The position numbers and the translations under genes were made by a program. The notes under the pieces were generated by a model that saw nothing but the letters and a program-made list of their open reading frames with translations, was not told where the DNA came from and did not search any database. Below, in pieces: positions 1 through 64,000 of a DNA stretch of 64,000 nucleotides. The DNA is from Arenicellales bacterium (lineage in GTDB: Bacteria; Pseudomonadota; Gammaproteobacteria; Arenicellales; Poriferihabitantaceae), in the NCBI GenBank assembly GCA_965231865.1, contig CBDDOJ010000002.1:493837-557836 (forward strand), in the 5' to 3' direction. Within the stretch, counting starts at the first letter, position 1, and every line of letters starts with the position of its first letter.

Positions 1-500
1 AAAACATATTCACTTAACAGCAATTCTTCATACAGGTTGGTCCAGTGGCCATACCCCAGGCGAATGCCGACATCGGCGGTTTCCGCATCAAAGTCCACCA
101 GTTCATCGGAGGTGGAAATCCACACATCAATGTCAGGGTATTCGTGATTGAAATGGCCCAGACGGGGGACCAGCCACTTGAATGCAAAGGACTGCAACAG
201 GGTGACCCGAAGTGCTGCCGGACCCTCGTCCTTGTCCAGGACCTCCTCAAGGGTGGCGGTGAAGCGCCGGATAAAATCCCGTACAACGGGGACCAGCGCA
301 TGCCCGGCTTCGGTCAGGATCAACCGGCGACCGCGTCGCTCAAAAAGCCGGATGTCCCAGAGTTCCTCCATGTGCTTGATTTGATGGCTGATGGCACTTT
401 GCGTCACGAAAAGCTCTTCGGCGGCCCGGGTATAACTGAGGTGTCGTGCTGCGGCTTCAAGGGCACGCAGGGCGGACATTGAGGGGTATCGGACAGTCAT
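1..500 (-). CDS. LysR-family transcriptional regulator (GcvA-like), C-terminal part lies beyond the window edge
   Basis: It is absent from the ORF track because it runs off the left edge. Hand translation of the minus strand from the ATG (cat at 498-500) gives MTVRYPSMSALRALEAAARHLSYTRAAEELFVTQSAISHQIKHMEELWDIRLFERRGRRLILTEAG..., a classic LysR wHTH. The effector-domain start LRVTLLQSFAFKWLVPRL follows. Confidence 0.85.
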   Translation of the reverse strand, partial: MTVRYPSMSALRALEAAARHLSYTRAAEELFVTQSAISHQIKHMEELWDIRLFERRGRRLILTEAGHALVPVVRDFIRRFTATLEEVLDKDEGPAALRVTLLQSFAFKWLVPRLGHFNHEYPDIDVWISTSDELVDFDAETADVGIRLGYGHWTNLYEELLLSEYV

Positions 501-642
501 TCTTCATAGATGAGTATTTGCTCATGCATTGTATGAAAAAGTTTCGTTTGTCCACAAGGGATATTCCCCTTATATTCGTCCTGCCAGCTACTCAAGTAGC
601 CTTAAATTATTAATCAACAACATGAACGAGAGGAATCCAATC

Positions 643-729
643 ATGGTAAACGAAGCGGTAATCAAGGTGGGGTTCGCTTATATCGGGGCCCTGACATTAT
701 TGGCGGTCATAATGACCATTGTACATTAG
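643..729 (+). CDS. possible 28-aa hydrophobic peptide upstream of the DUF1127 gene
   Basis: It is an internal ATG of ORF 529..729, preceded by GAGAGGAA. The product MVNEAVIKVGFAYIGALTLLAVIMTIVH has one TM-like helix and ends 9 nt before the next gene. There is no homology evidence. Confidence 0.25.
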   Translation: MVNEAVIKVGFAYIGALTLLAVIMTIVH

Positions 730-738
730 GAAATTATC

Positions 739-1020
739 ATGAGCACAACGAGCATTTTCAGTAACCGCGGCAATGTGGTACAGGGCCGTTTTCAGCGCAG
801 TATTTTGGTTCGGCTGGTTGACCGGATCAGAACCTGGAACGACGACAGGGTTGCAATTCGTCAATTGAACGCTCTGTCAGACCGGCTGTTGCAGGATATT
901 GGGATTGAGCGCGAAAATATCGCTGAAGCCGTCCGACAACTGCATCCGAACACCGGGGTTGTCATTGCCCGGGACCCCCGCGAAGCGGGAATACAAGAAG
1001 ACCTCCGCAAGGCCGCGTAA
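739..1020 (+). CDS. DUF1127 domain protein
   Basis: 93 aa. The segment RTWNDDRVAIRQLNALSDRLLQDIGIERENI matches the W-x-R..L..L.D..L.DIG..R signature of DUF1127. Confidence 0.75.
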   Translation: MSTTSIFSNRGNVVQGRFQRSILVRLVDRIRTWNDDRVAIRQLNALSDRLLQDIGIERENIAEAVRQLHPNTGVVIARDPREAGIQEDLRKAA

Positions 1021-1051
1021 CCAGTTTTTCTCCATAGGTGTTTGTCTATTT

Positions 1052-1083
1052 GGGCGCTCTTTCTTTTGAGCGCCCTTTTTTTT
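1052..1083 (+). terminator. rho-independent terminator after the DUF1127 gene
   Basis: GGGCGCTC / GAGCGCCC stem (1052-1059 / 1068-1075) followed by an 8-T run. Confidence 0.6.
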
Positions 1084-1086
1084 GGT

Positions 1087-1201
1087 GCGCCAGACATGGC
1101 GCGTAGCGCCGTGACTGGCGCTGTTCCGGTACACGTGGTGGTGTAATCCAGTACTCGGGATTACACCACTTGAACTGAGCCGCGGAACGCAGCTCAGTTC
1201 A
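1087..1201. repeat. array of four consecutive perfect-stem hairpins
   Basis: The stems are GCGCCA..TGGCGC (1087-1102), AGCGCC..GGCGCT (1105-1122), a 12-bp stem GTGGTGTAATCC/GGATTACACCAC (1138-1169) and a 10-bp stem TGAACTGAGC/GCTCAGTTCA (1171-1201). Confidence 0.6.
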
Positions 1202-1235
1202 ATACAACATTAAAATACACATATTACTTCATAAT

Positions 1236-1265
1236 TTACGATATATTTGCAAATAATGGTATAAT
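1236..1265 (+). promoter_or_regulatory. candidate sigma70 promoter of the ATPase/RloB pair
   Basis: TTACGA, then 18 nt, then TATAAT in an AT-rich stretch. A GAGGAA RBS sits about 10 nt before the ATG at 1300. Confidence 0.3.
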
Positions 1266-1299
1266 TCTGCAGTTCAAATGACTTATGAGGAATTAGCAA

Positions 1300-2580
1300 A
1301 TGCTATTACGCTTTGCTGTAACCAATCATCTTTCCATTCGTGAGAGCCAGGAATTGTCATTCGCTGCCTCGTCATTGCAAGATCGACGAGATGGACTAAT
1401 TGATTGCAAAGCCGTATCAAGCAAGTCTGTTTTGCCTGCGATCGTAATTTATGGTGCAAATGCATCGGGAAAATCCAATATCTTGAACGCAATAGCAACA
1501 ATGAAGAAATTGGTGCTCTGGTCTCATACCAAGGGTGAGCCTGGAGGTGGTATACCCCGCAATGCGTTCAAGCTTGATCCGGCCTGTTTACCCGCTCCAT
1601 CTAAATTTGAAATCGACTTTATCATCGATGATGTGAGACACCATTATGGTTTTGAAGCAACTGACGAGGTTTTTACAGGCGAATGGCTATATACCTATCC
1701 GTTGTCGCAACCCAGAAAGCTGTTTGAGCGCAACAAAAGTACATTCAGTTTTGGGCGCGAGTTAAAAGGACAAAACCAAAATATCGCTGGATTGACCAGA
1801 CCTAATAGCCTGTTTTTATCAGCGGCTGCACAGAATGGTCATGAGCAGTTATTAAAAGTTTACAAGTATTTCAAGTCGATTGAGATTGCCAACTCGATTT
1901 CTATATCGGGGGCAAATGCATCTGCGCGAGTTGTCCGAGATGAATTAGATTCACGAGTGATTGAATTTTTGACTTCTATTGATACGGGGGTTACTGGATA
2001 CCGAGAAAAGAAAATTGAAATTCCTGAAGAAGCTCAAGTAATTCGTAAAGAGTTAAAAGCTGTATTCGAAAAACTCTCCGATGGCACCATAAGCATCAAA
2101 CCGGAGGAAGAGGAAGGCAAGTATATTGCTATTGAACTTGCACACAGTAATCGTAAAGGTGAGCCAGTTTATTTTGATTTAGATTCAGAAAGCGCAGGGA
2201 CACGACGATTATTAATCGTACTTAGCTTAGTATTCCAGGCGCTGGATGAGGGGCTTCCACTCTGTATTGATGAAATCGATGCCAGTTTGCACACCATAGC
2301 GAGTGAGGCAGTATTAAAGTTATTCTGCTTACCGGAAATAAATAGAAAAGGAGCGCAGTTGATTGCGACAACTCACGATACCAACTTGATGAGTTCTAAA
2401 ATGCTGAGACGCGACCAGCTTTGGTTTACTGAAAAGACATCAGAGGGAGCTACAGAGCTTTATCCTCTAACAGAGATTCGAACACGCAAGGGTGACGATA
2501 TCGAATCAGGGTATTTACAGGGCCGATTTGGTGCGCTGCCAAACGGTGACACGATTTCGGCATTCTATGAGCCAGCTTAA
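1300..2580 (+). CDS. AAA_21/ABC-type ATPase, AbiLi-like defence ATPase
   Basis: 426 aa. Walker A is GANASGKSN, the signature-like motif is ESAGTRRLL, Walker B is LCIDEIDASLH, and TTHDTNLM is also present. Its TAA stop abuts the ATG of the RloB gene. Confidence 0.85.
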   Translation: MLLRFAVTNHLSIRESQELSFAASSLQDRRDGLIDCKAVSSKSVLPAIVIYGANASGKSNILNAIATMKKLVLWSHTKGEPGGGIPRNAFKLDPACLPAPSKFEIDFIIDDVRHHYGFEATDEVFTGEWLYTYPLSQPRKLFERNKSTFSFGRELKGQNQNIAGLTRPNSLFLSAAAQNGHEQLLKVYKYFKSIEIANSISISGANASARVVRDELDSRVIEFLTSIDTGVTGYREKKIEIPEEAQVIRKELKAVFEKLSDGTISIKPEEEEGKYIAIELAHSNRKGEPVYFDLDSESAGTRRLLIVLSLVFQALDEGLPLCIDEIDASLHTIASEAVLKLFCLPEINRKGAQLIATTHDTNLMSSKMLRRDQLWFTEKTSEGATELYPLTEIRTRKGDDIESGYLQGRFGALPNGDTISAFYEPA

Positions 2581-3246
2581 ATGGCGCGACGCAAGATACC
2601 TCCGATGCGGCGGCATAAAACGCAAAGAGAACCAAAAAGACGATTCATCCTTTTTTGCGAAGGCCGGAACACAGAACCGGCATATTTTTCTGCGCTTAAA
2701 CGAGTTTGGACTGGGGCATTGATTTCTGTTGAATCCAAGCCGGGAGTTGGAGTTCCCATGACTATAGCAAGGGAGGCTGTAAAATTTGCAAAATCCGAGG
2801 GATTGACCAAATCCAGTCGGCGCAAAAAGTCTTCATTCGAAAGAAAGGATGAGGTGTGGGCAGTTTTTGACCGGGATACTCACCCAAATTTCGACGCAGC
2901 AGTAAAGTTTTGTCTGGACAATAGTGTCGGGGTAGCACGTTCTAACCCATGCTTTGAACTCTGGCTGATTTTACATGAAAGAGATTGCGACAGACCCGAC
3001 AGTAGCGACGCTATACAAAGAACGTTGAAGGAACTGAGACCAGAATATGACAGACATATAGGAAAGATACCAGATTGCGACGAAATGGTTATCCGGGTTG
3101 AGTCTGCAGAAAGACGTGGAAATGTCTTGGTTGATCGTCGTAGAGAAGAAGGTAATCCGTATGGCAATCCTTCGACAACTGTAGGTATGCTGACTAAAGC
3201 AATACGGTTAGCAAACGAATTGTCACGTAGGAAGTTGTCCGAGTAA
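2581..3246 (+). CDS. RloB-like (TOPRIM-like) protein, AbiLii-like
   Basis: 221 aa. FILFCEGRNTEPAYF, VWAVFDRD and ARSNPCFELWLILH are the RloB family hallmarks. Confidence 0.85.
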   Translation: MARRKIPPMRRHKTQREPKRRFILFCEGRNTEPAYFSALKRVWTGALISVESKPGVGVPMTIAREAVKFAKSEGLTKSSRRKKSSFERKDEVWAVFDRDTHPNFDAAVKFCLDNSVGVARSNPCFELWLILHERDCDRPDSSDAIQRTLKELRPEYDRHIGKIPDCDEMVIRVESAERRGNVLVDRRREEGNPYGNPSTTVGMLTKAIRLANELSRRKLSE

Positions 3247-3358
3247 GAGGGGGTGTCGCCACGCCACGCGCCTGTGGTCGGCACCGTCGCGGCACATCCT
3301 GTGATACAACCCTTTTTGCCTCGAATCCGTGTCACGTCACACGCACACCCCAAGGTGG

Positions 3359-3389
3359 AACTGCCCGCTCTAGTGGGCAGTTTGTTTTT
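3359..3389 (+). terminator. rho-independent terminator after the RloB gene
   Basis: AACTGCCC / GGGCAGTT stem followed by TGTTTTT. Confidence 0.6.
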
Positions 3390-3453
3390 GAGCTCCGCGC
3401 TGCGCTGCACTTTGTCCCGTGGCGCCGGAACAGGTCACTGCGGCACATAAGTA

Positions 3454-4629
3454 TTACAGATCGTCATGTTCTGGGTCCCACTCGGGCGTCATGGCATGGA
3501 TCGCTTCCTTGGCACCAAAAATCCCATTGTCCCCATTTCCATAGATGGGATAACCGCTACGCAACCTGCAAACGTTGAGATAAGCGTACGGATACAGGGT
3601 TTCTGGCCAATTAGCGCCTTTACGGATATAGACTCCATAGCGAAGCCCGTCGGTGACGATGAGCCTTTTGCAGTTCCCGTAGTCTTTGGCATAGTTCTTC
3701 GCTTGCTCAAACGCGCCCAAACAGGCTTGGTGCAGGGCCTTCGCCTCCACGACGAGGGTCAGATTCTCCTTGTTATCTCTCGGCAGGCGAGAAAACAGGG
3801 CTACATCGATCCGGTTGTGTTCGATTGCAATCTTTTGCGGGGTCCAACCAAGAACCTTGAGAAGGGGTACGACGAGGTGACACACGATTTCGTGCTCGGA
3901 AGCCCCCCGCGTCCGGTACCAATTGGCCAATTGTACGAAGGAACCCTTCGGGTCGAGCAGTTCCCGGATTGGGTCGCCTGGCAGGCCCTTTTCGAATAGA
4001 TAGATTGCGAGTTCGTCCTTCGCGAGTTCGAACGAACTGCCGTTATTATCCCGAAAATCCAGCGGTTCCATATCCCTCCAGTTTCCGTCGTCGTCGATTC
4101 CTCTCAGCGTCTCGCGAATCCAGGCCAGTGCCGGTTCTTTGTACAGTCTTGCATTCGTATGACGCGCAAAGACATTGGTTTCGAAGTCTTTGCCCTCGCA
4201 GGGCAACCACCGTACGCGTCTAGCATGGCCCAGCTTCCAGCCGTCAACATCGTTGAATTCGTCAATGTGTTCATAGTTTCCGACCACTCCTATTGCATGT
4301 AAGCGGGAGAGCCCCATCTTGAGGACCACGATATCTCCTGGGCGCATCTCCTCGCACAGCCTTCGAACCCTCCCTTTTTCTTCGCGCTTCTCGGCATCGG
4401 TGTATTTAGACCACCGCGTCGTTCCGGGTCCTACAATGATGACGTTCCACCGCTTGCACAGGCCTACATGGTTATGACTCTGATCGCCAGCGGTATGTTG
4501 CCAGATCGTTTTCCCGTCTATGTTCATAGGACACAGTTTCTCACCGTCTGAGGTTGGTGCGTTGCACTGGCTATGCGAAAGGGAGTCGGCATTGAGACGA
4601 TCAGGCTCCTCCCAGAATCGTCCGGCCAA
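3454..4629 (-). CDS. two-domain nuclease candidate: N-terminal beta-rich reader-like domain + C-terminal PD-(D/E)xK (HSDR_N-like) domain
   Basis: The C-terminal part EHEIVCHLVVPLLKVLGW..RIDVALF..LTLVVEAKAL..QAKNYA fits the type I R-subunit N-terminal nuclease fold (D..EAK). The N-terminal part GDIVVLKMG..LHAIGVVGNYEH..GHARRVRW is PUA/EVE-like only by loose pattern. The start is uncertain: TTG at 4629 or ATG at 4527. Confidence 0.6.
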   Translation of the reverse strand: MAGRFWEEPDRLNADSLSHSQCNAPTSDGEKLCPMNIDGKTIWQHTAGDQSHNHVGLCKRWNVIIVGPGTTRWSKYTDAEKREEKGRVRRLCEEMRPGDIVVLKMGLSRLHAIGVVGNYEHIDEFNDVDGWKLGHARRVRWLPCEGKDFETNVFARHTNARLYKEPALAWIRETLRGIDDDGNWRDMEPLDFRDNNGSSFELAKDELAIYLFEKGLPGDPIRELLDPKGSFVQLANWYRTRGASEHEIVCHLVVPLLKVLGWTPQKIAIEHNRIDVALFSRLPRDNKENLTLVVEAKALHQACLGAFEQAKNYAKDYGNCKRLIVTDGLRYGVYIRKGANWPETLYPYAYLNVCRLRSGYPIYGNGDNGIFGAKEAIHAMTPEWDPEHDDL

Positions 4630-4695
4630 AAATGCACATTGTCATGGCTGTTAGAATCCTCCATTATATACCTACATACCGAAGGATATCCCTTG

Positions 4696-5109
4696 ATGTT
4701 GTGGATTAAATCAATACACATAATTGCCATGGTCGCCTGGTTCGCGGGGTTGTTTTATCTGCCCAGGCTCTTTGTTTATCATGCCCAGACGACCAATGGA
4801 CCGAGTATCGAGCTTTTCAAGACCATGGAGCGAAGACTGTTTTTCGGCATCATGACCCCGGCTGCAGTCCTGACCCTCGTATTTGGAGTCTGGCTTTGGG
4901 TTGGCTATGGGTTTACCGGCATCTGGTTAACCTTGAAACTGGGACTCGTGGCGCTGGTGGTCCTCCATCATATCTGGTGTTACCGAGCATTGACGGCTTT
5001 CCAAAACAATGCAAACACCAAAACGCATGTTTACTATCGATGGATGAATGAGTTGCCGGTTTTGCTTCTCATCGGCATCGTCCTGCTGGTCGTGTTCAAA
5101 CCCGGTTGA
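4696..5109 (+). CDS. hemJ: protoporphyrinogen IX oxidase HemJ (UPF0093/CopD-like membrane protein)
   Basis: It is an internal ATG of ORF 4573..5109. The product begins [29 protein letters not shown] and has 4 TM helices. Confidence 0.8.
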
Positions 5110-5113
5110 TGCC

Positions 5114-5578
5114 ATGTTCCGGATTGCGCTGTTCGAGCCGGAGATTCCGCCGAATACGGGAAATATCATCCGGTTGTGCGCAAACACGGGTTGCGTCCTG
5201 CACCTGATCGGCCGATTGGGATTTGACATGGATGAAAAGCAGCTGCGCCGGGCCGGTTTGGACTATCACCAGTACGCCCGGGTGAAAACCTGGGTGGACT
5301 GGGATTCATTCAGGCGGAAGCATCCGGCTCGTATCGTTTCATTTTCCACCCGGAATCATCGGTGTTACAGCGATTTCCGGTTCTCGGCGGGAGACATCCT
5401 GCTGTTCGGTTCAGAGACCCGCGGACTGCCCGGATGGCTCGGTGAGCAGGTCGAGGAAGAAAACAGGCTGACCATCCCCATGGAGGAAAATAGCCGGAGT
5501 CTGAATCTGTCGAACAGCGTTGCCATCGCGGTGTATGAGGCCTGGCGCCAAAATGGCTTCCGCAACAGGTCGCTTTAG
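5114..5578 (+). CDS. trmL: tRNA (cytidine/uridine34-2'-O)-methyltransferase TrmL
   Basis: SPOUT motifs are present: [37 protein letters not shown] and [18 protein letters not shown]. Confidence 0.9.
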
Positions 5579-6600
5579 TGGGTTTCGGCTTTTGGACCTC
5601 TTGACAGCAGGGATTTGACCGCACTGGCCGGGTCCGTGTTTTCAAAAATGATTTTGTAGGTCTGTTCCGTGATGGGCATGTCAATGCCATGTTTCCGACC
5701 CGCTGAATACAGTTCCCGGGTGGTCAATATTCCCTCGATTTCCTGGGCGATGTCATCAATCACCTGTTGTCTTGCCCTGCCCTGCCCCAGACCCAGGCCA
5801 AATCTCCGGTTGCGGGACTGATCATCTGTGCACGTCAGTATCAAATCGCCCACACCCGTCAGGCCGGCAAAGGTTTCCGGTTTGCCTCCCAGGGCCAGTC
5901 CCAGCCGTGTCAGTTCCGAAAGGCCCCGGGTGATGAGCGCAGCCCGGGCATTGACGCCATAGCCCAGTCCGTCACTGATCCCCGCTGCGATTGCCATGAC
6001 ATTCTTGATGGCGCCTCCAAGCTGGACGCCGATCAGGTCGTCGCTGTAGTAAACCCGGGTGGTGGGCGTACGAAACCAGTTGGCCATCATTTCGGCATCG
6101 GCTGAGCGGTCACTCGCAACCGTGAGCGCCGTTGGCAGGTTCATGGCGGTCTCCCGTGCAAAGCTTGGCCCTGAAATGACCCCTGTCCGGGCTTCCTGCC
6201 CGAGCACATCGTTCGCAACCTTGCTGAGCAATTCCCCGGTGGTACAGTCGAATCCCTTGGTCCCCCAGATGACCGTGGCTTGTTCCAGCGACCGGCTCTG
6301 GGAGCGAATCTGGGATTTCAGTGCTTCAAGAGTACTTCTGAAACCATGGCTGGGGGTGGCAATGACGAAACAATGCGTTTCATGGATGGCGCGGGCAAAT
6401 TCCACTTCAATCTCCAGGTTGTCCGGCAATCGGACGCCGGGGAGATAACGCTCATTACACCGATTTTTTCGTGCCCTGGACAATTCCTCTGCATTTCGGC
6501 CCCAAAGCACCACACGCTCGATATTGTTGGACAGCAACAGGGACAGGGCGGTACCCCAGGACCCTGCGCCCAGTACAGAAACAGTGCGAAGGGGCATCAT
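5575..6600 (-). CDS. gpsA: NAD(P)H-dependent glycerol-3-phosphate dehydrogenase
   Basis: 341 aa, with [15 protein letters not shown] Rossmann motif and [20 protein letters not shown]. Confidence 0.95.
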
Positions 6601-6752
6601 CGGGTCTCGTTCAAAAGAGGATTGGTTTGGACAAACCGGGGCGCCGTCAGTTTCGGGGATAAAATCGGCACCAATGGGTCATGCTATGGTGCTCGTATTT
6701 TCCACCAAACCGAACCGGGCGAACTGCATACGGTCCCTTCATGTTCAACCTC

Positions 6753-7680
6753 TTAAGGAGTTGTTGGTGTGGGTCGAGGGGATATTTTGATAAATGCTCG
6801 ACCATCATGGTTTTCAACAATTTTTACGGCACTTGTTCCAGGAATATGTGACGTAGAGTGAAAAACAGGAATCAAGTCTTGAAACTGTTGGTCGGTTTCT
6901 AGCCTCGAGTTCGCGGTCTTCAGCTTCTGTTCTAGGGATGTGTCTATTATGGCTGTTGAAATTTTCATGACCAGCAAGCCAATCAGAAATATCTTCTGCT
7001 TTATCTGGACCAGTATCACTGTTTTTGAACATGTAAGATGTAAGCCATGTCTTGACCAATTCCCTCGTCATCGCTAGTGCAGATTCGCACTGCACTAGCA
7101 GGGCAGGTCCATATTGCTCAAGCATTGGTAACCAAGCGGCTAGCTTTGCTGGGTCTGCGCACTCCTGCTGTGCCTGATCAAATTGGTCAAGGACCGCCTG
7201 TGCTGGCACAGCCCGTATTCCTAATGATGTAGGAATCAGAATCTGTGGATCAGTTGGGCCTAGGGATGAATGCTCGCCGAGTACGATTTGGTTTGCAGCA
7301 CATGCAATCATTGTTGCAGCTAACATGGCGAGCTGTGGCACAATTACTCGAATATCAGAAAAACGAGATCTCAAATACGAGACAATTGCCTCTGCTGCCT
7401 CTGGAGAACCTCCAGGACTATGGATAATCAAATCAAGACTTTCACCCTCCAACGTATAGCAAACTTCCATAAAGGCCTGCATATCCTCATCATTGATAGA
7501 AATCATGGAAGGAGGGGCATCATCCCTTTGTAACCAGCCTGAAGCGTAAAGAATCACATTGCGCTCAGTATGCCGATGAAGTTCGACTAGGTACTTCCTG
7601 CGAACACTGTCAAAGTCCCACGGTTGCCCTTGTTTTTCTGTGGCAGTTAGTTCTTTCAGATTCTCACTCCAACCTGGCAT
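6753..7680 (-). pseudogene. SDH-family (ClpP/SppA-fold) serine protease gene, apparently frameshifted
   Basis: The 288-aa ORF carries LDLIIHSPGGSPEAAEAIV and SLGPTDPQ. The family-like C-terminus (LETDQQFQDLIPVFHSTSH..AVKIVENHDG) continues in another frame (ORF 6753..7019), so there is a shift near 6895-6915. The expected AMSAGT nucleophile reads AMLAAT, with a TTA codon at 7321-7323. Confidence 0.55.
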
Positions 7681-7705
7681 TTCTAGAATCCGATATTTTC
7701 TAAAT

Positions 7706-7906
7706 TCAAGAAATACTTGAGGAGTTTGTTGTCGTGATTATTGCAGGTTTTTGAATAACAGAGCGGTAGGATTTGAAGTTTTGGTTCTTCTCGTTCCAAT
7801 TACAGTAGACTTGCATGGCTTCGTGTACACCTGGGCGAGAAAGCGCCTCCTTTAGAATCTCAGCATGTGCTTGTTCCCGGTTCGAGTGCTTGGTTGGTGT
7901 AGGCAT
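7706..7906 (-). CDS. hypothetical 66-aa protein upstream of the SDH-family gene
   Basis: It is an AT-rich ORF on the same strand, 25 nt upstream of the protease gene. No family was recognised. Confidence 0.35.
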   Translation of the reverse strand: MPTPTKHSNREQAHAEILKEALSRPGVHEAMQVYCNWNEKNQNFKSYRSVIQKPAIITTTNSSSIS

Positions 7907-8156
7907 TTAAAATAATTCTCGTATTTTCGGTATATTATTTTACCACAGAGTGATTACCAAATCTTAATATTACGAGTTGATGGGAGAGAAAGATCAACCA
8001 TCACCTCCACCCCGAGTCATGGTTGTCATCCGTGACCGCACGTTCCGTCGACCCCTGACTGGTACACCATCAGACGGATATTGACCGGTAAAAGCTGTGA
8101 AGCTTGACCCGTATCTTCAGCAGTGAACGGCATTTCGCCAGGGTGCCTAAGGGCAG

Positions 8157-8666
8157 CTAGTGGGTGTGCGGGGAGGCATCTTTCGGTTGCTGTTTTGAAC
8201 GGTAGAGCGATTCAAAGTTGACTGGAGCCAGGAGAAATGCACCGAACCCGCCTTTGGTAATCAGGTTGTTCAGTTCCTCACGGGCAAACGGCAGTAAAAT
8301 GCCCGGGCAGGCGACCTCGATCACAATCTGCCGGGTATCCACATCCGGGTGCTGTATCCGGAACACCCCGGCCTGATGTACTTCTGCCAGGTAGACCGTG
8401 GTGTTTTCATGTGCCGCAGTCACCGTTGCCTTGAGAATGATTTCGGAGATGTTGTTCGTTTCATCAACCAGTTGATAGTCGATGGCAATTTGAATATCGT
8501 GGATGAGTTTCACCTTCGGCTGGGTGAATATTTTCGGTGTGGAGGGGGCTTCAAAGGACGCATCCTTCAAATACACTTTGACGGTGTCAAATCGTGTGGC
8601 GGGTTTTCCGGAAGAAGCAGGGTCTTCCTGAGCGGGCCCATCCGGGCTGTTGCCGTTATCAGCCAT
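8157..8666 (-). CDS. secB: protein-export chaperone SecB
   Basis: 169 aa, with VKVYLKDASFEAPSTP and VACPGILLPFAREELNNLITKGGF. Confidence 0.9.
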   Translation of the reverse strand: MADNGNSPDGPAQEDPASSGKPATRFDTVKVYLKDASFEAPSTPKIFTQPKVKLIHDIQIAIDYQLVDETNNISEIILKATVTAAHENTTVYLAEVHQAGVFRIQHPDVDTRQIVIEVACPGILLPFAREELNNLITKGGFGAFLLAPVNFESLYRSKQQPKDASPHTH

Positions 8667-8699
8667 GGCCCGTCCTGTCCAGGGGACGTTTTGAAAACA

Positions 8700-9119
8700 T
8701 CAGCTTTTTTCCAGGGGCAGGTTTTCCTTCTTCCATCCGCTTAAACCGCCTGACAGGATATACACGTCCGCAAATTCATTTTTCTTCAGAACCGAAACCG
8801 CTTTTTTGGAATTTGCACCGGTTTCACAGGCCAGCACGATTGGTTTTTTCTGGTACTTTTTCAGCTTGCCAAGTGAGTCCGGAAACCGGCTGAAAGGGAT
8901 GTTGATGGACTGGGAAATATGACCTTTTTTGAAACGGTCCTTTTCATTCAGGTCTATGATGACGGCATGATTCCGTGACTGCAATGGGGGCAGCTGCGCC
9001 GGGGTCACAATTTTGGAACCCCCCACCCCCTTGGATGCAGGGTCGAAGCTCAGCAACAGCACAATGACAATCAGCATGGCAAACAGGTACCAGTACTCCG
9101 TCATAAAATCGATATACAT
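8700..9119 (-). CDS. membrane-anchored rhodanese-domain protein (YibN-like)
   Basis: It has an N-terminal TM helix and a rhodanese core HISQSINIP..IVLACETGANS. It sits next to secB, as yibN does. Confidence 0.85.
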   Translation of the reverse strand: MYIDFMTEYWYLFAMLIVIVLLLSFDPASKGVGGSKIVTPAQLPPLQSRNHAVIIDLNEKDRFKKGHISQSINIPFSRFPDSLGKLKKYQKKPIVLACETGANSKKAVSVLKKNEFADVYILSGGLSGWKKENLPLEKS

Positions 9120-9715
9120 GTCTAAATCGGTTAACAGTGGTTTGGAGGCTCTGCCTGGAGGATTGTAAAATTCCAGATCGCGGAGGAGATAAAACGCATA
9201 ACACTATACCGCCGGATTATACACCAACTCTTTCCGGATAGTGTTTTGCCCTGGGGAAAAATTTCCCCGGACCCCGCCAGGGTCGGTTCAGAATTTCAGC
9301 CCGGCACCCGGCACCCGGGACGAGGCCGCGGTCTGGACTTTGAAGCACGAAGAAAGAAGTCCCGGACTGCGGTGGCCGGGAGATCAGCATGCCGGTCAAA
9401 CCGCCCCACGGTCTGGGGCCGGAACCGGGCCAACCCAACCGCCGGGGCCATCGAGCCAGAGGGGGATGGATAGCAAACCCCCTGTGTTTTGTGTTAGTGT
9501 AAAGCAACTGATTCGCGGGGTGCTGGGACAGTACAAAGTGCTCTTCGGCGGCAATGCCTGTCAGCACAAGTGGTGCGTTGGGCATTCTCTGCGCGGGGTG
9601 CAAGAAGTCCCGCCACGGCCCTCCGGCGGTGAGGGCAGGTTACCAGGCGCAGATGTGATGGATGGTTCCCGGGAGACTCCCGGAGACCTGCTATCGTAGC
9701 GTCGGTTTGAACAGG

Positions 9716-11017
9716 ATGGTACCAATGAAATACAAAATCGTAATTTTTTTGCTTCTGGGATGCATTGCGACGCAAGGCAGGTGGCTGTATGCCCAGGAAC
9801 CTGCATCGCTCCCCTTGGAAGACCTGCAGGTCTTTGCGGAAGTCTTCGGGAAGATCAAAAGCGAATACGTGGATGAAGTGTCCGATACGGTGTTGTTGCG
9901 TGATGCGATCCAGGGCATGCTTGCCGGGCTTGACCCGCATTCTGAATTTCTGGATCCGGTGGATTTCGAGGAAATCAAGACTGCAACCGATGGCAGATTT
10001 GGCGGGTTGGGTCTCGAGGTGACCACTGAATCCGGACTGGTTAAGGTGGTGGCCCCGATCTACGGAACCCCCGCCTACGCGGCGGGGATTCAGGCCGGGG
10101 ATTTTATCCTGATGCTCAATGGCCAGCCGCTGCGCGGCATGAGCCTCCGGGAGGTCGTGGAAAAAATGCGGGGGGTTCCGGGATCAGAGATCAGTCTGAC
10201 AGTCTCAAGGGCGGGTTTCGAAAACCCGAAAGACATCACACTCGTGCGTTCGGTCATCAAGGTGATCAGCGTTCGGGGTGAAGTGCTGGCAGAGGGGATT
10301 GGGTACGTCCGGGTATCCAGTTTTCAAAGCGGAACGGCCCAGAGTCTGCGCAATGAGATAAAGCTGCTGGGCGATTCCTATGGTCAGCCCCTCAAAGGCC
10401 TGATTCTGGATCTCAGAAACAACCCGGGAGGGGTGTTCACGGGGGCCGTGGAGGTGACCGACATATTTCTGGATGCGGGGGAAATTGTTTCAACCCGTAG
10501 CAGAAGAGTTGCCGAAGCCCGGAGTTTCACCGCAAAACCAGACGATGTCATTGACAATGCACCCATGGTAGTGCTGGTCAACGGTGGGTCTGCATCCGCC
10601 TCGGAAATCGTGGCCGGTGCTCTCCAGGACCATCGACGAGCCATTATCATGGGGACCCAGACCTTTGGGAAAGGCTCCGTGCAAACGATCATACCCATGC
10701 ACAATGGCAGCGCACTGAAAATGACGACTGCACGCTATTACACTCCTTCCGACCGGTCGATTCAGGCGAAGGGAATTACCCCGGATATCATCACGGAGCA
10801 GGCCGAATGGGTGGCCAGTCAAAATCCCCGGGACGAACTCAGTGAATCCGATTTGTTTGGCCACTTGAAGAATGAAGGATCGGACCCGGACGGCGAAAGT
10901 GAAGCCGGAGTTAAAATGGCCGATCTCATGGAAAATGATCGCCAGTTAAGGGAAGCGGTGAACCTGATCAAGGGGATGTCGCTGGTTAAAACGCGGTCGG
11001 GTTCAGCGGATGGCTGA
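9716..11017 (+). CDS. ctpA: S41 carboxy-terminal processing peptidase
   Basis: The start is an internal ATG (MVPMKYKIVIFLLLGC signal peptide). It has a PDZ region, and GGSASASEIVAGALQD..GTQTFGKGSVQ carries the Ser/Lys dyad. Confidence 0.9.
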   Translation: MVPMKYKIVIFLLLGCIATQGRWLYAQEPASLPLEDLQVFAEVFGKIKSEYVDEVSDTVLLRDAIQGMLAGLDPHSEFLDPVDFEEIKTATDGRFGGLGLEVTTESGLVKVVAPIYGTPAYAAGIQAGDFILMLNGQPLRGMSLREVVEKMRGVPGSEISLTVSRAGFENPKDITLVRSVIKVISVRGEVLAEGIGYVRVSSFQSGTAQSLRNEIKLLGDSYGQPLKGLILDLRNNPGGVFTGAVEVTDIFLDAGEIVSTRSRRVAEARSFTAKPDDVIDNAPMVVLVNGGSASASEIVAGALQDHRRAIIMGTQTFGKGSVQTIIPMHNGSALKMTTARYYTPSDRSIQAKGITPDIITEQAEWVASQNPRDELSESDLFGHLKNEGSDPDGESEAGVKMADLMENDRQLREAVNLIKGMSLVKTRSGSADG

Positions 11018-11047
11018 CGCTCGTCTCTCCTTGGTTTTGCTTCCGGG

Positions 11048-11278
11048 TTATTCGCGGGTTCGCCGTTTCTTGAGCCAGGCATTGATTTTATGGGAGAACC
11101 GCCGGGCCCATTGAAAGTCCAGGGACAGAATCATCAGTCCAAGAGGAATCATCCACAATCCCAGCACCGGCAAAAACCAGAAGAAGCCACCCAAAAGCAA
11201 TGCCAGGCCGAGAACCTGTCTTGGCAAGGCCGGCATGGCGCGGAATCGCTTGAGTATGGGCCGTAGTTTCGGGTTCAT
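11048..11278 (-). CDS. small two-TM membrane protein (PGPGW-like)
   Basis: 76 aa from an internal ATG: MNPKLRPILKRF..FLPVLGLWMIPLGLMILSLDFQWARRF. Confidence 0.5.
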   Translation of the reverse strand: MNPKLRPILKRFRAMPALPRQVLGLALLLGGFFWFLPVLGLWMIPLGLMILSLDFQWARRFSHKINAWLKKRRTRE

Positions 11279-11375
11279 TGTCAAAGCTGTTCCGGTGCGA
11301 CGCTGACTCAGTGCCTGGATAGTGGTATTGGGGTCAAGACACCAAGAAGATCGGTTAAGAAGTTCAGTTGAATCC

Positions 11376-12212
11376 ATGAAGTACAAATTCACCAAAATGC
11401 ACTCCCTCGGGAATGATTTTGTTCTGTTCAACGGCGCAACGGAACACATCCGGATGACCGGGAAAACAGCCAGAATGATTTCCGACCGCCACTTCGGCAT
11501 CGGATGCGATCAGATATTGGTGGCTGGGCCCCGGGACAGTCATGAAAGTGGGTTTCGGCTGAAAATATTCAATAGCGATGGAAGTGAAGCGGGCCAATGC
11601 GGCAATGGTGCCCGTTGTCTCGCACGATTTCTGTATGACCAGGGATTAACCAGTGATTCAACCATTGAGGTTACCACGAATACAACCACTGTTCACCTGA
11701 AACTCAATGACGACAACAGTGTGACGGCGGGCATGGGATGTCCCCGATTTGCGCCGGAAAGGATTCCGTTGAAGCGGGCCCGGCAGGAATTGGTTTACAC
11801 GGTGGACACTGCACTGGGGGAATTCAAATTCAGTGCGTTATCCATCGGCAACCCGCATTGTATTGTACAGGTAGACAGCGTGATGGCTGCTGAAGTGCAC
11901 CGCATCGGGCCATTGCTGGAAAGTCATGAACTCTTTCCGCAACGGGCGAATATCGGATTTTCACAGGTGGTATCAGAAAATGAGATTCATCTGAGAGTAT
12001 ACGAACGGGGTGCAGGCGAAACCCTGGGTTGTGGCAGCGGTGCCTGTGCCGCCGCCGTAGCCGGGATGCGGCTCGGGTTGTTGGAAAATGAAGTGAAAGT
12101 CAACCTGCCCGGCGGCAGCGTGGAGGTCCAGTGGCAGGGCAAGAACCACCCGGTCTACCAGCGAGGCCCCGTGACAACCGTATTCAGGGGGACCATTGAG
12201 TTTCCGAGTTGA
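11376..12212 (+). CDS. dapF: diaminopimelate epimerase
   Basis: MKYKFTKMHSLGNDFVLF, NSDGSEAGQCGNGARC and ERGAGETLGCGSGACAAA carry both catalytic Cys motifs. Confidence 0.95.
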   Translation: MKYKFTKMHSLGNDFVLFNGATEHIRMTGKTARMISDRHFGIGCDQILVAGPRDSHESGFRLKIFNSDGSEAGQCGNGARCLARFLYDQGLTSDSTIEVTTNTTTVHLKLNDDNSVTAGMGCPRFAPERIPLKRARQELVYTVDTALGEFKFSALSIGNPHCIVQVDSVMAAEVHRIGPLLESHELFPQRANIGFSQVVSENEIHLRVYERGAGETLGCGSGACAAAVAGMRLGLLENEVKVNLPGGSVEVQWQGKNHPVYQRGPVTTVFRGTIEFPS

Positions 12213-12292
12213 AAATCCCGGGTTAAAAATCCAGGGGATTCCGGTATTTTGCCGGGTATAATCACCGCATAAATCCAGTATCTTCCACCACC

Positions 12293-12925
12293 ATGCCTGA
12301 TCCCGAAGAAGTCATCGATTTTCTGAAAAATAACCCCTCATTTTTTGAGGAGAATGAGGACCTGTTGCTGGACATGACAATCAGCGATGGACAGGACCTG
12401 GCCTGTTTCTATGAACGAAAGATCCAGGTGCTCCGGGAACGTGAAAAACAACAGCAGGCAAAGATCGATATGATCGTGGACGGTGCCCGCAGCAACCAAC
12501 AACTGGAATCCGAACTGTTGCACATGGCAGTCCGCCTGCTGAGCGACGACCGCAGCAACCGGTCCGTGGACCAGGCATCGATATTGATCCGAAGCCAGTT
12601 TAATGTGGAAGAAGTCGTCATTTTCCAGGAGCCGGATGACGGCGCGTCCACGGACCCGCAGTATGAGGCGCTCAGGCAAAGAGTGCTTCACATGAGCAGT
12701 GTCTGTGATGACCGGATATCCACCAAACTGCTGGTGTCCCTGTTTGGAGGGGACGGTGAGGCGATTCAATCCTGTGCATTTGTTCCCCTGGTATTTGAAG
12801 GCGAGATCACCGGAGCCATGGTTTTGGGTTCGAACCGGGCTGAAAAGTTTGCCCCGGGCGCGGGAGTATTGTTTCTTGACCGGCTTGGACAGTTGATTGC
12901 GGGTTTTCTGCATGGCCGGCGGTGA
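12293..12925 (+). CDS. DUF484 (YigA-like, GAF-type) protein
   Basis: 210 aa in the canonical position between dapF and xerC. N-terminus reads VIDFLKNNPSFFEEN. Confidence 0.8.
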   Translation: MPDPEEVIDFLKNNPSFFEENEDLLLDMTISDGQDLACFYERKIQVLREREKQQQAKIDMIVDGARSNQQLESELLHMAVRLLSDDRSNRSVDQASILIRSQFNVEEVVIFQEPDDGASTDPQYEALRQRVLHMSSVCDDRISTKLLVSLFGGDGEAIQSCAFVPLVFEGEITGAMVLGSNRAEKFAPGAGVLFLDRLGQLIAGFLHGRR

Positions 12926-12929
12926 CGGG

Positions 12930-13844
12930 ATGGGGCGTTTGAACGAAAAGGTGCAGGAGTATATAGGGGTTCTTGAACGCCAGCGGAAACTGTCCGAAAA
13001 TACCATACGCGCCTATCAGCGGGACCTGGCGCAGCTGGTTGATTTTGCCCGTGAAAAAGGGCTGACCGACTGGGGCAGGCTGTCCACCCGGGATGCGCGG
13101 TATTTTCCGGCAAGAATGCATCAAAAAGGGCTCTCCGGGCACAGTATCCGGCGTACCCTGTCCGCCTGCCGGGGCTATTACCGATACCTGCTGCAGCAGC
13201 AGTCCGGGGGCGTGAACCCCTTTGAGGGAGTCCGCGCACCCAAATCGGGGAAGAAGCTGCCCGAGACCCTGAGTGTGGATGAGCTCAACACCCTGCTGGC
13301 ACCCCACGATGGCAGCCTTCTTTCCATGCGCGACCATGCCATGCTGGAGTTGTTTTATTCTTCGGGACTGCGCCTGTCGGAACTGGCGTCCCTGGACAGG
13401 TATTCCGTCGACCTCGCCCAGCGCCAGGTGAAAGTGGTGGGAAAGGGAAACAAGCAGCGACTGGTGCCGGTTGGCAGGATGGCCATCAAGGCGATACGCA
13501 AGTGGCTGGACAACCGCCCGCAGATGGCGCATCCCCAGGAGGTTGCCATGTTTGTCAACCAGGCTGGTCATCGAATCAGCGCCCGGGGAATCCAGTACCG
13601 GATGAACCAGTGGGCAAAGCAAAGAGGGATCAACCGGAAAGTGCACCCCCATATGCTGCGGCATTCGTTCGCCAGCCATGTTCTTGAATCCAGCGGCGAC
13701 CTGCGTGCGGTCCAGGAAATGTTGGGGCACTCCGATATCACGACCACCCAGATTTATACCCACCTGGATTTCCAACATCTGGCGGAAGTGTACGATCAGG
13801 CCCATCCAAGGGCAAAAAAAGTGCGAAAATCACGCGATTCCTGA
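12930..13844 (+). CDS. xerC: site-specific tyrosine recombinase XerC
   Basis: YLGVLERQRKLSENTIRAYQRDL, HMLRHSFASHVL and LGHSDITTTQIYTH are present. The start is taken at the ATG just after the DUF484 stop; 12912 is an alternative. Confidence 0.9.
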   Translation: MGRLNEKVQEYIGVLERQRKLSENTIRAYQRDLAQLVDFAREKGLTDWGRLSTRDARYFPARMHQKGLSGHSIRRTLSACRGYYRYLLQQQSGGVNPFEGVRAPKSGKKLPETLSVDELNTLLAPHDGSLLSMRDHAMLELFYSSGLRLSELASLDRYSVDLAQRQVKVVGKGNKQRLVPVGRMAIKAIRKWLDNRPQMAHPQEVAMFVNQAGHRISARGIQYRMNQWAKQRGINRKVHPHMLRHSFASHVLESSGDLRAVQEMLGHSDITTTQIYTHLDFQHLAEVYDQAHPRAKKVRKSRDS

Positions 13845-13944
13845 GCGTACGCGGCTACCCGTCGTTGAAATCTGCCCACATCATGGATATAGTCCGCCGT
13901 CATTTTTTTAATGTTTCATTCATCTTAGTTCAGGAAATAGCCCA

Positions 13945-15945
13945 ATGATTACTTCACTGCCCATGATAATGGGGGTTGTCGGCCTACTGGTCGCATTACT
14001 GGTATACAAAATGGTATTACGGTACCCGGCGGGGGAAGGCAAGGTTGCCGAGATCGGAGAAAAGATCCATCGGGGTGCCATGGTTTTCATGCGCCGGGAA
14101 TATGGCTATCTGACTATATTTGTCGCGGTGGTCGCACTGCTGATTTTCATCTCCGACCTTGGCGTCAAGACCATGCTTGCATTTCTGATTGGGGCGTTGT
14201 GTTCGGGGGTGGCCGGCTATATTGGCATGTATGCCGCAACCCATGCCAATGTCAGAACTACCACGGCGGCGGCACAGGTGGGGGCTGAAAGCGCGCTGGC
14301 AGTGGCGTTTTTCGGGGGCTCGGTGATGGGGTTGTGCGTGGCGGCCATGGGATTGCTGGGAATCGGTTTTCTCTACCTGCTGTTTGGCGGCGACCCGGAG
14401 ACGGCCCATGTGATTCACGGGTTCGGAATGGGGGCTTCTTCCGTTGCGCTGTTTTCCAGGGTCGGGGGTGGAATATTTACCAAGAGCGCCGATGTGGGGG
14501 CTGATCTGGTGGGGAAAGTGGAAGCCGGAATACCGGAAGATGATCCCCGAAACCCCGGGGTTATTGCGGACAATGTCGGGGACAATGTGGGCGATGTTGC
14601 AGGAATGGGGTCGGATATTTTCGAGTCGTATTGTGGTTCCATCATCGCAACCATCGCCATCGCCACCACCCTGCCTCCGGCAATGTTCAACCTGCTGGGG
14701 GAGCAGTCGGTGCTGATGTTCCTTCCCCTTGCGATGGCATCCGCCGGCCTCGTTTGTTCCATTTTGGGGATCGGGCTGGTGAAAATGAATACCGCCAGGT
14801 CTCCGGAGCTCGCGCTTCGAATTGGAACCATCGGGACCACCGTCCTGTTCATGGTGGTTTCCTATTTCGTGATCCGGTACATGGAAGTGAGTGTGAATGT
14901 ATGGGGGTCCGTAGCGGTGGGCGCAGTGGGCGGAATCGGCATTGGACTGATTACCGAATACTATACCGGTGGAAAACCGGTTCGTAATATTGCGAAAAGC
15001 GGGGAAACCGGTCCGGCGACCGTCATGATTGCCGGCCTCGCGGTGGGGATGGAATCGGTGGTGGTTCCGTTGCTGATCATCGCCTCCATCATCCTGGTCT
15101 CAAGCCACCTGACCGGCCTGTACGGTGTCGGCATCGCCGCAGTCGGCATGCTGGCCACCGTCGGCATTACCATGGCCATTGACGCCTATGGCCCGGTTGC
15201 CGACAACGCAGGTGGGATCGCGGAAATGGCCGGCATGGGCAAGGAAGTCCGTGAAATCACCGATTCCCTGGACGAACTGGGCAATACCACGGCTGCCATT
15301 GGAAAGGGCTTTGCCATTGGCGCAGCCGCCTTGGCGGCGTTGGCCATTATTTCCGCTTTTATCGAAACCGTTTCTCATCTGAACCCGGGTTTTTCATTGG
15401 AACTCAGTGACCCCAGGGTGTTGGCCGGCATGTTCCTGGGCGGCATCTTCCCCTTCCTGGTCTCCAGTATTACGATGAATGCGGTGGGCAGTGCGGCGTT
15501 CGAAATGATTCATGAAATTCGTCGTCAATTCAAGGAAATACCCGGGCTGATGGAGGGGACTGCGGAGCCGGATTCTGACCGCTGTGTGGACATTGCCACC
15601 CGGGCGGCACTCAAGCGGATGATTTTGCCGGGAGTGCTGGCCGTCGCAGCGCCCGCCGTGGTCGGATTTGGCCTTGGGGCAACGGCCCTGGGGGGCATGC
15701 TCGGCGGGGCACTCCTTGGCTGTGTGCTGATGGCCTTGACAATGGCCAATGCGGGAGGGGCCTGGGACAATGCCAAGAAATACATCGAAAAGGGAAACTT
15801 GGGCGGCAAGGGCTCGGAGGTTCATGCCGCGGCGGTGGTGGGGGATACGGTGGGGGACCCATTCAAGGACACCTCCGGGCCGTCCATGAACATCCTGATT
15901 AATGTCATGGCCATTGTCAGCCTGGTGATTGCCCCGCTCCTGTAG
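13945..15945 (+). CDS. hppA: membrane-integral pyrophosphate-energised cation pump (M-PPase)
   Basis: 666 aa and polytopic, with [31 protein letters not shown] and [14 protein letters not shown]. The Ala in the last motif suggests the K+-dependent subtype. Confidence 0.95.
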
Positions 15946-16046
15946 CGGGAAAGGCATCCGCGGCCTGCTGTCCTGTTTTCGGCCCCGTCCTTCCCATTGG
16001 TGGAAGCACGGGGCGGTTCCGGGCAGGGTCTCAGGCAGTCCGGGTC

Positions 16047-16238
16047 TCAGGAAAATTCCTGCCCCACTTCAAAATCAAAGATTTCGTTGAGCCTGAACTC
16101 GGTGATTAGTTGATCAACCGCCGCCTGGCCATGCTCCTTGGACACTTGCGTGAGGATGAGCTGTGCGGAATGCCGGTTGTACGACCCTCCGAAATCCGCC
16201 TGTACCTGAATGAGCTGTCGGGCCTTGTCCAGGGTCAC
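16047..16238 (-). CDS. possible 63-aa protein translationally coupled to pfp
   Basis: Its GTG start overlaps the pfp TGA (GTGA). The product is VTLDKARQLIQVQADFGGSYNRHSAQLILTQVSKEHGQAAVDQLITEFRLNEIFDFEVGQEFS. It was extracted from ORF 16047..16463, and no family was recognised. Confidence 0.3.
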   Translation of the reverse strand: MTLDKARQLIQVQADFGGSYNRHSAQLILTQVSKEHGQAAVDQLITEFRLNEIFDFEVGQEFS

Positions 16239-17500
16239 AGGCTGAAGTTCGTGTCGAGTTTTTTCCGGACCGGATGGTTTTCCAGTCGAACATAGTCCGG
16301 CAGGCCCTCCTGATAGGGAGGGTAATCTTCCCCCAGCATCAGCGGCTGCAGGTAATCCCGGCACTTTTGGGTAATGCCAAAACCATCCTCTGAGATATAG
16401 TCCCTGGGCAGTTTCTTTTCCACGTTGGCAACCCGGCTCAGCTCGACGGTGCCAATTTTCCATTCATAGGGGTGGTTGCGGACCCGGTCAATGGTGGGCA
16501 TGACGGAATTTTTACCCTGCAGCACCAGTTCCACGGCGGTTTTGCCCAATGCGTAAGCCTGTTCCACATCCGTTCTGGATGCAATATGCCGGGCGGACCG
16601 CTGCAGATAGTCGGCCACCGCCCAGTGGAATTTAAATCCCAGGTCCTGCTTCACCATGTTCGCCACCACCGGGGCCACGCCACCGAGCTGGGCATGCCCA
16701 AAGGCATCCATCTGGCCCTGGTCAGACAGAAACCTGCCGCCTGGGTCGCAGACCCCTTCGGATACCACGACGGACACATAGCCGTATTGTTCCACTTTTC
16801 GGCGGACTTCAGCGATGAATTGATTCCGGTTGAACGGGATTTCCGGAAAAAGCACAAGGATGGGAAGTTTTGTCCTGTCATCCGATGCCATTGCGCCGGC
16901 TGCCGCGATCCACCCGGCATGGCGTCCCATCACTTCCAGGATAAAGACCTTGGTGGAGGTTTCCGCCATGGAAGCCACGTCAAAGCTGGCTTCACGGGTG
17001 GAGATGGCGATGTACTTGGCCACGGACCCGAACCCCGGGCAGTTGTCCGTAAAAGGGAGATCATTGTCCACGGTCTTGGGGATGTGGATGGCCTGGATGG
17101 GGTATTTTGTCTCGGTGGACAGCTGGGCAACCTTCAAGCATGTATCCGCCGAATCGCCCCCGCCGTTATAGAAAAAGTAGCCGATGTCATGGGCGTTGAA
17201 AACGTCCATCAGCCGTTGGTATACCCGGCGATTTTCTTCGATGCCCTTCAGCTTGTACCGGCAGGAACCAAAGGCACCTGACGGCGTGTGGCGAAGTTTT
17301 GAAATGGCGGACGCCGATTCGGCTGACGTATCGATGAGGTCTTCGTGCAGGGCACCGAGGATGCCATGGCGGCCGGCATAGACGTTGCCGATTTTGTCCC
17401 GGTGTTTCCTGGCTGTTTCGATGACGCCGGCGGCGGAAGCATTGATGACCGCGGTCACCCCGCCGGACTGGGCATAAAAGGCATTTGGGATGCGGTTCAT
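16235..17500 (-). CDS. pfp: PfkA-family phosphofructokinase, probably PPi-dependent
   Basis: 421 aa, with NAFYAQSGGVTAVINAS, NGGGDSADT and PKTVDNDLP. PPi specificity is inferred from the family type and the hppA neighbour. Confidence 0.85.
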   Translation of the reverse strand: MNRIPNAFYAQSGGVTAVINASAAGVIETARKHRDKIGNVYAGRHGILGALHEDLIDTSAESASAISKLRHTPSGAFGSCRYKLKGIEENRRVYQRLMDVFNAHDIGYFFYNGGGDSADTCLKVAQLSTETKYPIQAIHIPKTVDNDLPFTDNCPGFGSVAKYIAISTREASFDVASMAETSTKVFILEVMGRHAGWIAAAGAMASDDRTKLPILVLFPEIPFNRNQFIAEVRRKVEQYGYVSVVVSEGVCDPGGRFLSDQGQMDAFGHAQLGGVAPVVANMVKQDLGFKFHWAVADYLQRSARHIASRTDVEQAYALGKTAVELVLQGKNSVMPTIDRVRNHPYEWKIGTVELSRVANVEKKLPRDYISEDGFGITQKCRDYLQPLMLGEDYPPYQEGLPDYVRLENHPVRKKLDTNFSL

Positions 17501-17561
17501 TTTGTGCAGGGATCGGTTAATTCAGTGACTTGCCGGTACTGCCGGAACCAACCCCTTCCCG
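17326..17561. repeat. direct repeat copy 1: pfp codons 1-58, a 16-bp spacer and the last 44 bp of the upstream 127-aa gene
   Basis: It matches 19731-19928 plus 21722-21759 with only 3 internal mismatches, read directly from the sequence. Confidence 0.9.
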
Positions 17562-17900
17562 CTCTCTTTCATGGTCAGACTGGGTCTGGAGAACGGCAGC
17601 GACACATTCATCCAGCTGGTTGTATTCCTCAATCCCCGTTCCGAACTGTTCATGGGGCGTGTAGAAAAACTGGGTTCGAAAAGCAAACATCCCGACTTTG
17701 AAAACAACGAAATTGCAGCCCCGTTCATGCCAGAAAACCGTGGGGCACGTGGTGAGGTCCGCATCGTCATTGCCCAAGCTGATCTCACAGTCCGCGAGTT
17801 GGATTTCAACATCCTTCTTGTATCGCTGGGTCAGCATCTCCCGGATGCCATGAAGTTCAGCGTCGGTAAATTCTGTCATTCTCTGGGAATTGAAAGGCAC
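17517..17900 (-). CDS. hypothetical 127-aa protein
   Basis: A clean ORF between hipA and pfp on the same strand: ..TEFTDAELHGIREMLTQRYKK..FWHERGCNFVVFK... No family was recognised. Confidence 0.55.
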   Translation of the reverse strand: MPFNSQRMTEFTDAELHGIREMLTQRYKKDVEIQLADCEISLGNDDADLTTCPTVFWHERGCNFVVFKVGMFAFRTQFFYTPHEQFGTGIEEYNQLDECVAAVLQTQSDHEREREGVGSGSTGKSLN

Positions 17901-18023
17901 GGTTCGTTCTGGATTCTACAATAAATCCAATGTGGTCACCATTCTGCTACCCAACGAGGATTAATACCGCCGACAATTATCGGCTCCTTGCCCTGGCCAC
18001 TCGGGATAAAGTGGCACCGCCTT

Positions 18024-19274
18024 CTATTCGTTGATCGTGCGCTGACATTGCTTGGTTACAACCTGTTCAATCCGTTGCAGTGCCGCATACTCGCCATAAA
18101 GATTTTCAAAGTTTTCCCTCACAGGCTGCAGGTTCTCCAGCAGCCTTGTAGCAACACCCAGAACTTGATTCTGGAGGAACTGAGGACGCAATCCACACTG
18201 GTTCGCCAGTGTGTCCCAATGCTTCAGGGTTACAACCCCCGGATTTCTTTCATCGCCTACGGAAAGAGCCAGGTGATAATCAATGCGTTCTATGGCACAG
18301 GTGCAAACGAGGTCATAAAAAGGCGCTAACCGGATTTCACCATTGGCCTGATGCAGTAGAGAAAGGTTTTTGGCGTGGCCATCCGAGTTGCCTGCCAGGA
18401 CGTTGAAGGCTTGCCAGCGAAGTAAATGCTGTACGTCGTTGGCAGGGTCGGTGGAGACATCCTGAATCAGCCGATAACAGTCGGCGAATGTCGGACCACC
18501 GTCCTCCTGATACTTGCGCTCGTGCCCGAAACCCAGCGCCTGACAAAAATCTTCCTGATGCAACCTCGCAATCCGGCCATTTTCAAGTGGGTGTCGATCA
18601 TAACGCTCAATCAAAGCATAGTGTGTGTCAGCTATTGAACGCAGCTGAATGTCGACCACTGGCAAGCCGATGGCTTCCGCCAGCAGGGTGGTAAAAGTCT
18701 CGTAGGCTGGCAGGTGCCGGTAATCGGACAATTCAAATTTCAGGATGTGGCTGGAGGGCGATTCCTTCTTGGGTAGCCAGTAGTCGTCGCCTTTCACCAA
18801 TACAGGGCATTTGTCCTGAGCTCCGGCTAAAGACAGCCGGGGGCGTTCATTGACAGTCCAGGTATACACTTGACCCCGGCGGGCAACCAGATTGGTGAGT
18901 TCTTCGTCCGAGATTTTGTGGTACTCGTGCTCCGTTGAGGGTTGATGCTCTGCTTGTAATAGGGAAAGCGCACCCGCACATTCACCGCCAATGGCGCGAA
19001 GCAGATCAAAGTCGGTATTGGCGATTTTGAGGTCGCGAACTATCTGATAGCGGACGCCTCCTTCTGGCAGCAGATTGGCGAAAAAGCGGTGAGCGAGATC
19101 TTCTTCAGGCGTAAAATCTTCCTTGCGCAGAGGCAGTGTATAGGAGATGGCAAATTCACCTTGTGCCAGCCATTCCTCTTCGTAACGAAAGCCGATCAGT
19201 CCCTGGGTGTTTCGCCACAGGTAGCCGACGAGTCGTTGATCGCTCCAGACATTGAGGCCATCGGGGTCAAGCAT
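18024..19274 (-). CDS. hipA: HipA-family serine/threonine kinase toxin
   Basis: MLDPDGLNVWSDQRLVGYL, LSLAGAQDK and NSDGHAKNLSLL are present. The start is taken at the ATG that overlaps the hipB end by 8 nt. Confidence 0.9.
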   Translation of the reverse strand: MLDPDGLNVWSDQRLVGYLWRNTQGLIGFRYEEEWLAQGEFAISYTLPLRKEDFTPEEDLAHRFFANLLPEGGVRYQIVRDLKIANTDFDLLRAIGGECAGALSLLQAEHQPSTEHEYHKISDEELTNLVARRGQVYTWTVNERPRLSLAGAQDKCPVLVKGDDYWLPKKESPSSHILKFELSDYRHLPAYETFTTLLAEAIGLPVVDIQLRSIADTHYALIERYDRHPLENGRIARLHQEDFCQALGFGHERKYQEDGGPTFADCYRLIQDVSTDPANDVQHLLRWQAFNVLAGNSDGHAKNLSLLHQANGEIRLAPFYDLVCTCAIERIDYHLALSVGDERNPGVVTLKHWDTLANQCGLRPQFLQNQVLGVATRLLENLQPVRENFENLYGEYAALQRIEQVVTKQCQRTINE

Positions 19275-19551
19275 GGCGTCCTCCATCCTTTTTTGATTGC
19301 GGTCTGGATGACGCGTCCCCACGGGGCTGAACCACCACTTCCAGCCCCAATGTGCGCAGTGCTTGCAACACTTTGCCTAGTTCTGCGGTTTCCTTGCCGC
19401 GCTCAAACTCAGATAGAAAGCGGGTACTCAGATTGCCCAGTCCGGAAATCGTTTCCAGTGTCAGCTTCCGTTGTTTTCGGTGAGCACGCACAAGCTTGCC
19501 GAGGTCTTCAGCCGATCGAACCGCACTGTATTGCACCGGATCGTTTCTCAT
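19267..19551 (-). CDS. hipB: HipB-like XRE-family antitoxin
   Basis: 94 aa with the HTH segment LGKLVRAHRKQRKLTLETISGLGNLSTRFLSEFERGK, immediately upstream of hipA. Confidence 0.85.
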   Translation of the reverse strand: MRNDPVQYSAVRSAEDLGKLVRAHRKQRKLTLETISGLGNLSTRFLSEFERGKETAELGKVLQALRTLGLEVVVQPRGDASSRPQSKKDGGRHA

Positions 19552-19568
19552 CTTTCACCTGCAAAAAA

Positions 19569-19689
19569 TTACCGTACGGTAAAAAATAGCATGTGTATGA
19601 TGTCAGAGCAACAAATATATACCGTACGTGATAATTGTACGTAATTTTGATTCAGGGATGGATTTTATATCACGTACGGTAAAAAATAG
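19569..19689 (-). promoter_or_regulatory. hipBA promoter/operator region with repeated CGTACG-core palindromes
   Basis: There is a perfect 14-bp palindrome TTACCGTACGGTAA (19569-19582). Related sites are at 19620-19631, 19635-19644 and 19670-19682. CGTACGGTAAAAAATAG recurs exactly 100 bp apart. On the minus strand, TTGCTC, 17 nt, then TATTTT lies just upstream of the first palindrome. Confidence 0.45.
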
Positions 19690-19722
19690 GCTGCGGGCAT
19701 ATAAAAAAACAGGCCGGTTCCA

Positions 19723-19905
19723 CTATAACCACGTGTCGATGAGGTCTTCGTGCAGGGCACCGAGGATGCCATGGCGGCCGGCATAGACGTTGCCGATTTT
19801 GTCCCGGTGTTTCCTGGCCGTTTCGATGACGCCGGCGGCGGAAGCATTGATGACCGCGGTCACCCCGCCGGACTGGGCATAAAAGGCATTTGGGATGCGG
19901 TTCAT
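19723..19905 (-). pseudogene. 5' fragment of pfp (58 codons)
   Basis: It encodes MNRIPNAFYAQSGGVTAVINASAAGVIETARKHRDKIGNVYAGRHGILGALHEDLIDT, identical to the pfp N-terminus, then diverges and stops. Confidence 0.85.
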
Positions 19906-19928
19906 TTTGTGCGGGGATCGGCTAATTC
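19731..19928. repeat. direct repeat copy 2, left part (interrupted by the IS)
   Basis: It aligns to 17326-17523 at an offset of 2405 bp, with 3 mismatches. Confidence 0.9.
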
Positions 19929-21715
19929 GTGTCTGGCATGAAAACCCCTTGATTTTGCGCGACCGGAGGAGTGAAAGCAATTTTGCAGGGTCCCTCCGGC
20001 GAATTGCGGAGGAGATTTTCGCTCAATGCCGCTTATTTTCGGCGGTTTGAGGCACGATTTGGCGGAATTTTACGCTCCAGGTCATAGGAGACCCTCCCCG
20101 TCGGTGCGGGGGCAGATCTGACCGGGTGAATAGGGCGTCAGGCAGCCAGGCGGTGTCTGTCACGATGCGTTTTCTCCGATTTCTGCAACATCCGGCCGAG
20201 TTGGTGCAGGTTGGCAGCAACGATGGCCAGCCCGACGGTTCTCTCGAACCCGTCGGCTCCTTTCGCCCGGACTCTGTCAAGTCCGTGATGCTCCAGGTGA
20301 TTGATTGCTGACTCCACGGCGGGGTGCTGTTTCCGTGCCCGGGAAAAGTTTTCTTCGGACTCCCGTTCCTGGTCCGCGGCATTCAGTCGGCCCTTTTTCG
20401 GCAAGGCCACCATGTCAAGCAGATTCTCCAGACGCCTGCGATTCTCCGGGCTGTGAAAGCCCCGGTCAAAGCTGCACTCCTGCAGGTCCGGGTGCATCTC
20501 CTGGCAGGACTCAATCAGGGGAACCGCTACATCCACATCCCCGCCTTGCCACATGATCTGATAATCCAGCACAAACTGGTGCTGGTCCTCGACAATGGCC
20601 AGGGGAACTCCGAGTTCCACCGGACGCCCCGCCTTGCCTTTCGATATCCACCGGGTATGCTCCTCGAATACCGAAAAGATTTTCTCGGAATGCTCAATCA
20701 CTTCGCCCTGCAACACCCGGCGGTCGATCTGGTCGGTGAATAGGTGGATATGCTTCAGATAATGGCGGATCTTCTCCATCCAGGCGGTGGATGCCCCGGC
20801 TTCCTTCAGGGCAACCAGAGATAACTCCGCTTTCCCGGCCATCTTCCGGCAGATCTTCAGATACTCCGACACCTGATCCGGTCGCTTCGTCCAAAGCCGG
20901 GCTGTGGCGACTCGATTGAACCGCTTGCGCACCTGTTTGGTCAGGTGCCGGTGCTGCCGCCAGCCTTTCACATCATGCAATTCACAAGCCTTGCCGGTTT
21001 CGCGGATCAGGCAACGAGTGGAATCCAATAGGAGGTTGAAATCAGTCGGGTAGTGGACGTCCGTCTCCACCACGAAACTATCACATCGCCCGGCCAACGT
21101 TTCTCCAGGCTTTTTTTTTGCGACCGTATGCCCCGTGGAAACCACCAGTCGGTTGACCTCACGCAGCAGTTCCGGAGTCAGCAGGGCCACATTGTCCACG
21201 ATCCGGGCCCGGACGTAGTAGGTATTGTCGATGCCGTCCATACCATGACCCAACATCTTGCGTATCGTTCGGTGCTCGTTGGCCAGATCATGCAGACGGT
21301 CGAAATCGCAGTTCAGTCCTTCCTTGAGAATGCCCAATACCAGAATCCGCCACATCTCCATTCCCGGACGCCCAACGGTGCGGTCGGTATCCGGTCGGAT
21401 ATGGGCTTCGAGCAACTCGAACAGCTCCTTGCGGGTATCCGGGTCGGTATAGATCAGTTGAAGGCCCTTCAACAGGGCCGGAATGTCGTCCCGGGACTTT
21501 TCGTCGAGGGCGATCTGTTCAATCGGGACGGAACCCAGAGGGGATTGGAGATCGATGACCGTTCTCATGCTGTACAATGCCTCGAAGATTTGCCGTAAAT
21601 GGCGGTTTCAGGGGGTTTTCCCTTCGGATTGTACTATATTCGCGAAATCTTCGCCACAAAAAAACGGGTAGTTATTCAAATAAATCAATCGTTTATGGGG
21701 TTTTCTGACAAGCAC
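19929..21715 (-). mobile_element. intact insertion sequence (~1.8 kb) with imperfect terminal inverted repeats and a 6-bp target duplication
   Basis: The ends are GTGTCTGGCATGAAAACCCC (19929-) and GGGGTTTTCTGACAAGCAC (-21715). TAATTC is present on both flanks (19923-19928 and 21716-21721). There is a single transposase ORF. Confidence 0.8.
20138..21577 (-). CDS. DDE transposase (IS4/IS5/ISNCY-like)
   Basis: 479 aa, with DSFVVETDVHYPTD, FDRGFHSPEN and HPAVESAINHLEHHGLDR. The exact IS family was not determined. Confidence 0.8.
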   Translation of the reverse strand: MYSMRTVIDLQSPLGSVPIEQIALDEKSRDDIPALLKGLQLIYTDPDTRKELFELLEAHIRPDTDRTVGRPGMEMWRILVLGILKEGLNCDFDRLHDLANEHRTIRKMLGHGMDGIDNTYYVRARIVDNVALLTPELLREVNRLVVSTGHTVAKKKPGETLAGRCDSFVVETDVHYPTDFNLLLDSTRCLIRETGKACELHDVKGWRQHRHLTKQVRKRFNRVATARLWTKRPDQVSEYLKICRKMAGKAELSLVALKEAGASTAWMEKIRHYLKHIHLFTDQIDRRVLQGEVIEHSEKIFSVFEEHTRWISKGKAGRPVELGVPLAIVEDQHQFVLDYQIMWQGGDVDVAVPLIESCQEMHPDLQECSFDRGFHSPENRRRLENLLDMVALPKKGRLNAADQERESEENFSRARKQHPAVESAINHLEHHGLDRVRAKGADGFERTVGLAIVAANLHQLGRMLQKSEKTHRDRHRLAA

Positions 21716-21721
21716 TAATTC

Positions 21722-21759
21722 AGTGACTTGCCGGTACTGCCGGAACCAACCCCTTCCCG
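21722..21759. repeat. direct repeat copy 2, right part (beyond the IS)
   Basis: AGTGACTTGCCGGTACTGCCGGAACCAACCCCTTCCCG is identical to 17524-17561. Confidence 0.85.
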
Positions 21760-22120
21760 ATCTCTCGTTCGTCGGCGTACCGATGAGGGAATCCCAGGCG
21801 GTACCGGGGCTGGGAATCACCGCAACTTCGCACAACCCGGTGGTGCCGGCAGCCGGGCGGTGGAGGATGAACAGGCTGATTGCATGGAAGATCACGAAGC
21901 GGGTGCATTCCGGCAGGGCAGATTCCCGGTTCGGGACGGATTGTTCCGGGTCCAAGGGACATTCTGGTCGTGATTGGGGCCCCGGCCTTTTTTGGTGCAG
22001 AAATGGGCGGTTGCGGAGGCGGTGACAGTGCGCCCTTTCAGGGCGTACCACTGTTTTGCGCTGACACGCAACAGGATTCATTTTTGACATCGTATATGAT
22101 GTGATCCACTATTCAGTGTT

Positions 22121-22545
22121 GTGCATAGATTCGTTTTGGATGCTGACGTTGTCGTGGTGGTCATGCGTAGCCCAATTGGGACATCTGCGGCTTTATTGGG
22201 AAAAGTGCTGGATCAATGGGTCACGATGCTGACCAGCGTGCCGCTGTTTTTTGAATATGAAGCGCAGTGTACCTCCCCTTCATTGGACCGCTGCAGGATT
22301 AACGCAAGAGCAGGCGAGTGTATTTTTGAGTGGCTTGGCGGCGTTGATCACACCGGTGAAAATGCATTATTCATGGCGTCCATCGCTGCGGGACCCCAAT
22401 GACGAAATGGTGTTGGAAACGGCCGTCAATGGACGTGCTGATCATGATCGTTACCTTCAATTTGCGGGACTATGGTAGGGTGCCAGACCGTTTCAATATC
22501 GAGGTTCTGAGACCGGGTACCGCGATCAGGAGAGTAAGAAAATGA
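22121..22545 (+). pseudogene. PIN-domain toxin gene with at least two frameshifts
   Basis: Three frames together give RFVLDADVVVVVMRSPIGTSAALL..SVPLFFEYEA / GLTQEQASVFLSGLAALITPV..WRPSLRDPNDEMVLETAVNGRAD / IVTFNLRDYGRVPDRFNIEVLRPG. The shifts lie near 22262-22275 and at GATCATGATC (22440-22449). Confidence 0.7.
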
Positions 22546-22796
22546 GTGAGAAGTCCACCTATCCATTAAGGTTGCCCAAATCGCTTAAAGATGAAGTAGC
22601 CAAAGTGGCCAAACGAGACGGGACAAGTATGAATCAGTTTATCGCCATTGCGGTGGCTGAAAAAATCTCTGCGTTGGAAACCGGGCAATTTTTTGCTGAA
22701 CGCGCCAAAGGCTCGGATCTTGAAGCCTTCAGGGCGATTCTGTTTCGTCCCGGTGGTGAACTCCCCCGCTCTGGGGATGAAGTAGTCGATCAATAA
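22542..22796 (+). CDS. ribbon-helix-helix (CopG/Arc-like) antitoxin
   Basis: 84 aa with YPLRLPKSLKDEVAKVAKRDGTSMNQFIAIAVAEKIS. Its ATG overlaps the stop of the PIN reading frame (ATGA). Confidence 0.75.
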   Translation: MSEKSTYPLRLPKSLKDEVAKVAKRDGTSMNQFIAIAVAEKISALETGQFFAERAKGSDLEAFRAILFRPGGELPRSGDEVVDQ

Positions 22797-22812
22797 CCCT
22801 GAATCTGGAAGG

Positions 22813-23157
22813 ATGAACACCGCCGCCATTAAAATCCGGATGACGCCTTCCCACCCGGGGGAGTTCGTTCGGCTTGAAATCATTGAAGCCCTGAATCTGA
22901 CCATTTCGGCGGCCGCAGAGATTCTTGGTGTACGCCGGGCAACACTCTCAGCCTTGCTGAATGGCAAGGCTGCCCTATCACCCGAAATGGCGTTGCGTCT
23001 TGAAAAGGCTTTCGATATCCATATGGATCTGTTGATGCGGATGCAGGCCTGGCATGACGTTGCACGCATGCGTCGCCTGGCGGATAAAATTGCTACGGAT
23101 GTACGTCGATATGAAAGCCGAACTGGTGTATCAGGAAATGGTGGACGAATACGATGA
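22813..23157 (+). CDS. higA: HigA-family XRE antitoxin-like protein
   Basis: The segment HPGEFVRLEIIEALNLTISAAAEILGVRRATLSALLNGKAALSPEMALRLEKAF is the HigA signature. No higB is adjacent. Confidence 0.8.
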   Translation: MNTAAIKIRMTPSHPGEFVRLEIIEALNLTISAAAEILGVRRATLSALLNGKAALSPEMALRLEKAFDIHMDLLMRMQAWHDVARMRRLADKIATDVRRYESRTGVSGNGGRIR

Positions 23158-24014
23158 CCGACAATCGCGATTTTCCTGCCCACGCCACATTCTCGCAACG
23201 CTATGGATACGAACCATTACCAGAGCCAATGCGGCTTGAGGAAATTTCGGATGATTTGAGGCGCGAAATTTGGAACGGTGTTTATTCTTACATCAGCTCT
23301 TTAGATCTATATGGAGTTACAGAAAAACGCATACAAGTTGCATTGGGAAGATATCACAGTAAGCCGGAGAGTCAAATTAACACTAACTACATCCCGGTAG
23401 AGGGGGATATGGAAAACACCATTCTGTATCACGACTTCAATAAGGTTTTGGACTTTCTTGAAATTGTAATTGAAGAAAAGGTTATTCCTAAGTACCTCCG
23501 ATTGGAAATTGGGAGATTATTTGAAAAGCATGGAGCCGCTTATCGGCTGGATTTTTCAAGTACTCCCTATCGATTCGTTCCAAGTGCAAGCAAAGAACAG
23601 AGTGAATCAACACAACATGCTCTCCAAACGCTCCATGAAGGTAACATGGATGGAGCCACAACACATTTGCGTCAAGCGGCGGAACATATCAACGCATGCC
23701 AGTATGCTGATGCGATCACCGATTGCATTCTTGCGGTCGAGTCCGTGGCCCGGATAATCGACCCCCAATCCAGTGCTACGTTGGGACCGGCACTACATTC
23801 CCTTGAACAGACCGGCGTGCTGAATCATCCAGTGCTCAAGCAGGCGTTCCTTAAACTATACGGCTATACCAACGACGAACAGGGTCTGCGCCATGCTCTT
23901 CTTGATCAGGATGCCGCCGGTGTCGGTCTGTCCGAGGCTGTGTTCATGTTCGGGGCCTGCGCGTCCTTCGCTGCTTACCTGGTGCAGAAGCACCAGCAGG
24001 CTGGAGGGACATGA
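23154..24014 (+). CDS. AbiJ-like protein (AbiJ-NTD-like N-terminus, Abi_C/HEPN-like C-terminus)
   Basis: 286 aa. The N-terminus FSQRYGYEPLPEPMRLEEISDDLRREIWN and the C-terminal LKLYGYTNDEQGLRHALLD resemble AbiJ-type abortive-infection proteins, from memory of the family. Its ATG overlaps the higA stop (ATGA). Confidence 0.55.
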   Translation: MTDNRDFPAHATFSQRYGYEPLPEPMRLEEISDDLRREIWNGVYSYISSLDLYGVTEKRIQVALGRYHSKPESQINTNYIPVEGDMENTILYHDFNKVLDFLEIVIEEKVIPKYLRLEIGRLFEKHGAAYRLDFSSTPYRFVPSASKEQSESTQHALQTLHEGNMDGATTHLRQAAEHINACQYADAITDCILAVESVARIIDPQSSATLGPALHSLEQTGVLNHPVLKQAFLKLYGYTNDEQGLRHALLDQDAAGVGLSEAVFMFGACASFAAYLVQKHQQAGGT

Positions 24015-24179
24015 ACACAGCTTGTGTTCATGTAGGTTAGCCGTTCGGGTTGCAACCTTCTCGTTTTGCCCTTTCTCCCGGTTTACCGCTCGGGTAAACC
24101 CCTTCCATTATATCGACTGTAGTTTTATGCCGATATCGGCATAACCAATAGGAGCCTGTTTTTAAAAGGACCCTTCGGG

Positions 24180-24403
24180 AGTGGGTCATTGGGCGTAAGC
24201 TCAGCTTCGGTTCCCAAGTGTCCAAGGGTTGAATTCAAGGCGACGATGCACACGGTATTGGGAACGTGCGGGCCTGGCTGGTGGACACTCAGGCCCAGCT
24301 GCTGGGCTCCCTAGGACTGGCGCAGTCGCCTGTCCACAATGTTCCGGATGATCGATACCCGATCCAGCTCTCGATTGCTCAATATAACGGTCTCTTTTGT
24401 CAT
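24180..24403 (-). pseudogene. remnant of an IS transposase N-terminal HTH region
   Basis: A GAGGAGG RBS precedes an ATG at 24403. The product reads MTKETVILSNRELDRVSIIRNIVDRRLRQS, then a stop, then ..AQQLGLSV.. and decays. This resembles the HTH leader of rve/ISNCY-type transposases. Confidence 0.4.
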
Positions 24404-24419
24404 GGGTCCTCCTCAATGA

Positions 24420-24456
24420 AAAAGAGGACATTTTAATATTGCTAAAAGAGGACATT
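24420..24456. repeat. two 13-bp direct repeats, AAAAGAGGACATT
   Basis: They lie at 24420-24432 and 24444-24456, just upstream of the transposase remnant. Confidence 0.6.
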
Positions 24457-24552
24457 ACTACTTTGCGTTAACACAATCCCCTGATTCGGCTTGAATTGTT
24501 GCGCCAAACAGGTTAGATTCCGCAACCCTTTGGTGGTCATTGAATTAAAACC

Positions 24553-24687
24553 ATGAAACGTACCTTTCAACCGAGCGGAGTGAAACGAAAACGAACCCAC
24601 GGATTCCGTGCGCGCATGCGTACTCGAGGTGGACGGGCCATCATCAATGCCCGTCGAGCCAAGGGACGGACCCGCCTGAGCGCGTAG
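24553..24687 (+). CDS. rpmH: 50S ribosomal protein L34
   Basis: It is below the ORF-track length cutoff. Hand translation gives [44 protein letters not shown]. Confidence 0.95.
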
Positions 24688-24701
24688 ACAGGAGTGATTC
24701 C

Positions 24702-25067
24702 ATGCCGCAAGCCGCGGCAAAGCTGGGGCGAAATCGCAAATTGCTGGATGGTGGACAGTTCAAGTCGGTTTTCAGCCAGAAAAAATCCATACATGGCAAG
24801 TATTTTGGTATGCATGTGATCCGCAATCGCCTGAACCACCCGAGACTGGGGATGGCGGTATCGAAAAAAGTCAGCAAAAAAGCAGTACAGCGCAATCGGA
24901 TAAAACGTCAAATCCGGGAATCGTTCCGGTTGTGCCAGGACACCCTGGTTCCCATGGACTGTGTGGTGGTTTCGAAAATCGGGTGCGCCGACCAGGAAAA
25001 CCGGGTGCTGAGGACCGAACTGGATGGTTTGTGGTCGAGAGCGAATAAGAAATGCGAAAATTTTTAA
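24702..25067 (+). CDS. rnpA: ribonuclease P protein component
   Basis: 121 aa with [29 protein letters not shown], immediately after rpmH. Confidence 0.9.
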
Positions 25068-25270
25068 TACTGTTGCTGAAAATATACCAGCTGGGTATCA
25101 GCCCCTATCTTGGGCGCAATTGCCGATTCCATCCTACCTGTTCGAGTTATGCCAGGGAAGCCATTGCCCGATACGGTTCGGTGCGTGGTGGCTGGTTGAC
25201 GGCAAAGCGGGTCGCACGATGCCATCCGTGGCATGAAGGGGGCGTTGACCCCGTCCCGCCATCTTCCTGA
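25052..25270 (+). CDS. yidD: membrane protein insertion efficiency factor YidD
   Basis: 72 aa with [41 protein letters not shown]. Confidence 0.9.
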
Positions 25271-25313
25271 CGGAATGCCGCGAAGAAAAACGGGTTTGGG
25301 ATTCGGATAAATC

Positions 25314-26999
25314 ATGCAGTTTCAAAGAATCATGCTGCTTGGCGCTCTGGGCCTGGTACTGGTCATGCTCTGGCAGTCCTGGGTAGAGTTCCAGGCAACG
25401 TATACCGGGTACAGCGAACAGAACCAGGCATCCGGGGGAGCCGATGGCGAGGCCGTGGACAGGTTCGAGGATGTTCCCGACGCGCCGGAAGCCACGACCC
25501 CTTCGGTGGCAACCGCCTCCCCGGAACCCGTCCCGGTGGCCGAGGGAAGTGGAGACCAGGGAAAACTGATTAGGGTGACCACAGACCTGGTCAATGCCGA
25601 GATTGATACCCTGGGGGGTGACTTGGTCCGGGTGGAATTGCTCCAGCATCCCGTGAGTGTCGATACCCCGGACCAGCCTTTCATACTGATGCATCGAGAT
25701 CCCTTCTCGCTGTATGTTGCACAAAGCGGGCTGATTGGAAAGGACCGGGAATACCCCAACCACAATACGCAGTACACGGCCTCCACCTACAGTTATCACC
25801 TCGGTGATGCCGACGGCATCGATGTGGTCCTGAACTGGACGTCCCCCGATGGGGTGGTCTATGACAAGATCTTCCACTTCAAGCGGGACAGTTATCGTGT
25901 GGAGATCGATTTTCGTGTCCAGAACCACAGCGATACGCCCTGGACGGGCTTTGCCTACGGTCAACTCAAGCAAACCGAGGTGGAAGCCCCGGGTTCAATG
26001 GGCTTTCTCGGGAGATTGCCCAGCTACAACGGCGCGGCGATCTATACGGAAGCGGACAAGTACGAAAAAATTGACTATGGCGAGATCCAGGAAGGGCCCC
26101 TGAATGTCAGCACCCCGGATGGCTGGGTCGCCATGCTCCAGCATTATTTCGTTTCAGCGTGGCTGCCGGTGGGGTCGGAAAACTACCAGATCTATTCCGG
26201 CATCAACCGGGACACGGCAAACCCCCAGTATCGGATCGGATATAAAACCACGGACCCCACCGTGGTGGAACCAGGTCACGAAGGAGTGGTCAATACGGTA
26301 TTGTTCGTGGGCCCCAAGGAACAGCGCCGCCTGGATGAGCAAGGGGCCAATGGACTGAAGCTCACGGTGGACTACGGGTGGCTGACGCCGGTGGCAAACC
26401 CCTTGTTCTGGCTGCTTGACAAGATTTTCGGCTTCACCCAAAACTGGGGCTGGGCCATCATACTGCTGACCTTCCTGGTCAAGCTGGTGTTCTACCCCCT
26501 GTCCGCCGCGAGTTACAAGTCCATGGCAAAGATGAAAAAGCTGCAGCCGCGGATGACCACGCTGAAAGAGCGTTACAGCGACGACAAGCAGAAGTTTCAA
26601 CAGGAAATGATGAAGCTGTACAAGGCTGAAAAAGTCAATCCGGCCGGCGGATGTCTTCCCATCCTGGTACAGATTCCGGTATTTATCGCGCTGTACTGGG
26701 TGTTGCTCGAAAGCGTGGAATTGCGCCAGGCCAGTTTCATGCTGTGGTTGACGGACCTGTCCCTTCCAGACCCGTATTTCGTGTTGCCCATCATCATGGG
26801 GGTCTCCATGCTCGCCCAGCATTTCCTTAATCCCGCCCCGGTGGACCCGCTCCAGAAAAAAATAATGATGGCGCTGCCGTTTGTCTTTACCGTTTTCTTC
26901 CTGTGGTTTCCGGCAGGACTGGTTCTTTACTGGGTGGTCAACAACCTGCTTTCGATTGCCCAGCAATACTACATCACCCGAAAATTTGCGGACTCCTGA
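25314..26999 (+). CDS. yidC: membrane protein insertase YidC
   Basis: 561 aa with NWGWAIILLTFLVKLVFYPL, KMKKLQPRM and NPAGGCLPILVQIPVFIALY. Confidence 0.95.
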   Translation: MQFQRIMLLGALGLVLVMLWQSWVEFQATYTGYSEQNQASGGADGEAVDRFEDVPDAPEATTPSVATASPEPVPVAEGSGDQGKLIRVTTDLVNAEIDTLGGDLVRVELLQHPVSVDTPDQPFILMHRDPFSLYVAQSGLIGKDREYPNHNTQYTASTYSYHLGDADGIDVVLNWTSPDGVVYDKIFHFKRDSYRVEIDFRVQNHSDTPWTGFAYGQLKQTEVEAPGSMGFLGRLPSYNGAAIYTEADKYEKIDYGEIQEGPLNVSTPDGWVAMLQHYFVSAWLPVGSENYQIYSGINRDTANPQYRIGYKTTDPTVVEPGHEGVVNTVLFVGPKEQRRLDEQGANGLKLTVDYGWLTPVANPLFWLLDKIFGFTQNWGWAIILLTFLVKLVFYPLSAASYKSMAKMKKLQPRMTTLKERYSDDKQKFQQEMMKLYKAEKVNPAGGCLPILVQIPVFIALYWVLLESVELRQASFMLWLTDLSLPDPYFVLPIIMGVSMLAQHFLNPAPVDPLQKKIMMALPFVFTVFFLWFPAGLVLYWVVNNLLSIAQQYYITRKFADS

Positions 27000-28356
27000 C
27001 CAGCTGGACAGGGCCGCTGCACCAGACACGGATACGATTGCCGCGGTCGCAAGCCCTCCGGGCAAGGGCGGGATCAGCATCGTTCGGGTTTCAGGACCCC
27101 GGGTTCCGGAGATTGCCCAGGGGCTGGCAGGGAGTCTTCCGGCGCCCAGGATGGCGGAATGCACCGCTTTTCGGGATGGAAACCACGCCCCCATTGATCA
27201 CGGCATCGCGCTGTATTTCCCGGCTCCGGAAAGCTATACCGGGGAGCATGTCCTGGAAATACAGGGGCATGGCAGCCCGGTTGTCATGGGTCTCCTGCTT
27301 CGCCGGTGCCTGGAACTGGGCTGCAGGCATGCCAGGCCGGGAGAATTCAGTGAGCGGGCATTCCTGAACGGCAAACTGGACCTGGTCCAGGCGGAAGCGG
27401 TTGCCGATCTCATCGAAAGCAGCAACGAGTCGGCGGCGCAATCCGCCCTTCGGTCTCTGCAGGGAAATTTTTCCGTTCGCATTCACGATCTGGTGGATGA
27501 GGTCTGCGGGCTGCGGCTCTTTATTGAGGCCGCCATCGACTTTCCCGAGGAGGAGATCGATTTTCTGGAAGACGGCAACGTGATACAGCGCCTGGAACGG
27601 ATCGTGGAAAAGTTTGCGGCACTGCGGCAGTCGGTCCAGTTGGGAAAGCGGTTGCGGGACGGGCTCAAGGTGGTATTGACCGGGTTGCCCAACGCCGGGA
27701 AATCCAGCCTTTTGAATGCACTGTCCGAGGAACAGCGGGCCATTGTCAGCGAGTTGCCGGGAACAACCCGGGATACCCTCGACCAGACGATACTCCTTGA
27801 CGGCCTGCCGGTGGAAATCATTGACACGGCGGGAATACGCGATACGATCAACGAAATTGAGGCGGAAGGGGTGCGCAGGGCCCGGCATGCACAACAGGGA
27901 GCGGACCTGATACTGGTTGTCGTCGACGATGCCAGGATCAGCGAGGGGGAATTCAATGCCCTGATGGACGCACAGGCCGGCGGCGTCCGGAAGATTGTTG
28001 TCAGGAATAAAATCGACCTCAGTCACCGCACCACCGTGGAGAATGATGACGAGGTGTGTATCTCCGCCCTGACTGGCCAGGGGCTTGCCGGCCTCAAGGA
28101 AAGGATCAAGGAAATCGCCGGCTTCAGGAGCCTGGATGATTCCTGTTTCATTGCCCGGGAAAGACACCTGGATGCCCTCAACCGGGCAGAGAGCTTTCTG
28201 AAAAGCGGTCTTCAGCAGCAGCGAGAGTTTCGGGCCGGGGAACTGCTCGCCGATGACCTTCATTCATGCCAAAAGGCCCTGGGCGAAATTACCGGAGAGA
28301 TTTCCAGCGATGATTTGCTCGGCATGATTTTCAGTTCCTTTTGCATCGGCAAGTAA
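26986..28356 (+). CDS. mnmE: tRNA modification GTPase MnmE
   Basis: DTIAAVASPPGKGGISIVRVSG, GLPNAGKSSLLNAL and a C-terminal FCIGK are present. No in-frame ATG or GTG lies between the yidC stop and the conserved N-terminus, so the start is uncertain: TTG 26986 or CTG 27004. Confidence 0.85.
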   Translation: MRTPDQLDRAAAPDTDTIAAVASPPGKGGISIVRVSGPRVPEIAQGLAGSLPAPRMAECTAFRDGNHAPIDHGIALYFPAPESYTGEHVLEIQGHGSPVVMGLLLRRCLELGCRHARPGEFSERAFLNGKLDLVQAEAVADLIESSNESAAQSALRSLQGNFSVRIHDLVDEVCGLRLFIEAAIDFPEEEIDFLEDGNVIQRLERIVEKFAALRQSVQLGKRLRDGLKVVLTGLPNAGKSSLLNALSEEQRAIVSELPGTTRDTLDQTILLDGLPVEIIDTAGIRDTINEIEAEGVRRARHAQQGADLILVVVDDARISEGEFNALMDAQAGGVRKIVVRNKIDLSHRTTVENDDEVCISALTGQGLAGLKERIKEIAGFRSLDDSCFIARERHLDALNRAESFLKSGLQQQREFRAGELLADDLHSCQKALGEITGEISSDDLLGMIFSSFCIGK

Positions 28357-28424
28357 AGTATTTGATATATAATGCGAATGTCCGGACAGTCGGAGGGTTG
28401 ATCGCTTCCGTGGAACAAATCAAG

Positions 28425-29462
28425 ATGACAACGAACACGCCTCAACACAGTTACACCCGAAACATCCCGTTGCAAATGACCCTGGTGCTGGCGCTGCTTG
28501 CCGTGGTGACCATATGGCAGCGGGACATCGTCTACCAGATCTATTTTGCCAACCAGGTGAATACCGTTGGCTGGGCAATCAACGGAGGCATTGCCCTCCT
28601 TTTTGTCAGCGGGCTGGCGGAACTGGTCAAACGGTTTTTTGAATACCGTAACCAGGAGCTGTCAATCAATCGTTTTATCGCCAACGTCACCCACAATGAA
28701 GACCCGTTGCTGGGCATTGAGGAGTCGGACATGGTGGCAGAACGGTTCCTGACGCTGAAGTCCCTGAACCGCCGCCGGGCCAATATCAACCAAAGCGCCC
28801 TGGCGGCGACCCTGTTGGCGTCGGAATCAAGCCGCAACAGTTTCCTCAAGTTTGTGCACAATGTCCTGATCCTGACCGGCGTGTTCGGCACCATCGTTTC
28901 CCTCTCGATTGCCCTGTTGGGGGCCTCCGACATTTTACAGAGCAGCGGCCAGGTTGCCCCGGCGGCCGGCACCGGGCAGGCGGAGGGTCTGGGTACGATG
29001 ATCTTTGGCATGTCCACGGCACTGTCCACCACCTTGACGGCCATCATGGCGTACCTGTTTTTCGGGTATTTCTACATCAAGCTCACCGATACCCAGACGT
29101 TTCTGATCAGTAAAATTGAAGAAGTCACGGCCACCACACTGCTGCCTCATCTGCAATTGAACCAGGATGTCGTGATCAAGGATTATTCGGACAGTATTCT
29201 TGCGGCCACTGAACTGGTCAAAACCCTGACCCAATCCCAAAAAGCGTATGCCGAGTCTGCGGATTCCCTGCGACTGGCCGCACAGGAACTCACGGACCAG
29301 GCAGCACGGGTGACCGACCAGCACGGGGCGTTGCAGGATTTGCTGCCCCGAATCCATGACATGATTGAGCAACAGCAAAACACCTCCAGACACAATGCGG
29401 AAAACATGGATGAAGTCGTCGCACTGTTGAGAAGGGGTTTTCGTCTCCGGTCTGACGGGTAG
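28425..29462 (+). CDS. MotA/TolQ/ExbB-like proton-channel family membrane protein with a helical C-terminal tail
   Basis: 345 aa from an internal ATG, with four hydrophobic helices. The last two (LILTGVFGTIVSLSIALLGA and MIFGMSTALSTTLTAIMAYLFFGYF) resemble the MotA_ExbB channel core. About 110 aa of Q/E/A/L-rich tail follows. Confidence 0.65.
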   Translation: MTTNTPQHSYTRNIPLQMTLVLALLAVVTIWQRDIVYQIYFANQVNTVGWAINGGIALLFVSGLAELVKRFFEYRNQELSINRFIANVTHNEDPLLGIEESDMVAERFLTLKSLNRRRANINQSALAATLLASESSRNSFLKFVHNVLILTGVFGTIVSLSIALLGASDILQSSGQVAPAAGTGQAEGLGTMIFGMSTALSTTLTAIMAYLFFGYFYIKLTDTQTFLISKIEEVTATTLLPHLQLNQDVVIKDYSDSILAATELVKTLTQSQKAYAESADSLRLAAQELTDQAARVTDQHGALQDLLPRIHDMIEQQQNTSRHNAENMDEVVALLRRGFRLRSDG

Positions 29463-29473
29463 GGGCGCCTCCC

Positions 29474-30985
29474 GTGCCGGAATCCAGGGGATTTATCGAT
29501 CTTAGGGTCGGGCATGGCGCCGCCGGGATCGGCGATGAAAGCATCTGGCCGTCTTTCACGGATATCATGACCGTGATTGTCATGATATTCATGATGGCAC
29601 TGGTGATCATCATGGTACGGAATTTCGAGTTGAATCGTGAACTGGTCTCCACGATTTCCGCCAAGGAAGCCACCACCCGGGCCAGCGAGCAGCTTGCAGC
29701 AGAACTCACGGAACTGTCCGGGTTGCTGGAGGATGCCGAAAATCGGGGTGCATTGTTACAGGCCGACCTGGAGTCGGGGCTCAGGAGACTGGCGGCACTG
29801 ACCTCGGAACATGCGTTGCTGACCTCGGAACATGAAGCGGTTGTCCTGCAACGTGAACAGCTGGAACAGGAAAACCTGGGGCTTGAGGCCGACCGGAAAG
29901 CCTCTTTGGTGGAAATCGTCAAACTCAACACCAATGCACAGATGCTGAATCGGCAACTGGATGCGTTGAGCCAGGAACTGGCGATTCTGCAGGTCCAGTC
30001 GGACGAGCAGATTGCATCGTTGACGGCGCAGAAACAGGGCCTGGGAGAAAAACTGGACACGGTTTCCCGGCAGCTGGAGGAACTCACGGCGCAATGGTCC
30101 AGGGCCCAATCGGAAAACCGGGAACTGTCCCGGGAAGTGGAGGCATTGCAGGCCGGCCGGGCGGAGGCCGAGCAGCGCTACACGGTTGCCCGGGAAGATA
30201 TCCTGCAACTCGAGGAACTGGTCCGGCGCCGGGAATCCGAAATCGTTGTCCTGGAGGCGGACCGGGAAGCGTCGAGGGTGGCAATGGATGACCTCAATGC
30301 CAATGTCCGGGCACTGAACCGGCAGATTGAAACCTTAAGCCGGCAGTTTTCTGCATTGGAAATCGAATCCGGCGAACAGATCACGTCGATTTCCGAAGAG
30401 AAACGCAGTCTGAGCGCCAACCTGGACCTTGTTTCCGGGCAACTGGATGTCTTCAGGGAGCTATTGGTGCAGGCCCAGGCACAAAACCGGGAATTGTCCC
30501 GGGAAGTGGAGGCATTGCAGGCCGGCCGTTCGGAAGCCGAGCAGCGCTATACGGTTGCCCGGGAAGATATCCTGCAACTTGAGGAACTGGTCCGGCACCG
30601 GGAATCCGAAAATGCAGACCTTGCGGCCCGGTCCGCAAGTTTCAGCGAGCAATTTGAATCCCTGCAGGATGAATACGACCGGTTGACCGAAGAATATCGC
30701 AGGCTCATCCGGGCGGCGCGAAGTCCGGCGGGGAAATACGTGGTGGAAGTCCGGTTGGAAAAATCCGCGGCAGGGTTTGTTTACCGGATACGTGAACCCG
30801 GGGACAGCCAACCGGTGGTGGTCACCAAAGCCCGGTTGGAGGAGAGGTTGCAGGCCATGAAAACAGAGAAGGGAAAATCCCTCTACACCAAAATTATCAT
30901 TCCCGGAAACAACCGGCTTTCCCACAATGAGGCCTGGCAGTTTACCTGGGAAATCCTGCGGAAGTACGACTACTATTACCAGTAG
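29474..30985 (+). CDS. ExbD/TolR/MotB-like single-pass protein with a ~350-aa duplicated coiled coil
   Basis: 503 aa from a GTG start. The TM segment WPSFTDIMTVIVMIFMMALVII carries the stator-type Asp. A long heptad-like E/L/Q/R region holds two 123-aa repeats. The C-terminal VVEVRLEKSAAGFVYRI..LYTKIIIPGNNRLSHNEAWQFTWEIL is shaped like an ExbD periplasmic domain. Confidence 0.65.
   Translation: MPESRGFIDLRVGHGAAGIGDESIWPSFTDIMTVIVMIFMMALVIIMVRNFELNRELVSTISAKEATTRASEQLAAELTELSGLLEDAENRGALLQADLESGLRRLAALTSEHALLTSEHEAVVLQREQLEQENLGLEADRKASLVEIVKLNTNAQMLNRQLDALSQELAILQVQSDEQIASLTAQKQGLGEKLDTVSRQLEELTAQWSRAQSENRELSREVEALQAGRAEAEQRYTVAREDILQLEELVRRRESEIVVLEADREASRVAMDDLNANVRALNRQIETLSRQFSALEIESGEQITSISEEKRSLSANLDLVSGQLDVFRELLVQAQAQNRELSREVEALQAGRSEAEQRYTVAREDILQLEELVRHRESENADLAARSASFSEQFESLQDEYDRLTEEYRRLIRAARSPAGKYVVEVRLEKSAAGFVYRIREPGDSQPVVVTKARLEERLQAMKTEKGKSLYTKIIIPGNNRLSHNEAWQFTWEILRKYDYYYQ
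30114..30243 (+). repeat. intragenic repeat core, copy 1
   Basis: This 130 bp encodes NRELSREVEALQAGRAEAEQRYTVAREDILQLEELVRRRESE. About 8 mismatches separate it from the copy at 30483-30612. Confidence 0.9.
30483..30612 (+). repeat. intragenic repeat core, copy 2
   Basis: It lies 369 bp (123 codons) downstream of copy 1 and encodes NRELSREVEALQAGRSEAEQRYTVAREDILQLEELVRHRESE. Confidence 0.9.
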
Positions 30986-31028
30986 ATGAAAAAGAGGATT
31001 TCTCCCGAGAACGTGAATCAGTGATGCC

Positions 31029-32909
31029 ATGAAATACCCGGAAAAATTTGAAGTCATCGTGATTGGAGGCGGCCACGCCGGCGTGGAGGCTGCGTTGGCG
31101 GCTGCGCGGATGCAGTGCAAAACGCTTCTGGTGACGCACAACATCGAAACCATTGGACAGATGTCCTGCAATCCGGCTATCGGGGGCATCGGCAAGGGGC
31201 ACATTGTCCGGGAAATTGATGCAATGGGCGGGGTGATGGCCAGGGCCATTGACCAGGCAGGCATACACTTCCGGGTATTGAATGCACGCAAGGGTCCCGC
31301 GGTTCAGGCCACCCGGGCCCAGGCCGACCGGGCGCTGTATAAAATGGCGATACGCGGGTGTGTCGACCGACAGGCCAACCTCACCGTTTTCCAGCAGGGG
31401 GTGGATGATCTGCAGGTGCGGGGAGGCCGGATTACCGGTGTTCGGACCCAGTTGGGCGTGGAATTCGAAGCCCCGGTCGTGATCCTTACTGCCGGGACGT
31501 TTTTGAACGGAAGGATTCATATTGGCATGGACAACGCCCAGGGAGGCCGGGCCGGGGACCCGCCCTCCATTGCCCTGGCGCACCGGTTGCGGGAACTGCC
31601 GCTGAATGTCGAGCGGTTGAAAACCGGCACGCCGCCGCGTATCGATGGAAAGACCATCGACTACGATAACCTGGAGGTCCAGCCCGGGGATGACCCGGTT
31701 CCGGTGTTTTCATTTACCGGTGACCCGTCCGAGCACCCCCGGCAAATACACTGCCATATTACCCACACCAACGAACAAACCCATGCCATCATCCGTGGTG
31801 CCCTGGACCGCTCTCCCATCTACGGGGGGGTCATTGAAGGCGTGGGCCCGCGGTACTGTCCCTCCATAGAAGATAAAGTGGTTCGGTTTGCCGGGCATGA
31901 AAGCCACCAGATATTCATTGAGCCGGAAGGGTTGAATACCGCTGAAATCTATCCAAACGGAATCTCTACCAGCCTGCCCTTTGATGTCCAGTTTTCCCTT
32001 GTCAGGACCATCCGGGGATTTGAAAACGCGTTGATTACACGGCCGGGGTATGCCATTGAATACGATTTCTTTGATCCCAGGGGATTGAAGGATTCCCTGG
32101 AAACAAAATGCATTGACGGGTTGTTTTTCGCCGGGCAGATCAATGGAACCACCGGGTATGAAGAGGCCGCGGGACAGGGCCTGATTGCGGGCCTGAATGC
32201 AGCATTGAGGATCCAGGGTGAAGCCCCGTGGTGTCCGGCACGCAGTGAAGCCTATATCGGGGTGATGATTGACGACCTCGTAACCCGGGGGACTGCGGAG
32301 CCATACCGGATGTTTACGTCCCGGGCAGAATACCGGCTGCAACTGCGGGAAGACAATGCGGATTTGAGACTAACGGAAAAGGCACACCAGCTGGGGCTGG
32401 TCAGTGACCGGCGGGTCCGGATTCTTGAGAACAAAAGAAACGCCATCGAAAAGGAAAAAGCCCGGCTGGAAAAAACCTGGATACATCCGGACAAAACGGA
32501 CAGGCAAACGGTGCAGGACATCCTCGGGCAGCCATTGCAGCGGGAAGCCAATTTAATGGATTTGCTCAGAAGACCCGAAATCAGCTACCAGGACGTGGTT
32601 GCACTGGGGGGTCTGGAGCATCCCCTTGTAGAGATGCAAAGTATCCGGCAACTGGAAATCCAGGCCCGTTACAGCGGTTATATCGAGCGTCAGGTTGCGG
32701 AAATCGCACGCCTGGAGAAAAGCAATGGGGTGAAGATTCCGGCGGACTTCAATTATGGCGATGTGCGCAACCTGTCCAGCGAAGTCCATCAGAAACTTTC
32801 CGAAGCCCGCCCCCAGACCATTGGCCAGGCTGCCAGGATTCCCGGGGTGACCCCTGCGGCCATCTCCCTGTTACTGGTCCATTTAAGGAAAATCAGGGAG
32901 GCGGCCTGA
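31029..32909 (+). CDS. mnmG: tRNA uridine-5-carboxymethylaminomethyl synthesis enzyme MnmG (GidA)
   Basis: 626 aa with [36 protein letters not shown] and [11 protein letters not shown]. Confidence 0.95.
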
Positions 32910-32969
32910 GAACCGGGGCAGTTCCACTGCTCCACGAATGGTATTTGTGAACGGTATCCGGGTCCGCGG

Positions 32970-34118
32970 TCACAACAGCCGGTCCAGCGCCCGGGTGATA
33001 TCCGCAAGCAGGTCGTCCTGGTTTTCGACCCCCACGGAAAGCCGCAGCAGATTTTCCGGGACCCGGCTGTGCGGGCCCTCTACGGAAGCACGATGTTCAA
33101 TCAGGCTTTCCACTCCGCCCAGGGAGGTGGCCGGAACAAATAAAGTCGTGCCGGAGGCCACCCGTTTTGCATCCTGCGCATCGCCTTTCACAAGCAGCGA
33201 GATCATGCCGCCAAAACCATTCACCATTTGCCGCTTTGCAATGTCATGGCCGGGATGGCTTTCAAGGCCGGGGTACAGGACCGCTTCCAGCCCGGGGTGA
33301 TTTTCCAGGGCCCGGGCCAGTCCCATTGCATTTTGCGAGGCACGTTCGAATCGCAGGAAAAGGGTCCGCATGCCCCGCAGCAGCAACCAGGACTCAAACG
33401 GACCGAGGACTCCCCCCGCCAGGGTCCGTACCAGCTTGATTTCGTCCCAGCGCTCATTGAGGGCCTTGCTTACGAGTATGCCGGCGATGACATCGCTGTG
33501 CCCATTCAGGTATTTCGTGGCGGAATGAAACACCAGGTCGGCGCCGTGGTCCAGCGCACGGGTCGTTACCGGTGGAGAGACCGTGCAATCCACGGCCAGG
33601 ACCGCATTCGCATTGTGTGCCAGGTCCGCTGCCCTGCGGATATCAATCACATCCCACGTCGGGTTGATGGGGGTTTCGATCCAGACCAAGGAGGTTTCCC
33701 CGGACTCAAGGGCCTTTTCCAGGGTATCCATCTTCCCCGCTTCAAAAAAGGTCACCGAAATATTCCGTTTTTCCGAAAGGCGTCTCAGCCAGTCCTGGGT
33801 CCCGTGATACATGACCTGGGGCGCAACAATATGTTCCCCCGTATTGATGGTTTCGAAAACCGCGTTTACGGCGGCCAGGCCGGAAGAGAAGACCAGGGCT
33901 TCTTCCCCGCCATCAAGCATGGCCGCCAGGTGCTCAACCTGCCTGTAGGTGGGGTTGTCCGCCCGACTGTAGGAATACTCCCTGGGGCGGGACGGTCCAT
34001 CGGTCTGTGCGTAGGTCGTGGAAGGGTGAATGGGGGGTACGATGCCTCCGGTGGTTTTGTCAATATAGTGGCAGGCCTGGACCACCAGGGATTCCATGGA
34101 AATTGGTTTGACCGGCAT
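32970..34118 (-). CDS. Cys/Met-metabolism PLP-dependent enzyme (cystathionine gamma-synthase/beta-lyase family)
   Basis: 382 aa with YSRADNPT and HSATKYLNGHSD (PLP lysine). Confidence 0.85.
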   Translation of the reverse strand: MPVKPISMESLVVQACHYIDKTTGGIVPPIHPSTTYAQTDGPSRPREYSYSRADNPTYRQVEHLAAMLDGGEEALVFSSGLAAVNAVFETINTGEHIVAPQVMYHGTQDWLRRLSEKRNISVTFFEAGKMDTLEKALESGETSLVWIETPINPTWDVIDIRRAADLAHNANAVLAVDCTVSPPVTTRALDHGADLVFHSATKYLNGHSDVIAGILVSKALNERWDEIKLVRTLAGGVLGPFESWLLLRGMRTLFLRFERASQNAMGLARALENHPGLEAVLYPGLESHPGHDIAKRQMVNGFGGMISLLVKGDAQDAKRVASGTTLFVPATSLGGVESLIEHRASVEGPHSRVPENLLRLSVGVENQDDLLADITRALDRLL

Positions 34119-34132
34119 ATGGCTGTCCGGGT

Positions 34133-35482
34133 CTATCGGAGGGTCACCAGTTCTTCCGCTGCGGTGGGGTGGATGGCCACGGTGCGGTCGAAATCCTGCT
34201 TGGTGGCACCCATTTTCAGGGCGACGGCAAACCCCTGGATCATTTCATCCGCGGCATGTCCCACCACATGGCATCCCACCACTTTCTCGTTCGGGCCCTG
34301 GACGATGAGTTTTACCAGGGTGCGGGGCTTGTGTTCGCCGATGGCGAACCGCATGTCAACGAACGTGTTTTGGTAAATCCTGATTTCAGACCCGCCATAT
34401 CTTTCCAGGGCCTCCGCTTCGGAAAGGCCAACCGTCCCCACGGGGGGGTGGGAAAAAATAACGGTGGGGATGTTTTCATAGTTCAGCCTGGAATCCGGCT
34501 GGTTGTTGAACAGCCGGTCGGACAACCTGCGCCCGGCGGCGATGGCGACCGGGGTCAGCTGGGCCCGGGGGGTGACATCGCCCACGGCATAAATGCCCGG
34601 GACCGAGGTGTTCTGGAAGTCGTCCACCTGGACAAATCCGCGGGGGTCGACCTCCACCCCGATGGCACTCAGGTTGAGGCCGGCAATGTTGGGATGCCGT
34701 CCGATGGCCCAGATGATGCAGTCATAGCCGTCTTTACCCGTGCCGTCTGAATCCCGGTACCCCAGCGTATTGTGTTCATCTGTGAGGGACTGCAGGTCGA
34801 CTTCCGTCAGAAATTCAATTCCGCTTTCGCGCATGTCAGTCATCACCTTTTGGTGAATGTCATGGTCGAATGTCCTCAGGAGCCTGTCCTTTCGAAGTAG
34901 CATGGTCACTTTGCTGCCGAGGCCATGCAGCAGTCCTGCAAATTCGGTGGCAATGTATCCGGCACCGATCACCAGGATGTTTTCCGGCTGTTTTTCCAGT
35001 TCAAAAAAGCCATCGCTGGTGATCCCGAGGGAGGCGCCGGGGATATCCGGCACACTCGGCCGGCCACCGGTGGCAATCAGGATATGGTCCCCATGGTATT
35101 CCCTGCCGTCGATGCCGATACAGTTTGCAGAACAAAAACCTGCTTCCCCCCGGACCAGGGTCACGCCGGCATGATCCAGGTTGCGTCCGTAGATTCCGTT
35201 CAATCGTTTCACATAGCCATCCCGGGACTGTTTGATCGTGGACCAGTCAAACCCCCTGCGTTCAATGTCAAAACCATAGTGGCCGGCGAGGTCCAGGGTT
35301 TCATTGATCTGGGAGGTGGTCCACATCACTTTTTTGGGAACACAGCCGACGTTGACGCAGGTGCCGCCCAGGGGCCCGTATTCAGCCACCAGGACCCGGG
35401 CGCCGTATTCCGCGGCCCGTCTTGCTGACGCCATCCCCCCGCTGCCGGCCCCAACCACGATAAAATCAAATTTCGCCGTCAT
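34133..35482 (-). CDS. gor: glutathione-disulfide reductase
   Basis: 449 aa with FDFIVVGAGSGGMASARRAA, GGTCVNVGCVPKK and a C-terminal HPTAAEELVTLR. Confidence 0.9.
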   Translation of the reverse strand: MTAKFDFIVVGAGSGGMASARRAAEYGARVLVAEYGPLGGTCVNVGCVPKKVMWTTSQINETLDLAGHYGFDIERRGFDWSTIKQSRDGYVKRLNGIYGRNLDHAGVTLVRGEAGFCSANCIGIDGREYHGDHILIATGGRPSVPDIPGASLGITSDGFFELEKQPENILVIGAGYIATEFAGLLHGLGSKVTMLLRKDRLLRTFDHDIHQKVMTDMRESGIEFLTEVDLQSLTDEHNTLGYRDSDGTGKDGYDCIIWAIGRHPNIAGLNLSAIGVEVDPRGFVQVDDFQNTSVPGIYAVGDVTPRAQLTPVAIAAGRRLSDRLFNNQPDSRLNYENIPTVIFSHPPVGTVGLSEAEALERYGGSEIRIYQNTFVDMRFAIGEHKPRTLVKLIVQGPNEKVVGCHVVGHAADEMIQGFAVALKMGATKQDFDRTVAIHPTAAEELVTLR

Positions 35483-35579
35483 TGAACTGTGTTCAGAAAA
35501 AACCCGATAAATGCTGCCAGAATGCGTCGGTTATACGGATTGAATTCCCGCCAACCCCGGTTCCCCCGGGGTCCGGGGT

Positions 35580-35966
35580 TTAATGGAATACGACTTGTGC
35601 CGACAGGGTAAATGCAGGGATGACGGCATCAAACAGGTCTCCGTTTTCATCCCGCATCTGGTAACTCCCCATCATGGCGCCCACTGGGGTTTGCAAAATG
35701 GCGCCGCTGGTATATTCAAAACTTTCCCCGGGTTTCAAATGCGGATGCTCACCGACCACCCCGGGGCCCCTGACCTCTTCTGTCTTGCCTTCGGAATCCG
35801 TAATGATCCAATGGCGGGTCAGCAGCTGGGCCGCGGTATCCCCCTGATTTTCCATGTGGACCGTATACGCGAAAATGTACTGATTGTTCTCCGGTTCGGA
35901 CTGTTCCTGCAGATAATGGGGGGTTACGGTTATCTTGATTTGCCGATTTGTGCTCATGTCCGACAT
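35580..35966 (-). CDS. apaG: ApaG protein
   Basis: It is an internal ATG of ORF 35580..36095. The product has IKITVTPHYLQEQSEPENNQYIFAYTVHMENQG..LLTRHWIITD..VRGPGVVGEHP. Confidence 0.85.
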   Translation of the reverse strand: MSDMSTNRQIKITVTPHYLQEQSEPENNQYIFAYTVHMENQGDTAAQLLTRHWIITDSEGKTEEVRGPGVVGEHPHLKPGESFEYTSGAILQTPVGAMMGSYQMRDENGDLFDAVIPAFTLSAQVVFH

Positions 35967-36252
35967 TAGAAACCAATCGATTCCGGGATGCAACTGGTTT
36001 AAGCTGACTGCCACGGAAGCGAGGGCATGGAATTTGCCATGACAACAGGCCGCAGTTCCCGCTGACTGGAGGGAGGCAGCAAAAGGGGATCGCATCTTTT
36101 TTCCGGGAAACGGGGATCTGCCGGCCCGGGGTCCCTTATGAGGAAAATTCCCGATTCAAGGCGTTCTGTGCAAGGTAGCCAGGCGGTGTTCGGGTGGGAA
36201 CATTCTTCTTTTCTGCCGCCTGGTCCGGGCACGGCACCGATTCGAACGAGAT

Positions 36253-36292
36253 GGATTACATCATTGAGTATTGTTACTCAATGATGTAATCC
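36253..36292. repeat. perfect 18-bp-stem hairpin/palindrome
   Basis: GGATTACATCATTGAGTA, then ttgt, then TACTCAATGATGTAATCC. It lies in the 600-bp gap between apaG and the AOR operon. Confidence 0.85.
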
Positions 36293-36565
36293 TTGGGTTC
36301 ATGACTGGGTACAGTCGTCGCCTCCGTGAATGCGCCCCGCGAACGCTTGGAAGAATGTCCAAAGCGGCGGGGCTTCGTGTTCGACCCCCCTGATCCGGCC
36401 TATTCCGGAAAAACGTATCGGGGGGAGGGCGGCGCTGCAAAATGGAGGGGGCTTTCATTCTTGAGTCTCCCGGATAGAAGTGATATTGTCTCCGGTATAA
36501 AAAAATCAGTTGTGACACTTGGTTGCAACGGGTGATCAGAATGACAATGACGCAGGAGAACCAGC

Positions 36566-37045
36566 ATGTTACGTTCACTTTCTATTGACGCGGAAAAATG
36601 CACGGGCTGTTTGCAGTGCGAGATGGCCTGTTCCTACGAAAACGAAGGGGTATTCAATCCGGCAAAATCGAGAATCAAGGTCTTCACCTTTCATGATGAA
36701 GGCCGGTTTGTTCCCTATACCTGTACACAATGCGATGAGGCCTGGTGTCTGCACGCCTGCCCGGTCGAGGCCATCACCATGAACAAGGCAACCGGGGCCA
36801 TGGAAGTGGCGGACTCCGTCTGCGTCGGCTGCAAGGTGTGTACCATTGCCTGTCCTTTCGGCACGGTGAACTACAACCAGGATACGGGAAAAGTGATCAA
36901 GTGTGATCTTTGCGGGGGCGACCCCAAGTGTGCCGAGGCCTGTCCCACCGATGCCATCATCTATGTCGATGCCGATGCCACCGGTCTGGATAAAATGCGT
37001 GCCTGGGCGGCTAAAACCGATAATGCAGCGTCTGCAAGGGGGTAA
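36566..37045 (+). CDS. 4Fe-4S dicluster electron-transfer subunit of the AOR complex
   Basis: 159 aa with four Cys clusters: CTGCLQCEMAC, CTQCDEAWCLHACP, CVGCKVCTIACP and CDLCGGDPKCAEACP. Confidence 0.85.
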   Translation: MLRSLSIDAEKCTGCLQCEMACSYENEGVFNPAKSRIKVFTFHDEGRFVPYTCTQCDEAWCLHACPVEAITMNKATGAMEVADSVCVGCKVCTIACPFGTVNYNQDTGKVIKCDLCGGDPKCAEACPTDAIIYVDADATGLDKMRAWAAKTDNAASARG

Positions 37046-37048
37046 ACC

Positions 37049-38905
37049 ATGAGCTGGACCAAGAAAGTTTTACGCGTCAACCTCAGTCGTGGCGAGGTTT
37101 CCGAAGAACCGCTCAACATGGACTGGGCAGAGGAGTATATCGGGCAAAGAGGGCTGGGAACCCGTTACCTTGTCGAAGAGACCGACCCCACCTGCGATGC
37201 CCTCGGTGCGGACAACAAGTTGATCTTTGCCACCGGACCCCTGACCGGGACTGCAGTGTCCACCGGGGGCCGATACTCCGTGATTTGCAAAAGTCCCCTG
37301 ACCGGGGCCGTTGCGTGTTCCAATTCCGGCGGTTTTTTTGGTGCGGAATTAAAGTCCGCCGGCTGGGACATGGTTATTTTCGAAGGAAAAGCCGAGTCTC
37401 CGGTACGGCTGCATATTGAGAATGAAAAAGCCGAGATCATTCCAGCGGATGACTTGTGGGGCAAAACCGTCTGGGAAACCGACAAACTGATCCATGCAGC
37501 GGTCCAGGACCCCCAGGTCAGGATTGCCGCAGTGGGACGGTCCGCAGAAGCCGGATGCCTGTATTCTGCCATTATCAATGATCTCCATCGTGCCGCCGGG
37601 CGCTCCGGTGTGGGCACGGTGATGGCATCCAAAAACCTCAAGGCCGTCTCGGTGCGGGGAACACGGGGGGTCGGCAATATCAAGGACCCGGTCCGTTTCA
37701 TGAAAAGTGTCGCCGAACAAAAGCAGGTGCTTGCGGAAAATGCGGTTACTGGCCAGGGCCTGCCGGCCCTGGGCACCCAGGTATTGATGAATGTCATCAA
37801 CGAAGTGGGTGCGCTGCCGACTCACAATATGCGGGATGTCCAATTCGATGGCGCGAACAATATTTCCGGCGAGGCGATGCTGGAGGCGCGTGAAAGTGAT
37901 GGCAAGCCCAACCTGACCACCAACGCGGCCTGTTTTGGCTGCACCATTGCCTGCGGACGGATTTCCACCATTGACAAAGGGCATTTTACGGTGGAGAACA
38001 AGCCCGAATACTGGGGCAACTCCGGCGGTCTGGAATACGAGGCGGCCTGGGCACTGGGGGCGGCCACGGGGGTGGATGATCTCGACACCCTGACCTATGC
38101 CAACTTTGTATGCAATGAAGACGGGATGGACCCCATATCATTCGGGGCCACGGTGGGGGCGGCCATGGACCTGTTTGACCTGGGTGCCATTACCACCGAG
38201 GATACCGGTGGCGTGGATCTCAGCTTCGGGTCTTCAGAAGCCCTCACCTGGTGCGTTGAAAAAGTGGCGGCCGGCGAGGGATTTGGCAGGGAGATTGGAA
38301 TGGGTTCCAAGCGGCTGTGTGAAAAGTATGGGCATCCCGGCCTGTCGATGTCCGTCAAGGGCCAGGAATTCCCGGCCTATGATCCCCGGGGAATACAGGG
38401 CATGGGACTGACCTACGCGACATCCAATCGCGGGGCGTGTCACCTTCGAAGCTATACCGTGGCCTCGGAAATTCTGGGGATTCCGGAAAAGACCGATCCT
38501 CTCGAAACGGAAGGCAAGGCCGGTCTGGTCAAGGCGTTTCAGGATGCCACCGCTGCCGTCGACTCCATGGGGCTGTGTGTTTTCACCACCTTCGCGTGGT
38601 CTTTGGACAACATGGCCCCGCAGCTGGATGCGGCCTGTGACGGCGAGTGGACCGTTGAGCGCCTGGTGGAAGCCGGTGAGCGTATCTGGAACCTGGAGAG
38701 GGATTACAACATGAAAGCCGGCCTGACCGGGGCCGATGACAACCTGCCGGAAAGGCTCCTGAAAGAAGCGGCCAAAACCGGACCGGCAGAAGGCAAGGTG
38801 TGTGGCCTGGATGAAATGCTACCGGAGTACTATTCGTTGCGTGGATGGACGCCGGACGGCCAGGTGACCGGGGAAACCCGACAGAAATTCTCGTTGCCGG
38901 CATGA
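37049..38905 (+). CDS. aor: tungsten-type aldehyde:ferredoxin oxidoreductase catalytic subunit
   Basis: 618 aa with GQRGLGTRYL, SPLTGAVACSNSGG, GLEYEA and SNRGACHLRS, which are typical of the AOR family. Confidence 0.9.
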   Translation: MSWTKKVLRVNLSRGEVSEEPLNMDWAEEYIGQRGLGTRYLVEETDPTCDALGADNKLIFATGPLTGTAVSTGGRYSVICKSPLTGAVACSNSGGFFGAELKSAGWDMVIFEGKAESPVRLHIENEKAEIIPADDLWGKTVWETDKLIHAAVQDPQVRIAAVGRSAEAGCLYSAIINDLHRAAGRSGVGTVMASKNLKAVSVRGTRGVGNIKDPVRFMKSVAEQKQVLAENAVTGQGLPALGTQVLMNVINEVGALPTHNMRDVQFDGANNISGEAMLEARESDGKPNLTTNAACFGCTIACGRISTIDKGHFTVENKPEYWGNSGGLEYEAAWALGAATGVDDLDTLTYANFVCNEDGMDPISFGATVGAAMDLFDLGAITTEDTGGVDLSFGSSEALTWCVEKVAAGEGFGREIGMGSKRLCEKYGHPGLSMSVKGQEFPAYDPRGIQGMGLTYATSNRGACHLRSYTVASEILGIPEKTDPLETEGKAGLVKAFQDATAAVDSMGLCVFTTFAWSLDNMAPQLDAACDGEWTVERLVEAGERIWNLERDYNMKAGLTGADDNLPERLLKEAAKTGPAEGKVCGLDEMLPEYYSLRGWTPDGQVTGETRQKFSLPA

Positions 38906-40146
38906 AACACGTGATTGTCGGGGCCGGGCCCGCAGGGGTGGTGGCCGCGGAAACGCTGCGCAAACTGGATCCTGATGCCAGGATCGTGGTGATCGGAGAC
39001 GAGCCGGAGCCCCCCTATTCGAGGATGGCAATCCCCTATTTGCTCAGTGATAACATTGATGAAGAGGGGACCTATCTGCGAAAACAATCCGGCCACTTCA
39101 CCCACAGCGGCATAGAGGTTGTGGCGGGCACGGTGGCATCGGTGGACACCCGGGGCAAACAGTTGTTGCTGACGGATGGCGGTGCCGTGTCGTACGACCG
39201 GCTGCTGGTGGCTACCGGCTCGGTTCCCATCCTGCCTCCCGTTTCCGGGATTGACCATGAAAAGGTGACCAATTGCTGGACCCTTGAAGATGCCAGGAAG
39301 ATTGCCGGGGGATGCGCACCCGGCGCATCCGTTGTGTTGATCGGTGCCGGATTCATCGGCTGTATCATCCTGGAAGCGCTGGTATCCGCGGGAGTGAAGT
39401 TGACGGTCATTGAAATGGGCAACCGCATGGTGCCAAGAATGCTGGATGAGACCTGCGGTATGCTGCTGCAACGATGGTGCGGGGAAAAGGGGGTCAACGT
39501 CATGACCAGTTCCCAGGTGGAAGCCATTGAAGATGCCGGGGATCATGTGAAGGTAAAGATCAGCGGTGGGCAAGAGGTGGATGCCGAGCTGGTCATTTCT
39601 GCCGCGGGGGTCCGGGCCAATGCGAAATTTCTCGAAGGCTCCGCAGTGGAACTGTCCGACGGCGCAGTGGTGGTGGACCAGCACATGTGTTCGTCCGTGC
39701 CGGACATCTATGCAGCGGGGGATGTGGCGTGCGGGCGTGATTTTTCCACGGGAGAGTACAGTGTTCAGGCCATTCAGCCCACCGCGGTTGAGCATGGCCG
39801 GGCAGCGGCCGGCAATATGGTCAACCATGGCTCGGTGGCGCATCAGGGCAGTGTGCTGATGAATGTCCTGGATACCATCGGACTGGTTTCATCGTCGTAT
39901 GGTCAGTGGGAAGGCGTAGAAGGAGGGGAGTCGGCAAAGCTGGTGGATGAAGAGGCATTTCGCTATATCCAGCTTCAGTTTGACGGCGATCAGCTGGTGG
40001 GGGCCAATACCCTGGGGATGACCCAGCATATTGGCGTCATCCGGGGCCTGGTACAGGGGCGATTCCATCTTGGCGGCTGGAAAGACCGGCTAATGAAAAA
40101 TCCGCTCCTGGTGATGGAGGCTTATCTTGCGGTGAGTCAGGGGTAG
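38902..40146 (+). CDS. FAD-dependent pyridine-nucleotide-disulfide-type oxidoreductase subunit
   Basis: The ATG overlaps the AOR stop (ATGA). MKHVIVGAGPAGVVAAETL, VLIGAGFIGCIILEAL and AAGDVA are present. Confidence 0.85.
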   Translation: MKHVIVGAGPAGVVAAETLRKLDPDARIVVIGDEPEPPYSRMAIPYLLSDNIDEEGTYLRKQSGHFTHSGIEVVAGTVASVDTRGKQLLLTDGGAVSYDRLLVATGSVPILPPVSGIDHEKVTNCWTLEDARKIAGGCAPGASVVLIGAGFIGCIILEALVSAGVKLTVIEMGNRMVPRMLDETCGMLLQRWCGEKGVNVMTSSQVEAIEDAGDHVKVKISGGQEVDAELVISAAGVRANAKFLEGSAVELSDGAVVVDQHMCSSVPDIYAAGDVACGRDFSTGEYSVQAIQPTAVEHGRAAAGNMVNHGSVAHQGSVLMNVLDTIGLVSSSYGQWEGVEGGESAKLVDEEAFRYIQLQFDGDQLVGANTLGMTQHIGVIRGLVQGRFHLGGWKDRLMKNPLLVMEAYLAVSQG

Positions 40147-40238
40147 GAAGCGACCCCTGCTTTTTGGGTGGCCGGGGACCCACGGGCACCGCTGAAAACC
40201 ATGGACCCCATGACCCTGACCTGGAAATCGAGGCAGAT

Positions 40239-40487
40239 ATGCAAATCACCTTCAAAATGTTTGCCACACTCATGGAGTATTTGCCCGCTGGTGCGGTCAA
40301 GAACACCATTGATATCCAGGTAGAAGAAAACGCCACGCCCTACCAGGTGATTGACCGGTACCGTGTCCCCCGGTCCGAGGTCCATCTGGTACTGGTGAAC
40401 GGGGTCTACATGGATGAAGAAAGCCGGAACCTGCCAATGAAACCCAACGATACCCTGGCAATCTGGCCCCCTGTAGCGGGAGGATGA
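40239..40487 (+). CDS. MoaD/ThiS-family small sulfur-carrier-like protein
   Basis: 82 aa from an internal ATG: MQITFKMFATLMEYLP... It ends in ..WPPVAGG (C-terminal GG). Confidence 0.75.
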   Translation: MQITFKMFATLMEYLPAGAVKNTIDIQVEENATPYQVIDRYRVPRSEVHLVLVNGVYMDEESRNLPMKPNDTLAIWPPVAGG

Positions 40488-40798
40488 GGGACCACGAAGT
40501 ATTCCGGTACCAGGCAGAGATGGGATACTCCCATGCGGAATTGTTGCGGGAACTGGAATCGGCGGTGGTGCCGTATGCGGTGCGGAGGATTTCCGAGTAT
40601 TCCTATTCCATGGCGGTGGACGCGGACCCCGGTGGACGGGTTGCCATCCTGACCCTGGAGCCGGAGTCGGTGCGCCGGATCGCCTCAATGAGGATTCCCA
40701 CCACCCGTGTTAACATCGAGTTCAGGAATTTCGAGGTCGCTGAATACCGGGAATTCCTGGATCGTTTCAGGCAATATTTGCAGCGGGGAGGGGGTTGA
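40484..40798 (+). CDS. hypothetical 104-aa protein between the two MoaD-like genes
   Basis: It has 4-nt overlaps with both neighbours and ends in ..YLQRGGG. No family was recognised. Confidence 0.5.
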   Translation: MRDHEVFRYQAEMGYSHAELLRELESAVVPYAVRRISEYSYSMAVDADPGGRVAILTLEPESVRRIASMRIPTTRVNIEFRNFEVAEYREFLDRFRQYLQRGGG

Positions 40799-41049
40799 AG
40801 GTGAACATAACGGTAAAATTTTTCTCGAGTCTAATGGAATACCTGCCAAGGTCGGCTGAGGGCAATGCCATGGTTGTACAGGTCAACCCGGGCACCTCCC
40901 CCCGACAGGTTCTGGCGCGGTACCGGGTGCCGGAAGAAGAGGTTCGCACAGTGATGCGAAATGGTGTCTTCCTGCCTGAAGAGGACCGGGACAAGCCACT
41001 GGAAGAGGGCGACCTGTTGACCGTCTGGCCATCCATCCAGGGCGGGTAA
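40795..41049 (+). CDS. second MoaD/ThiS-family protein
   Basis: 84 aa (TTG or GTG start): VNITVKFFSSLMEYLP... It ends in ..WPSIQGG and is a paralogue of 40239..40487. Confidence 0.75.
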   Translation: MKVNITVKFFSSLMEYLPRSAEGNAMVVQVNPGTSPRQVLARYRVPEEEVRTVMRNGVFLPEEDRDKPLEEGDLLTVWPSIQGG

Positions 41050-41155
41050 AATCCCCCCCGGGATGGATGGTCCAAAATATTCCATGCGGCGGATTGCGGA
41101 GTCGGGGTAGAATACCGCTGTACGGATTGAATGCACTTGTTATCGGGTTATCGGA

Positions 41156-42181
41156 ATGTTACGGGATTCTTTAAAGCGTCCACTCCATGATTTGCGAATA
41201 TCGGTCACGGACCGATGCAACTTCAGATGTGGGTATTGCATGCCAAAGGATGTTTTCAAAAAGGGGTATCCTTTTTTGAAGTCCAGTGCATTGCTTACTC
41301 ATGAACAAATCGAGTTGCTGGTGAAGGTGTTTGCAGAACTGGGTGTCCGGAAAATCCGCCTCACGGGTGGTGAGCCGTTGTTGAGAAAAGACCTTGAAAA
41401 ACTGGTTTCTGTGATTGCCGGTACACCGGGAATCCAGGATGTTGCGATTACAACCAATGCGTCCCTGCTCACCCGAAGACGCGCGGAGTCCCTGAGACAA
41501 GCCGGGATTGAACGGGTCAATATCAGCTTGGACGCGTTGACGCCGCACATTTATGAACAAATCAACGAAGTCCCCTACCCCCTGAAAGACATTCTCGGAG
41601 GAATCAACAATGCACTGGAAGCGGGATTCAGGGTTGTTAAAATCAACATGGTGGTCCAAAAGGGGGTGAACGAAACGGATATCCTGCCCATGGTGACTTA
41701 TTTTCGCGGGTCCGGTGCCATATTGAGATTCATTGAGTTTATGGATGTCGGCAACCACAACCAGTGGAACATGGATCGGGTATTTGGGGCCAGGGAGATT
41801 CTTGGGGAAATCAACGGGGTGTTTCCAATGGAACCACTGGACGGGCAATATGACGGGGAAGTCGCAAAAAGATGGCGATTCAAGGATGGCCAGGGAGAAA
41901 TCGGCATCATTTCCTCCATCACCCAGCCTTTTTGTGGAGACTGCAGCCGGGCAAGGCTGTCCGCAAAGGGGGAACTGTTTACCTGCCTGTTTGCCAGCAG
42001 CGGCGTGGACCTGAAAAAATTTCTCGCGGCCGGCATGTCCGCGGATGAAATCCGGCAGAGAATCTCGGCAACATGGAAAAACCGAAACGATCAGTATTCG
42101 ATGATGCGGAACCTGAACCCGGCGGGGCAGGTCATGGTCCAGCAGCCGCAAAAAGTCGAAATGTCCTATATTGGAGGATAG
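41156..42181 (+). CDS. moaA: GTP 3',8-cyclase MoaA (radical SAM)
   Basis: 341 aa with LRISVTDRCNFRCGYCMP, RLTGGEPLLR and FCGDCSRARLSAKGELFTCLF. Confidence 0.9.
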   Translation: MLRDSLKRPLHDLRISVTDRCNFRCGYCMPKDVFKKGYPFLKSSALLTHEQIELLVKVFAELGVRKIRLTGGEPLLRKDLEKLVSVIAGTPGIQDVAITTNASLLTRRRAESLRQAGIERVNISLDALTPHIYEQINEVPYPLKDILGGINNALEAGFRVVKINMVVQKGVNETDILPMVTYFRGSGAILRFIEFMDVGNHNQWNMDRVFGAREILGEINGVFPMEPLDGQYDGEVAKRWRFKDGQGEIGIISSITQPFCGDCSRARLSAKGELFTCLFASSGVDLKKFLAAGMSADEIRQRISATWKNRNDQYSMMRNLNPAGQVMVQQPQKVEMSYIGG

Positions 42182-42530
42182 ACAGGGCCCTTCCTTTTCT
42201 TTTGCATGTGCCATCGCCATGGCATGTCTTCACTCCGGCCTTCTCTGCGGGGCGGCCGGCCGGTGGGGATATCCGGCGAAAGGGTTTAAAACCACCGCCG
42301 GTAGGACAGCGGCCGGCATCCGAAGACCCCGGGCAGGCTTTGTGCTGAGCGGGTTTCCTGAAAAACCCGGCTGCAGAAAAACCCACCATTTGCCGTTGTC
42401 TGGAGAAAAATTTTCCGGCGGGAAGGACGGGCGCACAACGCCGAGATACTATCGTTCTCCCGTTTGGGTTAAAATCCAATCTTAATCTCATTAAGAGGCT
42501 ACCCATTATTTTGGGGAAAGAGGAAATTCA

Positions 42531-43049
42531 TTGAAGCAGGAAAAGAGTCAGTACGACACGGAAGAATTACTTGCATGTGGTCACGGGGAGTTGTTTGGGC
42601 CAGGCAATGCACAGTTGCCGCTGCCAAACATGCTCATGTTTGACCGGATCATCCACATTGATGATGATGGTGGAGCGCATGGAAAAGGACTGGTAATCGC
42701 TGAAATGGATGTCCACCCCGATCTGTGGTTTTTTGCCTGTCATTTTGAAGGCGACCCGGTCATGCCAGGCTGCCTGGGAGTGGATGCATTGTGGCAGCTG
42801 GTGGGGTTTTCATTGGGATGGAGAGGGGGTGAGGGGCACGGGCGTGCCCTGGGTGCGGGAGAGATCCGGTTCAGCGGACAGATTACCAAGAGCTGCAAGG
42901 TAATTACCTACCGGATTGATTTCAAGCGGGTCATTATGCGAAAACTGGTGATGGGAATCGCCGACGGCAAGGTATACGCGGATGATCACCCGGTCTATGA
43001 CTGCAAGGACCTCCGGGTGGGATTGTTCAAAAACATCGAGAATTTCTGA
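42531..43049 (+). CDS. fabA: 3-hydroxydecanoyl-ACP dehydratase/isomerase
   Basis: 172 aa from a TTG start, with [22 protein letters not shown] and [25 protein letters not shown]. Confidence 0.9.
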
Positions 43050-43215
43050 TTCTCGGACTTGTCGCAGGTGCTTGACCACTCTTTACCGGATAGTCGAAAG
43101 TCGTGTTGAAAGTCGTATTGAACAGCCTGGGTTTTCCATCATTGAACCCGTGTTATGATTTGCAAATGCCTTTTTTGAAACACTCCGAACGGCCTGAACT
43201 CCTGGTGGAATTAGC

Positions 43216-44433
43216 ATGAAAAGAGTCGTGATCACGGGGTATGGGATTGTTTCGAGTCTGGGGAACAATAAAGACGAGGTCCGGCAGGCACTGATGACGG
43301 GTCAATCCGGAATCGTACATTGCCAGGACTATGCCGATCTTGGGATGCGCAGCCGGATTCACGGCGCCATTGAACTTGACGCACAGTCCATGATTGACCG
43401 GAAGCTGTACCGGTTTATGGGGGATGCGGCAGCATACAGCTATATTGCCATGCAGGAAGCCATTGAGCACGCAAATTTAACCGAAGCCATCATCAGCAGC
43501 GAAAGAACGGGTTTGTTGATGGGAACAGGGGGGGCTTCACCGGAAAATATCGTCAAGGCTGCGGATACCTTGCGTGAGCGGGGAGTCCGTCGGGTGGGGC
43601 CCTACATGGTTACCAAGACGATGTCCAGTACGATTCCCGCCTGTCTCGGAACGGCCTACAAGATAAAAGGGGTTTCCTATGCCATCAGTTCGGCCTGTTC
43701 CACCAGCGCCCACTGCATTGGACATGGCGCGGAACTCATTGAACTTGGCAAGCAGGATGTTGTTTTTGCCGGTGGCGGAGAAGAATTGCACTGGTCCCTG
43801 TCGGTACTGTTCGATGGAATGGGTGCCCTGTCTTCAAACTACAACGATGCCCCGGCAACGGCCTCCCGACCCTATGACAAGAACCGGGACGGGTTTGTGA
43901 TCTCCGGAGGGGCCGGGGTGGTGGTGCTGGAGGACCTGGAACATGCCCAGCGCCGGGGGGCGCCGATTTATGCGGAACTGACGGGATACGGGGCGACTTC
44001 GGATGGATATGACATGGTCCAGCCTTCAGGGCACGGCGCAGTGCGCTGCATGCGTCAGTCCATGCAGTCCATTGACAAGCCGGTCCAGTACATCAATGCC
44101 CACGGAACCAGTACCCCGGTCGGGGACATCAGGGAGCTTGAGGCCATCGCCGAAGTCTTCAATGCAGATTGCCCGCCAATCAGTGCAACCAAGTCCCTCA
44201 GCGGTCATGCACTGGGGGCAGCGGGTGTCAATGAATCCATTTACACGCTGTTGATGATGGAGTCCGGATTTATCTCGGGAACGGCGAATATAGAAAACCT
44301 GGATGAAGGGGCGGTGGGATTTCCCATTGTCACGGAAACCATGACGGACGTGGAAATCAATGTCGCCATGAGCAACAGTTTCGGTTTTGGCGGTACGAAC
44401 TGTTCCCTGGTTTTCGAGCGCTGGAACCCGTAA
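43216..44433 (+). CDS. fabB: beta-ketoacyl-ACP synthase I
   Basis: 405 aa with [53 protein letters not shown] and NSFGFGGTN. Confidence 0.9.
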
Positions 44434-44503
44434 TCCCCCGATAATTCCCGGGGCAGGTACGGCAGCCCTGCGGCGCTGCAAGGGTGCTTTCAGGTTTTCA
44501 AGC

Positions 44504-45541
44504 ATGATTCAGTCCAAGGCACAATCCCCAGGCCCGGTTGTCATCTGGCTGGTGGTTTGCTGCGTCCTGGTATTGGCCATGGTGCTGCTGGGCGGGGCGG
44601 TTCGATTGACAGGCTCCGGGTTGTCCATGGTGGACTGGAAACCCCTGACGGGCATGATTCCTCCCATGGATGCACAGGCCTGGACGGATGTCTTCGAGAA
44701 ATACAAGACGTTTCCGGAATACCAGCTTGTGTATCGGGGCATGGATCTGGAAGGATTCAAGTTTATCTACTACATGGAGTATTCCCACCGGATTCTTGGT
44801 CGTATCATCGGTATCGCATTCTTCGTTCCGTTCCTGGTTTTTCTCTGTACAGGGAAGCTTTTGCCGGGATTGTCGAACCATCTTTGGCTGTTGCTTCTCC
44901 TGGGTGCCGTGCAGGGATTGATCGGCTGGTACATGGTACAAAGCGGGCTGGTAGACAATCCCAGGGTCAGCCAGTACCGGTTGGCCCTGCATCTGCTGGT
45001 TGCCGTACTCATCTACGCGTACATGGTGCGGATCGTGTGTGGACTGGTCATTCACCGCAGGCCCCGGAACCCGGGGTCCGGGACCATGGGGACCATCACC
45101 TTTGCCATCGTATTGCTGATGATTGTCAGCGGGGCTTTTGTTGCTGGAACCAAAGCGGGATTCATGTTCAACACTTTCCCGAAAATGGGGATGGACTGGG
45201 TGCCCGCCCAGGTAATGGCCCTGTCTCCGGGGTGGCGGAATTTCCTTGAAAATCCAGTGGCCATCCAGTTTCTTCATCGGCTGCTGGCGGTGGGGGTATT
45301 GATTGCCGTCCTGGGATATGCCTGGCAGCTGGGACGATCCACCGTCCCTTCAGGGAAAACCATTGCGCTTCTCCTGGTCCTGGCTGTGGCGGCCCAGTGG
45401 GGTTTGGGCATCGCCACACTGTTATCCGGTGTTCCCCTGGTTCTGGGGGTGGCGCACCAGGCAGGTGCCATGCTGCTGTTAACCCTCGTGGTCGTCGGAA
45501 ATTCACTGGACCGGGGCATTTTCCAAAAAGACGATGGATGA
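44504..45541 (+). CDS. ctaA: COX15/CtaA-family heme A synthase
   Basis: It starts at an internal ATG and is polytopic, with RLTGSGLSMVDWKP, YMEYSHRILGR and FLHRLLA. Confidence 0.85.
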   Translation: MIQSKAQSPGPVVIWLVVCCVLVLAMVLLGGAVRLTGSGLSMVDWKPLTGMIPPMDAQAWTDVFEKYKTFPEYQLVYRGMDLEGFKFIYYMEYSHRILGRIIGIAFFVPFLVFLCTGKLLPGLSNHLWLLLLLGAVQGLIGWYMVQSGLVDNPRVSQYRLALHLLVAVLIYAYMVRIVCGLVIHRRPRNPGSGTMGTITFAIVLLMIVSGAFVAGTKAGFMFNTFPKMGMDWVPAQVMALSPGWRNFLENPVAIQFLHRLLAVGVLIAVLGYAWQLGRSTVPSGKTIALLLVLAVAAQWGLGIATLLSGVPLVLGVAHQAGAMLLLTLVVVGNSLDRGIFQKDDG

Positions 45542-45812
45542 AAAGATGGAGATTGTCAAGTCAGTGATATCAGCAATTGTTGCGGAATGCCGGTGCAGGC
45601 CGCAAGGACGAACAGCCCATGTGGCTGTGTCATGATCACGGGCAATCGCATTCGATCGGTCCTCGTCGGTACCGAAGGGGTACGGAATTCCGCTCCGGAG
45701 ACCCGTGGATACGCTGTTGAGCCGCATGGAGACCAAATCTGCGACCAATGAGATCGCACTGGTGGACCGACCGGCGTAATGATATCAATGTGCCTGAACC
45801 AGGGAGAAACGC

Positions 45813-46034
45813 ATGGACAAGAGGCTGAATAATTATCTCGAGAAAAAAGATGCCACAGCGCTGGATGACAGCGTTCTGGAAGCCTACTTGACGTCAATGA
45901 AGGAGCAGGTGACCCCCGAGATTGAAAGGCAGATCAGGAAGAACGAGAGACGGGCTGCGGAACTGCGGTTCTCGCCGGGTCCGGTCCCGAGGCGTCAGAA
46001 AGCTGTCGCGAAGAAGAAAAGGAAACGGACGTAG
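45813..46034 (+). CDS. hypothetical 73-aa basic protein
   Basis: An ORF with a lysine/arginine-rich tail. No family was recognised. Confidence 0.3.
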   Translation: MDKRLNNYLEKKDATALDDSVLEAYLTSMKEQVTPEIERQIRKNERRAAELRFSPGPVPRRQKAVAKKKRKRT

Positions 46035-46202
46035 GGCGGGCGGGATAAGGGTGTCCCGAGGCCCACTTTCCCCTGGAAAACCACCCTGTCGTTCAGGCGC
46101 ATGTTCCGTTGGACAACTCTCCCCCTGTAATTACCGGCCCGGCCACCCTATAATCAGCCCCTTTGCTCCCGAGCATTCCCACGACCACCATAAGGTTCGT
46201 TT

Positions 46203-46862
46203 GTGCCATCTCTTGAAAAAATCCGGGTCTTGACGAGGATTCCCCAAACCGGCCTATCCCGGATTTACGCATTTTCACTGGCCCTGTGTCTTGCAGCCAG
46301 TGTTCCGTGTATCGCGTCGAACGATGACTGGAATGTGGAAATCCTGATGAAAGAACTTTCACAGGTCACCCATGTGCAACTGGATTTTGTCGAAACCCGG
46401 GCATCCGCATTCCTGTTCATTGACCTGGTTGTGGAAGGAAACATGGAATATCGAGCCCCGGGCTACTTGTTGAAAAATACCGTAAAACCGGTCAAGGAAA
46501 CGGTGTTGATCAGTGGGGATGAAATGACTGTCAAACAGGTCATTGAGGAGGGCAAAGGGGAGGAGGACACCCTGGTCCGGCGGTATTCCGTGCAATCCCA
46601 TGTCCTGTTGCAGGCAACCGTGGAAAGCATCAAGGCGTTGCTGTCGGGTGATTTCGGCAGGTTGCTCGAGAACTTTGAAATGGACCTTTCAGGTGAACGC
46701 GGTGACTGGCAACTTAACCTGATCCCGAAATCAGCGGTGATCATTGAGTCGGTGGCGAAAATAATACTGTCTGGAGCCGGCATCCAGGTGAATGAGATTG
46801 TAACCACCCATACCGATGGCGATGAAACCCTGCTTCATCTGACTTACCGGTTACTTCAATAA
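46203..46862 (+). CDS. LolA-like periplasmic protein associated with the MMPL exporter
   Basis: It has a signal peptide RIYAFSLALCLAASVPCIA. The size and the position directly upstream of an MMPL exporter fit the LolA-like partner. The start is uncertain. Confidence 0.55.
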   Translation: MPSLEKIRVLTRIPQTGLSRIYAFSLALCLAASVPCIASNDDWNVEILMKELSQVTHVQLDFVETRASAFLFIDLVVEGNMEYRAPGYLLKNTVKPVKETVLISGDEMTVKQVIEEGKGEEDTLVRRYSVQSHVLLQATVESIKALLSGDFGRLLENFEMDLSGERGDWQLNLIPKSAVIIESVAKIILSGAGIQVNEIVTTHTDGDETLLHLTYRLLQ

Positions 46863-46878
46863 TACTGAATCGGCTTTT

Positions 46879-49242
46879 GTGAATGCAGCGCGTACCAAGG
46901 GGGCTTTAATCGTCTGTGCGGTGATCGCCGCCCTTTTTGTTGTCCTGACCCAATTCAGGGTCTCCACCGACCTCGCGCTGTTCCTGCCTGAACCGGATTC
47001 CAAGTTTGAACGGCTGCTGCGATATCAGCTGGACAATGGGGCCTCCGCAAATATTCTGTTTCTGGCGTTTTCCGGGCCGGACACCGAGACACTGGCGGAC
47101 TTTAACAAAAGTGTGGTGGACCGGCTCGGGCAATCCGGCACATTCAGCACGGTCACGAACAACGCCCGCAGTTTAAGCACCCGTGCACTGGAATTTCTGG
47201 AAAAGCACCGTTACCTGTTGACCCACCATGATCTCACTGAACAGTTTTCGGTTTCCGGGCTCAAGTCTGCATTGCAGGCGCGGCTGGAAGGATTGGCCTC
47301 TTCCTCGGCCGCCGTGGAGAAAAGGTACCTGCGCAATGATCCCACCGGGGAGATGGCCACATTGCTGGAAGAGTGGCAGGGAAAAATAAGCCGGCACAAG
47401 CGCCCGGCTGAAATGTTCGGAGTCTGGTTTTCCGATGACCTGTCGAGGACGCTGATCCTGGTTGAAATTGCTGCGGACATTTCCAGACTGCAGAATCAGA
47501 TCGATGCGGTGATGGAAATCAGGGAGACCTATGAACAGATCAAAATACCGGGACTTGAAATGACCGTGACCGGTCCTGCTGTGTTTGCCGTGGAGAGCGG
47601 CGAGGACATTCGGGAGGACATCAGAAGATTGACGCTGATGGCGGTCTCCATGGTGCTGCTGTTTTTATGGATGGTTTACCGGTCCGTGCGCCCCCTGGCC
47701 CTGATCGCCTGTACGCTGGTTTCCGGCGTGATCGTGGCCACCGCAACCATACTGCTTGTCCATGGCCGGATTCATGGGATTACGCTGGCATTCGGAATCA
47801 CCCTGGCCGGGGTTGCCGTGGATTATCCCATCCACCTGCTGACCGGCTTCCGGGGCAAAAGAAAAGACCGCCAAAACCGGATCAGAAAAATATGGCGCAC
47901 CCTCCGGCTGGGGGTGTTGTCCACGGTCATTGCATACGCGGCATTCCTGCTTTCCGGATTCGGCGGTCTGCAGCAACTCGGCTGGTTCACCATTGTCGGG
48001 CTGGTTACGGCAGCGGCTTTTGCACGATGGGTGTTGCCGTTCCTGGATCACCACGAGGAAAATCCCAGGCAGGGACTGTCCGGGTTGCACCGTTTTTTGA
48101 AACAAGTTGGCCAGCGTGCAAAAAAATTGAAATGGGTGGTTGTCGGCAGTTTTGTCCTGGCCATGGCAGGCATGATGGTTTCCGGTCAACCGATTTTGCA
48201 TCTGAACGTGGATTCCCTCAGCCCCATAAAGGATCAACGCCGGGCAGACGGTAAACTTTTAAGGGATGACCTGGGGTTCTGGTACGGTGGGAGCATGGTG
48301 GTGGTTGTGGCGCCCGACAAGGACAAAGTGTTACAGGAAAGCGAAAAACTGCAGGTTCACCTCGACCGCCTGGTGGAACAGGATGTGATGGAAAGCTATG
48401 ACATGGCGGCGCACTTTTTGCCGAGCCAAAAAATGCAAATGTCCAGAAAATCACAAATTGTGGATGAGCAGACCCTGCGCCGCCGCCTGGAGGAAGCCAT
48501 GGAGGATTTTCCCTTTCGCCCAGGTGTTTTCGAGCCTTTTCTGGAGGAAGTGGCCGGGACTGCCCGGATGGCGCTGGTGGAGCCGGACACCCTGGATGGG
48601 ACGGCCATGGACAAAAAGCTGGCCCCTCTCCTGTTTGATTTCGAAGGGGAGGCCGGGGGAGTGGTCCTGTTGCATGATGTCCGGGACAGTGCCGGGGTGC
48701 AGGCCTTCGCCGACCAGCATGACGGCGTGTACTACATGCACCTCAAAACCGCGTCAACCGATATGGTCGCCCGCAGCGTGGACCGGGTATCCAAAGCGAT
48801 GATCCTGTGCGTCATCCTGATTTACCTGGCTCTTTCCCTGTCTTTCAGAAACATGAAACGCCCCCTGAAAATCATGGTGCCGGCGTTTGCCGCGGCGGTG
48901 GTGACCGCGGCCGTGCTGGTTTTTTCCGGGAATCCATTGAGCGTATTTCATCTGGTTTCATTGTTGCTAGTCGTTGGGCTGGGCCTGGACTATGCCCTGT
49001 TCTTTAACCGGTTGCCGGAAAACCGGGACGAATGGGATACGACTTTCCGGTCTCTTTGGGTATGCGGCGTCACCACAGTCCTGGTCTTTGGCATTCTGAT
49101 GTTCTCCCAGGCCCCCCCACTGGAAGCGATCGGCCTCACCGTGGGGATTGGCGCATTCCTGAGCATCGTTTTTGCCGCGATGTGGGCGGCCACCCCGGGA
49201 CCGGGAAATCTGCCGCACCGCCGCCGGAAGCGATCCGGTTGA
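46879..49242 (+). CDS. MMPL/RND-superfamily exporter
   Basis: 787 aa with two blocks of about 6 TM helices separated by soluble domains. Confidence 0.8.
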   Translation: MNAARTKGALIVCAVIAALFVVLTQFRVSTDLALFLPEPDSKFERLLRYQLDNGASANILFLAFSGPDTETLADFNKSVVDRLGQSGTFSTVTNNARSLSTRALEFLEKHRYLLTHHDLTEQFSVSGLKSALQARLEGLASSSAAVEKRYLRNDPTGEMATLLEEWQGKISRHKRPAEMFGVWFSDDLSRTLILVEIAADISRLQNQIDAVMEIRETYEQIKIPGLEMTVTGPAVFAVESGEDIREDIRRLTLMAVSMVLLFLWMVYRSVRPLALIACTLVSGVIVATATILLVHGRIHGITLAFGITLAGVAVDYPIHLLTGFRGKRKDRQNRIRKIWRTLRLGVLSTVIAYAAFLLSGFGGLQQLGWFTIVGLVTAAAFARWVLPFLDHHEENPRQGLSGLHRFLKQVGQRAKKLKWVVVGSFVLAMAGMMVSGQPILHLNVDSLSPIKDQRRADGKLLRDDLGFWYGGSMVVVVAPDKDKVLQESEKLQVHLDRLVEQDVMESYDMAAHFLPSQKMQMSRKSQIVDEQTLRRRLEEAMEDFPFRPGVFEPFLEEVAGTARMALVEPDTLDGTAMDKKLAPLLFDFEGEAGGVVLLHDVRDSAGVQAFADQHDGVYYMHLKTASTDMVARSVDRVSKAMILCVILIYLALSLSFRNMKRPLKIMVPAFAAAVVTAAVLVFSGNPLSVFHLVSLLLVVGLGLDYALFFNRLPENRDEWDTTFRSLWVCGVTTVLVFGILMFSQAPPLEAIGLTVGIGAFLSIVFAAMWAATPGPGNLPHRRRKRSG

Positions 49243-49382
49243 ATTGAGCACGGCAGGGTCGACGTTGAAAACCGCCCCGGGGGGGTGGTTCTGGGGTAAA
49301 ATAATCCCCACTTTCCTTGTCTGCACACATCGGACTGTTTGATTCAGAAATTCCGAAACGCATAGATCCCGGGGTCAAGAAG

Positions 49383-50858
49383 ATGGCGCGAATAGCCGTG
49401 GGCGGCTGGCAACACGAAACCAATACGTTCGCAACGATCAGGGCGGAATACGACTCGTTCGTCTGTGCCGATGAATGGCCCGCCATGACTGCGGGCCCGG
49501 CCATGCTGGATGCGGTGAGGGACATCCACCTGCCGGTGGCCGGGGCAATCCAGGCATTGGAGGAAGCGCAGCACCGGATTGCGCCGTTGCTGTGGTGTTC
49601 CGCCACACCGTGTTCGTATGTAACGGAAGATGCATTTGAAAGAATCTGCGAAAAGATGCTGGGCCTTCTCGAGCAGGCACTCCCCGTGGACGGGATTTAC
49701 CTTGACCTGCATGGCGCCATGGTATGCGAGCATCTCCAGGACGGTGAGGGCGAATTCCTGTCCCGGGTGACCCGCCTGGTGGGCCGTGATGTCCCGATAT
49801 TCGTCAGTCTTGACCTGCATGCAAATGTGACGCCCCGGATGGTGGACAATGCAACGGTGATCGATATTTTCCGTACCTACCCCCATGTTGACATGGGATT
49901 GACGGGGTACCGGGTAGCGAAATATTTATGTGATTACCTGGACAATCCCCGCCCAATCTTCAAATCTTTCCGGCAGATTGATTTTCTCATTCCCCTGAAT
50001 ACCGGGTGCACGCTGATCGAACCCTGCCAGTCCATTTACAGCGCGTTGTCGCAATCGACCTCTTCCCGTGTACCGTCCCTTTCGTTTGCCTGTGGATTCC
50101 ATCTTTCGGATATCCATGATGCGGGCCCCGCGGTCGTGGGGTATGGTCATCACCAGGAAGAGGTCGACCAGGTTGTGGACAGGCTGGTTGCCCGGATCCG
50201 GAAGGAGCAGCCGAATTTTTCAGAAAAAATCTGGGCCGCAGACGAAGGCATTGAGGAAGCCATGGCATTCATTTCCAGCCATGGCGGAACGGTGGTGATG
50301 GCGGACACCCAGGACAATCCCGGGGGCGGTGGAGCCGGCAATACCATTGGCATATTGCGGGCCATGATGGAACACACTGTGCAAAATGCCGTCATCGGGG
50401 TGATCAATAACGAAGCGGTGGCCGCCGCGGCCCATGAATCCGGGATTGGGAGCTCCATCGAAATAAGCATCGATGACCAGACCGGCCAGGCACCCCTGCA
50501 TGCACACGGCCGTGTGAAAAATTTGAGTGACGGACGATTTACCGCCACCGGGCCCATGTACCGGGGAGCGAACATGGAGATGGGCCTGACCGCGTTGCTC
50601 GACCTGTCCGGTATTCAGGCAATTTTCTGCTCAAAACCCATACAGGCCGCTGATCAGGCGCATTTCCGGCATCTCGGCATTGAACCGGAAACCATGGACC
50701 TGGTGGTGGTGAAGAGTTCGGTCCATTTCAGGAATGATTTCGAGGCCCTGGCGAGTCGCATCATGATTGTCGCCTCTCCCGGCGAGGTGTATGCCGACCC
50801 GGCCTCCCTGGACTATAAAAATTTGCGGCCCGCCATGGAAATCACCCCAATGCGTTGA
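49383..50858 (+). CDS. M81-family (MlrC-like) metallopeptidase
   Basis: The start is an internal ATG. MARIAVGGWQHETNTFA, DGIYLDLHGAM and DNPGGGG are present. Confidence 0.75.
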   Translation: MARIAVGGWQHETNTFATIRAEYDSFVCADEWPAMTAGPAMLDAVRDIHLPVAGAIQALEEAQHRIAPLLWCSATPCSYVTEDAFERICEKMLGLLEQALPVDGIYLDLHGAMVCEHLQDGEGEFLSRVTRLVGRDVPIFVSLDLHANVTPRMVDNATVIDIFRTYPHVDMGLTGYRVAKYLCDYLDNPRPIFKSFRQIDFLIPLNTGCTLIEPCQSIYSALSQSTSSRVPSLSFACGFHLSDIHDAGPAVVGYGHHQEEVDQVVDRLVARIRKEQPNFSEKIWAADEGIEEAMAFISSHGGTVVMADTQDNPGGGGAGNTIGILRAMMEHTVQNAVIGVINNEAVAAAAHESGIGSSIEISIDDQTGQAPLHAHGRVKNLSDGRFTATGPMYRGANMEMGLTALLDLSGIQAIFCSKPIQAADQAHFRHLGIEPETMDLVVVKSSVHFRNDFEALASRIMIVASPGEVYADPASLDYKNLRPAMEITPMR

Positions 50859-50891
50859 ATCATCAAATGCCTGAACGGATGGTATCCCGGT

Positions 50892-52454
50892 ATGAATTCC
50901 AAATCAAAACAGCACAACATTGTGGTGGTCATGGCGGATCAGCTCACTGCCAGGGCCCTGGGCTGTTACGGCAACACGGAAGTCTTCAGTCCGAATATTG
51001 ACCGGCTGGCTCACCAGGGCGTGCTGTTCGAGAATGCCTACAGCAGCAGCCCCCTGTGTACGCCGGCTCGATATGCCTTCATGACCGGACAGAATATTTC
51101 GCGTTGCGCCGGGTATGACAATGCCGCCTATCTGCCCGCCACCATGCCGACCTTTGCACACTACCTGCGGTTGATGGGGTACCGCACCGTGTTGTCCGGC
51201 AAGATGCACTTCGTCGGCCCGGATCAATTGCATGGGTTCGAGGAAAGGCTGACCACGGACATCTATCCTGCGGATTTTGGCTGGGTGCCGGATTGGAGGA
51301 ATCCGGATGAACGCATTGATTTGTGGTACCACAACATGTCCAGCGTTGCCCAGGCAGGGGTCGCGGCCATCACCAATCAGCTGGCGTACGATGACGAGGT
51401 CGGGCATCAGGCCCGGCATGCCATTTATGATCATGCCCGCGGTGAAGACCCGAGATCACTCTGCCTGGTGGCGAGTTTTATCCACCCCCATGATCCCTAT
51501 GCAACCAGACAGAAATACTGGGACCTCTACGACCAGGTGGACATTTCACTGCCCACGGTGCCCAGACCGGAGGCGGATCAACGGGACCCCCACAACCGGC
51601 GACTTGAAAAGGTGATCGACCTGGATGCCATCCCGATCAGCGACGAAGACATTATCCATGCACGACGGGCGTATTATGGCAATGTTTCCTATGTGGACGA
51701 GTGGCTCGGCCGATTGCGGGACACCCTTGAAGAGTGCGGTATGGCCGGGAATACCACCCTCATTGTGACCTCGGATCATGGCGATATGCTCGGAGAGTTC
51801 GGCCTGTGGTACAAGATGTCATTCCGGGAATGGTCCTGCCGTATCCCCACGATCATTTACAATCCATCCACCATGGTGCCGCACCGGGTTCCCCAGGCGG
51901 TGGCCCATGTGGATATTTTACCTACCCTGATGGATATTGCCGCCGAGGAAACCGGCGCGGAAAAACCACCGCCCATCGATCCGCTGGATGGCCGATCGCT
52001 GTGGTCATTGTGCAAGGGCGAGGACCCTGGGGACCCGGACCGGGCCGTGAGTGAATATCTGGCGGAAGGTACGGGGGCGCCGATGCTGATGATTCGGCAC
52101 GGCCGTTACAAGTACAATTGTTGCCCTACGGACCCGGAACAGTTGTTCGACCTTCACAACGACCCCGATGAACGGGTGAACCTTGCCGGGCAGGCGGATC
52201 ATGCCGCCGTACTGGAGAGTTTTCGGAAGGATGCCGAAGAACACTGGGATGTTGACCGGGTACGGGAAGAGGTGATGACAGACCAGGCACGGCGCCGCGC
52301 CGTTTACGGTGCATTGCGGACCGGACGTTATCAGGGTTGGGACTACAATCCCGCACGGGACCCGTCGGAACAGTACACGCGAAGTCACATGGACCTGACC
52401 CGCTTCGACATCCTGTCCAGGTTTCCCCGGCCGAAGCCGTTCAGGCCTGGATAA
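50892..52454 (+). CDS. betC: choline-sulfatase
   Basis: 520 aa with SSSPLCTPARYAFMTGQ, GKMHFVGPDQLHGFEERLTTDIYPADFGWVPDW and SDHGDMLGEFGLWYKM, closely following the rhizobial BetC pattern. Confidence 0.85.
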   Translation: MNSKSKQHNIVVVMADQLTARALGCYGNTEVFSPNIDRLAHQGVLFENAYSSSPLCTPARYAFMTGQNISRCAGYDNAAYLPATMPTFAHYLRLMGYRTVLSGKMHFVGPDQLHGFEERLTTDIYPADFGWVPDWRNPDERIDLWYHNMSSVAQAGVAAITNQLAYDDEVGHQARHAIYDHARGEDPRSLCLVASFIHPHDPYATRQKYWDLYDQVDISLPTVPRPEADQRDPHNRRLEKVIDLDAIPISDEDIIHARRAYYGNVSYVDEWLGRLRDTLEECGMAGNTTLIVTSDHGDMLGEFGLWYKMSFREWSCRIPTIIYNPSTMVPHRVPQAVAHVDILPTLMDIAAEETGAEKPPPIDPLDGRSLWSLCKGEDPGDPDRAVSEYLAEGTGAPMLMIRHGRYKYNCCPTDPEQLFDLHNDPDERVNLAGQADHAAVLESFRKDAEEHWDVDRVREEVMTDQARRRAVYGALRTGRYQGWDYNPARDPSEQYTRSHMDLTRFDILSRFPRPKPFRPG

Positions 52455-52467
52455 AATACCGGGTCAT

Positions 52468-53112
52468 CTAGATCCAGTATGCGGTGCGGGTCATCGTCCG
52501 GGAAGCGAACTTCATCCATTGTTTCACGGGTTTGGGCAGCTCCGCGGCACCCGCTTCCCGGGCCTGCTCGGCATGGTGGCTTTCGTCCCGTTGCATCTGG
52601 TCCAGGACCTTCCTGCTGCGCAAATCATTCTCAGGCAGTTCCCCAAGATGGTCTTCCAGGTGATCCACGACCTGTTTTTCGGTTTCGGCGACGAAACCGA
52701 GATTCCACTTGTCGCCGGCAATGCCCGCAACCGTTCCGATGGCGAACGAGCCGGCATACCACAGGGGATTGAGCCGGCTTTTCCGTCCCCCCAGTTCATT
52801 GATCCGCCTCTCGCACCAGGCAAGATGCTCCTTTTCCTCATTGGCGGACTGTTGCATCTGCTCACGGGTCGCCGGGTCCCGGGCAGTGATGGCCTGGCTT
52901 TGATACAGGGCCTGGGCACAGATTTCACCGACATGGTTGACCCGCATCAACTTGGCGGAATGGCGTTGTTGACGGCTTGACAGTTCTCCTTCGGGAACAT
53001 TTTCTCCAGGGTAGCGGCGTCCCCCGGGGGGTTGACCGGCGAACAGGGTATCCAGGGCATCATTGAGGCAAATCAAAACTTTATCGGTTGGACTGTATGA
53101 CCGTTCATTCAT
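52468..53112 (-). CDS. coq7: demethoxyubiquinone hydroxylase Coq7
   Basis: 214 aa di-iron protein with [26 protein letters not shown] and DESHHAEQA. Confidence 0.9.
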
Positions 53113-53327
53113 TGGCTATAATCGTAGTGGACCGTTTCACAAGGGTCCCATATTACACCAGAAATGACGCGATTTCCCTCACCCTGTAAGCCGGCACCGG
53201 CCCAATCCCCTGGAATCGTCCTTGCACGGGAAAAGATGGTAGACTTGAACCCGGCAGTCGGGTACAGGCCGGGCAGATTTTCCGGGTTCCGGTACCCCGG
53301 ACCCATCCATCAATATTCTGGCGTTGA

Positions 53328-54788
53328 GTGACCGTGAACGACCCGTCTTTCGTCAAATTGTTCCGTAGCGTACTGCCTGCCAAAGCAATCATTTCTGACC
53401 GGACCGCTCTTCGGGTCTATGAATGTGACGGGTTGAGCGCCTATCGCCAGATACCCAGGCTGGTGGTGTTGCCCGAGTCCATTGCCCAGGTACAGGCGGT
53501 CATGGCACTGTGCCAGGAGCATGCCATTCCGATCGTCGGTCGGGGCGGGGGCACCGGCCTGTCAGGGGGTGCATTGCCCCACAGGGATGGCATTGTCCTG
53601 AGCCTGGCAAGAATGAACCGGGTACTTGACATCAACCGGTTGAACCGGACAGCAAGAGTCCAGCCCGGTGTGCGGAACCTGGCAATTTCCGAAGCGGTAA
53701 AACACCTGGGCCTGTATTTCGCACCCGACCCGTCCTCCCAGATAGCCTGTACCATCGGTGGAAACGTTGCAGAAAATGCAGGGGGGGTGCACTGCCTGAA
53801 GTATGGTCTTACCCTGCATAATATTCTCGGCCTGAAGGTGGTCACCCTGGAAGGAGGGTTGGTTGACCTTGGCGGTGTGGGCCTGGATTCCCCGGGATTC
53901 AACCTGCTTGCACTGATGATTGGATCCGAAGGAATGCTGGGAATCGTGGTGGAGGTGACCGTTAAGCTGCTTCCCATCCCAAAGTCGGCAAAAGTCATCA
54001 TGGGGGTGTTTGATTCGGTGAAATGTGCCGGGGACAGCGTTGCCACGATTATTGGCAAGGGGATTATTCCTGCGGGCATTGAAATGATGGACAATCCGGC
54101 CATTCGTGCTGCCGAGGATTTCGTCCAGGCCGGCTACCCGGTGGATGCCCAGGCGATGCTGCTGTGTGAACTCGACGGGACGGAGGAGGAAGTGGATGAC
54201 CAGATCCGGCTTGTCCGGGAGATTTTCAGTGAAAACGGTGCGATAGAAAGCCGGCTTGCCCGGAACGAAGAGGAAAAGGCCCTGTTCTGGTCGGGTCGCA
54301 AGGCCGCCTTCCCGGCGGTGGGCAGAATCTCCCCAGACTACTATTGTATCGATGGCACCATACCGCGGAAATCCCTCGGCGGGGTGCTGACTGAAATTTA
54401 CCGGTTGTCAGAACAATACGGACTGCGGGTTGCCAATGTCTTCCATGCGGGAGACGGCAATCTGCACCCGCTGATTCTGTATGATGCCAACCTTCCCGGG
54501 GAACTCGAAAAAACCGAAGAACTGGGAAGCCGGATCCTGGAATTGTGCATCGGTGTCGGCGGCACCATTACCGGCGAACATGGGGTGGGCGTTGAAAAGA
54601 TCGGGGAAATGTGCGTGCAGTTCAATGATGCGGAGAGGGGCCAGTTTCACGAAGTGCGGGAATGTTTTGATCCAAAGAAACTGCTCAACCCGGGCAAGGC
54701 GATTCCCACCCTGGCGCGTTGTGCCGAACACAATGCCATGCATGTTCACCATGGTGAACTGCCCTTTCCGGACCTGGAGAGGTTCTGA
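53328..54788 (+). CDS. glcD: glycolate oxidase FAD-linked subunit GlcD
   Basis: 486 aa with GRGGGTGLSGGALP and ITGEHGVGVEK. Confidence 0.9.
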   Translation: MTVNDPSFVKLFRSVLPAKAIISDRTALRVYECDGLSAYRQIPRLVVLPESIAQVQAVMALCQEHAIPIVGRGGGTGLSGGALPHRDGIVLSLARMNRVLDINRLNRTARVQPGVRNLAISEAVKHLGLYFAPDPSSQIACTIGGNVAENAGGVHCLKYGLTLHNILGLKVVTLEGGLVDLGGVGLDSPGFNLLALMIGSEGMLGIVVEVTVKLLPIPKSAKVIMGVFDSVKCAGDSVATIIGKGIIPAGIEMMDNPAIRAAEDFVQAGYPVDAQAMLLCELDGTEEEVDDQIRLVREIFSENGAIESRLARNEEEKALFWSGRKAAFPAVGRISPDYYCIDGTIPRKSLGGVLTEIYRLSEQYGLRVANVFHAGDGNLHPLILYDANLPGELEKTEELGSRILELCIGVGGTITGEHGVGVEKIGEMCVQFNDAERGQFHEVRECFDPKKLLNPGKAIPTLARCAEHNAMHVHHGELPFPDLERF

Positions 54789-55852
54789 TGGCTGAAGAGA
54801 CCGAATTGCGGCTGGTAGAGCAGGTGAGGGAGGCCGGGGAAACCCGCCGTCCCCTGGCCATTGCCGGGGGAAACACGAAGTCATTCTATGGCCGGGAAAT
54901 CACCGGGACGCCGCTTGAGGTCACGGCTCACCGGGGGGTGGTCGAATACCAGCCCACGGAGCTGGTCATGACGGTCAAGGCCGGTACCCCGATCGAGGAG
55001 ATCAACCGGGAACTGGGGCAACACAACCAGATGCTGGGGTTTGATCCTCCCCGGTTTTCCCCGGGCGCAACGGTGGGAGGCGCTGTGGCAGCCGGGCTGG
55101 CGGGGCCGGGTCGGCCCTTTTACGGATCGGTGGGGGATTTCATTCTTGGCATCAAGCTTTTGAATGGCAAGGCCGAGGTGCTGGGGTTTGGTGGCCAGGT
55201 CATTAAAAATGTTGCGGGATTTGATCTTTCCAGGTTGATGGTGGGGGCACTGGGGTGTCTGGGGGTGCTTCTGGAAGTGTCCATCAAGGTGATCCCAAGG
55301 CCCGAACACGAGATCACCCTGGTGCTTGAGCATACGGACCAGGACGATGCAATCCTGGCCATGAACCGGCTGGCGGGCATGCCCGTGCCCATTACATCGG
55401 CCAGCTGGTTTGATGGATTGACCCGAATTCGACTGTCCGGGAGCCGACCGGGCGTAGAGGCTGCGAAATCTGAAATCGGGGGTCAGCAGGATGGGAATGG
55501 CCAGGCATTCTGGACGGGCATCCGCGACCAGACCCATGAGTTTTTTCAAAATGACCAATGGCTTCACAGGGCCTCGGTGGCGAGTGACTCCCGGGCATTT
55601 TGCAAGGAATGGCCGCAGCTGGTTGATTGGGGCGGGGCCCTGCGCTGGGGTTGTTTCCCGGAGGACCACCGGGAATTTTCCCGGGAAGCAAGCAATGCGG
55701 GGGGGCACTGCTGCCATTTCCGCAACGGCAACCGGGCCGGTGAAGTCTTTGCCCCCCCGGGGGCCGGGAAAATGGGCCTTCATCAAAGGCTCAAAACTGC
55801 ATTCGACCCCGCGCAGGTTCTCAATCCTGGGCGGCTGTACGCTGAAATCTAG
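54788..55852 (+). CDS. glcE: glycolate oxidase FAD-binding subunit GlcE
   Basis: 354 aa with a TGATG junction to glcD. VKNVAGFDLSRLMVGALGCLGVLLEVSIK is present. Confidence 0.85.
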   Translation: MAEETELRLVEQVREAGETRRPLAIAGGNTKSFYGREITGTPLEVTAHRGVVEYQPTELVMTVKAGTPIEEINRELGQHNQMLGFDPPRFSPGATVGGAVAAGLAGPGRPFYGSVGDFILGIKLLNGKAEVLGFGGQVIKNVAGFDLSRLMVGALGCLGVLLEVSIKVIPRPEHEITLVLEHTDQDDAILAMNRLAGMPVPITSASWFDGLTRIRLSGSRPGVEAAKSEIGGQQDGNGQAFWTGIRDQTHEFFQNDQWLHRASVASDSRAFCKEWPQLVDWGGALRWGCFPEDHREFSREASNAGGHCCHFRNGNRAGEVFAPPGAGKMGLHQRLKTAFDPAQVLNPGRLYAEI

Positions 55853-55854
55853 TC

Positions 55855-57066
55855 ATGCAGACCTTTCTGGACCCTGAATATGCCCGTTCACCCGTGGGAA
55901 AAGAAGCGGACGCTATTCTGCGAAAATGCGTTCATTGCGGCTTGTGCAATGCAACCTGCCCCACGTACCAGCTGCTGGGGGATGAACTGGACGGGCCAAG
56001 AGGCCGGATTTACCTGATCAAGCAGTTGCTGGAAGGGGAGGAACCGGGGGATCAGATCCCGTTGCATCTGGACCGCTGCCTGACCTGCCGAAACTGTGAG
56101 ACCGCCTGTCCCTCCGGCGTTGAATATTCCAGGCTCCTGGGAATCGGGCGTGAGACCCTGAGCCAGGGCCATTCCCGCCGGTCTGTCTGGCACTGGATTC
56201 ACAGGGGGCTGGCAGGGGTCATTGCAAATCCCGTGCTTTTCGGGTGGTTTCTCAGGACCGGCGGACTGTTCAGGCCGCTGATGCCGAAGTTCCTGAAATC
56301 CAGGGTCCCCGTGCCCGGTATTTCCAGATACCGCCATACTGAAGGGGCCGCCCATCCAAGGAAAATGATTGCGCTTAGCGGCTGCGTACAGGGCACGCTG
56401 GCACCGGATACCAACCGGGCAACGGCACGGGTGCTGGACAGGCTGGGCATTTCGTTGGTGGAAGTGCCGGGGGCCGGGTGCTGTGGTTCGCTGGATTTGC
56501 ACACGACCAGTGAAGACCGGGCAAGGGCAAGAGCCCGGGTTTTAATCGATCACTGGTTTCCGTACCTGGACCAGGGAGTGGAAGGGTTCGTGATGACGGC
56601 AAGCGGGTGCGGCGTCACGATCAGGGAATATCCCCACCTGTTCAGGGAGGATGCACAGTACCGTGAAAAAGCAACCCAAATATCCCGGCGGACATTCGAT
56701 CTTTGCGAGATACTGGAAAAGGAGATCGACGATGGCTATGCCATGGATGCAACGCCCAGAAAAGTGGCGTTTCATTCTCCCTGCACCCTGCAGCATGGTC
56801 AAAAACTGAAGGGCAGGGTGGAAGCGATCCTTGAAAAAGCGGGGCATGAACTCGTCGAGGTCCCCGACTCTCACACATGCTGTGGTTCTGCCGGCGTTTA
56901 TTCATTGTTCCATCCGGTTATTTCAGATCAACTCCGGGAAAAGAAACTGCAGAATTTGCGGAAGAACCAGCCGGATGTCATTTGTACGGCGAATGTGGGC
57001 TGTCAGTCACATCTTGCCCTGGGTGGTGGCCAGCCGGTCATGCATTGGGTTGAATTGCTGGTCTGA
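55855..57066 (+). CDS. glcF: glycolate oxidase iron-sulfur subunit GlcF
   Basis: 403 aa with CVHCGLCNATCPTY, CLTCRNCETACPSGV and two CCG domains. Confidence 0.9.
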   Translation: MQTFLDPEYARSPVGKEADAILRKCVHCGLCNATCPTYQLLGDELDGPRGRIYLIKQLLEGEEPGDQIPLHLDRCLTCRNCETACPSGVEYSRLLGIGRETLSQGHSRRSVWHWIHRGLAGVIANPVLFGWFLRTGGLFRPLMPKFLKSRVPVPGISRYRHTEGAAHPRKMIALSGCVQGTLAPDTNRATARVLDRLGISLVEVPGAGCCGSLDLHTTSEDRARARARVLIDHWFPYLDQGVEGFVMTASGCGVTIREYPHLFREDAQYREKATQISRRTFDLCEILEKEIDDGYAMDATPRKVAFHSPCTLQHGQKLKGRVEAILEKAGHELVEVPDSHTCCGSAGVYSLFHPVISDQLREKKLQNLRKNQPDVICTANVGCQSHLALGGGQPVMHWVELLV

Positions 57067-57165
57067 TCCAATGGTTGTTGATCTGTTTCCAGTCGGACCA
57101 CGGTACTATGGTGTCCAGTATCAACCTGCAGATCACACAAGTTTATTCGAACCCGGGATTGCGCG

Positions 57166-57921
57166 ATGCAAGACAGGTATGTAGGGGACGTTGGAGACTT
57201 TGCAAAGTTCGGACTGCTGCGTGCAATCAGTGAAGGGAAACGCCTGGGTGTTGCATGGTATCTTCACCCCAATGCAGGTCCGCCCGGAGATGGCCAGCAC
57301 ACGGAATATCTGACGAGGGATAAAGAGTTCCGGCATCTTGACGAGAAGCTTTTTGATGTATTGAAACAATTGCGCAACCGCAATGAGCTATCTGTCGTGG
57401 CGGTGAAGAAAAGCGGTATTTTGGGAAGGGCTGTTTTTGCAGAGGACCCATTGAAAACAGCGGAAATCAAAGTAAAGGATCGAACCGCTTGGCGACATCA
57501 GTGATTTGTGCGGGTCCAGGATCAACTGTCTGGCTGCGAGCTTGTTTTCGCGGACCCTGACAATGGTCTTTTCCCTGACGACCGATTCAAACCGACTCGA
57601 AAGGAAAGTGCCAGGAGAATCCCGCTCAAAGAAGCGATGGCTCTGGCAGAAGAGCGTCCAGCTGTCTTTTATCATCACAACACCAGGTTTCCTGGTGGGC
57701 ATCATCAGGAAATCAGAAACTGGATGTCCCGGTTGCCGGGCTGTTCTCATGCATTCTACTGGCGGCGCTGGAGCAATCGGACGTTCTTTATAGTCAATGC
57801 GGATGATGAAATGAGAAGCAGATTGGAAAACCTCGCAAAACGTTGGAGTAGTTGCGGAAAGTTGTTGGAGGCAAAGAACCCGGTAATTGAACCGGAAAGT
57901 GCGCCCGTACACCTTCTATGA
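57166..57921 (+). pseudogene. uncharacterised ~251-codon reading frame interrupted by one in-frame TGA
   Basis: ORFs 57166..57504 and 57508..57921 are in the same frame, separated only by the TGA at 57502-57504. The N-terminal motif is YVGDVGDFAKFGLLR and the central motif is LVFADPDNGL. Confidence 0.6.
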
Positions 57922-57951
57922 CACCATGATCAGAGATGCTACAGTCCCTGT

Positions 57952-58308
57952 ATGTCAACTGCTTTTGTCTTTGAATGCTCCAGGGAGATTTTCTCGGAAG
58001 AGGAAATCTCCTTGCTGGAACGATACGGCAACCAATTTCAGCGGTTAATGAATGGGGACAGAGTACCAATGACTGCTGCGCAGCAAAGATTTGTAGAAGT
58101 TGCCCATGGGAGATGCAAGCCAGAAACCATCTATGAGAAGGTGTGGTGGAAATACATGTGGCGATTAAGCTGGGAAAAGGACCCGGCTAACAAGGCGGTT
58201 ATGGGCGAGCGAAGGTACCTTCCAGATGACAGGGGGGACTGGAAGAGGATGCGTGGCACGGTATGGTCCGACATGCAAAGGCGCTCAAAAGGGCTGGGCG
58301 GAAGCTGA
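57952..58308 (+). CDS. DUF413 (MaoP/YifE-like) protein
   Basis: 118 aa with FSEEEISLLERYGNQFQRLMNGDRVPMTAAQQRFVEV..CKPETIYEKVWWKYM, which parallels the E. coli YifE pattern. Confidence 0.7.
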   Translation: MSTAFVFECSREIFSEEEISLLERYGNQFQRLMNGDRVPMTAAQQRFVEVAHGRCKPETIYEKVWWKYMWRLSWEKDPANKAVMGERRYLPDDRGDWKRMRGTVWSDMQRRSKGLGGS

Positions 58309-58608
58309 CTTCATTTGGTCTTCCTTGCAGAGCCGGAATGCCTGTTTTGCAGGACTGTCGGGCGTTCATATTCCGTTCATGGTCAAACTGGGATAATTGT
58401 CCCCGTTTTCATATGCATCCTCCGCTAGTGGTTCAGCGCGGTATTTCAGACGATACCGCGCTGTTTTTTTGAGGGGCGGAGGTGTCTTCTCCTGAAACCC
58501 TCTGGTTTTGCCCGGAAAAAGCCAATAAAACGCCAGAAATGGTTGTAACCCGCACCGCAGTCCAGTATTATCCGCGGTCCCTTTTTTACCCGTACACACT
58601 GTAGCTTG

Positions 58609-59037
58609 ATGAAGACGTTTTCCGCAAATCCCGATAAAATCAAACGTGAATGGTACGTTGTGGATGCACAGAACAAGGTGCTTGGCAGGTTGTCGGCCGA
58701 GATCGCCCGTCTTTTGAGGGGAAAACACAAGCCGGAATTCACCCCGCATGTCGATACCGGCGATTATATTATTGTCGTGAACGCCGAAAAAGTGGTGGTG
58801 ACCGGCAACAAGTACCACGACAAACGGTACTATCACCACACGGGTTATCCCGGTGGGATCAAGGAGGCTTCCTTCCGGGAAATGCAGGAGAAGCATCCCA
58901 CCAGGATTATCCAGACCGCGGTGAAGGGCATGCTTCCCAAGAACAAACTGGGTCGTGCGATGCTGTCCAAGCTGAAAGTGTACGCGGGGAGTGAACACAA
59001 TCATCAGGCCCAGCAACCCAAGGCCCTGGAAATTTAA
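58609..59037 (+). CDS. rplM: 50S ribosomal protein L13
   Basis: [52 protein letters not shown]. Confidence 0.95.
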
Positions 59038-59052
59038 TCGGAATCACATTTT

Positions 59053-59451
59053 ATGGTACAGGCACAAGCAACCTATCAGGGGACCGGGAGGAGAAAATCG
59101 TCCACAGCGCGGGTTTACCTGCAGCCGGGGTCCGGAAAGATCGTCGTCAACAAGATTCCGTTGGAAAAGTATTTTGGCCGGGAAACCGCGCGAATGATTG
59201 TCCGCCAGCCTCTCGAACTGGTGGAAATGCTGGGAAAGATGGACGTGAAAGTGAATGTACGCGGTGGGGGTAACAGTGGGCAGGCCGGCGCGATTCGCCA
59301 TGGAATCACCCGAGCACTGCTTTGCTACGATGAGGGACTGCGCGGTGCACTGAGAAAGGCCGGGTTTGTTACCCGGGACGCCAGGGAAGTGGAACGGAAA
59401 AAGGTAGGCCTGCACAAGGCCAGAAAACGTCCCCAGTATTCCAAGCGCTGA
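59053..59451 (+). CDS. rpsI: 30S ribosomal protein S9
   Basis: 132 aa with [14 protein letters not shown] and a C-terminal [11 protein letters not shown]. Confidence 0.95.
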
Positions 59452-59472
59452 CGTCCCGATACCTGGATTTTG

Positions 59473-59500
59473 CCCGGCTCGCAATGCAAGCCCGGGTTTT
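59473..59500 (+). terminator. probable rho-independent terminator after rpsI
   Basis: An imperfect stem CCCGGCTCGCA / TGCAAGCCCGGG followed by TTTT. Confidence 0.5.
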
Positions 59501-60150
59501 GCTCCAGACGGACGCAATGGGCCATTTTGGGCCCTGTCGCGACAGTCTTCCGTCGGGGGTCTCCCTGTGGAGTCAAAGGGGATATTGATGGCCAGCACCC
59601 GTTTTGCAGGAACAATTTTCGACCTGGAAGAGTTAGGCTGCTACTGTATCTGACCTGTTGGTGAGGGAACCCCAATTACTGGATTTCCTCACAAATCCCA
59701 GGTTGCCTGTCGAAAACGACTTGCCCATGCGGTTTTCCAGAACTTTTACTTGCTTTTTATTTGGCGTCTGTTTCCCGCCAAGTATCGCCATCCGTTCATC
59801 CTGAACCCGCACACCTTGCATGCCTGTGCGATGTCGGTCCTGCGGACTGTGGGTTTCTTGACCACAACTCCACAGGCCCTGCAACCAACTTTATTTGAGA
59901 TTACTCACAAACCAATCTGATCGGCACCGGATGATGGTCCGATCCGTTCTCCAGATGGAACTCCCTCTACCAACCGGGAAAGCATTCCGGCCACTTTGAG
60001 CGTACATTGAGTGAAAATTTTCCATGACTTGGCATTTTCCATGTAATACCCATGTGAAGGATAGATCGGAAGAAACATAATGTATATTTTTATATTTCTT
60101 CCACTTTATGCTATCTTGATATTCAATTATAGTGGGCCTTATATCCTGAA

Positions 60151-61245
60151 ATGGAAGAAATAAAAAAATTAGAGAAAAATTTCGTCCACTTGGCAAGGGT
60201 TGCCCTGTCAGACCGGAACCAGGATGTACAGGCCTTTCTGTACCGGATCACGAAGAGAAAGGAGACCAGTGCGGAACTGACATCGGCATTGGTCCAACTC
60301 CTCCGCAAGAACCCCACACGGTCAACGCCGTTGCGCCGCGATAGTGGTGCGGCCGTGCCAGCCGACACGGATTCGCGCTTCCAGCTTCTGCGCGTGGAGC
60401 AGGATCCGTATTTGCCGAGGGAGCCGGTTTACGCCGAATCAATCCGACTGACCCTCGGTCGGCTGGTCGAAGAGCGCCGCAATTTGCAGTTGCTTCTGGA
60501 GGCTGGCCTGGAACCGACCGGCACGGTCTTGTTTACCGGCCCGCCAGGGGTCGGAAAAACACTCTCGGCGCGCTGGATTGCCCGCGCGCTACATCTTCCG
60601 CTGTTGGTCCTTGATCTCTCGGCAGTCATGAGCAGCTATTTGGGCCGTACCGGCGCTAACCTTCGTCATGTTCTGGACTATGCGAAGTCCTTAGATTGCG
60701 TTCTGCTCTTGGACGAACTGGATGCGATTGCCAAGAGACGGGACGATGCAGGTGAAATTGGCGAACTAAAGCGGTTGGTGACCGTGCTCTTGCAACAGCT
60801 CGACGACTGGCCGTCCTCGGGACTGCTGATCGCCGCCTCCAATCATTCCAATCTGCTTGACCCGGCCGTGTGGCGACGGTTCGAGCAATTGGTTGAGTTT
60901 CCACTTCCTGATCGAGAGAGCGTTCACAAATATCTTTATTGCCTTTTTACCGAGATCGCTCCCAACGCTATCCCCTGGGCCGATGTTCTCTCACTGTCTC
61001 TGGTCGGCCGTTCTTTCGGCGATATTGAACGGGATGTGACGAACGCACGTCGTGCAGCCGCTTTGAACGGACAAGACCTCAGTCACCATCTCGTTGATCT
61101 GGTCTGTACGCAACAATGCTCCAAGCAGGAACAAATTGAAATCGCTGTCCGCCTGGTAAGAAATGGCTTGGTTACGCAACGTAAGGCGCGCGAACTTACT
61201 GGTGTTGCACGCGACACCATCCGCGTGCGCCTGAAGAAATCTTGA
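60151..61245 (+). CDS. classic AAA+ ATPase with a C-terminal HTH-like tail
   Basis: 364 aa. Walker A is GPPGVGKT, Walker B is VLLLDELD, and AASNHSNLLDPAVWRRF is present. The tail LVTQRKARELTGVARDTIRVRL is HTH-like. An AT-rich promoter-like region lies upstream. Confidence 0.85.
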   Translation: MEEIKKLEKNFVHLARVALSDRNQDVQAFLYRITKRKETSAELTSALVQLLRKNPTRSTPLRRDSGAAVPADTDSRFQLLRVEQDPYLPREPVYAESIRLTLGRLVEERRNLQLLLEAGLEPTGTVLFTGPPGVGKTLSARWIARALHLPLLVLDLSAVMSSYLGRTGANLRHVLDYAKSLDCVLLLDELDAIAKRRDDAGEIGELKRLVTVLLQQLDDWPSSGLLIAASNHSNLLDPAVWRRFEQLVEFPLPDRESVHKYLYCLFTEIAPNAIPWADVLSLSLVGRSFGDIERDVTNARRAAALNGQDLSHHLVDLVCTQQCSKQEQIEIAVRLVRNGLVTQRKARELTGVARDTIRVRLKKS

Positions 61246-61269
61246 CATCACAGCGTTGACTGGAAACCA

Positions 61270-61470
61270 ATGGCACAGCAAAACTTCCTCTTGGGAAAGG
61301 GCGAACGAATGACGGCGGAGATCAGTATGAAATCCGGCGGCGGTCCCAAACAGGCACCTTACACTCCCACACGTCGGGTGAATGTTTACGTCAAGTTTGG
61401 AATTGCGGTGACACTCGGGAAAATTTTCGGATCGCGCAGGAGATGCGAATCCGGTCTGTACAATGCTTGA
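61270..61470 (+). pseudogene. possible 5' fragment of the ATPase partner gene
   Basis: The ORF starts 25 nt after the ATPase with MAQQNFLLGKGERMTAEISMKSGGGPKQAPYTP, then loses protein-like character and runs into the TfdA-like gene. It resembles the N-termini of peptidases that follow this ATPase type, from memory only. Confidence 0.3.
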
Positions 61471-62419
61471 TACCACTCCATTGCATCCCCGGTATGGCCG
61501 TCGGGTTGACGGTGTTCAATTGGCGGAGATCACGGCTGAACAGGGTTATCCGGAAATTCGCAGGGCCTTCGAAGAACATTCCCTCCTGCACTTCCCGGAC
61601 CAGTTGCTGGATGATGCCGGGCACCTGCGACTCGGTGCATTGTTTGGCCCCCGGGAAGACCGTTCTTTGAGACCCGACCAGCCGAACCCCGCGGTTTCAC
61701 TGGTTTCCAATGTCCGGGAAGATGGCCGTGTCTACCGGGAAGGGGACCGGCGACTGCTCGACTTGCAATCCAACATGCTCTGGCACACGGACAGCACCTT
61801 CCTGCCCGTGCCGGCCCTGGCCAATATCCTGGTTGGCCGGGTTGTACCGCCTTCCGGAACCGCCACTGAATTCACTTCCAGCCGTATTGCTTGGGAGGAG
61901 ATGCCGGAAGCACTGAAGGACAGGGCCAGAAACCGCTATTTCAGGCATGACTACACGTATTCCAGGCGCAAGGTGGATGCGGCCCTGGCCGAGGAAGAGA
62001 AGTTTACCCACTGGGGGCAGCAGGTCTGGAAATCGGTATGGACCAATCCTGTGAATGGCCGCGAAGCCCTGTACATTGCGTCTCACGCCTGTGATGTGGT
62101 TGGAATGCCGGACAGGGCCGCCGCCCTGGCATTGATTGATGAACTCACCCGGTGGTGTACCCGGAAACAATATGTCTATACTCATCAGTGGAAAGAGGGT
62201 GATGTGCTGATCTGGGATGAGCGGGCCGTCCTGCACCGGGGGGTGCCGTGGAACTACCGTGAAGCACGTACCCTGTCCAGTATTTGTATCTCGGCGACCA
62301 GCGAGGACGGACTGGACGAAATGCGGTATTCCCCCAATGAGAGCAGGAGCGTTGAAAACCGGAATCAGGGCGCGGCCGGGGCAACCGCATCCCTGCCCGG
62401 TACACATTATTTCTCCTGA
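61463..62419 (+). CDS. TauD/TfdA-family Fe(II)/2-oxoglutarate dioxygenase
   Basis: 318 aa with the WHTDSTF (HxD) motif, GDVLIWDERAVLHRG and TATEF. Confidence 0.85.
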   Translation: MLDTTPLHPRYGRRVDGVQLAEITAEQGYPEIRRAFEEHSLLHFPDQLLDDAGHLRLGALFGPREDRSLRPDQPNPAVSLVSNVREDGRVYREGDRRLLDLQSNMLWHTDSTFLPVPALANILVGRVVPPSGTATEFTSSRIAWEEMPEALKDRARNRYFRHDYTYSRRKVDAALAEEEKFTHWGQQVWKSVWTNPVNGREALYIASHACDVVGMPDRAAALALIDELTRWCTRKQYVYTHQWKEGDVLIWDERAVLHRGVPWNYREARTLSSICISATSEDGLDEMRYSPNESRSVENRNQGAAGATASLPGTHYFS

Positions 62420-62425
62420 ACACCA

Positions 62426-62935
62426 TCAGAGCAACTTCGCCAGTCTTCTAAGACGCTGCATTATTTCGTTTCTGGGAAGAAAGACAAGACCATCATCGTG
62501 GAAAAGTTGCAGAGCGTCATAAAGCCGGGGCAATGGAACGATATCATGCTTTTCCAGTTCATCTGTAATCCACAGTACACCTCGAACTTCTACCCCGTTG
62601 CCCTTTGATACGTTTCGTAGCGATCCGTCTCCTGTCAGCAGGATGCTGTCTTCAATGTCTTCGGCAAGAACCAACGCGAAACAGTCATTCAATTTCAGCG
62701 GATTATGTTCGTTGAAATATCGTTGTGCTCTTGTAACCGAAGCGCCCGGCAATTCGCGGACTTTCAGTCCACACTGCCGCAGAGCAATTTTTTCGCCATC
62801 ACTGATGCATAGCCACTCATCTTCGAACAGTATGTCGGGCATTACGAACGAATAGGGCAGGCGCAGAAAATCCTCCAGGAGGGACGCCTTTCTAAGATCA
62901 ATCATACATGATGTATCACTGACGACTATCCGCAT
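62426..62935 (-). CDS. PIN-like nuclease-domain protein
   Basis: 169 aa with an N-terminal MRIVVSDTSCMIDL, and the later segments LNDCFALVLAE and ILLTGDGSL. It overlaps the upstream ImmA gene by 20 nt. Confidence 0.65.
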   Translation of the reverse strand: MRIVVSDTSCMIDLRKASLLEDFLRLPYSFVMPDILFEDEWLCISDGEKIALRQCGLKVRELPGASVTRAQRYFNEHNPLKLNDCFALVLAEDIEDSILLTGDGSLRNVSKGNGVEVRGVLWITDELEKHDIVPLPRLYDALQLFHDDGLVFLPRNEIMQRLRRLAKLL

Positions 62936-64000
62936 TACTCCCAGCGGGCCCCTTTAATCCTTCTTCGATTACTGATGCCGGCTGCTGTAGCAACTCGGTT
63001 GCTTTGCCCAATGAAATAAGCCCTTCCGCCAAAGCCCGATAGCAAAGCCTTTCAAAACGCCGAGGAAGTTCAAATTGTCCCTCATTGCCGGGTCCTTCCA
63101 GTGGCACGGGTTCGGTTTTTCTCCACTTTCTGGCAAACCTCTGAAAAGCATACGCAAGAGTAGAGCTGTTGATGATACCGATTTGCTTTAAGCGTACAAG
63201 CAATGCAGCGGCGCTCACACGATACATGCGTTTTAGTTGAATGAGTTCGTTGTAACCAAGCGCATTGCGATGCCGTCCGATTTCCCTGATAAGATGCTCC
63301 TGCGGAATGAGAAAAGCTCCGGCAAATACGTTCGACGCTTTTTCGTGGTCCACAGGCGATATTTTGTCCAACAGTCGATGGGCCAACTCATGTGCAAGCG
63401 TGAGTCTGCGCCTTTCAAGTGTAATATCCTGATTGACGATAATGACTGGGACCTTGTTTTTGTGCTGCGGTCGACGAACAAGGCACGTCAAGCCGGAAAC
63501 CTTTTCCGGTAGGGGAATTACAAGCACTTTAATACCCTGCTCCTCCAGCAGGGCAGTCATGTTGGGGATAGGGTCCAGTCCCAGTTTCCATTCTTTGCGC
63601 AAGTCTTTGGAAAGCGTTTCACCGTCATTTTCCGCGTCGAGACTGCGATTTCCGCATCGGGGCTCCTGCCATGCGTTACTGTCGACATCCAGGATTTTCT
63701 CGATTGCAAGGTATCTTTGCAAGCGGTCGATGACGGTTGCCTCGACTTTTGCGCGATCTCGTGCGCTCGTTCTGGAAAGCTTGCGAAACTCGACAGCTTC
63801 AAGTTTTTCAACCTGGTCACTAAGCAGGTATTGGGTTGATACATCCAGAAGCTTCGTCAGGCGCAGCAAAACACCCGAACTCGGCATCATTTCGCCGCGC
63901 TCGTATTTTCCGATTGCTTGCGCCGAGACCTCTTTTTCCAGTGCCTCTGCCAGGCCCCGCAAGGAGTATCCAGCCTTCTTTCTGGCGAGCTTTAAACGCT
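62916..64000 (-). CDS. XRE HTH + ImmA/IrrE zinc-metallopeptidase fusion, N-terminus lies beyond the window edge
   Basis: The reading frame stays open to the window end (..RLKLARKKAGYSLRGLAEALEKEVSAQAIGKYERGE). The HEXXH motif is LAHELAHRLL, followed by FAGAFLIP. Confidence 0.85.
   Translation of the reverse strand, partial: RLKLARKKAGYSLRGLAEALEKEVSAQAIGKYERGEMMPSSGVLLRLTKLLDVSTQYLLSDQVEKLEAVEFRKLSRTSARDRAKVEATVIDRLQRYLAIEKILDVDSNAWQEPRCGNRSLDAENDGETLSKDLRKEWKLGLDPIPNMTALLEEQGIKVLVIPLPEKVSGLTCLVRRPQHKNKVPVIIVNQDITLERRRLTLAHELAHRLLDKISPVDHEKASNVFAGAFLIPQEHLIREIGRHRNALGYNELIQLKRMYRVSAAALLVRLKQIGIINSSTLAYAFQRFARKWRKTEPVPLEGPGNEGQFELPRRFERLCYRALAEGLISLGKATELLQQPASVIEEGLKGPAGSNADSRQ

Follow-up and report, generated by a model that had tools for sequence, protein, structure and literature searches.

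A second copy of the pfp 5′ end beside a hipBA toxin-antitoxin module, probably left by a local duplication

Genes and repeats at the pfp locus

The locus described here lies in a 64,000-nucleotide stretch of DNA (the window; GCA_965231865.1, CBDDOJ010000002.1:493837-557836) from a sponge-associated gammaproteobacterium (Ca. Poriferihabitaceae), in which pfp and the genes leading up to it are read along the minus strand. The pfp gene itself (16235–17500, minus strand) is intact and encodes a PPi-dependent phosphofructokinase of 421 amino acids, with matches to PF00365 (E=1.8e-45) and NCBIfam PRK14072 (635 bits against a cut-off of 273) and 421-residue orthologues in all relatives. Immediately upstream is a conserved hypothetical gene, here called g127 (17517–17879, minus strand). 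A first-pass annotation had assigned it 127 amino acids; its reading frame does run on to a GTG at 17900, but alignment with homologues makes the ATG at 17879 the start codon, and hence the protein 120 amino acids long. The 98 homologous clusters include none with an annotation, and the AlphaFold2 model (pLDDT 86.8, with residues 111–120 as a disordered tail) has no match to its fold in the PDB.

Upstream of g127 lies hipA (18024–19274, minus strand), encoding a toxin kinase of 416 amino acids. The gene appears intact from its sequence: it matches HipA_C (PF07804, 1.5e-52) and Couple_hipA (PF13657, 1.9e-25), aligns with E. coli HipA (2WIU) over residues 8–326 at E=1e-43, retains the DGHAKN and PFYD motifs and equals in length more than 100 homologues. 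In several sister strains hipA is broken. The preceding gene, hipB (19267–19551, minus strand), overlaps hipA by 8 nt and encodes a 94-residue helix-turn-helix antitoxin (HTH_19, HTH_31, HTH_3; TIGR03070 couple_hipB, 1.1e-14), found as an identical protein on 14 contigs. Palindromes of TACCGTACGGTA type recur ahead of hipB (19569–19689, containing the direct repeat D19 at 19573–19589 and 19673–19689 and the palindrome I1); they are kept in the hipBA homologues of contigs L107 and L108 and may serve as the HipB operator. With a predicted kinase, its coupling domain and an overlapping upstream helix-turn-helix antitoxin, the pair has the make-up of a HipBA type II toxin-antitoxin system.

These genes are bracketed by two direct copies of one segment. 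The live copy, R1 (17326–17567, minus strand), comprises the last 51 bp of g127 including its stop codon, the 16-bp spacer and pfp codons 1–58, and runs on without a break into native g127 and pfp; contig L002, where the segment is single-copy, shows the same continuity. The second copy, R2, is split by an insertion sequence. Its proximal part (19731–19928, minus strand) holds a dead pfp stub of codons 1–58, identical to the live gene in 58/58 residues and followed by two further codons and a stop, together with the spacer and the g127 stop region; its distal part (21722–21765, minus strand) copies the g127 3′ tail (last 16 codons, 94% identity). Both 17326–17523 against 19731–19928 and 17518–17567 against 21716–21765 match at 98%, and with the insertion sequence (19929–21715) and one TAATTC taken out the copies are colinear across 242 bp, with five mismatches (at 17330, 17414, 17508, 17517 and 17562), a match far beyond chance. 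The first-pass annotation had correctly recognised the place and content of the repeat, its interruption and the minus-strand gene order (R2, hipB, hipA, g127, R1, rest of pfp), the last now borne out by profile matches for pfp, HipA and HipB. Its figures of 236 bp and three mismatches need correction, as even the 236-bp span contains four.

The element interrupting R2 (19929–21715, minus strand; 1787 bp) carries a transposase gene (20138–21577; NF033593, 468.6 bits against a cut-off of 325) and ends in imperfect inverted repeats, GTGTCTGGCATGAAAACCCC and GTGCTTGTCAGAAAACCCC. It is flanked by a 6-bp TAATTC duplication (19923–19928 and 21716–21721), which is proven by the 99%-identical strain L085, where the site is uninterrupted (...CACTGAATTAGCCGATCC...). 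The transposase, the inverted repeats, the target duplication and the unoccupied site of L085 place it in the ISNCY family. Its unitig depth, about 5–6 times that of its flanks, indicates a multicopy element, and its insertion into R2 is a late event private to this genome.

Beyond R2 lies a non-coding spacer, U (21766–22120), which is 100% identical in contig L001 and leads to a decayed, frameshifted PIN_3 toxin gene (22121–22478, plus strand; profile positions 1–57 and 74–107 in two different frames). An intact RHH/Arc-like gene follows (22542–22796, plus strand; Arc, 2.6e-05), and then a module (22802–24471, plus strand) of a HigA-like helix-turn-helix gene (22813–23157; TIGR02607, 2.1e-23) and a gene for an AbiJ_NTD4 protein (23154–24014; 9.7e-15). 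This module is variably present among strains, and in L083 position 22801 joins 24472 directly. No further g127 remnant was found anywhere in 21766–24520.

Native gene order and the extent of the foreign DNA

The same order of R2, hipBA, g127, R1 and pfp, free of the insertion sequence, is repeated within this sponge-associated species on no fewer than 12 independent contigs (L001/L093, L082–L091 and L094–L099, from at least eight assemblies including megabase-scale long-read contigs); several of the contigs sharing the joints are long-read contigs of 0.17–3.1 Mb. In Logan unitigs from three runs, the repeat unitig (17331–17547) has about twice the depth of its flanks. Every contig that carries hipBA at the pfp locus also has R2.

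In a sister species (L002 and L102–L105; four assemblies, 86–87% nucleotide identity), the order is rnpA, rpmH, 330 bp, g127, pfp, hppA and xerC, where R occurs once and hipBA is missing; homology of L002 to the window stops at 24475 and picks up again at 17935. By comparison of these sequences, the ancestral order is rnpA–rpmH, a spacer of about 330 bp, and g127–pfp–orf63 with hppA convergent. The sister locus is the hipBA-less site that the first-pass annotation had asked for, but not in the form it expected, with pfp directly behind the sequence from 21760 onwards: g127 precedes pfp there, and local alignments of U with g127 and with the sister spacer between rpmH and g127 are no better than those of shuffled sequence. 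In the present species this interval is a hotspot for toxin-antitoxin and defence modules, holding the HigA/AbiJ-like genes, the decayed RHH/PIN genes and, immediately ahead of g127, a 1.79-kb hipBA segment. A Phage_integrase gene near the locus is xerC, in its housekeeping dapF–DUF484–xerC context, which is also present in the empty-site species.

The pairing of g127 with pfp extends well beyond these two species, since g127 immediately precedes pfp in L001, L002, L003, L013 and L102–L106. The pair is 43–47% identical in L003 and L013 and 80% identical in L106, and in these three contigs the adjacency is kept behind entirely different upstream genes.

The foreign DNA itself spans about 1.79 kb (17948–19733, minus strand), comprising the promoter/operator region, hipB, hipA and a 3′ tail, and is absent from L002 and L102–L105. 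It matches L107, in an IS-rich context, at 86.4% nucleotide identity over exactly 19733–17948, Tara loci at 88.6% over 19692–17985, and L108 at 84.6% over 19687–18024. Thus hipBA occurs at 85–89% identity in three other, unrelated kinds of context, with varying end points of homology, including copies beside guaA or between IS5-family fragments. None of these homologues is accompanied by g127, by pfp sequence or by long flanking direct repeats. At the locus, some 12–16 bp (17936–17951) separate the hipBA homology from the native sequence upstream of g127.

Because g127 and pfp form a native pair and hipBA occurs elsewhere free of both, there is no sign of a self-contained cassette that supplied a replacement pfp 5′ end. 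With it falls the earlier suggestion that a 2.2-kb hipBA cassette included the upstream gene. As far as its sequence tells, pfp is intact and retains its native partner g127, its spacer and its proximal upstream sequence. The proposal that pfp is now expressed from DNA that came with the toxin-antitoxin module can hold at most in part: the ~56 bp leading up to the g127 start, in which a TAGAAT is conserved, are native, whereas all pfp upstream sequence beyond this stretch is hipBA DNA, so that read-through from hipBA into g127 and pfp would be possible.

Origin and later history of the second repeat copy

R2 follows an unbroken native segment colinearly and in direct orientation, the outgroup has that segment only once, and novel joints bound R2, as expected of a segmental duplication. 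At its pfp-side joint (19730/19731), pfp codon 58 meets the hipBA segment at its upstream end, the two overlapping by 3 bp (CGT); at its g127-side joint (21765/21766), g127 codon ~105 of the 120-residue protein (~111 in the numbering of the 127-residue frame) meets U. Both joints are identical in all strains and are not present in the single-copy arrangement. The duplication is tied to hipBA, as the first-pass annotation had supposed, since R2 accompanies hipBA in every contig at this locus, its end abuts hipBA and the sister species has neither. R2 differs from window-type R1 at 1–7 positions and from the R of L002 at 39, which shows that it derived from the R of its own species.

We favour, with a probability of roughly 0.7, the reading that a local direct duplication of native sequence (g127 3′ end, spacer and pfp codons 1–58) near the hipBA insertion left R2 behind as a 242-bp relic. 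Duplication by homologous recombination had been offered earlier as a fallback; duplication is the better reading, but the novel joints favour an origin by illegitimate recombination over a homologous one. In the most likely sequence of events, the first step would have been the insertion of hipBA ahead of g127, an unequal exchange at microhomology would then have produced a 2.4-kb tandem duplication of hipBA, g127 and the start of pfp, and a deletion would have stripped the redundant upstream copy of hipBA and g127, leaving R2 alone. In a one-step variant, the hipBA insertion would have been accompanied by a staggered target duplication of ~0.6 kb, later truncated as the PIN–RHH DNA was inserted, or deleted, against it. 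The CGT microhomology at the joint is weak evidence; the L107 flank need not represent that of the donor. Neither hipBA upstream of g127 lacking R2 nor a full-length second g127 was found among ~20 contigs of one species and its sister, and the order of events thus rests on parsimony. Since that time, gene conversion has passed sequence between R1 and R2, R2 being otherwise inert and having picked up an ISNCY copy in this one strain.

An unlikely alternative, though the most defensible version of the first-pass idea of an imported pfp 5′ end, turns the roles of the copies around. R2 would be the old 5′ end of a recipient in which a PIN–RHH insertion had destroyed most of g127, leaving U, R2 and pfp, and the locus would have been rescued by homology-facilitated illegitimate recombination with hipBA–g127–pfp DNA from a related strain, joined homologously within pfp at its right end and illegitimately at codon 58 at its left, so that R1, g127 and hipBA were imported. 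Such a rescue accounts for both novel joints in about three events, against about four for the tandem-duplication route, with the joint between U and R2 as an older g127 deletion; the CGT overlap at codon 58 suits an illegitimate end-join, and blocks of near-identity between genomes otherwise 5% diverged show that homologous exchange across the locus occurs. It needs, however, a g127-less lineage as an extra assumption in a family that keeps g127 beside pfp throughout, and no such genome is among the ~20 contigs. Even so, the imported tract would be native-type DNA of the same species and not toxin-antitoxin cassette sequence, and later gene conversion has wiped out any signature of donor and recipient.

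Evidence for this conversion comes from polymorphism. Alleles at five polymorphic sites are shared between R1 and R2, where chance would give 0.36 such sites (P ~4e-6), and include the amino-acid polymorphisms P5R and H45N, common to the stub and live pfp. Only one difference between the copies is fixed, 6 bp from the repeat edge, and the mean distance of 3.9 between R1 and R2 within a genome is close to that of 3.2 between the R1 copies of different genomes. Sharing of polymorphisms across strains indicates ongoing gene conversion. Repeat variants may be mis-phased in those strain contigs that come from short-read metagenome assemblies, but the shared polymorphisms persist in long-read contigs alone. 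Between the window and L001, the 3′ part of hipA (18000–18400) is ~95.5% identical, which is the background level, whereas 18400–22000, including R2, is 98.5–100% identical; R1 and R2 of L001 differ at 18 positions. By these comparisons, hipBA probably predates the R2 copy now present in L001.

The stub frame is open in 11/11 copies examined, and all five SNPs private to R2 within it are synonymous (5/5), unexpected for freely drifting dead DNA; if R2 is a relic, they are explicable only by import from unsampled R1 alleles. Together with the exchange of alleles with live pfp, these features could mean that selection keeps the 60-codon stub, whether as a reservoir of 5′-end and initiation sequence, as an expressed N-terminal fragment of the phosphofructokinase, or as the arm of a recombination switch that loops out or amplifies the 2.4-kb hipBA–g127 unit; we consider this improbable.

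It is more doubtful still that, as the first-pass annotation had proposed, a site-specific integrative element, a 2405-bp unit of hipBA and the g127 gene bringing a replacement 5′ end, entered pfp at codon 58, in which case the repeats would be attL and attR. The resemblance is superficial: direct repeats of 242 bp with five mismatches bracket the segment, and one of them holds a dead gene start. Only hipB, hipA and g127 lie between the repeats, with no integrase, as already remarked in the first-pass annotation, and no transposase or other recombinase; the sole tyrosine recombinase nearby is xerC. Moreover, g127 sits at the empty site too although it would belong to the element, hipBA travels elsewhere unaccompanied by repeats of this kind, no such unit with matching ends turned up in the three other kinds of context, and the DNA distal to R2 is U and not the native flank that a simple integration would have kept. 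Hardly credible is an assembly artefact that fused two strain variants at the shared 242 bp: the source is a metagenome-derived genome from a strain-diverse population, but the recurrence of the joints in independent long-read assemblies and the doubled repeat depth speak against mis-assembly, and the joint at 19730/19731 would be absent from either hypothetical parent.

Taken as the relic of a duplication, the repeat is genuine but ordinary, a local leftover and not the footprint of a mobile element rebuilding pfp. Recombination between its two copies could still loop out hipBA with the greater part of g127, although no variant of this kind turned up.

Comparison with known systems

As in E. 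coli HipBA, the antitoxin gene of the present module overlaps that of a HipA kinase with N- and C-terminal domains and DGHAKN and PFYD motifs, and palindromic repeats lie upstream. The system here, known from sequence, differs in that the HipA similarity is moderate (confined to the aligned region given above) and the toxin gene is broken in several sister strains.

Among integrative elements that restore their target gene are prophage e14, which sits in icd of E. coli, and islands within tRNA and tmRNA genes. The pfp locus shares with them an intact gene and, around the inserted DNA, direct repeats of which one is a duplicated gene end that is non-functional. It departs from them in having no integrase, a native gene inside the repeats, a 242-bp 'att' repeat of coding and spacer sequence, a non-native outer flank and a hipBA segment that moves to other sites without these repeats.

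Tandem duplications (merodiploids) that arise by unequal exchange and are remodelled afterwards also resemble the locus; those triggered by transformation in S. pneumoniae span 100–900 kb and are joined at IS repeats (PMC3784515). Like R2, they hold a further copy of an unbroken native stretch, colinear and in the same orientation, with a novel joint, and this copy is free to decay; at pfp, the unit would be 2.4 kb, the join one of microhomology and the remnant only 242 bp, with no intermediate observed. A gene-conversion unit made up of the 3′ end of one ORF, the intergenic region and the 5′ end of the next is reported for a tandem paralogue cluster undergoing concerted evolution (PMC2568036). 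R1 and R2 have the same composition and likewise share polymorphisms, but the partners in exchange here are a dead stub and a single-copy gene of central metabolism instead of members of a paralogue family.

A duplicated pfp start beside hipBA

A repeat search of the window confirmed the direct duplication of the pfp 5′ end that the first-pass annotation had described, with 98% identity both between 17326–17523 and 19731–19928 and between 17518–17567 and 21716–21765. Once 19929–21721 is taken out, the two copies are colinear over 242 bp (17326–17567) rather than the 236 bp first given, with mismatches at 17330, 17414, 17508, 17517 and 17562, so that the 236-bp span holds four mismatches and not three. 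The copy at 17326–17567 (R1) covers the start of live pfp (16235–17500; PF00365; PRK14072, 635 bits) and the end of g127 (17517–17879/17900; no family), previously called the 127-aa gene. Further along the minus strand, which encodes all four genes, lie hipA (18024–19274; HipA_C, Couple_hipA), hipB (19267–19551; HTH) and the second copy (R2; 19731–19928 and 21722–21765), in which the second pfp start, the stub of codons 1–58, is a pseudogene fragment. On the other side of pfp, hppA, encoding an H+-pyrophosphatase (13945–15945), is convergent to it, and between the two sits a 63-aa ORF (16047–16238, minus strand) that overlaps the pfp stop codon (ATGA), has no family match and is called in every related contig.

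R2 is split by an insertion sequence (IS) of 1787 bp (19929–21715) with imperfect terminal inverted repeats, TAATTC on both sides and an ISNCY-family transposase (NF033593, 468.6 bits; cut-off 325). This IS entered R2 recently; in strain L085, whose identity over 20 kb is 99%, the target is uninterrupted (...CACTGAATTAGCCG...). The IS stands at ~5–6× chromosomal depth in unitigs of sequencing runs X1, X2 and X4 and is therefore multicopy in the genome, with no further copy of it, or of the repeat, within the 64-kb window.

When species-representative genomes were scanned with Pfp, the best relatives were L001, a Ca. Poriferihabitaceae MAG chromosome (96% amino acid identity), and L002, a gammaproteobacterial MAG (90%), the others being more distant; Ca. 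Poriferihabitaceae have been reported from sponge metagenomes (PMC12859430). L001 is colinear with the window on either side of the IS and has both repeat copies. Over 12 more contigs, drawn from at least 8 ENA assemblies and including several long-read ones of 0.17–2 Mb, were found by exact look-ups with the HipB and g127 proteins, all with the order R2-hipB-hipA-g127-R1-pfp and none with the IS; the same type of look-up gave no match on record for the window's exact pfp and 432-aa HipA ORF. In Logan unitigs of three runs, 94–97% of the region's k-mers are present and the repeat unitig has ~2× depth, a measure of depth only, since unitigs break at the repeat and the joints are not visible in them. 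Recurrence in independent long-read contigs, together with this doubled depth, excludes mis-assembly of the second repeat for practical purposes.

Native g127 and a foreign hipBA segment

The sister species represented by L002 has the order rnpA-rpmH, a spacer of ~330 bp and g127-pfp-hppA-xerC-DUF484-dapF, with one repeat copy and no hipBA, and contigs L102–L105, from three more assemblies, share this order. Homology between the window and L002 ends at 24475 and picks up again at 17935. A site without hipBA thus exists, but g127 is already there beside pfp. The gene also lies directly upstream of pfp in the more distant relatives L003 (47% identity), L013 (43%) and L106 (80%, Ircinia sponge metagenome), where the neighbours upstream of the pair are wholly different (Calx-beta, adenylate kinase, defence genes). 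Wherever the context is seen, the genes are separated by a 16–18-bp spacer or overlap by 4 bp, and pfp encodes a PPi-phosphofructokinase (PPi-PFK).

Homologues of g127 fall into 98 clusters, all of them unannotated proteins of 105–140 aa; their alignment identifies the ATG at 17879 as the start and shows conservation stopping at ...SDHERE, where the repeat starts. An AlphaFold model (AF2; pLDDT 86.8) has an alpha-beta5-alpha arrangement with low confidence only in residues 111–120, and the duplicated part of g127 is only this variable, disordered tail. Because of the adjacency in relatives and the family alignment, g127 is a native, conserved partner of pfp rather than cargo of a toxin–antitoxin (TA) cassette. 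Neither Pfam nor NCBIfam has a family that it matches, no PDB fold matched at E ≤ 0.001, and a scan of JGI metagenomes found one locus only, a distant one; as yet uncharacterised, the protein may associate with PPi-PFK or regulate it.

HipA homologues number in the thousands, and many with 84–91% identity lie in unrelated contigs. At the nucleotide level, hipBA shows 86.4% identity to L107, within IS-rich DNA (match exactly 19733..17948), 88.6% to ten Tara loci flanked by IS5-family fragments (19692..17985) and 84.6% to L108, where it follows guaA (19687..18024). From these limits, the foreign DNA measures ~1.79 kb and runs from the pfp-codon-58 end of R2, with a CGT overlap, to 12–16 bp off native g127-upstream sequence. 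The Tara loci (L109–L118; coral or ocean metagenomes) carry near-identical hipBA amid IS5-family transposase gene fragments (DUF772, DUF4096), and L107 has part of their upstream flank in common, which suggests that hipBA spreads within IS-rich DNA. In the window, hipA retains its kinase motifs. In sister strains it has been inactivated independently by a 5.5-kb insert carrying a 678-aa serine recombinase (L082, 10278–17052), by a frameshift leaving 213 + 213 aa (L084, 10278–11527) and by an IS256-type (Transposase_mut) element (L087, 3223–5426), so that decay of the module is under way in the population.

These boundaries bear on how the duplication had been read. A duplication tied to hipBA holds up well: hipBA and R2 always occur together at this locus, and R2 adjoins hipBA DNA at one of its ends. 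An integrative element restoring its target does not, as the interval between the repeats encodes no recombinase, the distal flank of R2 is not native, and hipBA moves without g127 or pfp. Other hipBA sites carry no sequence of either gene, and L107–L111 have no long flanking direct repeats. XerC, the only tyrosine recombinase nearby, was considered as an integrase and rejected because it is a conserved housekeeping gene in its housekeeping context, present at the empty site too. Insertion at codon 58 of a cassette comprising hipBA, the 127-aa gene and a new pfp 5′ end is contradicted by g127 and R1 being contiguous native sequence. The feature is real, and the first interpretation of it holds only in part: a duplication has left a scar next to hipBA, which inserted in a TA hotspot.

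The proposal that pfp is driven by sequence arriving with the TA module is at best partly right. The 56 bp or so preceding the g127 ATG are native and include a TAGAAT (near 17917–17922) that is also conserved in the sister species; upstream of about −35 there is nothing but hipBA DNA, oriented the same way and lacking a convincing terminator, so that read-through from hipBA into g127-pfp is possible. A consensus scan for promoters and terminators gave no excess of hits over shuffled sequence and was uninformative for the minus strand from hipA to pfp.

Sequence exchange and the origin of R2

R2 is the species' own sequence, with 1–7 differences from window-type R1 against 39 from the sister species. 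Across ten genomes, R1 and R2 carry matching alleles at five polymorphic sites, where 0.36 would be expected by chance (hypergeometric P ~4e-6), a pattern also seen in long-read contigs alone. The mean distance between R1 and R2 within a genome (3.9) is about the same as that between R1 copies of different genomes (3.2), and only one difference is fixed, at 6 bp inside the end of the repeat. The amino acid polymorphisms P5R and H45N are found in stub and live gene alike. Taken together, these patterns show gene conversion holding R2 close in sequence to the live gene. The stub ORF (19731–19905 in the window; R2 copies of L001 and L082–L089) is open in all 11 copies and its private SNPs are synonymous (5/5), for which conversion from unsampled R1 alleles is the simple explanation.

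The window and L001 diverge by ~5% overall, yet 18400–22000 (5′ part of hipA, hipB, R2 and the adjoining non-coding segment) is 98.5–100% identical; the 3′ part of hipA (18000–18400) is at background divergence, and R1 and R2 of L001 differ at 18 positions. We infer that hipBA was at the locus before the two lineages split, and that the R2-containing block passed between them recently by homologous recombination. A second block of 98.5–100% identity covers 22400–23200 (RHH-HigA), with 23200–24600 at only 83–92%. This mosaic indicates recent exchange of island segments between lineages by recombination. An early arrival of hipBA followed by a later origin of R2 fits these data but is not proved by them.

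Two routes to a local duplication scar are favoured. In route (a), hipBA would insert upstream of g127, an illegitimate unequal exchange would then create a 2.4-kb tandem duplication (hipBA-g127-pfp′), and a deletion would take out the upstream hipBA-g127 copy. In route (b), hipBA would insert with a staggered target duplication of ~0.6 kb, which would later be truncated on its PIN-RHH side. Less favoured is route (c), in which a g127-deleted recipient would be rescued by DNA of a related strain, joined homologously at one end and illegitimately at codon 58 at the other, because loss of g127 is otherwise unknown in the family. Exact-protein look-ups with hipB, g127, HigA and RHH found the full arrangement in every contig, and neither deletion variants (non-coding segment–repeat–pfp) nor pre-duplication intermediates of any route.

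A toxin–antitoxin hotspot next to rpmH

The rpmH–g127 spacer is a strain-variable TA hotspot, probably near oriC because it adjoins rnpA-yidC-mnmE. Its remaining DNA is modular: the non-coding segment (21766–22120), a PIN_3 pseudogene split over two frames, an RHH gene, and HigA with AbiJ_NTD4. On the plus strand, 22121–22796 holds the frameshifted PIN_3 toxin gene and then an intact 84-aa RHH/Arc-like gene that looks like an orphaned antitoxin. The module of a HigA-like HTH gene and a 286-aa AbiJ_NTD4 protein (22802–24471, plus strand) is discrete and cleanly missing from L083; in L082 it is rearranged around an IS, and in L097 a group II intron-type reverse transcriptase is inserted near it. 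Neither the 5′ part of g127 nor the native rpmH–g127 spacer could be traced in 21766–24520, where DNA and protein scores did not exceed those of shuffled controls.

The chief worth of these results is a corrected annotation, in which the stub is a pseudogene, g127 is native and the mobile DNA is a bare 1.8-kb hipBA that landed in a TA hotspot adjoining rpmH, probably near the replication origin. The locus also offers a clean population-level case of a short dead duplicate that trades sequence with the start of a metabolic gene present in single copy, and its direct repeats provide for possible deletion of a TA module. Current understanding of integrative elements and TA mobility is unaltered: a duplication scar, a hipBA insertion, gene conversion and an IS together make a known kind of event.

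Follow-up and report, generated by a model that had tools for sequence, protein, structure and literature searches.

The window, by which we mean the whole 64-kb stretch of DNA analysed here, carries upstream of the housekeeping gene rpmH a cluster of four co-oriented genes: a remnant of a PIN toxin gene, a gene for a ribbon-helix-helix (RHH) protein, higA and a gene for a 286-aa protein, with gaps of at most 16 nt between the last three. The features referred to below are as follows.

22121..22478, + strand: decayed PIN_3 toxin gene that can be read only by switching between two frames; heads the co-oriented cluster
22542..22796, + strand: 84-aa RHH (Arc/YlcI-like) antitoxin-type gene, its stop 16 nt before the higA ATG
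22813..23157, + strand: orphan higA, encoding a 114-aa XRE-HTH antitoxin/repressor of the HigA family (TIGR02607)
23154..23157, + strand: ATGA stop/start overlap of higA and the 286-aa gene, as seen in the sequence itself
23154..24014, + strand: 286-aa gene of the AbiJ-NTD4 / PADLOC PDC-S32 family (PF18863 and PDC-S32 models), a single-gene candidate abortive-infection effector
23187..23549, + strand: AbiJ_NTD4 domain (Pfam match), residues 12-132, of low GC and including a hypervariable stretch at 23300-23500
23580..24011, + strand: C-terminal helical domain, residues 143-286, with a predicted HEPN-like four-helix fold (AF2 model, Foldseek)
23739..23753, + strand: E196-S-V-A-R200, an E-x3-[KR] motif, its helix corresponding to HEPN helix 2
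23883..23894, + strand: G244-L-R246-H247, a G-x-R-H dyad in the loop that follows core helix 3, the place of Rx4-6H in HEPN domains
23935..24022, + strand: long-range 17-bp stem around the last 25 codons and the stop of the 286-aa gene (inverted repeat, RNA fold)
24553..24687, + strand: rpmH (L34), a 44-residue translation, first gene of the rpmH-rnpA-yidD-yidC-mnmE housekeeping operon that bounds the toxin-antitoxin (TA)/IS patch

IS sequence lies within the same patch as higA and the 286-aa gene, and rnpA, yidC and mnmE are seen downstream of rpmH. In the window one ORF matches the N-terminal part of PIN_3 (PF13470) and another, in a different frame, its C-terminal part; at the same spot the sister genome L001 carries PIN_3 intact (141 aa, 72 bits), and the two sequences differ there by indels at 22275 and 22442. 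The RHH gene matches Arc (PF03869; 24.4 bits, cut-off 20.4) and, weakly, NCBIfam YlcI/YnfO_N, and it is 99.6% identical between the window and L001. The ATGA overlap and the tight co-orientation give higA and its downstream neighbour the look of a type II antitoxin-toxin pair, which speaks against an accidental juxtaposition. An earlier sequence-only reading of this DNA had drawn attention to a 114-aa HigA-family gene overlapping a more AT-rich downstream gene, and the ORFs and base composition agree with it: GC is 53.0% in higA, 48.4% in the 286-aa gene and 54.9% in the window, the AT-richness residing in the 5' half of the downstream gene (41.8% GC over its first 142 codons). A promoter and terminator scan of 21600-24750, from which no conclusion on transcription units was drawn, gave promoter-like sites not above the shuffled expectation and no + strand site in front of the PIN-RHH-higA-286-aa genes; an Rfam scan of 21600-24800 gave no match. 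We infer that the PIN remnant, the RHH gene, higA and the 286-aa gene most likely form one transcript, so that higA and the 286-aa gene would be co-transcribed, and that the latter would be translated either by coupling or from its own GGTGGA Shine-Dalgarno sequence.

Judged from its profile matches, the 114-aa protein is a bona fide member of the HigA family. It scores 81.9 bits with TIGR02607 ('HigA family addiction module antitoxin', cut-off 47.7) and 47 bits with HTH_3, and its PDB relatives are HigA/VapI antitoxins. The observation that this HigA has no adjacent HigB was also borne out. A tblastn search with two HigB proteins from loci of close HigA homologues returned no credible HigB in the 64-kb window and no HigB remnant between the RHH gene and higA; the slot directly upstream of higA, normally the place of the HigB/RelE-type toxin gene of a HigBA module, is occupied by the RHH gene. 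The nearest relatives outside the syntenic locus (74-80% identity) stand directly after HigB-like (PF05015) genes in L084, L086 and L087, and orphan homologues without HigB are also found in L083, L085, L088 and L089. The locus departs from HigBA not only in the missing toxin gene. In higBA the toxin gene precedes the antitoxin gene, whereas here the 286-aa gene comes after higA, and our HigA extends by a C-terminal tail of 11-13 residues beyond its homologues, which are 101-103 aa long and end in ..VRRYEPA. The orphan higA is probably what is left of a canonical higBA module, its antitoxin/repressor half, after the loss of higB.

By its sequence relationships the 286-aa gene belongs, as a solitary copy, to the AbiJ-NTD4 / PDC-S32 family of single-polypeptide candidate abortive-infection effectors. 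AbiJ_NTD4 (PF18863) is matched over residues 12-132 with 55.8 bits (cut-off 34), as it is in all 49 aligned relatives, and both PADLOC models of PDC-S32 match over the full length (171.3 and 146.1 bits, residues 11-281). The motifs FSQRYGYEPLPEP, LRREIWN and LYGYTNDEQGLRHALLD, from which the likeness to AbiJ had been proposed, all occur in the protein and fall on positions that rank with the best conserved of the family. In all, 1481 homologues of the protein were found, and the C-terminal domain, used as a profile query, brought up 4112 clusters at 50% identity; the 150 clusters listed of the 4112 have a single architecture throughout and include no bridge to canonical AbiJ/Abi_C proteins. 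Distant relatives are named 'AbiJ-NTD4 domain-containing protein' in RefSeq. The full-length matches, the size of about 290 aa, the two-domain build and the same invariant motifs leave no structural difference from PDC-S32, a family that is already catalogued as a single-gene candidate. Its members are solitary or embedded in defence systems, embedding being the way in which PDC candidates are defined (preprint 10.1101/2024.01.29.577857); the copy in the window differs in that it follows an orphan higA and does not lie inside a defence system. Our literature search found no paper naming PDC-S32 and no experimental test of it, and AbiJ_NTD4 appeared in the literature searched only in a plasmidome survey.

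The C-terminal half had been described as an Abi_C/HEPN-like end. The Abi_C part of this description did not stand: the PF14355 profile has no match at E<=1 in the 286-aa protein and its 49 relatives, and none at E<=10 in 7 further, more distant family members. The HEPN part is favoured by modelling. HEPN domains, characterised by metal-independent RNase activity, are up-down bundles of four helices in which an insert separates helices 2 and 3. The AF2 model of the C-terminal domain (pLDDT 85, pTM 0.83) was compared with the PDB by Foldseek, and the top matches of the domain alone are HEPN domains, namely 2hsb (prob 0.98, TM 0.52/0.58), 1ufb, 1wol, 2q00 and 3o10, all at E>=0.35; the TM values of these five best matches are 0.5-0.58 and none reaches E<=0.001. 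The HepT structures 7bxo, 7ae6 and 8xeh are also returned. With the full-length fold nothing is found at E<=0.001, and HEPN matches have a probability of only 0.4-0.6. Searched as a profile against PDB sequences, the C-terminal domain matched nothing beyond noise, and NCBIfam STM4504/CBY_0614 matches residues 150-203 only (E 6e-4). With the Abi_C and PDB-sequence searches empty, the HEPN-like helical bundle of the C-terminal half is a proposal from the fold model and the motif positions.

Of the motif positions, A194, V195 and E196 show no change in any alignment, even with relatives at 24-31% identity, and R200 is mostly R or K, all within a modelled helix at 184-202. The E-x3-[KR] motif typical of HEPN helix 2 (PMC3710099), with its conserved acidic residue, is present. 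G244, R246 and H247 are invariant in the 49 relatives as well as in plasmid and phage relatives at 24-31% identity. H247 stands at the place of the HEPN His, at the end of helix 3, with the invariant Arg immediately before it (R246), and D/E-x-G precedes this R-H pair. The spaced motif is absent, since positions 4-6 before H247 are N/S-D-E (E/D/N) and not R. The caution about catalysis that had been attached to an RH in place of Rx4-6H was apt; comparable deviations have been described in some HEPN families (PMC3710099), and E196-x3-R200 together with G-x-R246-H247 may be considered a putative non-canonical site. The 286-aa protein may accordingly be compared with the AbiJ-NTD4 plus AbiJ-type HEPN proteins described by Anantharaman et al. 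2013 (prototype CBY_0614; PMC3710099) and with Lactococcus AbiJ. It shares with them an AbiJ_NTD4 above the Pfam cut-off, a predicted HEPN-like bundle, E-x3-[KR] in helix 2 and the conserved His ending helix 3; it differs in having no Abi_C (PF14355) match and in the adjacent R-H that replaces the canonical Rx4-6H, and its role as an RNase is putative. HepT of the HEPN-MNT (HepT-MntA) systems is a HEPN-fold toxin, with structures among our fold matches, but it has the canonical Rx4H and no AbiJ-NTD, and its antitoxin is a nucleotidyltransferase that AMPylates the toxin rather than an XRE repressor. The E-x3-R / G-x-R-H signature, which is family-wide down to 24% identity, offers precise residues for mutating PDC-S32.

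The usual surroundings of the family were determined by a neighbour census of 79 genome loci from sponge symbionts, in which all ORFs of the flanks were searched with profiles. In these organisms (at least 8 phyla) the family is housed mainly between the mod and res genes of Type III systems: mod and/or res flank 45 of the 79 loci, 34 on both sides and 11 on one. The nearest non-syntenic relative of the 286-aa protein (70% identity) is encoded between the genes of a Type III methylase and a Type III restriction enzyme (mod-X-res), overlapping each of them by 4 nt. This mod-X-res home recalls the HEPN or anticodon-nuclease genes of restriction-modification (R-M) operons, such as PrrC in the Type Ic system EcoprrI, and HEPN-RM combinations have been described (PMC3710099); the operons of our family are, however, of Type III (Mod about 1050 aa, Res about 1030 aa) and not of Type I. 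The copy in the window does not lie between mod and res, and neither gene is present anywhere in the 64 kb. Outside the sponge-symbiont genomes most members stand alone, and in metagenomes mod was seen at only 4 of 80 loci. Plasmid and phage relatives are solitary, and clustering of the neighbours at solitary loci gave 78 singletons, with no recurrent partner family.

Most family members have no HTH neighbour, and a HigA-type one is missing from about 85% of the loci in genomes and about 98% of those in metagenomes; in the metagenome set it is found upstream in only one independent case (80 loci; 1 independent case among 61 within 400 nt). In the sponge symbionts, on the other hand, a HigA-type HTH gene lies within 400 nt of a family member 13 times in the 79 genome loci (at 12 of them) against 0.8 expected from the density of such genes in the distal flanks (P about 4e-12). 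The HTH genes near family members are co-oriented in 19 of 19 cases, and HigA-type adjacency traces to at least 7 independent events on the protein tree. Their placement is not fixed: some precede the family gene (-4 to 328 nt) and others follow it (8 to 400 nt), HigB may or may not accompany them, and the HigA subtypes represented are several and unrelated. A Terriglobia genome has a family member 9 nt past a complete higB-higA pair, among genes that are otherwise housekeeping ones, and at L004, L040 and L069 a fusion of XRE-HTH and M78 peptidase, predicted to be an antitoxin-type regulator, lies directly upstream. HigA-type cassettes are thus commoner in the family neighbourhood than chance would give, which provides a lead on how islands of TA and defence genes are assembled.

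For the HigA of the window the picture is narrower. Among the 79 genome loci only L001 has a HigA of this type directly upstream of a family member, and L001 is the same locus (94-98% nucleotide identity); P0001 and P0002 also carry it, again at this syntenic locus, in the order pfp-hipBA-...-RHH-HigA-X-rnpA-yidC-mnmE. The ATGA overlap is not conserved, because in L081 a single C>T change (CGA>TGA) stops HigA three codons early and leaves a gap of 5 nt; the 286-aa gene is still intact there despite the lost overlap. The sequence-only reading had proposed that HigA guards a HEPN toxin in a distinct, non-canonical two-gene system; had this held, the catalogue of toxin-antitoxin and abortive-infection systems would have gained a new pairing, of an antitoxin with a HEPN toxin. 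This proposal was not upheld. The pair occurs at a single syntenic position in sister genomes only, four of the six copies of the 286-aa gene in that lineage are disrupted, the family is catalogued as the single-gene PDC-S32, its nearest relative elsewhere sits between mod and res, and most members have no HTH neighbour. The conserved co-occurrence of HigA and the 286-aa protein across genomes that would mark a type II TA pair was not found, so that, for this HigA subtype, the proposed survey of HigA-AbiJ co-occurrence in other genomes came out essentially negative.

The explanation that we favour, and regard as fairly probable, is a secondary juxtaposition of an orphan higA and a solitary AbiJ-NTD4/PDC-S32 gene in one lineage of sponge-symbiotic Poriferihabitaceae, in which HigA is no dedicated antitoxin. 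The site would be a decaying patch of toxin-antitoxin and IS debris (hipBA, IS, PIN-RHH, higA and the 286-aa gene) upstream of rpmH. According to the logic proposed for AbiJ-NTD proteins (PMC3710099), the variable N-terminal domain would act as a sensor and restrain the C-terminal HEPN-fold effector domain, a presumed RNase, until infection. HigA would be at most a DNA-binding repressor whose operon now includes the 286-aa gene, and the two proteins probably do not interact. As far as the comparison of genomes goes, the pairing is not supported as a conserved unit and appears to be a local accident of one lineage. Two catalogued parts were joined once and are now decaying, which is why we advise against annotating or counting the pair as a new system.

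On an alternative reading, which we consider unlikely, HigA has become the cognate partner of the AbiJ-NTD4/HEPN-like protein; it would either be a protein antitoxin or act as a labile repressor that, once lost in infection or stress, leaves the effector de-repressed. This reading would account for the overlap in antitoxin-then-toxin order and for a HigA that stays 98.8% conserved while its neighbour changes, and the strong purifying selection on HigA in all sister genomes is an argument against juxtaposition as well. The same holds for the enrichment of HigA-type HTH genes or higBA cassettes (13 against 0.8, always co-oriented, at least 7 events), the 9-nt spacing of higB-higA-X in Terriglobia and the HTH-M78 fusions at three loci. 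The variation of these neighbours in position, HigB status and subtype is nevertheless more what one expects of cassettes in a shared cargo slot than of a fixed system; this HigA subtype meets the 286-aa gene at one syntenic locus only, its closest relatives are ordinary partners of HigB, most genome and nearly all metagenome loci do without a HigA-type neighbour, the 286-aa gene of L081 has kept intact without the overlap, and the family is catalogued as single-gene. A looser regulatory link between HigA-type HTH proteins and family members may exist, such genes being non-randomly frequent beside the family in sponge symbionts.

Such a link may be taken further, to a broader scheme that we put forward as a rather doubtful possibility. 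HigA-type XRE regulators may have been recruited repeatedly beside AbiJ-NTD4/PDC-S32 genes, whether in whole higBA cassettes, as orphan higA genes or as HTH-M78 fusions, coupling the NTD-restrained effector to TA stress signals ('TA-gated Abi'). Labile autoregulating repressors may in this way tie the expression of a pre-assembled HEPN-like effector to the proteolytic or translational stress signals that fire TA modules. If true, TA-gated Abi arose at least 7 times in sponge symbionts, and the window would be a minimal example in which higB was lost and the effector kept.

The sister genomes also bear on the question of whether anything at the locus still functions. Of the copies compared (window, L001, P0001, P0002, P0003 and P0005), those of the window and P0001 are intact; the L001 gene is cut short by a stop codon after RHALLD, in P0002 a deletion of about 100 nt has removed the last helix, and P0003 and P0005 are without the N-terminus. 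For the 286-aa gene dN is 0.055-0.12 and dN/dS 0.40-0.62, against 0.003-0.012 and 0.02-0.30 for RHH, higA, rnpA and yidC. Between the window and L001 the NTD is 73-79% identical and higA 98-100%. Changes concentrate in the segment of the NTD that is hypervariable family-wide; the alleles are mosaic between sister genomes, and public assembled contigs of the same organism (several samples, library type not given) confirm allelic variation at 23217-23442. That the whole cluster is non-functional debris of a reduced symbiont genome, with higA and the 286-aa gene relics en route to loss and the window copy intact merely because it has not yet been hit, would agree with the four copies that bear truncations or frameshifts, the elevated dN/dS, the PIN gene frameshifted here and intact in L001, the hipA gene split in L081 and the IS in the patch, but we consider this improbable: the window copy is of full length with every family-invariant residue kept, its dN/dS is still below 1, the hypervariable changes and mosaic alleles also fit diversifying selection and recombination on a sensor domain, and purifying selection on higA and on the RHH gene is strong.

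The stem at 23935..24022 contains a 13-nt perfect inverted repeat (23937-23949 / 24009-24021) and folds at -61.8 kcal/mol (z = -3.7), and its 3' arm is degenerate in L081. In L082 about 100 nt are missing around this stem, which destroys the last helix of the protein. A further direct copy of GTGTTCATGT lies past the stem, at 24025-24034.

The locus holds an orphan HigA gene and a PDC-S32/AbiJ-NTD4 gene, both of known kinds, and not a new system. The sequence-only reading had proposed a HigA lacking HigB that is translationally coupled to an AbiJ-like 286-aa protein and would guard a putative HEPN RNase; its observation was confirmed, and its interpretation was supported in part. The two genes share the ATGA at 23154-23157, a stop/start overlap, and form the tail of a co-oriented run with an IS transposase and hipBA upstream:

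22121-22478, co-oriented with higA: PIN_3 gene, split over two frames
22542-22796, co-oriented with higA: RHH (ribbon-helix-helix) gene, 84 aa, ending 16 nt before higA
22813..23157, +: higA, 114 aa, HigA-family antitoxin
23154..24014, +: 286-aa gene, AbiJ_NTD4 domain, PADLOC PDC-S32
24553-24687: rpmH, after the 286-aa gene, followed by rnpA, yidD, yidC and mnmE

The AbiJ-like N-terminus was borne out by PF18863 (AbiJ_NTD4; residues 12-132, 55.8 bits, cut-off 34), and both PADLOC PDC-S32 models match along the whole length of the 286-aa protein (171 and 146 bits). The gene is indeed more AT-rich: its GC content is 48.4%, and 41.8% over codons 1-142, compared with 53.0% in higA and 54.9% in the window. 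At 23160-23175, 9 nt downstream of its start codon, lies a 10-bp perfect palindrome, AATCGCGATT, which may be coincidental.

Of the supposed Abi_C/HEPN-like C-terminus, the HEPN-like fold is suggested by modelling, while the Abi_C profile matched none of the members tested; NCBIfam STM4504/CBY_0614 covers residues 150-203 only. With the AlphaFold domain alone (pLDDT 85; 83 at full length), the Foldseek search of the PDB was led by HEPN domains, 2hsb (probability 0.98, TM 0.52/0.58) being followed by 1ufb, 1wol, 2q00, 3o10 and HepT toxins, all with E values of at least 0.35. HEPN domains are described as having E-x3-[KR] in helix 2, an insert, and Rx4-6H at the end of helix 3 (PMC3710099). In the model, helix 184-202 bears the invariant A-V-E196-x3-R200 corresponding to the helix 2 motif, residues 203-225 make up the usual insert, and helix 226-240 leads to a loop with the invariant G244-x-R246-H247 at the Rx4-6H place. 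The family resembles HEPN domains in the helix 2 motif and the place of the His, but differs in its adjacent R-H, as had been noticed, the canonical Arg position being E/D/N. Both E196-x3-R200 and G-x-R-H are kept even at 24-31% identity. With G-x-R-H in place of Rx4-6H in a HEPN-like model, the domain is predicted to be HEPN-like with a non-canonical dyad, and we infer a putative RNase activity. At 23935-24034 the sequence coding for a conserved A-V-F-M motif, GCTGTGTTCATGT, is followed by a perfect inverted copy immediately past the stop codon and, 10 nt further on, by a direct copy; together these form a long-range stem of 17 bp (z = -3.7). In the sister locus L082 about 100 nt are gone at the stem region, and the last helix of the protein is lost.

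The higA product is of the HigA type by TIGR02607 (81.9 bits, cut-off 47.7) and HTH_3 (47 bits), and its closest solved structures are HigA/VapI antitoxins. HigB is missing beside it, the RHH gene standing upstream, and tblastn of the 64-kb window with HigB proteins from loci of close HigA homologues found nothing credible. Among homologues outside the syntenic locus, the closest (74-80% identity) come straight after HigB-like toxins (PF05015) in L084, L086 and L087, which points to the window higA as the remaining half of an ordinary higBA module; other copies, in L083, L085, L088 and L089, are orphans. The homologues are usually 101-103 aa long and end in ..VRRYEPA, and the window HigA has an 11-13-residue tail extending to the next ATG.

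The co-occurrence survey proposed as a check covered 79 loci encoding relatives of the 286-aa protein (pattern scan, one genome per species), nearly all from sponge-associated MAGs of many phyla. This HigA lies directly upstream in L001 only, which is the window locus in a sister genome (94-98% nucleotide identity, IS missing). Of the database proteins, P0001 and P0002 are the closest two, and both come from the same syntenic locus, pfp-hipBA-...-RHH-HigA-X-rnpA-yidC-mnmE, where X is the 286-aa gene. Since all three share one syntenic locus, the pairing goes back to a single event restricted to this lineage, and the idea of a distinct HigA-AbiJ two-gene system was not supported.

The usual contexts of the family are different ones. 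P0004, the nearest non-syntenic relative (70% identity), is flanked by a 1044-aa N6_N4 methylase and a ResIII protein, and its gene overlaps each neighbour by 4 nt; PADLOC assigns such flanking genes to MTase_III (at 652-660 bits) and REase_III (at 388-480 bits). Both Type III flanks are present in 34 of the 79 loci, the methylase (mod) only in 3, the restriction gene (res) only in 8 and neither in 34; the 64-kb window lacks Type III mod and res alike. Sponge-symbiont MAGs from many phyla have the family gene between an unusually long methylase (~1050-1110 aa) and a ~1030-aa res, often with 4-nt overlaps on both sides, for example in L080:1870-7957 and in L005, L013, L016-L020, L028, L050, L060, L068 and L070 (around 700-8000 in each). 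The L080 res is short (695 aa vs ~1030 aa elsewhere), and its 3' end is overlapped by an RVT_1 reverse-transcriptase gene on the opposite strand (7941-9425) that may be a group II intron. Another 80 loci, taken from metagenomes and more diverse (30-54% identity), had mod of this type in 4 cases and res of this type in 3. Plasmid and phage relatives (24-31% identity) are solitary and annotated 'AbiJ-NTD4 domain-containing protein'. Full-length phage-encoded relatives (27-31% identity) that keep G-x-R-H occur in L176:2441-3358 (Curtobacterium phage Barebow gene 17) and L175:100-951 (Rhizobium phage RHEph01), in one of which the gene adjoins an integrase, a typical moron position. Neighbour clustering yielded 78 singletons and no other recurrent partner. 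PADLOC candidates such as PDC-S32 stem from genes embedded in defence systems (10.1101/2024.01.29.577857), and AbiJ-NTD proteins and HEPN-RM combinations were described in 2013 (PMC3710099); the family contexts fit the single-gene PADLOC label, this origin and that description.

What did survive of the HigA-AbiJ link, not supported as a conserved pair, is a looser proximity. A profile from HigA-type sequences, run against all ORFs of the 79 loci, found 19 HigA-type HTH ORFs in 15 loci, all 19 on the strand of the family gene; 13 lie within 400 nt of it, against 0.8 expected from the HTH density in distal flanks (P about 4e-12, or about 2e-5 if counted as seven events only). The 'HTH upstream' state changes at least 7 times on the protein tree, and the neighbours belong to several unrelated HigA subtypes. 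The cases include the following:

Complete higBA cassette upstream of the family gene: L029, L063, L067, L073 (gap of 9 nt in L073)
HigA-only gene 8-59 nt downstream: L057, L074
higBA cassette between the family gene and res: L061
XRE-HTH/M78 fusion upstream: L004, L040, L069

Of the 61 metagenome loci whose upstream sequence was long enough, one gave an independent upstream case. Inside Type III operons, too, higBA cassettes or single HigA-type genes sit on one or the other side of the AbiJ-NTD4 gene (toxin-antitoxin insertions at L061:6255-7159, L063:3232-3879, L074:4927-5265 and L004:5268-5600), which suggests that the mod-res interval is a cargo slot collecting defence genes and toxin-antitoxin modules. 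We read the HigA adjacency as cassettes sharing this slot and a defence-island neighbourhood in toxin-antitoxin-rich sponge symbionts, from which a regulatory benefit may arise.

At the window locus, the explanation that we consider somewhat probable is that PIN_3, RHH, higA and the 286-aa gene would form one transcript, and that the 286-aa protein would be a self-contained sensor-effector whose N-terminal domain restrains the HEPN-like RNase. It would need no antitoxin, because many relatives are solitary, and HigA, if active at all, would be a DNA-binding repressor of its own transcript. A true HigA-effector module seems unlikely: the recurrent proximity (13 vs 0.8 expected) keeps it partly alive, but the pairing with this HigA is a single syntenic locus, and in the sister locus L081 one C>T change stops HigA three codons earlier, so that the ATGA overlap is not conserved even between sisters. 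The value of the locus lies chiefly in the family-wide non-canonical site and in the repeated occurrence of HigA-type cassettes close to the family gene in sponge symbionts.

That higA and the 286-aa gene are all relics is quite improbable, although decay among sister genomes is plain and reciprocal: PIN_3 is frameshifted in the window (22121-22478) and intact in L001 (2967-3392), and the AbiJ-NTD4 gene, intact in the window and P0001, is truncated in L001 by a premature stop directly after RHALLD. In P0002 a ~100-nt deletion has taken away the last helix, and P0003 and P0005, also of this lineage, are without the N-terminus. Between sister genomes the 286-aa gene has dN of 0.055-0.12 and dN/dS of 0.40-0.62, against 0.003-0.012 and 0.02-0.30 for RHH, higA, rnpA and yidC. 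The differences cluster at 23300-23500 (identity 73-79% vs 98-100% in higA), a low-GC hypervariable stretch of the N-terminal domain that includes a 12-nt indel between flanks 98-100% identical. Its alleles are mosaic among the sister genomes, contigs of public runs vary likewise, and diversifying selection, recombination or relaxed constraint may be responsible. In L081, hipA is split into two ORFs.

Follow-up and report, generated by a model that had tools for sequence, protein, structure and literature searches.

What do the two genes that separate mnmE from mnmG at this locus encode, and do they belong to one of the known ion-driven machines of the bacterial envelope? To our knowledge, ion-driven 5:2 motors power only a few processes, namely flagellar rotation, Ton uptake, Tol-Pal envelope maintenance, gliding/T9SS, and Zorya defense, and with each newly recognized family of such motors, another way of converting membrane energy into work has come to light. 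A first-pass annotation had read the two genes, here called A and B, as an orphan MotA/ExbB-like and MotB/ExbD-like pair with a long coiled coil on B. This reading is upheld by the fold and profile evidence presented below. Our literature search retrieved no paper that mentions either DUF7491 or the A-B architecture.

We analyzed a stretch of 64 kb (the window), in which ORF calling recovered A and B as two genes on the + strand, 11 nt apart, between the end of mnmE (28,356) and the start of mnmG (31,029), exactly as annotated; their features are collected in Table 1. Both are real genes, since hundreds to thousands of conserved homologs were found for each. The GC content of the pair (0.55–0.58) equals that of its flanks. 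A sigma-70-like promoter match was found upstream of A, and such sites are no more numerous in this region than expected from shuffling. Neither paralogs nor canonical Tol/Ton genes were present within the 64-kb window, and tblastn searches of it with Escherichia coli TolA, TolB, Pal, CpoB, ExbB, and ExbD gave no match. Inspection of the neighborhood likewise revealed none of ZorC, D, E, F, and G near A-B, nor any flagellar, gliding, or T9SS genes. The earlier observation that no TonB, TolA/Pal, flagellar, gliding, or Zorya partner is encoded nearby was thus borne out.

Table 1. Features of the A-B gene pair, given in positions of the window (aa numbering is that of the respective protein).
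Feature	Position	Strand	Basis and remarks
Sigma-70-like promoter match TCGGCA-16-TATAAT	28346..28373	+	mnmE-A spacer (68 nt); 10/12 positions; weak
Gene A	28425..29462	+	ORF, 345 aa, ATG start; MotA/ExbB/TolQ/ZorA-superfamily membrane subunit, presumed pentameric "wheel"
A TM1 (aa ~14-32) and TM2 (aa ~50-68)	28464..28628	+	Hydropathy; AF2 helices 13-31, 47-89
A TM3 (aa ~143-165, LTGVFGT156) and TM4 (aa ~193-217, GMSTALSTT)	28851..29075	+	Conserved channel core; invariant columns
A cytoplasmic helical tail (aa 218-345)	29076..29459	+	AF2 helices 184-245, 254-296, 306-340; pLDDT 55-70
Gene B	29474..30985	+	ORF, 503 aa, GTG start; MotB/ZorB/ExbD-type axle subunit, coiled coil and novel C-terminal domain
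B N-terminal cytoplasmic motif GFIDLR (aa 6-11)	29489..29506	+	F7, D9, L10, R11 invariant
B transmembrane helix (aa 25-48)	29546..29617	+	Hydropathy; contains WPSFTD30IM; Asp30 codon 29561-29563
B coiled-coil linker (aa ~56-395)	29639..30658	+	Heptad periodicity, no proline; Pfam matches coiled-coil families only
123-aa duplication, copy 1	29994..30258	+	Repeat search, family D1
123-aa duplication, copy 2	30363..30627	+	369 nt (123 aa) after copy 1; 77% nt identity
B C-terminal globular domain (aa ~413-503)	30710..30982	+	RxARSPAGK, strand-strand-strand-helix-strand-helix, terminal YDYYYQ

The four hydrophobic helices expected of A were recovered by hydropathy analysis, and its structure was predicted with AF2 (pLDDT 74). 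When this model was compared to the PDB with Foldseek, the best 50 matches were all ExbB, TolQ, ZorA, MotA, or PomA chains, with ExbB and TolQ on top and MotA and PomA ranked lower; the best match had an E value of 4e-4 and a probability of 1.0, with TM-scores of only 0.4–0.6. The last two helices had been likened to the MotA/TolQ/ExbB core and, in agreement with this, hhalign aligned residues 139–163 of A with residues 128–152 of TolQ, placing GVFGT156 opposite GLFGT145, so that Thr156 of A (codon 28,890–28,892) is aligned to TolQ Thr145. By tblastn, TolQ 129–192 paired with A 140–210. The Thr, Ser, and Gly residues of TM3 and TM4 are invariant among relatives. At the level of sequence, A is only very weakly similar to known stators: the Pfam MotA_ExbB model matched aa 131–232 with an E value of 0.032, under the gathering cutoff, and a profile of A searched against PDB sequences matched only designed helical proteins, on the tail, and no stator chain. 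Among the more than 2000 homologs of A, PF01618 is recorded for P0065, P0068, P0101, and P0105, and one homolog is named MotA/TolQ/ExbB by NCBI. Taken together, these results show that A adopts the MotA/ExbB fold and that Thr/Ser residues line its TM3/TM4 core. Its cytoplasmic loop comprises only ~70 aa with two short helices in the AF2 model. The annotated helical cytoplasmic tail is present as well, at ~128 aa rather than the ~110 aa first given, and terminates in the invariant motif GFRLR (aa 338–342), in which G338, F339, and R340 are invariant.

Subunit B has the single transmembrane helix with a stator-type Asp that had been ascribed to it, and the Asp is found in 208/208 relatives carrying the transmembrane motif. 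PADLOC ZorB3 matched this part of B (2.3e-7, aa 22–78), as did NCBIfam PRK09039 (1.7e-11, aa 23–178), and the best PDB matches of a B N-terminal profile were ZorB chains (8vvn_B, 9.8e-5). The echo of Zorya noted in the first reading therefore has a real basis. In the relative P0196, Pfam ExbD exceeded its gathering cutoff; the ExbD matches in P0196 and P0260 cover the transmembrane region at the N terminus rather than the C-terminal domain. These data show that the transmembrane helix of B is of the MotB/ZorB type and that its Asp is invariant. A defense-system assignment was rejected, as PADLOC matched only the ZorB transmembrane region, together with JetC and LmuB coiled-coil noise.

The heptad-like stretch of ~350 aa with two 123-aa repeats, predicted to follow the transmembrane helix, was found as a proline-free linker of ~340 aa, rich in E, L, A, R, S, and Q, whose hydrophobic autocorrelation peaks at lags 7 and 14. 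The duplication by which it is expanded is real, with 57/89 aa identical between the copies. It was detected in a separate repeat search; Tandem Repeats Finder found nothing, because the copies are too diverged. Among relatives, the linker spans 104–486 aa (modal length 150–200 aa) and B reaches 772 aa, which makes a rigid rod of fixed span a poor fit.

Beyond the linker, B ends in a strongly conserved, Tyr-rich domain of ~90 aa, which AF2 folds confidently (pLDDT 84 overall, 94–97 in the core). This domain had been proposed to be of the ExbD/TolR type rather than an OmpA-type peptidoglycan binder. The second half of the proposal stands: Pfam found no match, OmpA/MotB included, in the domain of 20 family members, and hhalign against Pal gave nothing, so that an OmpA/Pal assignment was rejected. 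The first half is not supported, as neither sequence, profile, nor fold comparison yielded a significant match of any kind. A Foldseek search of the PDB with the domain returned no significant match, and no ExbD/TolR chain was among the best 50; a profile of the domain found nothing in the PDB; and hhalign against E. coli TolR and ExbD reached only an E value of 0.15 and a probability of 0.4. An exhaustive profile search ended at 382 representative clusters, in which the domain is always C-terminal, and showed no drift into the very large ExbD/TolR family. An ExbD/TolR assignment, with whose strand-strand-helix-strand-helix order the domain is compatible, is thus unsupported by all of these searches, Pfam on 30 members included; TolA domain III was rejected because hhalign was not significant. 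The C-terminal domain of B is a new domain with no detectable relatives outside its own small closed family, and its fold is unlike any known to bind peptidoglycan, TolB, or the outer membrane.

In Arenicellales and the Ca. Poriferihabitaceae sponge symbionts, A-B always lies between mnmE and mnmG. The pair was further found in other housekeeping neighborhoods, in Sedimenticolaceae, Chromatiales, Thiotrichaceae, and Zetaproteobacteria; sponge symbionts make up many of the carriers, and several of the carrier lineages are sulfur or iron oxidizers. The suggestion that the pair is lineage-specific must therefore be withdrawn, since several orders of marine Proteobacteria carry it in at least four different housekeeping neighborhoods. 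By the same token, the mnmE/mnmG slot is not universal. The other point raised for a survey of relatives, a third gene that co-varies with the pair, received a negative answer: across more than 75 related loci, conservation was shared by A and B alone. This survey covered distant loci, mnmE-A and B-mnmG inserts, and Sedimenticolaceae, vent, and Zetaproteobacteria contigs. It yielded only lineage-specific neighbors (a cobW GTPase, Slp lipoproteins, and tldD/pmbA), with no recurrence of tolA, tolB, pal, cpoB, or tonB in the related loci. A and B themselves are adjacent in all related loci examined, mostly with a gap of −4 to +50 nt (49 loci), which shows that they are tightly coupled and always co-occur. 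Identity of A tracks that of mnmG (Spearman 0.84, 55 loci); together with the GC content, this supports the view that the pair is native and not recently imported, and A-B appears to be vertically inherited in the mnmE/mnmG lineages.

With a membrane subunit of the appropriate fold, a single-transmembrane partner bearing an Asp, and adjacent, co-oriented genes, the pair shows the features of the MotAB/ExbBD/TolQR/ZorAB superfamily. We therefore propose, with a probability of roughly 0.65, that A-B is a self-contained inner-membrane ion-driven motor of this superfamily, probably an A5:B2 complex, and forms an uncharacterized family within it. The stoichiometry, ion flow, and rotation are assigned solely by homology with the solved 5:2 motors. 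By analogy with these, protons or Na+ would pass between Asp30 of B and the TM3/TM4 ring of A, and this passage would turn the A ring and the B dimer relative to each other. Given a MotB-type topology, the B dimer would have its N terminus in the cytoplasm and extend into the periplasm as a parallel coiled coil, which at the typical length of 150–200 aa would measure about 22–30 nm, roughly the width of the periplasm. Its tip would bear the novel Tyr-rich domain, which, as our best guess, attaches to some generic part of the envelope, be it peptidoglycan or the inner face of the outer membrane. In this way, B would unite the roles of TolR and TolA (or of MotB and its linker), which are separate elsewhere, and the motor would transmit membrane energy to the outer envelope layers for tethering, force transmission, or envelope-integrity sensing. 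A second output might be provided by the conserved cytoplasmic tail of A (128 aa). That A-B constitutes a new functional class of 5:2 motors, in which the dimeric B axle, through its coiled-coil stalk and new globular tip, is itself the periplasm-spanning transducer, is a more tentative proposal, to which we give slightly less than even odds.

The rank of ExbB and TolQ among the fold matches of A, the ExbD match of P0196 on its transmembrane region, and a housekeeping context that suits a core envelope function could all be accommodated by a divergent Tol/Ton-type energizer, which would replace or duplicate TolQR/ExbBD and act through a transducer like TolA or TonB and through outer-membrane partners, with the genes for these lying elsewhere in the genome. 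The C-terminal domain of B also aligns in register, weakly and non-significantly, with TolR, ExbD, and TolA domain III. However, A has four hydrophobic helices where ExbB/TolQ have three, the C-terminal profile is closed at its 382 clusters, and the Tol/Ton partner genes are lacking in the window and do not recur in related loci. Moreover, B has a long periplasmic extension of its own, and a separate TolA or TonB therefore seems unnecessary; we consider this explanation unlikely. It is likewise improbable that A-B is a static scaffold or tether, such as a spacer, that does no more than fix a periplasmic coiled-coil protein to the inner membrane and performs no ion-driven work. The highly variable coiled-coil length and the recent repeat expansion are typical of structural spacers, and an output partner was not identified, but the invariant Asp of B and the invariant Thr/Ser/Gly residues of A form an ion-translocation signature, which would be superfluous in a passive anchor.

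A minimal Zorya-like anti-phage sensor, its effectors missing or located elsewhere, would account for the closeness of the B transmembrane helix to ZorB, for the ZorA chains among the fold matches of A, and for the helical, cytoplasmic tail of A. We nevertheless regard it as very unlikely: no effector genes lie nearby and no third gene is conserved in the related loci, B has no OmpA-like domain, the A tail is far shorter than that of ZorA, and the apparent vertical inheritance in fixed housekeeping clusters is unlike the patchy distribution of defense islands. Least credible is a variant flagellar or gliding stator, despite the four-helix, MotA-like topology of A and the lower-ranked MotA and PomA matches, because the loop of A, judged according to (PMC12505986), is so short that the torque-generating interface domain is absent. 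Nor do the missing OmpA-like domain, the absence of flagellar and gliding genes nearby, and the many sponge-symbiont carriers fit such a stator.

The ion-driven motor that we favor would matter for several reasons. The A-B family has thousands of members, is strongly conserved, and is fixed in housekeeping clusters with no dedicated neighbor gene, and its architecture, with the coiled coil on the B axle and a new tip domain, is unlike that of all described families. If A-B is indeed a new functional class of 5:2 motors, no more than two genes would link membrane energy to the outer envelope in marine Proteobacteria, sponge symbionts included, and might do a Tol-like or envelope-sensing job with no TolA, TolB, or Pal-type partners. 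The function of A-B would reveal further bacterial uses of 5:2 motors and could expose an envelope process specific to poorly studied, often uncultured marine lineages, among them sponge symbionts.

As had been suspected, the pair, judged by the defining features of these systems, lies outside the characterized Zorya, Tol, Ton, and flagellar systems, each of which it resembles in part. With ZorA-ZorB, the 5:2 PMF-driven anti-phage motor (PDB 8vvn, 8qyd), it has in common the adjacency of the two genes, the fold and helical cytoplasmic tail of A, and the W..SF.D.M helix with its Asp, for which ZorB is the best solved match. The ZorB N terminus contacts the ZorA tail (PMC11946911), and by analogy the conserved N terminus of B may contact the tail of A. 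In Zorya, however, the long extension is cytoplasmic and belongs to ZorA, whose pentameric tail reaches ~70 nm (PMC11946911), whereas here the A tail has only about 128 aa and the coiled coil belongs to B and is predicted to be periplasmic. The OmpA-like peptidoglycan-binding domain of ZorB is replaced by the novel C-terminal domain, and A-B is flanked by mnmE and mnmG rather than by ZorC/ZorD, ZorE, or ZorF/ZorG and appears to be inherited vertically in housekeeping loci.

TolQ and ExbB provide the best fold matches of A, and the G-x-F-G-T motif is common to A and TolQ. The logic of TolQRA and ExbBD-TonB is also alike, in that an inner-membrane ion motor is combined with a long periplasm-spanning element and a small C-terminal domain. 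In this respect, B resembles a single chain that joins TolR and TolA. These systems differ in the three-helix topology of TolQ/ExbB, in the ExbD/TolR periplasmic domain and TolA domain III, to which the tip of B has no significant likeness, and in a separate transducer gene with tolB, pal, or tonB neighbors. GldL-GldM offers a parallel for the arrangement of B: an inner dimeric subunit has a long periplasmic extension, and the outer subunit has a cytoplasmic tail. The GldM shaft of ~18 nm is thought to carry motor output across the periplasm (PMC9389320). That shaft consists of globular domains, not a coiled coil; T9SS genes are absent beside A-B, and no sequence or fold relation was detected, GldL matching the helical tail of A only at chance level (E 0.4). 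The best profile match for the N-terminal third of B is PRK09039, described in its model as a "peptidoglycan-binding protein" and compared here by model only; B scores 44.5 bits, far below the family cutoff of 305 bits, and shows no match to a known peptidoglycan-binding domain. Finally, MotA-MotB and PomA-PomB share with the pair a four-helix A subunit, a single-transmembrane B subunit with an Asp, and adjacent genes, and differ from it in the torque-generating cytoplasmic domain, the MotB_plug and OmpA domains, and the flagellar context. In the scheme of (PMC12505986), A-B would be classed with the non-flagellar "generic ion transporters".

Genes A and B lie inside the cluster rpmH-rnpA-yidD-yidC-mnmE-[A-B]-mnmG, between the end of mnmE at 28356 and the start of mnmG at 31029. 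ORF calling reproduced exactly the coordinates assigned in the first-pass annotation to the two same-strand genes, together with their 11-nt spacing, and the base composition matches the host as had been claimed (GC content 0.55-0.58, that of the flanks). Upstream, the longest mnmE ORF opens with TTG at 26881 and shares its first ~120 nt with the 3′ end of yidC; its true start is probably downstream of 26881, because tblastn matches in relatives often begin further inside the ORF. A small patch of mobile/defence-type genes (18024-24014) directly precedes rpmH-rnpA, and at 13945-17500 a membrane H+-pyrophosphatase gene adjoins a phosphofructokinase-family gene, which could reflect PPi-linked energy metabolism. 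The rpmH-rnpA-yidC-mnmE-mnmG cluster is typically origin-proximal. In the window, dnaA is not next to rpmH, and the cumulative GC skew rises almost monotonically over positions 1-64000, with no origin-type switch inside these 64,000 nt.

Coordinates of the A-B pair, its sequence features and other genes of the window
Feature	Position	Strand	Remarks
H+-pyrophosphatase	13945-15945		membrane protein
Phosphofructokinase-family gene	16235-17500	-	
HipA-family toxin	18024-19322	-	
DDE transposase	20138-21577	-	
AbiJ_NTD4-domain protein	23154-24014	+	
mnmE/yidC overlap	26881-26999		
Gene A	28425-29462	+	ORF, 345 aa, ATG start
A GFRLR	29436-29450		aa 338-342
Gene B	29474-30985	+	503 aa; GTG is the earliest start available downstream of an in-frame stop
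B GF(I/V)DLR	29489-29506		aa 6-11
B internal repeat (123 aa)	29994-30258 and 30363-30627	+	spacing 369 nt; 77% nt identity; 57/89 aa identical

A had been read as a four-helix protein resembling MotA, TolQ and ExbB. Hydropathy confirmed the four helices (aa ~14-32, 50-68, 143-165 and 193-217). Pfam MotA_ExbB matched weakly and below threshold (E 0.032, aa 131-232), and the A profile had no sequence-level PDB match in the membrane part. The resemblance was borne out by an all-helical AlphaFold2 model built with 46 homologues (pLDDT 74): when Foldseek compared it with the PDB, the top 50 matches were exclusively A subunits of the ion-driven 5:2 motors (ExbB, TolQ, ZorA, MotA and PomA), led by 9ddo_B (E 4e-4, probability 1.0); target-normalised TM-scores were 0.4-0.6. 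LTGVFGT156, an invariant motif of A, was aligned by hhalign onto TolQ GLFGT145, TolQ 129-192 as a tblastn query weakly matched A 140-210, and invariant Gly, Thr and Ser residues are found in TM3 and TM4. The cytoplasmic TM2-TM3 loop comprises only ~70 aa with two short helices, which leaves A without a torque-generating domain of the flagellar type; the scheme of PMC12505986 would class it as a non-flagellar 'generic ion transporter'. After TM4 follows a 128-aa helical tail that ends in an invariant GFRLR.

By hydropathy, B has a single hydrophobic helix (aa 25-48, WPSFTD30IM) with the stator-type Asp noted earlier, which is kept in 208/208 relatives carrying the motif. PADLOC ZorB models matched this N-terminal region (2.3e-7, aa 22-78), as did NCBIfam PRK09039, a model that NCBI labels 'peptidoglycan-binding protein' (1.7e-11, far short of the model cut-off). 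Among solved structures, the best matches to a profile of the first 78 residues were ZorB chains (8vvn_B at 9.8e-5, then 8vvi_A and 8qyd_F), whereas ExbD reached only 0.41. Pfam ExbD matched residues ~25-120 of two relatives, P0196 and P0260, the former at 28.5 bits, above the 25.4-bit cut-off.

In the linker that follows (aa ~56-395), E, L, A, R, S and Q abound and none of the 340 residues is proline; its hydrophobic autocorrelation shows maxima at lags 7 and 14. The two 123-aa repeats described within it are real, and the window copy of B is lengthened by this duplication. Between the TM helix and the C-terminal domain, the helical linker spans 104-486 aa across relatives (median 218, mode 150-200). 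The shortest B among species-representative genome loci has 317 aa and the longest 772 aa (the latter at L018 and L054; 626 aa at L002), so that gain of stalk repeats seems frequent; several lineages have lengthened the coiled coil independently of one another. At 150-200 aa, a stalk in the form of a parallel dimeric coiled coil would measure ~22-30 nm, about the width of the Gram-negative periplasm, and longer stalks must bend, fold back or lie obliquely.

The C-terminal domain of B (aa ~413-503) was modelled by AlphaFold2 with a pLDDT of 84 overall and 94-97 in the core, in the predicted order strand-strand-strand-helix-strand-helix. Foldseek returned no significant match, and ExbD, TolR, OmpA, TonB and TolA chains were absent from its top 50; Pfam found nothing in 30 members, and a PDB profile search gave no match. 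By hhalign, TolR, ExbD, TolA and Pal aligned with the domain only at nonsignificant E values of 0.15-0.34. An exhaustive profile search covering 1.84 billion representatives recovered only 382 clusters, 352 of them below 1e-10, with the domain always C-terminal. By sequence, this family is self-contained and shows no gradual transition to ExbD/TolR. The first-pass annotation was thus right that the domain is not OmpA-like, and its ExbD/TolR-like assignment is unsupported.

Scanning one genome per species yielded 69 loci, nearly all in MAGs of Arenicellales, Ca. Poriferihabitaceae and Ca. Spongiihabitans, sponge-associated Gammaproteobacteria; one locus (L001) is 96% identical, which makes a Ca. 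Poriferihabitaceae bacterium the most likely source of the window. The order rnpA-yidD-yidC-mnmE-A-B-mnmG is kept in ~55/69, with occasional extra DNA, in the mnmE-A or the B-mnmG interval, holding unrelated genes (FkbM methyltransferase, Tn5 transposase, desaturase, UbiA). The identity of A tracks that of mnmG (Spearman 0.84, n=55), a correlation that indicates vertical inheritance since a single insertion. Distant relatives (34-42% identity) occur in Zetaproteobacteria/Mariprofundaceae, Thiotrichaceae, Granulosicoccaceae, Chromatiales and Sedimenticolaceae, where A and B stay adjacent, often with overlapping stop and start codons. The placement between mnmE and mnmG does not extend to these relatives, whose pairs occupy other housekeeping contexts: uvrB-[A-B], EI24-[A-B]-tldD/pmbA, PALP/CBS-domain enzyme-[A-B], DUF455-[A-B]-cobW adjoining rplS-trmD-rimM-rpsP, and [A-B]-Slp-Slp. 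ORF clustering of the distant loci left only A and B in common, with no co-varying third gene, and, as first reported for the window, Ton, Tol, flagellar, gliding and Zorya components are all missing from the 15 kb on each side of the pair. A-B thus forms a two-gene module that stands on its own in core regions of the chromosome. In Sedimenticolaceae-type contigs (L076-L078, B ends ~7955-8048), the gene immediately after B, on the same strand, encodes a CobW/COG0523-type GTPase and overlaps the B stop codon in L078, and in a hydrothermal-vent genome (L072/L073, 10039-11108) two Slp-family outer-membrane lipoprotein genes follow B; these lineage-specific neighbours could be either coincidence or local partners.

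We infer the stoichiometry, ion coupling, topology and ligand of A-B. Going by the homologous 5:2 motors of solved structure (PMC9389320; PMC11946911), two B transmembrane helices should be ringed by five A subunits, and ions passing via B Asp30 and the Thr/Ser ring of A TM3/TM4 would drive relative rotation. A MotB-type topology, with a cytoplasmic N-terminus and the Asp near the cytoplasmic end, would place the coiled coil and C-terminal domain of B in the periplasm. The pair is not accompanied by any dedicated partner gene, and the Tyr-rich YDYYYQ tip of B is invariant; we therefore favour, as the candidate ligand of this tip, a generic envelope component, peptidoglycan or the inner face of the outer membrane. 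In that case a single B chain would do the work of both TolR and TolA, or that of a MotB with a very long linker. B might be either a fixed anchor in the style of MotB/ZorB or a turning shaft in that of GldM; the variation in its length speaks for a flexible anchor or tether. The N-terminal GF(I/V)DLR of B and the C-terminal GFRLR of A are alike, invariant and both predicted to be cytoplasmic. One possibility is a direct contact between them, of the kind that the ZorB N-terminus makes with the ZorA tail in Zorya (PMC11946911); another is that both bind the same cytoplasmic factor, which could provide a second output.

We found no description of the A-B family in the literature, and database records give the proteins no name beyond 'hypothetical protein', 'MotA/TolQ/ExbB proton channel family protein' and spurious coiled-coil labels such as 'chromosome segregation ATPase'. 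The pair lacks defining features of every characterised family. Unlike Zorya, it has no peptidoglycan-binding domain, long ZorA tail, effectors or patchy distribution; unlike Tol/Ton, it has four rather than three helices in A, no demonstrable ExbD-type domain in B, and no transducer or partner genes. Compared with flagellar stators, A is without the torque-generating domain and B without plug or OmpA domain, and there is no similarity to GldLM. By its testable features, A-B belongs with the MotAB/ExbBD superfamily.
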